From: Bdellovibrionota bacterium FG-1
GTDB taxonomy: Bacteria; Bdellovibrionota; UBA1018
Direction: 5' to 3'
Assembly: GCA_051382295.1 (NCBI GenBank)
Contig: JBBCAW010000120.1
Coordinates: 1 to 17,364, forward strand
Length of the DNA: 17,364 bases
Below, piece by piece: positions 1 to 17,364 of the stretch (positions are counted from its first letter, which is position 1; the number at the start of each line of letters is the position of its first letter). Below the pieces are notes generated by a model, which had not been told where the DNA came from, made no database searches, and worked only from the letters and a program-made list of their open reading frames with translations. A program made the translations under genes and the position numbers.

Positions 1-336
1 CGGCGGTGGCAGCAGTGTGGGCGGCGCTGCTTTGTGATCGTTTTTTGACTCCCGGAGGTCGATCAACGATCGCTCACGATTACGAGCGGTCTTATTGGTT
101 CTGCCTTTGACGGTCCGGTAATGAATACGCCCGCGCTTGTTGGTCTTTTCACGTTCGCATTCTTTGCGGCACCCGAATGCGCAGCCGATATCCGGCCGCT
201 TCTCGTTACTACGGCTGGTAATAATTCTGATCCCACACCGGCTACAGCACTTACTGAGTCGTCGTAGCTCAGGGTGATCGTTGCAAATCTTTCGCAGCCA
301 GCGGTAGTACCCTAGCGTCAGCCAACGCGTCACCAC
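1..336 (-). CDS. Partial Cys-rich basic protein carried inside the IS21-type element (runs off the window edge)
   Basis: Manual translation from GTG 336 is open to position 1: VVTRWLTLGYYRWLRKICNDHPELRRLSKCCSRCGIRIITSRSNEKRPDIGCAFGCRKECEREKTNKRGRIHYRTVKGRTNK... It has CxxC and CxxxC motifs followed by a basic helix. Not in the ORF track because its stop lies outside the window. Start codon uncertain. Confidence 0.6.
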   Translation of the reverse strand, partial: MVTRWLTLGYYRWLRKICNDHPELRRLSKCCSRCGIRIITSRSNEKRPDIGCAFGCRKECEREKTNKRGRIHYRTVKGRTNKTARNRERSLIDLRESKNDHKAAPPTLLPPP

Positions 337-488
337 CGTGCTTCGATACCAGCCAGGTCTATCCGAAAAAAAGATTCCGAGTGCCGCTACAAAAAAGGAA
401 GGTTACAATCGAATCTGTATAGTTTCATCTACCCATTGTGAGCAGTCATGGTGACTGTTTGCAGTGGGTATTTTTTTCCTAACCCCCT

Positions 489-530
489 GGTACATTTTAA
501 GTGAGCAGAAGGGGTACATTTTAGCTGAGC
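489..530. repeat. Tandem 18-bp direct repeats of the IS21-type terminus
   Basis: GGTACATTTTAAGTGAGC (489-506) and GGTACATTTTAGCTGAGC (513-530), 16/18 identical. Confidence 0.85.
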
Positions 531-537
531 CGCAACG

Positions 538-935
538 AAGCAGAGCTCGATCGTAGTTGAGTCGAGCGCAAAGACGTCACTCTTAAACCGAAATCCATTT
601 TTTTTGGGAGCGAATCGCGCGGCTTCGATCAGACAGAACTGGAAAGCCTCTTCCAATACCGCGAGTGAGCGGACCTGATTGGCGTCAGCCAATGTGCTCT
701 TGCGGACCGGCCCGAAACCCATTGCTCGCATTTTTGAATCGCTGTGAGCAAATACACGCTCAATGGCGCGGATCGAGTCGTGTCCGGTGAGTTGGCCAAA
801 GAGCATGGCGCCAAACCACGTCCATGAATCCAATATTCTTACCCGCTTGTCGGCATCGTGTTTGGCGACCCAAGATTGAAATTCAGAACGCGGAATGAGC
901 TTGATTACTTGACTAAAAACTGTAGATTGCGACAT
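538..935 (-). pseudogene. IS4-family transposase (DUF4372 N-terminal domain), truncated after about 132 codons
   Basis: MSQSTVFSQVIKLIPRSEF...MLFGQLTGHDSIRAIE...VRKSTLADAN...ALDSTTIELC matches DUF4372 plus the first DDE aspartate. The rest of ORF 429..935 (FVAAQLKCTPSAHLKCT...) is read-through into the IS21 repeats. Confidence 0.85.
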
Positions 936-936
936 G

Positions 937-1007
937 GCTTGAAATCCTTTGGGAAAGAAAACGTGTCTAGATAACCGTCTTCTAACTCAGGATTTCAGGC
1001 TTTTTTT
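937..1007. promoter_or_regulatory. Inverted repeat overlapping the transposase RBS; terminator-like on the + strand
   Basis: GCTTGAAATCCT (937-948) pairs with AGGATTTCAGGC (989-1000), with an inner AGAAAACG/CGTCTTCT pairing and T7 at 1001-1007. Confidence 0.55.
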
Positions 1008-1092
1008 ATTTTTATGCTAAGCTCCGAACCGGACGCCAGTGAATGGTCTTATATTTAAATGCTAGTTCTCTGAACGATCTCATTTTTACAAG

Positions 1093-2058
1093 GTGGCCAA
1101 AATGCTAGTAAGCAAATCCAATAGATACGTCAAAACTGCATTTAACGATGAAGCCGAAATTGAAAAGGTCGTTCGCGACTATGCCGAGTACTTATTCGGA
1201 TCAAGCATCCTATTTATTCAAAAATCAAAAATAAAAACAACCGAGGGTACTGGAACAATTCCAGATGGATTTGTTATCGATATCGAATCCGGAGAATGGT
1301 ATATCCTGGAAGCGGAACTTGCGCATCACGGCACGTGGCAACACATCGTACCGCAAGTATCTAAGCAAATGACAGCCATTGAGTCACCTGCAACTCGAAT
1401 AGCAATTCTGGCTATTGCCGTCGACCTTGTGCGAACCTCAAAAGACGCTGCCAATGTGTTCGCTGAGCTTGGGATTTCTCAAATCGACATTCACGGTGTT
1501 CTAGAGAAAATATTATCCAACCGTCCGACCATTGCAATTCCGATTGACGCAATTCCTGCAGACTTGCAGTCTTGGGCTCGGACACTCAAGTTTGTTGTTA
1601 AAATTTGGCTTATTGAGAAATTTCAAAACCAAGATGGGTCGATGACCATTTATTCGATTCCAGAGGAGAATTCTCCGACCGTGATAACCCGTACTCTCGG
1701 AGATAATCCCGCAGCAACTATCATCACGAGGTCCTCCGAGCCCTACCAAGACATTTTCGAGGCTGGGTTAATTAAGGATGGACAGAAAATTTTTCTAGAA
1801 TATGGACCCCGTGGACGTGAAAAGAAGACTTTTACAGGCCTCATAAGAAAGGGCGGGGTTGAACTAGATGGTGTTGTTATGGCACTAAGTACTGCGGCCG
1901 TAGAATGCATGCGAAGAACTGGAAGCCAGAGGCAAACTGCAAATGGGTGGGCAATGTGGAAGACCGAAAATGGCGCTCTTTTGGATTCGATATACGCTAA
2001 ACTTTACTCCAACCGAGAGAATAACGAAGAAACAAAGACTGCCCCTGTGACCGAGTAA
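1093..2058 (+). CDS. PD-(D/E)XK-like nuclease fused to a C-terminal RAMA/DUF4357-like domain
   Basis: N-terminal E...IPDGFVID...YILEAEL resembles a restriction-endonuclease-fold active site. C-terminal LSTAA...TANGWAMWK matches the SxAA...NGWxxW RAMA signature. Start is GTG 1093 or ATG 1102. Confidence 0.7.
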   Translation: MAKMLVSKSNRYVKTAFNDEAEIEKVVRDYAEYLFGSSILFIQKSKIKTTEGTGTIPDGFVIDIESGEWYILEAELAHHGTWQHIVPQVSKQMTAIESPATRIAILAIAVDLVRTSKDAANVFAELGISQIDIHGVLEKILSNRPTIAIPIDAIPADLQSWARTLKFVVKIWLIEKFQNQDGSMTIYSIPEENSPTVITRTLGDNPAATIITRSSEPYQDIFEAGLIKDGQKIFLEYGPRGREKKTFTGLIRKGGVELDGVVMALSTAAVECMRRTGSQRQTANGWAMWKTENGALLDSIYAKLYSNRENNEETKTAPVTE

Positions 2059-2073
2059 TATTAAAACTCCATT

Positions 2074-2487
2074 CTAAAACGGAAAAAACCAACACGGCTG
2101 GGGATGGTTTTTCGCCTTGAGCGCCTTTTCAAATCGCTTCGGATTTTTAAGGGCATAGCCGTAACACTCATCCTCTTCAAAATACTTGCAGTCCACAATC
2201 TCGACCGTGCCCACAATCACGCCAGTCGGAAGATCGCCTGGACTAACCTTAAGCTTCTTCCAGAATTCCTCTGGCCCTGGGCTCATGGAAGCATACAAAT
2301 AGACCACCCCACGGATTTTGGTCGGGCGACTCCGGTATTCAAAGCGCTTCGTCCCTCGCAGAATTCCTTCAACATAAGGCTGCCTAATACTGATCGCCCT
2401 CATCCTGTCATCTGCTTTTGCCTCTGGTCTTTTGGTAGGACTCTTTGAAATCGTCTCTTTCCCTGGCCTTTTTTGCGCTTTCATCAT
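2074..2487 (-). CDS. ASCH domain protein
   Basis: AISIRQPY...ILRGTKRFEYRS (GxKxxExR) and GVIVGTVEIVDC. GAGGA RBS precedes ATG 2487; alternative start ATG 2403. Confidence 0.88.
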   Translation of the reverse strand: MMKAQKRPGKETISKSPTKRPEAKADDRMRAISIRQPYVEGILRGTKRFEYRSRPTKIRGVVYLYASMSPGPEEFWKKLKVSPGDLPTGVIVGTVEIVDCKYFEEDECYGYALKNPKRFEKALKAKNHPQPCWFFPF

Positions 2488-2669
2488 GATTCCTCGTCCT
2501 TTGATCCTATCGTCAACCCTTCTCAACGTCCAGGTTCAGGCGGTTCAAATGAGACCCCAGGTTCCGCCAACTTTTTGGCGTCAACGAAGATACTTCACGC
2601 CGACACCACCCTCACGTGGCGCAAAAGAATCGCGAACGATGCGTCCTTTGCCCCCACTCCCCCCAGTGC

Positions 2670-3395
2670 CTAAAACTTCCCCAACAGTTCATCCACCAGC
2701 TGGGGCACGAGTTCCGACGCCAAGCCCACTCGTTGATCATTAAAGTGGGACGAAATCTCCGATTCTTCGCGATTAACTTCGATTTTCCAAGAGGCTTCTG
2801 GCACTGACCGAACAAACCCGGCCGCCGGGTAAACATTTCCAGAGGTTCCCATCGAAACAAGAATCGCAGCATCCAAGAGCACGTCCATGATTTCGTCCAT
2901 ACTAAACGGGACCTCGCCAAACCAAACAATGTGGGGTCTCAGTGTTCCCACTTGGTTGCAGCAGACGCATTTTGTGGTGACTTCGATCAGCTGGCGCCAC
3001 TCGTACACTTCTTCTGTTTGCTCACATCGCACCTTGAGCAATTCGCCGTGCATGTGAATCAAATTTTTGGTTCCCGCCCGCTCGTGAAGATCGTCCACAT
3101 TTTGAGTAACAAGTAGAAACCGCCCCTTCCACTCTCGCTCAAGCCGAGCCAGAGCCTGATGTGCTGCATTGGGCTCAATCTGTGGTTCTAACAGTTGTGC
3201 CCGGCGAGCATTATAAAAGCGTTGCACCAGTCCTGGGTCTTTACGATATCCCTGAATCGACGCAACATCCTCAATATTATGATTTTCCCAAAGTCCGCCG
3301 TGGTCTCGAAAGGTCTTAATTCCGGATTCGGCGGATATGCCTGCGCCCGTTAATACAACGAGAGTCGATTTTTCAAAATGAGTGGGTTTAGTCAT
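2670..3395 (-). CDS. cobB: Sir2-family NAD-dependent protein deacylase, class III (copy 1)
   Basis: LTGAGISAESGIKTFR, FYNARR (YxxR), TQNVDDLHERAG, HMHGEL, LRPHIVWFGE, GTSGNVYPAAGF. Confidence 0.93.
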   Translation of the reverse strand: MTKPTHFEKSTLVVLTGAGISAESGIKTFRDHGGLWENHNIEDVASIQGYRKDPGLVQRFYNARRAQLLEPQIEPNAAHQALARLEREWKGRFLLVTQNVDDLHERAGTKNLIHMHGELLKVRCEQTEEVYEWRQLIEVTTKCVCCNQVGTLRPHIVWFGEVPFSMDEIMDVLLDAAILVSMGTSGNVYPAAGFVRSVPEASWKIEVNREESEISSHFNDQRVGLASELVPQLVDELLGKF

Positions 3396-3497
3396 GGCTT
3401 ACCGCCCTCGCTTTCTAACCTCTGAACCCCAGTATTCCAAGACGATATTAAATGATCCTTCAGTTCCACCGCCCCCCTCCTCCTAAATCCCAAAAAA

Positions 3498-3513
3498 CAA
3501 CGAACTTTCGTCG
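3498..3513. promoter_or_regulatory. Putative enhancer (UAS) box 1
   Basis: CAACGAA-CT-TTCGTCG, a near-copy of the perfect palindrome at 3577-3592. Confidence 0.55.
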
Positions 3514-3576
3514 CCCCCCCTCCTTCCACAATCCCCATGTAAATCACCCACTTCCCTACACATTGTAGGCAAACAC

Positions 3577-3592
3577 CGACGAAACTTCGTCG
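3577..3592. promoter_or_regulatory. Putative enhancer (UAS) box 2
   Basis: Perfect palindrome CGACGAA-AC-TTCGTCG about 100 bp upstream of the sigma54 promoter. Confidence 0.6.
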
Positions 3593-3690
3593 TTTCCACC
3601 TCCCCTGAAAATATTGCATAACTGTGTAAGATCGTGCTAAACACGAAGCGTTTCGACGCTTTAGCCCACACTTAATGATACCGGCACCAC

Positions 3691-3707
3691 TTGGCATATG
3701 CGTTGCT
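3691..3707 (+). promoter_or_regulatory. Sigma54 (-24/-12) promoter of the ycaO operon
   Basis: TTGGCATATGCGTTGCT versus consensus YTGGCACGRNNNTTGCW. GG (3693-94) and GC (3705-06) are separated by exactly 10 nt, about 40 bp before the ycaO start. The operon encodes a GAFTGA activator. Confidence 0.8.
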
Positions 3708-3746
3708 TTACCGCTCGGCGCGCATGCGCGCTGAAAGGACTACCCA

Positions 3747-4808
3747 GTGAAGACCGGTTTTTCAGAGATTATTTCCGCCCATGCCAATAGCCCCCGCTTC
3801 AATGACCTCGTACTCGGCACCTCAGTCACCCTTCCCACCGGACAAATACTCGAGGCCAAGGTCGAAAACCTAGAACTCTCCATCCGTCCGCAGGGACTTC
3901 GGCTTTCGAAATTTGCGTATACGTGCGACTTTCGCGTGGGTGACCACCTCGCACGCGGGTTCGGGGAGGCCGAGCACAAACTCATCGCCGTTCAAAAATG
4001 CCTCGCCGAGGGCTTCGAACGCGCCGTCTTCCGCTCACTCAAAGGCACCGCCTACCACACTCCCAATTCCAACGGATGGGCCGCCCACCTCAACCCCACC
4101 CTCGTGCAACGCTCCGGCCTCGAAGAACTCCTAGAACGAGATGCCATCCTCGTTCATTGGCTCACCCAAACCCCCATGACCGAAGTTCAACTGGACCAGG
4201 CCCCGGCGTGGTTAAGTCAATGGATCAACCAAGAGCTTCCACAAGGTGCTGTTTACAAAACCGTGCGAATCCTGATTTCAACCACCGGATACCTCCCCTC
4301 CGTAACCACCGTTCTCTTCGACCAAAACGGCTACGCGGTGATGTCCCATGCAACCGCCTCCACCCTAGAGCGGGCCGTCTACAAAGCCCTCGTCGAAACC
4401 TGCCGAATTGCCCAGCTCGCTATCGAAGGTTACTTTTTTGATTCGGCCAAACAACTTGCCGCCCCTTCCCCCCATGGCCCAAAAACCTATCCCGAGGATC
4501 ACGCCATGGTTTACGCACACCATGAGCGTTTTCCGGCTTGGATCTTTGGCCAGTCCTATGAGTGGACGCAGGCAGCACGCGCTTGGCAACTTCGACACAA
4601 AGTATTTTCTGCTGACACGGTTCCGCATCAGTATCATGCCGTCGTCAGTGAACCGCTCAGCGTGGGTTACTGCACCAGTGAGCAAATTCAAAATCTCTAC
4701 TTCGGTCGAACCGAGGTTGCCCAGGAAAAGGGCTTAATCAACGTCCGCCGATTAGAGTCAGTGAGGCCAGGGGGATCGATCAACCTCTTGCCCCATTGTG
4801 TTGCATAA
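3747..4808 (+). CDS. YcaO-family ATP-dependent peptide backbone-modifying enzyme (stand-alone, compact)
   Basis: Motifs LAEGFER, NSNGWAAH, EELLERDA and ALVETCR; C-terminus LLPHCVA. AAGGA RBS at 3735-3739 before the GTG. Confidence 0.85.
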   Translation: MKTGFSEIISAHANSPRFNDLVLGTSVTLPTGQILEAKVENLELSIRPQGLRLSKFAYTCDFRVGDHLARGFGEAEHKLIAVQKCLAEGFERAVFRSLKGTAYHTPNSNGWAAHLNPTLVQRSGLEELLERDAILVHWLTQTPMTEVQLDQAPAWLSQWINQELPQGAVYKTVRILISTTGYLPSVTTVLFDQNGYAVMSHATASTLERAVYKALVETCRIAQLAIEGYFFDSAKQLAAPSPHGPKTYPEDHAMVYAHHERFPAWIFGQSYEWTQAARAWQLRHKVFSADTVPHQYHAVVSEPLSVGYCTSEQIQNLYFGRTEVAQEKGLINVRRLESVRPGGSINLLPHCVA

Positions 4809-4830
4809 ACCGTAATCAATAGGGGGTAGA

Positions 4831-4998
4831 ATGTCCGTTATCAAAATGCTCTTAACACCGTTACTGGTGGTCTTCGCAGTCTGCTCGGGAAGTTCACGCG
4901 AACTCACCCAATTGGCCGATCAAGCGAAGGCGCAAACCGTGCTCACCATCTTCAGTCGTCCGGGTGGTGGTGGCGGCGGTGGAACTTGCGATTTCTAA
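4831..4998 (+). CDS. 55-aa putative RiPP/signal precursor peptide
   Basis: AGGGGG RBS before ATG 4831. Sequence MSVIKMLLTPLLVVFAVCSGSSRELTQLADQAKAQTVLTIFSRPGGGGGGGTCDF*. It fills the gap between ycaO and the next ATG (5001). Too short for the ORF track. Confidence 0.8.
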   Translation: MSVIKMLLTPLLVVFAVCSGSSRELTQLADQAKAQTVLTIFSRPGGGGGGGTCDF

Positions 4999-5000
4999 CC

Positions 5001-6551
5001 ATGTTTTATCCCGCTCTTACCATTCTCGGGCTTGCTCTGGATTTGATCGCTTCAAATCCGGCGACCGCCAAAGGAATTCCTATGAAAGAAATTCGAACCT
5101 ATCTGGCATTCACCTTTCCGGTTGACCCCGTCAAGATGGATACCATCGCCGAAATGGAATTATCCTACGCGCTTGCGTCGACCTTGGTGGAGTGGGACGA
5201 AAACAAACAAGTTCGAGCAGCCATCGCTGAAAGCTGGCATGCGACCTTAGACCAGACCATCGTTTTCACGCTTCGAAAAGAAACCAAGTGGTCAGATGGG
5301 AACCCCATCACCAGTGAGCAGATTAAGCGAAGTTTTGAACGGGCCCTCAAAACCCATCCTGAAGATTTGCGAAGCCTCACCAATCTCCTCGAAGCTGCGA
5401 ATCCAATCCAAGCGCTCAGCTTGCACCAACTCGCCTTCAGACTCAAAAAATCCGCGACTCAAGGCGATTTGCTAAAAAAACTCACCGAACCTAATTTTGG
5501 AATCCTCAAGATCCGTGAAAATGGGGGGCTCGATCTATCCGTCACAAGCGGTGCGTTTTTTCTCAAGGCCGCAGGCGAAAAGGAACTCATCCTGGATAGC
5601 AATCCACACTGGCATCGACACCAAGCGGACGTCCCCGACCGTGTGATCGCCCGTCGCCCAAAGCCAGACGCCCCCGAGGGGAGCGATCAAACCGTCCTTT
5701 TATACGATCCGTGGCCGAACCTCATAGAAACCTCGTCCCTAATCAACACCGACGTTTTGCAAAAGTACAAGGCCGATGGTTTTTCGCTCTGGGAGCGCCC
5801 CATCGACAAAGTGTTTTTGCTCTTTTTAGCCCGTAAGCGCGCCAATCCTGACCACTTTTCGTTGCTTCGATTTCTTCGATCCAAGCTCAATCGCCAAACC
5901 CTGACATCGAACTTAACGGGGTTTTCCTTAGGCGATCAGATTTTTCCCATGGGCTATGCCCTTCATGATTCTCATGACTCTGATGTTTCTAAGGCTCAGT
6001 TTCCAACCGATCCCGTCGCCCTTCCCGAATACTTCAAACACCACCCCATCGAGGTCATGGCCTCTCAAGGTCGCATTACTCCCCAGCTCAAAGAAAATCT
6101 GCGCCAATCTCTATTGGCCGCCACAGGAATTGAACCCAAATTTACATGGATTCAAAAACAAGACGCGGGCAAACACAAGCGCGCCGGTGATTTCGATGTG
6201 TATGTCGCGATGATGGGTTTGGCCGATCCAGATCCCGAAGGCGTCATGTCCTACTACTTTGAGGGCGAAACGCCCGTGGTTCCGTCGTCCAAGGAGGACG
6301 ACTTTGTAGCGAGGCTCGACCACGCCCGCAAAGACTCCGATCCTCAAGAACGCATTCAGCTCATGCGCAACATTGCGACGGATGCCGTTCGCAAGGGGCA
6401 TGTGCTTCCGCTCTTTCACCTTTCGACCTTTGGGGTGGGACGGCCCGAACTGGATTTTAGCCAGGTTCCGACGTCGGAAGAATCCGTGACCTTCTCCAAA
6501 ATTCGGTTCCGTGACTCTCGGAAGGCCGCCCAGGTAACCACCACGCCATGA
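5001..6551 (+). CDS. ABC-type family 5 (OppA/DppA-like) solute-binding protein with signal peptide; no permease or ATPase nearby
   Basis: LASTLVEWD...AIAESW...FTLRKETKWSDGNPITSEQIKRSF is the SBP_bac_5 signature. Hydrophobic N-terminus ending in ATA. ATG 5001 preferred over TTG 4986, which overlaps the peptide gene. Confidence 0.88.
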   Translation: MFYPALTILGLALDLIASNPATAKGIPMKEIRTYLAFTFPVDPVKMDTIAEMELSYALASTLVEWDENKQVRAAIAESWHATLDQTIVFTLRKETKWSDGNPITSEQIKRSFERALKTHPEDLRSLTNLLEAANPIQALSLHQLAFRLKKSATQGDLLKKLTEPNFGILKIRENGGLDLSVTSGAFFLKAAGEKELILDSNPHWHRHQADVPDRVIARRPKPDAPEGSDQTVLLYDPWPNLIETSSLINTDVLQKYKADGFSLWERPIDKVFLLFLARKRANPDHFSLLRFLRSKLNRQTLTSNLTGFSLGDQIFPMGYALHDSHDSDVSKAQFPTDPVALPEYFKHHPIEVMASQGRITPQLKENLRQSLLAATGIEPKFTWIQKQDAGKHKRAGDFDVYVAMMGLADPDPEGVMSYYFEGETPVVPSSKEDDFVARLDHARKDSDPQERIQLMRNIATDAVRKGHVLPLFHLSTFGVGRPELDFSQVPTSEESVTFSKIRFRDSRKAAQVTTTP

Positions 6552-8011
6552 TCAAAACCCGGGTCCCACCGAGCCTTCAGGGCTATTTTCGCAAACAAGC
6601 CGTCCAATGGGCGGTGATTGGTTTCGCCCTGACGGTGGTGCTTGCCCTCCCCTGCTTTCTCTACACTGCAAAGGTCGCATCCGAGCGACAACTCATGACC
6701 GTGGCCCGTTCGGCCGCGCGGGCCTTTCGTCCGATGTTTATTGAGGGCAGTGATGTTCGAAGCGCTGAGCTTCAAATGCGACGAGCGCTCGACCTTCAGA
6801 ACGGAGAAAGCGCCGTTGTTCGCGACCCCTCCCTTCAGGCGATTTACCCACTCACTGAAGCCGACAAAACCATTCATTGCGGAGAGCCCGGTCGAAATTG
6901 TTGGTCCAAAGGATTTCAATCAGTGAGCGTGCTTTACCCCATCTACTTTGACGAGGACACCAAGGCCCCGCTGTGGGGATACCTCGAAGTGACCTTGAAG
7001 CCAGTTTTGGACGGGACCATTCTTTCGATCCTGGCAGTCGTGGTGCTGATCGGTTTTGTGGTTCAGGCCTATGGTTTGCTGTCGGCCTTGCGACGAGCCG
7101 GCCAAATGGTTACGGACCGACTTGGCCTTTGGGCTGACCAGCTCATTCATCGCCCCACTCATGGCGACGCTACGGCTGATGCGGCCCCTTTTGATGAGTT
7201 TCTCCCGATGCAAACCGCAGTCAATTCACTTCATGAGGAAATTGAAAAGCTCCAGAGGAGCGCAGCGCAGGAAGCTAAGGACACCGCTCAAACCTCGATT
7301 CTTCGGGAGATTGGGCATGATTTGAAAACACCCCTTTCGCAACTCCGAAAATTCCTCATGCTTCATTTTGATCGGCTTCGGCAAAAAGGACAGCTCGATG
7401 AGAGCGATGCCGCTCGGATCAATCGCGTTTTGAATCGCGCAGGTGATTTGGTTCAAAAACTGAAGCTGATTTACCCCAATCAAAGTTCGTCGATTCAGGC
7501 CGCTCCTTGCAAGATTCAGGATGAGGCTGCCTTGATTCTCTCTGACCTCCAGCACGAAGATGAAGTCGTCCGCAAGGGCATGACACTCAAGTCATCCTTG
7601 GCCACTAGCGTTTCGGCTGCCTTAATCTCGAAGGCGGGTTTTTACCAAGTTTTAGAAAACCTGATTCGCAACGCGGTCGAAGCCGCGTCCAATCACGGCG
7701 GAAATGTCACCGTCACGGTAGCCAATGACCAGGGAATCCCCACCCTTTCAGTGCGTGATGACGGACCCGGTATCCCGTTGGCAATTCAGAGCAAGATCTT
7801 TGATTTTGATTTTACCACCAAACTCTCGCAGGGAACCGGGCTCGGCCTCGGTATTGTCAAACGCATTTGCCAAGACGCGGGCGCTGAGATTCGGGTTGTA
7901 AGCACACCCGGTCACGGTGCGGAGTTTATCGTTACGTTTAGGCCCGCACCATCTATTCCTGCTATCCGTCAGTCTGAGGAGGTTCAAAGTTATGAAACCC
8001 AGTCCCTATAA
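6548..8011 (+). CDS. Membrane sensor histidine kinase (two TM helices, periplasmic domain, HisKA, HATPase)
   Basis: H-box IGHDLKTPL, N-box ENLIRNAVEA, G1 DDGPGIP, F-box IFDFDFTTK, G2 GTGLGLGIV. ATGA overlap with the SBP stop. Confidence 0.93.
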   Translation: MIKTRVPPSLQGYFRKQAVQWAVIGFALTVVLALPCFLYTAKVASERQLMTVARSAARAFRPMFIEGSDVRSAELQMRRALDLQNGESAVVRDPSLQAIYPLTEADKTIHCGEPGRNCWSKGFQSVSVLYPIYFDEDTKAPLWGYLEVTLKPVLDGTILSILAVVVLIGFVVQAYGLLSALRRAGQMVTDRLGLWADQLIHRPTHGDATADAAPFDEFLPMQTAVNSLHEEIEKLQRSAAQEAKDTAQTSILREIGHDLKTPLSQLRKFLMLHFDRLRQKGQLDESDAARINRVLNRAGDLVQKLKLIYPNQSSSIQAAPCKIQDEAALILSDLQHEDEVVRKGMTLKSSLATSVSAALISKAGFYQVLENLIRNAVEAASNHGGNVTVTVANDQGIPTLSVRDDGPGIPLAIQSKIFDFDFTTKLSQGTGLGLGIVKRICQDAGAEIRVVSTPGHGAEFIVTFRPAPSIPAIRQSEEVQSYETQSL

Positions 8012-9368
8012 CATTCTGATCGTTGACGACGACCCCACTAATTTGGAAGCCACGCAGGGCCTACTCGAACATTGGGGGTACAAGGTACGCACGGCGGGAA
8101 GCGGAGACGAAGCGATTGCCCTTCTTAAGTCGGCCTCTGAGGAATTTGCCCTCATCTTGCTCGATTACAGAATGCCTGAAAAGAATGGCGCACAGACCGC
8201 ACGCGAAATCCGCGAGTTTAACCAAGAATCGGTGATCGCGATGTACTCCTGCGATGATACGCAAGCAGCGGTGGTTCAAAGTCACCGGGCCGGGGCGCTT
8301 GATTTTATCGATAAAGATGATGTGGGATATTTGCGCGAGGCAGTCGAAAAATCCTGTCTCAAATTTGAAGAAGGACGAACTCTCAAACCCTTTATCGCTG
8401 CAGACAAAGCCGAAAAGCTCATTGCCTCAGCAAATATGATTGGTTGCTCTCAAGCGCTCGCAGAAGTCGCCAGGCAAGTGCATCTCTTCCGCGACAGCAG
8501 GGCAACGCTCCTCATTACAGGTGAGTCCGGCTCGGGCAAAGGACACGTGGCGCGAGCCCTTCACAATGGTAAGGGCAAATTTATCGCGGTCAATTGCGCT
8601 GCCTACGCAAAGGCAAATAATCTTCTAGAATCCGAACTCTTCGGGCACGAAAAGGGAGCGTTCACTGGCGCAGTGGTTCGCAAGGTCGGACTCCTGGAAG
8701 CCGCGATGGGTGGGACGGTATTTCTCGATGAGATCCACCACATGAGTTTGGATTCGCAAGCCCAGCTCCTCCGTGCGGTGGATGAAAAGAAAATCCGGCG
8801 ACTTGGAGGTAATGGAGAAGAATATGCCATCGACTTTCGGCTGATCGTCGCGACGAAACCGGACATTCAGGACCGGATCGCGAAGGGCACCTTCTTGGAG
8901 GATCTCTATTTTCGGCTTCGCTTCCTCCGCATCCAAGTTCCCTCCCTGAGCGATCGACCTGATGACATCCCCCCACTACTCGCCCATTTCTGCCAAAAAT
9001 TCTCACAACAAACAGGCAAGCGAAAGACGCTCACCATGCGAGCTGTGAAGATCCTACAAGGCCACGACTGGCCGGGGAACGTTCGCGATCTGGAAGGCTA
9101 TGTGGAGAACCTATTGACGATTTGCCCAGCGGACATGATCGACTCAAAGCATTTGGACCTTCAGTTTTTTGAAGCAAATGCCGGCAAAGCATCACGAATG
9201 ACCTACCCTGAATTCAAGGCAAAGCAGGAACAGGAGCGCCGAGAGTTTTTTCTATCCGCCCTCAAACGAAATAAGTCGGCAGCTCAGGCTGCCCAACGGA
9301 TCGGGATGCCGGCCACCACGTTGAGGAGCATTTTGGATAAAATTGGAACCGAGTTTTCGAACCCATGA
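7992..9368 (+). CDS. NtrC-family sigma54-dependent response regulator (REC-AAA+-HTH)
   Basis: ILIVDDD and LLDYRMP (receiver), GESGSGKG Walker A, ESELFGHEKGAFTGA, FLDEI Walker B, WPGNVRDL, C-terminal HTH (AAQRIGMPATTL). GAGGAGG RBS at 7976-7982 supports ATG 7992. Confidence 0.95.
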   Translation: MKPSPYNILIVDDDPTNLEATQGLLEHWGYKVRTAGSGDEAIALLKSASEEFALILLDYRMPEKNGAQTAREIREFNQESVIAMYSCDDTQAAVVQSHRAGALDFIDKDDVGYLREAVEKSCLKFEEGRTLKPFIAADKAEKLIASANMIGCSQALAEVARQVHLFRDSRATLLITGESGSGKGHVARALHNGKGKFIAVNCAAYAKANNLLESELFGHEKGAFTGAVVRKVGLLEAAMGGTVFLDEIHHMSLDSQAQLLRAVDEKKIRRLGGNGEEYAIDFRLIVATKPDIQDRIAKGTFLEDLYFRLRFLRIQVPSLSDRPDDIPPLLAHFCQKFSQQTGKRKTLTMRAVKILQGHDWPGNVRDLEGYVENLLTICPADMIDSKHLDLQFFEANAGKASRMTYPEFKAKQEQERREFFLSALKRNKSAAQAAQRIGMPATTLRSILDKIGTEFSNP

Positions 9369-10114
9369 GTGAGTTCAAAGATCTGTTTTCTAAAAAATCC
9401 GGAGCCTACGCAAAATTTCGGCCGAAGTATCCGGACCTTTTATTTCGCTATCTGGCCTCGCTGGTCGATGAGCACGAACTCGCGTGGGATGTGGGCACCG
9501 GAAATGGCCAGGCCGCTGTGAAGATTGCCGATCATTTTAAGCGTGTGGTGGCGACGGATCCCTCCGCCAAACAAATTTCGAGCGCTGCCCGTCGTCCAAA
9601 TGTGGAATATCGCGTGGGCACCGCCGAGAAGCCCGTATTCAAGGATCGAAGTCTTGATTTGATTACGGTGGCGCAGGCGTTTCACTGGTTTCGGCAGGAC
9701 GAGTTTTTTGCCGAGGCCAAGCGCATGCTGAAGCCCGGCGGGGTGTTGGCGCTTTGGTGCTACGAACTCATCAAGATCAGTCCCGAGATCGATGCAGTGA
9801 TCCACAAGCTTTACAAAGACATCCTGGGTCCTTATTGGGAGAAAGAGCGTGCGCTTGTTGAGGAGGGCTACCGAAACGTGGTTTTTCCGTTCAAAGAAAT
9901 CACGGCGCCTCAGTTCGAAATTACAGCCGAGTGGTCCTTTGCTCACTTGATTGGATACCTCGGCACTTGGTCGGCGCTTCAAGCCTATGTCCAAGCACAA
10001 AAATCCAACCCATTAGAAGCGATGTATGGCGAGTTGAAGACGGCGTGGGGAGATGCGCCGAAACGATCGGTGCGGTGGGAGATTGGGATGAGGGTTGGGC
10101 GGGGGAATTTGTAG
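9365..10114 (+). CDS. Class I SAM-dependent methyltransferase (Methyltransf_11-like)
   Basis: YAKFRPKYP, AWDVGTGNGQAA, DLITVAQAFHWF, LKPGGVLA. ATGA overlap with the regulator stop. Confidence 0.92.
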   Translation: MSEFKDLFSKKSGAYAKFRPKYPDLLFRYLASLVDEHELAWDVGTGNGQAAVKIADHFKRVVATDPSAKQISSAARRPNVEYRVGTAEKPVFKDRSLDLITVAQAFHWFRQDEFFAEAKRMLKPGGVLALWCYELIKISPEIDAVIHKLYKDILGPYWEKERALVEEGYRNVVFPFKEITAPQFEITAEWSFAHLIGYLGTWSALQAYVQAQKSNPLEAMYGELKTAWGDAPKRSVRWEIGMRVGRGNL

Positions 10115-10230
10115 GCGATGCCGCTGATGGTAGCGGTCGATGTCCTGCCGCCACCCTAGCCGACGGTTAGCCGGTCGGATGCTCCAAGTTACGCACACAG
10201 GGAGTCGCAAAATAATACGCTCGTGCATCA

Positions 10231-10935
10231 TCATTTCCAAAGATTAAATAGCATCTTGTCCTCACTAAATAAGTCTATCTCTAGATCTCCCTCAAATTCA
10301 ATAAGCCCCCACTCCTTGCCCAAAGCCTCGTTAACAAGTTTTGTATTGGGCCGCTTTGACCTCGGCATCACAACGTAACCCTTGACTTTGTCACGGCTGA
10401 CAGTCTTTCCGTACATCGTATTTATTGCATTAATTTCAATACCAATGAGATCGCGATAACTTTTCAACTCACCGCAGGCCGTACTGAGAGAATTTCTATT
10501 CGGTTTTAGTTCGAGGACAATATATTCACAACTGCTCTGGTCATAGGCAAGCAGGTCAAAACGTCGATGTGCCCCTACTCCTGCGAAACGACGTTCCGCA
10601 TCCAGAAGTTCCCACTTAAACTCAAGAAACTGACCTCGTGGCGCGGGAAACGTCATCATCATTTTGTTCAGCATCGCCATTCGAACAAGGTAGGCTTGCA
10701 GTCGATACTCTTTGATGTCATTGTTTTTTTTATCTGGAGCCACTTTGTCTTCCTTTATTTCGCAAAAGACATATGGATTCTTAAGATCCAAACTGCGAGG
10801 AGTAATATCCCCAGCCCCGACCGCACAATGATATACGTTCACTTTTCCGGCAGCACATTGCTCGCTATTGAGTCGCCGAGCTTCTTCATACGCATTCTTA
10901 AGTTTTTCAGTGTAGGTAATAGTCATCTTTGCCAT
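10231..10935 (-). CDS. Hypothetical protein with a PD-(D/E)XK (NucS-like) nuclease motif
   Basis: KWE...RRFDLLAYD...IVLELKP...GELKSY. AT-rich. Start at 10935 or 10926; GAGGAG spacing favours 10926. Confidence 0.65.
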   Translation of the reverse strand: MAKMTITYTEKLKNAYEEARRLNSEQCAAGKVNVYHCAVGAGDITPRSLDLKNPYVFCEIKEDKVAPDKKNNDIKEYRLQAYLVRMAMLNKMMMTFPAPRGQFLEFKWELLDAERRFAGVGAHRRFDLLAYDQSSCEYIVLELKPNRNSLSTACGELKSYRDLIGIEINAINTMYGKTVSRDKVKGYVVMPRSKRPNTKLVNEALGKEWGLIEFEGDLEIDLFSEDKMLFNLWK

Positions 10936-10974
10936 CTCCTCGGCTATTTTTTTAATAGATAGATTGCGTGGACC

Positions 10975-12237
10975 TCAAAGTGAAAATGTTTTGCCATCCC
11001 GCATACACACGACATTGGTGCCCGTGAACTCCATTTTATATTGGTCCGGAAATTCCGTATGAATTGGAATGAGAACCTTCGGAGCCAGTGCCCGGACATA
11101 CGCTACGAGATCCGCTACGACCGCATGACCGCTCGTATGCGCGTAGACAAACTTCACGCCCGGAACGGCCCCCTTTTGGAACTCGGCCATACGTGCACTT
11201 CCGTATTGCTCAGGAGCACCGGCTTTGAGGTAACCAAGCCATTCTGAATAGAGCACGGTCACTGGTGCCTGAGAAATGAAGGTTTCGATCTTTTTCGCTG
11301 ACGCAATCTTCCCATGCAGAAGATAACGCGATGGGTTTACTCGGATCTCCTTCTCGGTAACGACATGCTTAAAAACACTGTCGATGAAATCCAAAAATAC
11401 TGGACCATGCGTCTTCATAATGCCGTACTGTCTGCCGCTCGACCTTCCATTTCTCAGCACTGCAATATGATTCCAGTCAAATGCTCGAATCCCAGGTGAC
11501 ACGCGACTCACTCGATCCAACACCCACGCGGTGTAAAAATCGATGACAAAAACCTTGTCGCTAGCAACACATGCGTTATGAGCTGCAACCAAGCGATCGA
11601 TATTCTGCGAGGAGCAAATAAGAAAACCCGCGTTGTGTTGGTCTGCAATCGCCGAACAGATCTTGGCTTCCACCGAACCTTCGTCGGGGAACTCGCTATT
11701 CCCACGATTCAACATGGTCCCTTCCATAAAAAGCACATCTATATTGCCAGGTGGCTGACCGACAAACCTTTCAAACAACACTCTCTTTTTGCCATGCCCC
11801 CGAAAATCTCCACTATAAAACAGTCGTTTACCTTCAGCTTCAATTAGAAATCCGTAGGCATCCACTGCTGAGTGGTCCATCAAAAACGGGGTGACGCGGA
11901 ATGGCCCAGCTGGGAACGGCACACCCTTCTCGAAAAATTGAAATGAATTACTATGAAGAGGTCTATCCAAAAATATCCGCGTTGCATCGATCAAGTCTTT
12001 GGCCAATGCGCCAATGTAAACCGGAATGTGCTCCGGAACCGAATCTAGCAAGCCAAAGTGATCCGAGTGTGGATGACTAATAAGTACTGCATCCGCACCA
12101 AGGGCCGCGATATCCACAAATTTTGAGGATGGGGACAAAGGTATTCCGACATCTATGAGGATTCGTTTACCACCACTCTCCAGCTCAATGCAGGTACCTC
12201 CTATTTCGTGGGTTCCGCGATGGACAATGATCTTCAT
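10975..12237 (-). CDS. Metallo-beta-lactamase/beta-CASP (RNase J-like) hydrolase
   Basis: HRGTHEIGGTCIE, SHPHSDH (HxHxDH), DHS, YSGDFRGHG, MEGT, HTSGHA, PIHTE. GGAG RBS. Confidence 0.9.
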   Translation of the reverse strand: MKIIVHRGTHEIGGTCIELESGGKRILIDVGIPLSPSSKFVDIAALGADAVLISHPHSDHFGLLDSVPEHIPVYIGALAKDLIDATRIFLDRPLHSNSFQFFEKGVPFPAGPFRVTPFLMDHSAVDAYGFLIEAEGKRLFYSGDFRGHGKKRVLFERFVGQPPGNIDVLFMEGTMLNRGNSEFPDEGSVEAKICSAIADQHNAGFLICSSQNIDRLVAAHNACVASDKVFVIDFYTAWVLDRVSRVSPGIRAFDWNHIAVLRNGRSSGRQYGIMKTHGPVFLDFIDSVFKHVVTEKEIRVNPSRYLLHGKIASAKKIETFISQAPVTVLYSEWLGYLKAGAPEQYGSARMAEFQKGAVPGVKFVYAHTSGHAVVADLVAYVRALAPKVLIPIHTEFPDQYKMEFTGTNVVCMRDGKTFSL

Positions 12238-12263
12238 TTAAAAATCTCCATGAACACGAATGT

Positions 12264-12575
12264 TCAATTTCCTCGAACAGCATTAACCGCCTGGTAAACG
12301 ATTCCAAAAGTGAACTGCTCAGGGGATCCCGCTTCGGCGATAGCATATGTGCTGACATGCGGGATCGCCTTCACGATAGGTATAAAACTTTCAGTCATCT
12401 CATAGATGATTTGATCGATGGCACAATCACGGCCGTCCTCCTTAGCACTTTGAATAAATGCCGGCGCCCCCATTGTCGCCTCCGCTACGCCCTTAGCGGT
12501 ATCCGTCAAAATCGCCTCGATCTGGGCCAAAGACTCGATTTTGGAAAGCCGGCCAACTACCTCGCTAAATGTCAC
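12264..12575 (-). CDS. Small hypothetical protein, first gene of the MBL operon
   Basis: GGGAGG RBS before GTG; 103 aa; ends 26 bp before the MBL start on the same strand. Confidence 0.7.
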   Translation of the reverse strand: MTFSEVVGRLSKIESLAQIEAILTDTAKGVAEATMGAPAFIQSAKEDGRDCAIDQIIYEMTESFIPIVKAIPHVSTYAIAEAGSPEQFTFGIVYQAVNAVRGN

Positions 12576-12812
12576 TGAAAACCTCCCATCCCTCTACGAC
12601 TGTAATGGCCTATCGTTAATCACCAGTCTAATGCACTTTAGCGAACAGGGGGTAAATCTAAGCCACTGAAACTGTAGGGGTAATAAATATATTTTCAGAG
12701 GAATGCGCGAAAACACAACACGGCACTCAAGCTACCTCCTGGATCACTGAAAGCAACGAAATGGTTGGCAAAGGTCGAAATCGTCATTGTCGTTAGCTAT
12801 TCCGAAATCTGC

Positions 12813-13034
12813 TTATAAAACCATCCCCTGTTTCGCTACAGATCGAGTGCGAAAATTTTGAATAGGGATGATTCGCACGCCAAAAAGCAACTCGGGCTTC
12901 TTCAGTTCGAGCGCGAACCAGCGGGTGATTGCCTCCCCGAAAAATGCGTGGGGAACAATGACGCTCGCCCGCGAGAGGCGGGACCGCTTGGCTAGAATGG
13001 AGGACAACGCATCGAAATGGGTCTTCGCGACCAT
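12813..13034 (-). CDS. Possible 73-aa basic hypothetical protein
   Basis: AAGGAAGG purine tract upstream of ATG 13034 (MVAKTHFDALSS...). No recognised domain. Confidence 0.3.
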   Translation of the reverse strand: MVAKTHFDALSSILAKRSRLSRASVIVPHAFFGEAITRWFALELKKPELLFGVRIIPIQNFRTRSVAKQGMVL

Positions 13035-13311
13035 TGCGGTTTTACCTTCCTTGGTGCCGCCCCGGCATCGAGCTGGGTGGTAATCGTTTCGCGCGCAACC
13101 TTGAGGCATGACGTAGATTATCCTCTGCGCCGCTGACATCGGGTGTCCATGAAACGAGTAGGAATTATTTTGTCATTTCAGGCGGTTGTTGACAAGGCGG
13201 AAGCAGATGACGGCGGTGACTATTCGCCGGAAAGGAATCTGTAATAAAACAAGGCCTATGACCTGTGATGTCACAAGATCGAACTATAATGGCTGAGCTG
13301 GAGGTATTCTT

Positions 13312-13596
13312 ATGTCTTTCGAGGCTCAGCTGCTGAAGTGCTCGCCACAAGTTCTAACGGCCGTGATTGAAAAGACAGGCGTCACAACTTTGGCGATGGC
13401 GTTGTTCAGCGCGGAAGAAGACCTGCTAATCGGATCACATGGACTAATTTTCAAGTTGCCTGAACGATTAATCGTAGAGTTCATAAATGCGCGCCGGTTT
13501 CTCGAACCAATCATCGAGCGTGAAAACCTTCATGCACAGGAAATTCTTTTGAACCTGATTGCTGAGGAGTCCTTTACTGTCAATGAGGGAGGGTAA
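13312..13596 (+). CDS. Stand-alone FliG C-terminal-domain-like protein
   Basis: GGAGG RBS. TTLAMALFSAEEDL...KLPERL...RFLEPI...HAQEILLNLI parallels the FliG-C pattern LalALkga..el...mskRa...lGPv...AQ.eIv. Confidence 0.65.
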   Translation: MSFEAQLLKCSPQVLTAVIEKTGVTTLAMALFSAEEDLLIGSHGLIFKLPERLIVEFINARRFLEPIIERENLHAQEILLNLIAEESFTVNEGG

Positions 13597-13601
13597 CCTA
13601 C

Positions 13602-13620
13602 CTGACAGGTGCCCTGTCAG
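13602..13620. repeat. Perfect inverted repeat in the fliG-C-like/fliM-like spacer
   Basis: CTGACAGG-TGC-CCTGTCAG. Confidence 0.6.
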
Positions 13621-13645
13621 CGACAGACCAGATGAGGACAATTGC

Positions 13646-14575
13646 ATGAACACGACAACTAGAAGGCCGGACAGAATTCCACTTTATGACAACATCATGG
13701 AGCGCTACACTCGGCCGCTGAGAGAAGCCCTTGTCACCTATCTCGGCCAGACCTGCATGGTTTCCATCATAAGTATCGACTCCTTGACGCTATCTGAATT
13801 CCGAAACACACTACCTGTTCCGAGCCTCTACTCCATTTTCGAATCAGAAGCGCTCGACGAGTCAATGGCATGCGTCTATGAGTCCAAGCTCGCATACGCA
13901 CTTATAAATGCTCAGTTGGGGGGCAGCCATTCCCCGGTCTTCGACTGCATCGATGGGAAGGAGTTTACGGCAATCGAGTCAGCACTCCTACAGAGACTTC
14001 ACGCGATATCAGCAAAGTGCCTTGATCATGCATTTTTAAAGCTTGTTGACCTTGGGATACATTATAGGGACAGCGACGTATTTCCCGATGCAATGAAGAT
14101 CTGCGCTGGAGACGAAGCGGTTCAGGTAACAACCATTGAAGTAAAGCTAATTGGCCTCTCCGGGACTATAGCTCTAGTGGCTCCACCTTCTTTTCTGAAG
14201 CCCATTGAATCCCTCCTCAAAGAAGACCTTGGATCGACCAAGGCCAGAGCGTCATGGCATTTGCGCGACCGGAAGTTACCTGACTTAGCAGCCCTTTTAT
14301 CGTCGATATCCGACGACCACCTTTTTAATATTGTGGTTTGTGAACATCCGCAATGCCAATCCTTCCTAATTGGAAATCTCCCCATAGAGCGAGCTGAGGC
14401 CATGATCCAACGACTACCCGAACGGTTCCGCACGATTGTCGCTGACCAATCCAAGAGTTCCGGGCTGATTCGGAGATCGATAGGGGCATTGGTGACAAGA
14501 ACACTTGAGGACTATATAAAACGTCACAATCTTGCCGAGCCCGACTATCGTGCTGAATTGAAGAAAACAAAATGA
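13646..14575 (+). CDS. FliM middle (CheC-like) domain fused to a FliG middle-domain-like region
   Basis: IMERYTR...LTLSEFRNTLPVPS...LAYALINAQLGG...KEFTAIE...GTIALVAP is FliM-M. The C-terminal part has EHPQ...LIGNLPIERAEAMIQRLPE, the FliG-M signature. GAGGA RBS at 13634-13638. Confidence 0.8.
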   Translation: MNTTTRRPDRIPLYDNIMERYTRPLREALVTYLGQTCMVSIISIDSLTLSEFRNTLPVPSLYSIFESEALDESMACVYESKLAYALINAQLGGSHSPVFDCIDGKEFTAIESALLQRLHAISAKCLDHAFLKLVDLGIHYRDSDVFPDAMKICAGDEAVQVTTIEVKLIGLSGTIALVAPPSFLKPIESLLKEDLGSTKARASWHLRDRKLPDLAALLSSISDDHLFNIVVCEHPQCQSFLIGNLPIERAEAMIQRLPERFRTIVADQSKSSGLIRRSIGALVTRTLEDYIKRHNLAEPDYRAELKKTK

Positions 14576-14629
14576 TTGTAAAGTGGAGGACGATGTCGAC
14601 TTTTAAGCAGCGAAAGACTCAGACACGCT

Positions 14630-14669
14630 AAAACGGGGTTCGTGCGAAGGCACCAACTCCGTTTTTTTT
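14630..14669 (+). terminator. Intrinsic terminator, possibly bidirectional
   Basis: AAAACGGGGTT-C-GTGC-GAAG-GCAC-C-AACTCCGTTTT with a T8 run, between the convergent fliM-like and cobB genes. Confidence 0.75.
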
Positions 14670-14764
14670 GTTAACATTCGGCATTGAGTGTAGGCAAGGT
14701 ACTGTACTGTCAACAAGGTCGGGCCCTAACACCATTTCAACTCAATAAGTCCCTTTTTTGCTCT

Positions 14765-15493
14765 TCATAGGTCAAGTAGCTCATCGACCAATCTGGGTAC
14801 GCATTCACTGGCCGCGCCAATCCGATGTTCGTCAAACCTCTTGCTGACCACTGAGGCCTCCAAGTTTATTTCAATCTTCCTTGCCCGACGGGCTTGGCCC
14901 ACAAAACCTGCCGCAGGATAGACATGCCCCGACGTACCAATGGAGGCAAAGAGGTCACAGGTGGCAAGTGCGGCATCAATGCTGTCCATTTCAAGCGGCA
15001 TCTCACCAAACCAGACGATATGGGGTCGCAAGGTACCTGTTTGATTGCAGCAGGGGCAGAGGCTGGCGGCCTCGATGGGGCCAGTCCATTTACTCACACG
15101 GCGAGTCTTGAGGCACCGGACCTTTTGAAGTTCACCGTGCATATGGAGTAGCATCCGTGATCCAGCCCGGTCATGCAAATCATCAACATTTTGAGTAACC
15201 AGAAGGAAGTCGCCCTTCCAAGCCTTTTCCAATTTTACCAATGCCTGATGCGCCAGATTAGGTTGAACAGATGGATCCAGAAGCTGTGCCCGGCGCTGGT
15301 TGTAGAATCGCTGAACGACTTCGGGGTTTCTTTGAAAACCCGCCAGCGAGGCCACTTCCTCAATTGAGTGATTTTCCCAAAGGCCGTTATGGTCGCGGAA
15401 GGTCTTGATGCCAGATTCAGCAGAGACTCCAGCACCGGTCAGGATCACGATGGATCGATATTTAGAATTGGAATGTTTCAATTGGGCTTTCAT
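14765..15493 (-). CDS. cobB: Sir2-family NAD-dependent protein deacylase, class III (copy 2)
   Basis: LTGAGVSAESGIKTFR, FYNQRR, TQNVDDLHDRAG, HMHGEL, LRPHIVWFGEMP, GTSGHVYPAAGF. Confidence 0.93.
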   Translation of the reverse strand: MKAQLKHSNSKYRSIVILTGAGVSAESGIKTFRDHNGLWENHSIEEVASLAGFQRNPEVVQRFYNQRRAQLLDPSVQPNLAHQALVKLEKAWKGDFLLVTQNVDDLHDRAGSRMLLHMHGELQKVRCLKTRRVSKWTGPIEAASLCPCCNQTGTLRPHIVWFGEMPLEMDSIDAALATCDLFASIGTSGHVYPAAGFVGQARRARKIEINLEASVVSKRFDEHRIGAASECVPRLVDELLDL

Positions 15494-15746
15494 AACTCAA
15501 TATTGGATGAAATAAACATATTTTCACCGTGACTTCAGCCTACATTCCGCAGCTTGAGCGGGCAAGTTTTCGTCTGAAATTAGACCTGATTTCGATGAGA
15601 TAGCGATTCATGTGTCGTTGCAAGGTGCCTCCGCCAACGCCTCCTGCAGGATTTCATCGAGCTTTTTCTGAAGCGAGCGGTATTTTTTGATTCGCTTCTC
15701 ACATTCCAGGGAGGAATCAATCAATGGCAAAGAAGGCTAGGTAGGC

Positions 15747-16298
15747 TTAAAGCTCGATTTGAGTTGAGTATTTTTCCTTCCACCGCTCTAAATCACCGTT
15801 CTTAAAGCTAGTCCCGAGTTCAGTTGCTTCGTTTTTTACGCGGTCAGCCTTCTTCATTGTGTAGGGGCACAGTGTCTTTTCCTTGTCGCGCTCATAAAGG
15901 ATCTGCTCCTTCGACAGCTTAAAAACAGTGGTATTCGGCTGCACTCGAAAGTTGTAGAGGTCCACCAAAACGAAATAATACTCCTGCACGTCATGCCATG
16001 GCCGAATTCCACGGAAAGTCACACCCGATCCAGGCAACGGGGTAATGATTGAACTTTTAATTTCAATCACGGTCCCATCACCCCTTCTTCCATCACCGTG
16101 GGAGGCATGACCGCGGACCTTATCCCAATGATTCCGACTCAAGATCCTCTTCTCTATTTTTGTTCCACGGCTCCTGATGTTCATGAAGCTAGCTACGCGA
16201 ATAAAGTCGTCCCATTCAAGAGCATCCAGGACCTGATCGGATGAGTAGTGAAGTTGAATCTCCCAGAATTCCCGATAAAACTCCAAAATCGACCTCAT
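15747..16298 (-). CDS. Hypothetical restriction-endonuclease-like PD-(D/E)XK protein
   Basis: GTKIE...GDG...IEIKSS...FRGIRPWHD. ATG 16298 overlaps the upstream TGA (ATGA). Confidence 0.6.
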   Translation of the reverse strand: MRSILEFYREFWEIQLHYSSDQVLDALEWDDFIRVASFMNIRSRGTKIEKRILSRNHWDKVRGHASHGDGRRGDGTVIEIKSSIITPLPGSGVTFRGIRPWHDVQEYYFVLVDLYNFRVQPNTTVFKLSKEQILYERDKEKTLCPYTMKKADRVKNEATELGTSFKNGDLERWKEKYSTQIEL

Positions 16299-17182
16299 TG
16301 GTTCCCCTTTTGAGGCTTGCCGGCGTATTGTTCCTTCTGAGCTGCCTTGGCCGTCTCTATGAGCCTGGCTGCCACCGCTTTGAGCCCCGGAAGGTCGGCC
16401 AGATAAACCCATCCCGGATTGCCCTCGCGCACCTTCTGTTTTGCGGCTTCGAAAGCATTCCCTTTCGCTCCGAGATATCCGATGGCATCAGGAAGTAGGA
16501 GCAGATCGCGAAATGTAACTCCCTCGTCGCTCGCCATAATGAAGCGAAAACGAGTGTCACAGATCACGGCTGACGGCGATCCGTCGGAGAGGCGATTTAA
16601 AGTTTCTGGCCCCCAAACTTCAAAGGTGTTTGGATCGATACCGCGTTGCCGTGGATCAGCCCCAAATTGCGCTGATCGATCTATAATGGCATCCGCGTCG
16701 ACTGACCCGAGACCCCAGTCGATTGCCATCTTTTTTAGGAAGCCCATTAGATAGGGCAACTCTCTGCCCTTAACCCGTCCTCCCACTCCATCGCCGGGCT
16801 CTGCGTTGAGCGTAATGCCACCGGTGAGCGTCTTGTTCTGCGCAGTGATCTCCTTTGAGCTAGTAACAAAGAGCCCAGCGCCGTTAATCTCAGTGAGCGC
16901 ATGAAAAACGTAATGCCTTATGGGATCATGTTGGCTGTTTTTCTTATTTCCAAAGAGGGAAGAACCTTTGAACGTAATAGTATTTGATTGGCCTTTGATC
17001 TTCGCGCGCGCGGAATGGGCCCACTTCAGAAGTTCAAAGGCGACGTTGGCTCTGAGAAGAATGCAAGAGAAAGTGACAAATTCTACCCCCGCTTCCGCCT
17101 CTCTGACCTCATCCACCAGCATAACTGGGCGCTCAGGATCAACGTGCCACGCTTCAACAATAAATGATGGATCACGTGCCAA
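16295..17182 (-). CDS. Hypothetical protein, DUF3800-like (RNase H-like fold)
   Basis: LVDE near the N-terminus, central AIIDR and late LLLPDAIGY resemble the DUF3800 acidic pattern. AAGGAG RBS before TTG. Confidence 0.55.
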   Translation of the reverse strand: MARDPSFIVEAWHVDPERPVMLVDEVREAEAGVEFVTFSCILLRANVAFELLKWAHSARAKIKGQSNTITFKGSSLFGNKKNSQHDPIRHYVFHALTEINGAGLFVTSSKEITAQNKTLTGGITLNAEPGDGVGGRVKGRELPYLMGFLKKMAIDWGLGSVDADAIIDRSAQFGADPRQRGIDPNTFEVWGPETLNRLSDGSPSAVICDTRFRFIMASDEGVTFRDLLLLPDAIGYLGAKGNAFEAAKQKVREGNPGWVYLADLPGLKAVAARLIETAKAAQKEQYAGKPQKGNQ

Positions 17183-17276
17183 TTGAGATCTCCTTAAAGT
17201 TTTGGATTTTTCGTCATACTAGCATGTACTATTTAAACTGTCATGGCCCCCAAGCCATCGGGCGCACGATCCACTT

Positions 17277-17353
17277 TGGAGTTGCCCCGTCAAGACCGGA
17301 CCCACTAGCCGGTTAACGGTTAAGACGTTCAAACCACCTTTTTTGATTTCAGT
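17277..17353. mobile_element. Probable IS3-family (IS2-like) terminal inverted repeat at the contig end
   Basis: TGGAGTTGCCCCGTCAAGACCGGACCC has the 5'-TG-N5-GCCCC...CC(A/G)GAC pattern of IS2/IS3-type ends. The sequence then runs out. Confidence 0.45.
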
Positions 17354-17364
17354 GGGGGGGGGGG

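Follow-up and report, generated by a model that had tools for sequence, protein, structure and literature searches.

We describe here a gene unit, conserved among bacteria of the Bdellovibrionota type, in which the gene for a stand-alone YcaO-family enzyme is followed by genes for a small precursor peptide, a family-5 solute-binding protein (SBP), a histidine kinase and a sigma-54-dependent regulator. It was found in the window, by which we mean the whole 17,364-nt stretch of DNA analysed, where the 55-residue peptide encoded behind ycaO is almost certainly the product of a real gene and very likely the substrate of the adjoining YcaO. We lean towards the interpretation that the cassette is an autoinducing signalling system, in which the YcaO-modified peptide would acquire an azoline in the cytoplasm, be exported by Sec, be sensed by the SBP–kinase pair and so re-induce its own operon. 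The observations behind this interpretation are the gene order and its conservation, the fold and ATP-site residues of the YcaO, the signal-like N-terminus and [ST]-C pair of the peptide, the promoter and the palindromes. It is the company of an SBP, a kinase, a regulator and a sigma-54 promoter with palindromes that speaks for a signal rather than an antibiotic.

The precursor gene and its tail

The precursor ORF (4831..4998, + strand) begins with ATG just after a Shine-Dalgarno-like AGGGGGT (4821..4827, + strand) and occupies the gap between the ycaO stop at 4808 and the SBP start at 5001, with 2 nt between its own stop and the SBP start. A basic n-region is followed by an uncharged h-region (residues 6–22), a conserved S-x-S-[RK]-x-L segment, a variable linker and the G-G-T-C core, and the peptide ends in RP-G7-TCDF. 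The ribosome-binding site, the basic-then-hydrophobic N-terminus and the G7-TCDF end of this ORF had been described in an initial annotation and were confirmed on the sequence, as was its statement that the glycine codons are mixed (GGT GGT GGT GGC GGC GGT GGA). No model in Pfam or NCBIfam matches the peptide.

Close YcaO orthologues are present in 6 of 60 related genomes, and in these first six the same gap holds a signal-like ORF (6/6). Collection scans gave 20 loci from genomes, most of them labelled Oligoflexia, Bdellovibrionales, Bacteriovorax or Bdellovibrionota, and 17 from metagenomes; a profile search found related YcaOs in 65 of 301 genomes of the phylum, and 40 of the matched regions were retrieved. 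In a quick tree of 64 YcaOs, the enzyme at 3747–4808 falls in a clade of 32 rows with a support of 99. Counts over 33 loci refer to those close-clade loci in which the end of ycaO is intact and the ORF behind it complete, repeat finds of one cassette being counted once; three duplicate loci, the frameshifted L047, the out-of-clade L037 and the loci with a contig-truncated or partial ycaO (L022, L030, L034, L048, L049, L050, L052, L053 and L054) were excluded, and L019 and L021 are near-identical and hence not independent rows. The initial annotation had named as a check a scan for equivalent ORFs behind related ycaO genes, and such an ORF, of 45–140 residues and with a signal-like N-terminus, lies directly 3′ of ycaO in 33/33 of these loci. 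Third codon positions carry most of the nucleotide differences in all five homologous precursor pairs tested (18/4/36 by codon position in the L032/L045 pair).

The glycine tract is not what is conserved in the tail, as a run of at least four glycines occurs in 3/33 close-clade precursors and G7 is confined to one copy among the 33; poly-Gly was rejected as a functional motif. An [ST]-C pair within the last 11 residues is present in 21/33 precursors, compared with a mean of 1.8 and a maximum of 7 in 2000 shuffles and with 6 cases among 173 small signal-like ORFs taken from the source genome as controls, and this bears out the earlier proposal that Thr-Cys is the target of modification. The frequency of Cys per residue is 0.076 in the last 10 residues and 0.006 in the middle of the precursors. 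Short precursors have in common the leader, the S-x-S-[RK]-x-L segment and G-[GA]-[ST]-C, and in long precursors a domain of about 60 residues is inserted between an ordinary-looking signal peptide and a similar tail. The sister loci L093 and L091 end in PSC and PSS, and such an interchange of Cys and Ser at one place agrees with what is expected for azoline chemistry. In ten of the 33, there is no Cys among the last 10 residues and the tail closes with P-[ST]-[ST] or [ST]-G; five of these ten carry Gly in the Cys position, which suggests that the tails do not all undergo one chemistry and that modification might be directed at the backbone. At L051 (8825–9247) the domain-plus-core unit of the precursor is doubled, giving two APSC cores. 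The distant Cys-less precursors of L098, L099, L104, L108, L125 and L128 have a common Thr-Glu near the C-terminus, possibly a second type of core.

The YcaO enzyme and its likely chemistry

The YcaO (3747..4808, + strand; 353 residues ending in PHCVA; PF02624, E 3.6e-14) is of the stand-alone type: its AlphaFold model (pLDDT 84.6) aligns end to end with a YcaO domain alone, and the five cassette genes are contiguous. Run against PDB sequences, the YcaO profile gave 0 matches, and the placement came from the fold search alone, in which the model matched 6ci7 (Z 21.0), 4v1t (Z 20.1) and McbD (6gos, Z 19.9); with a Foldseek E of 1e-9, methanogen YcaOs, LynD and McbD are tied as closest folds (within 1.1 Z). 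In the ESM Atlas, the YcaO look-alikes are generic Bdellovibrionota clusters, and one long precursor gave no usable match. The ATP-site residues E88, E91, R92, E127, E130 and R131 are retained in 63–64 of 64 YcaO homologues. Close to the C-terminus, which aligns in structure comparison with the ends of McbD and LynD, P349 is found in 53/64 and H350 in 62/64 homologues; the chain stops three residues past the His, distant members end in PHPxx, and the length of the tail is fixed throughout. The enzyme has no terminal proline and scores 55 bits against a TOMM model with a cut-off of 219. Its N-terminus is not hydrophobic and has no signal peptide, and it should therefore act in the cytoplasm.

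Partner proteins were looked for in the window and among flanking proteins of 15 close loci, 46 of 69 of which were scanned. A ThiF-type E1/RRE partner was found neither at the locus nor among the 46 proteins, and neither a SagB/McbC-type dehydrogenase (by Pfam) nor TfuA was found in the window or in this set, which also gave no permease, ATPase or methyltransferase match. Nitroreductases that L021 and L024 encode behind the regulator were considered as azoline dehydrogenases and rejected, as they are NfsA-like and not SagB. Given that no dehydrogenase partner was seen, the expected product is an azoline and not an azole. We regard azoline formation by the cassette YcaO as likely, if not assured, the reservation being due to the missing terminal proline. 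For McbD, the C-terminal residue has been proposed as the general base, and the enzyme deleted for it still processes Cys but no longer Ser (PMC6395948). Proline-rich YcaO C-termini have been described as a mark of azoline formers, and the bottromycin YcaOs function without a partner (PMC8442711); stand-alone D proteins as such have been described as little known (PMC4603692).

A different chemistry within the same circuit, in which the YcaO would activate an amide of the backbone close to the C-terminus and so bring about an amidine, a thioamide or ATP-dependent cleavage, seems rather unlikely to us. Partner-less YcaOs do provide examples, with ItfB forming a C-terminal backbone amidine (PMC10352776), MusD cleaving peptides (PMC10885120) and others, including the uL16 thioamidase of Escherichia coli, thioamidating proteins (PMC13063428), and the five close precursors with [ST]-G for [ST]-C would fit. 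The thioamide-forming methanogen YcaOs are also the top structural matches of the model, with LynD and McbD within 1.1 Z. However, the C-terminal enrichment of Cys, its interchange with Ser/Thr, the lack of TfuA among the 46 flanking proteins scanned and the fixed length of the YcaO tail all speak against such a chemistry. With the partner-less bottromycin heterocyclase/macroamidine synthase, ItfB and uL16 thioamidase the cassette shares a compact YcaO without a C protein, and it differs in having no radical-SAM or protease genes, a substrate with a signal peptide and a sensing module; from the thioamitides, which are made by YcaO–TfuA, it differs in that no adjacent TfuA was found.

The initial annotation had likened the peptide to microcin B17. 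There is a likeness to this and other TOMM systems in the YcaO fold, with McbD among the top matches, in the intact ATP-site glutamates, in the McbD-aligned C-terminal tail and in a Gly-rich stretch ahead of a Thr-Cys target. The analogy fails, however, on the unique G7 and on the partners, as no McbB/E1 or McbC/SagB counterpart was seen, and we consider an antimicrobial TOMM produced under two-component control to be very improbable. The cassette lacks a C protein (E1/RRE), a dehydrogenase, an exporter and an immunity gene and has a receptor–kinase–regulator set instead; its peptide has a Sec-type leader and a single conserved [ST]-C near the C-terminus as the one heterocyclisable pair, whereas TOMM cores offer many Cys, Ser and Thr sites. 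Moreover, the classical TOMM loci of the phylum look different: 4 of 31 distant loci resemble such loci, two of them with SagB dehydrogenases (L096 and L107).

A class I SAM methyltransferase gene (9365..10114, + strand; Pfam) overlaps the regulator stop. No homologue is labelled in loci L018–L054 or was found among the 46 flanking proteins scanned, and it is probably co-transcribed cargo outside the conserved cassette. As a pathway enzyme it was rejected because it is not found beside relatives, and for the same reason the +14 Da modification for which the initial annotation had invoked it is unlikely to belong to the pathway.

Export, sensing and promoter

According to simple patterns rather than SignalP, the n-region is net positive in 32/33 precursors and the h-region uncharged in 32/33, while a strict simple pattern found an A-x-A-like site in 27/33 and none in 6/33. 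In short precursors this site comes late, at about residues 29–34 and some 12 residues beyond the h-region (residue 34 is the candidate, by simple pattern, in the 55-residue peptide), and in long precursors it lies at 21–26 behind ordinary cleavable-looking signals. Neither a lipobox nor a twin-arginine motif occurs in the 33 close-clade precursors checked, and a lipoprotein reading of 'FAVC' was rejected given the absence of a lipobox and a Cys18 that is not conserved. The claim of the initial annotation that a YcaO-associated precursor here carries a Sec-type leader is very likely correct, the n- and h-regions fitting Sec in 32/33, and its suggestion that there is no dedicated exporter agrees with the cassette, in which none sits. 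In the source genome, the SBP–kinase modules on C8 and C119, which have signal-less small peptides, adjoin MFS-like genes, whereas a signal-peptide ORF is found in each of the four YcaO modules and no exporter was seen with them; this contrast, drawn from few cases, is consistent with a Sec leader taking the place of an exporter.

The same annotation had called cytosolic modification before export unusual. There is a precedent in the bufferins, which are modified by MNIO enzymes, exported by Sec and bind copper, although the literature searched gave none for YcaO enzymes; in the same source, Sec-type RiPP precursors are called highly unusual, with experimental proof for bufferins only (PMC12452194). 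The cassette shares with bufferins and oxazolin a precursor whose N-terminus is signal-like where a typical leader would stand, and a modification that would have to come ahead of general export, and it differs from them by a YcaO instead of an MNIO plus partner, for which there was no Pfam match in the window, by a single Cys and by an SBP–kinase pair instead of copper tolerance.

The SBP (5001..6551, + strand; PF00496, E 2.7e-20) has a signal-like N-terminus, and no permease or ATPase gene for it is present in the cassette. Its model (pLDDT 88.0) is structurally closest to AapF with a bound signalling molecule (7kz9, Z 31.9), followed by NikA and OppA (Z 30.5–30.0); that NikA and CntA score almost level with peptide binders tells against the signalling interpretation. 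The histidine kinase encoded next to it (6548..8011, + strand) has transmembrane helices at residues 22–40 and 153–171, which flank a periplasmic domain of about 110 residues with a conserved Cys pair. LuxP–LuxQ is an example of a sensor kinase activated by an SBP. In CBP–ChiS, AioX–AioS and BctC–BctE, as here, the SBP gene adjoins that of a membrane kinase whose periplasmic domain is small; the ligands of such kinases are nutrients or small molecules, whereas that of the cassette would be encoded and made by the operon itself. Activation of sensor kinases by family-5 SBPs has been described, e.g. for CBP–ChiS (PMC8050422), and the SBP–kinase pair of the cassette quite probably senses the peptide.

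The SBP also gives rise to the idea that the product is a metal-binding RiPP with a thiazoline chelator, the SBP and kinase sensing its metal complex in a metal-homeostasis module. Nickel-binding NikA models head the NCBIfam matches of the SBP, all of them far under the cut-off, its family includes CntA and the methanobactin-binding MbnE, and the Sec-exported bufferins provide a copper-binding parallel (PMC12452194). Against this, a single Cys in very variable tails would make a poor chelator, neither a transporter nor a metal-related gene is conserved nearby, and each of the four full-length YcaO-like genes of the source genome is accompanied by SBP and kinase genes and by a signal-peptide ORF, in four cassettes with tails that all differ, so that we hold such a function to be decidedly doubtful. 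Improbable, too, in our judgement is a role of the peptide as a membrane-anchored, MgrB-like modulator of the kinase, the SBP sensing an external ligand and the YcaO modifying the modulator or some other protein. The peptide resembles MgrB in size, in its C-terminal Cys and in its hydrophobic N-terminal helix, the kinase carries its periplasmic Cys pair, and the cleavage sites of short precursors are uncertain; yet the same clade has long precursors whose signals look ordinary and cleavable, with A-x-A at 21–26, the tails are highly variable, and a catalytically intact YcaO lies beside the peptide throughout the examined loci, which were chosen by their YcaO. MgrB, itself a small protein, acts as a repressor of PhoQ (10.1101/2022.12.22.521624).

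The regulator (7992..9368, + strand) consists of a receiver, an AAA+ domain with GAFTGA and a C-terminal HTH. When co-variation of core and SBP was examined, loci with TG[IM] cores formed a single clade of the SBP tree (support 95), but this clade is not rejected by the regulator data (p-AU 0.44). Upstream of ycaO, a motif match identifies a promoter, TTGGCATATGCGTTGCT (3691..3707, + strand), which we take to be of the sigma-54 type from the −24/−12 consensus, and rpoN is present in the source genome. The motif precedes ycaO in 32/35 close loci, against a genomic background of 0.0055 per 150 bp, and is missing in L032, L095 and L094, the last without upstream DNA. Two palindromes, both candidate enhancers without assigned strand, lie about 194 nt (CAACGAACTTTCGTCG, 3498..3513) and 115 nt (CGACGAAACTTCGTCG, 3577..3592) 5′ of this site. 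The score of the pair at 3498–3592 was matched by 0/30 shuffles, and in the 4.44 Mb genome the paired palindrome occurs only there and ahead of a truncated ycaO on C89. Across close loci, the sigma-54 site usually has paired palindromes, about 115 and 195–220 nt upstream of it; the automatic pair finder beat shuffles (at most 1/30) in 16/28 loci and returned AT-rich noise in the others, and the palindromes of L031, L038, L020 and L032 are degenerate or were assigned by eye.

Five palindrome types were distinguished, each going with one type of recognition helix in the regulator HTH, for example CGACGAA-N2-TTCGTCG with P-x-[ST]-T-L-[RK]-S and TGCGC-N8-GCGCA with E-S-[ST]-L-R; as the types were set by patterns written after the sequences had been seen, the match is descriptive. 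The pairing is consistent with self-activation, yet kin would share both traits in any case. A regulon search of the source genome gave no firm target other than ycaO promoters. At C115:46852–47116, two degenerate palindrome copies and a canonical sigma-54 site precede a predicted lipoprotein gene, possibly a regulon member, and this region has a TGTAGG/CCTACA inverted motif in common with window positions 3555–3570. The second promoter and palindrome pair on C89 (L013, about 33000–33440) lies before a ycaO truncated after some 62 homologous residues and without a peptide behind it, and L034 is a remnant resembling this truncated gene.

Distribution and proposed mechanism

In the close clade, the precursor is followed by an SBP in 31/33, a kinase in 28/33 and a regulator in 25/33 loci, and the loci without the full set are contig ends except L029 and L095; ycaO, precursor, family-5 SBP, histidine kinase and sigma-54 regulator are the conserved unit. 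In the window, stops and starts of the cassette genes (3747–10114) overlap or nearly abut. The slot after the regulator varies (NfsA-like reductase, reverse transcriptase, DksA-type, LysM-like or DUF4423 genes), and we read these changing genes as variable cargo. Among the 31 distant loci, 24 have an SBP and a kinase in gene orders that differ from the close clade, 21 of these with an automatically found signal-like ORF, to which L116 adds one, and 15 with a Cys within the last 20 residues of the precursor; in another 3/31, ycaO and a kinase are present and an SBP was not detected. The viral contigs searched gave no relative.

Apart from the cassette described here, the source genome has YcaO, SBP5 and kinase modules on C54 (L127), C33 (L128) and C21 (L129), with ORFs of 92, 46 and about 56 residues, of which the C54 peptide only has a terminal Cys. 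Further SBP5–kinase modules are accompanied by a weak DUF4135 match, an MFS-like gene and a 25–33-residue acidic peptide on C8 (L130), an MFS-like gene and a similar 30-residue peptide on C119 (L131), B12 radical SAM and peptidase M19 genes on C10 (L132), an MFS–SBP fusion and a double methyltransferase on C62 (L133) and an alpha/beta hydrolase on C19 (L134), which suggests a wider kit of synthase, SBP and kinase. The cassettes of L027 and L036, labelled Lysobacteraceae and Streptomyces, nest among those of Bdellovibrionota and may reflect mislabelled bins or transfer. Mobile and defence-type genes flank the cassette in the window (429–3395 and 10231–17182: a DUF4372 transposase fragment, RAMA, ASCH, two Sir2 paralogues at 2670–3395 and 14765–15493, and an MBL-fold nuclease) and in L018, L020, L027 and L038 (RepB/ParB, BrxA, IS66, resolvase, RadC and Cap15), and such surroundings fit its patchy distribution. 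A stand-alone FliM-like gene of the window (13559–14575), with a weak C-terminal match to the FliG middle domain, has no flagellar operon around it. In L018 (13460–15588), a reverse transcriptase gene directly 3′ of the regulator and, on the other strand, a gene weakly resembling bAvd are possibly a diversity-generating element.

Autoinduction by modified peptides is textbook matter for Gram-positive bacteria. In staphylococcal agr, as in the cassette, precursor, maturase, kinase and regulator are encoded in one operon, the tails of the signal vary and the operon seems to activate itself; the cassette differs in its Gram-negative host, the YcaO chemistry, the predicted Sec export, a periplasmic SBP as putative receptor subunit and the sigma-54 output. 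It would work like agr-type autoinduction, and by the features tested it is not a microcin B17/TOMM, thioamitide or bufferin system. AgrB and AgrD are treated in PMC10885120. No description of the cassette was found in the literature searched, which takes in few subscription papers; mining tables of the kind in PMC4603692 could list these YcaOs. For YcaO together with Bdellovibrio, the search gave only a sponge survey, in the passages of which the two are not linked (PMC9426513), and a cattle study.

The chemistry, export, binding and autoregulation of the signalling reading are steps that we infer. In the cytoplasm, the partner-less YcaO would recognise the segment past the h-region or, in long precursors, the small domain found in its stead. 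At the expense of ATP, the enzyme would close a thiazoline ring on Cys53 by cyclodehydration and possibly a methyloxazoline ring on Thr52; without a dehydrogenase, the ring would remain an azoline. Sec and signal peptidase would then export the modified peptide post-translationally, so that a dedicated exporter would not be needed. The SBP would take up the modified tail and dock on the small periplasmic domain of the kinase, and the phosphorylated regulator, bound to both palindromes, would switch on the sigma-54 promoter before ycaO in a positive loop that would also drive the variable cargo genes at the end of the operon. Positive feedback alone does not amount to density sensing, and the peptide might act solely in the periplasm of its own cell. 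More tentatively still, and with rather less confidence than we place in the circuit itself, we suggest a phylum-wide, quorum-sensing-like class defined by a minimal YcaO, a Sec-exported azoline peptide, an orphan SBP with its kinase and a sigma-54 loop with an enhancer code of its own. The variability of the tails and the presence of several cassettes in a genome would then provide separate, kin-specific channels, in effect a peptide language for predatory-type Gram-negative bacteria.

A partner-less minimal heterocyclase, with natural Cys, Ser and Thr variants of its substrate, would be a useful enzyme model, and the signalling cassette is directly testable with a 353-residue enzyme, a 55-residue substrate and a mapped promoter, candidate enhancers and receptor. 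If the signalling reading is true, YcaO chemistry, general secretion, an SBP–kinase receptor and sigma-54 feedback would be joined in one cassette, and a Gram-negative phylum for which the literature searched gave no self-made signal would have one.
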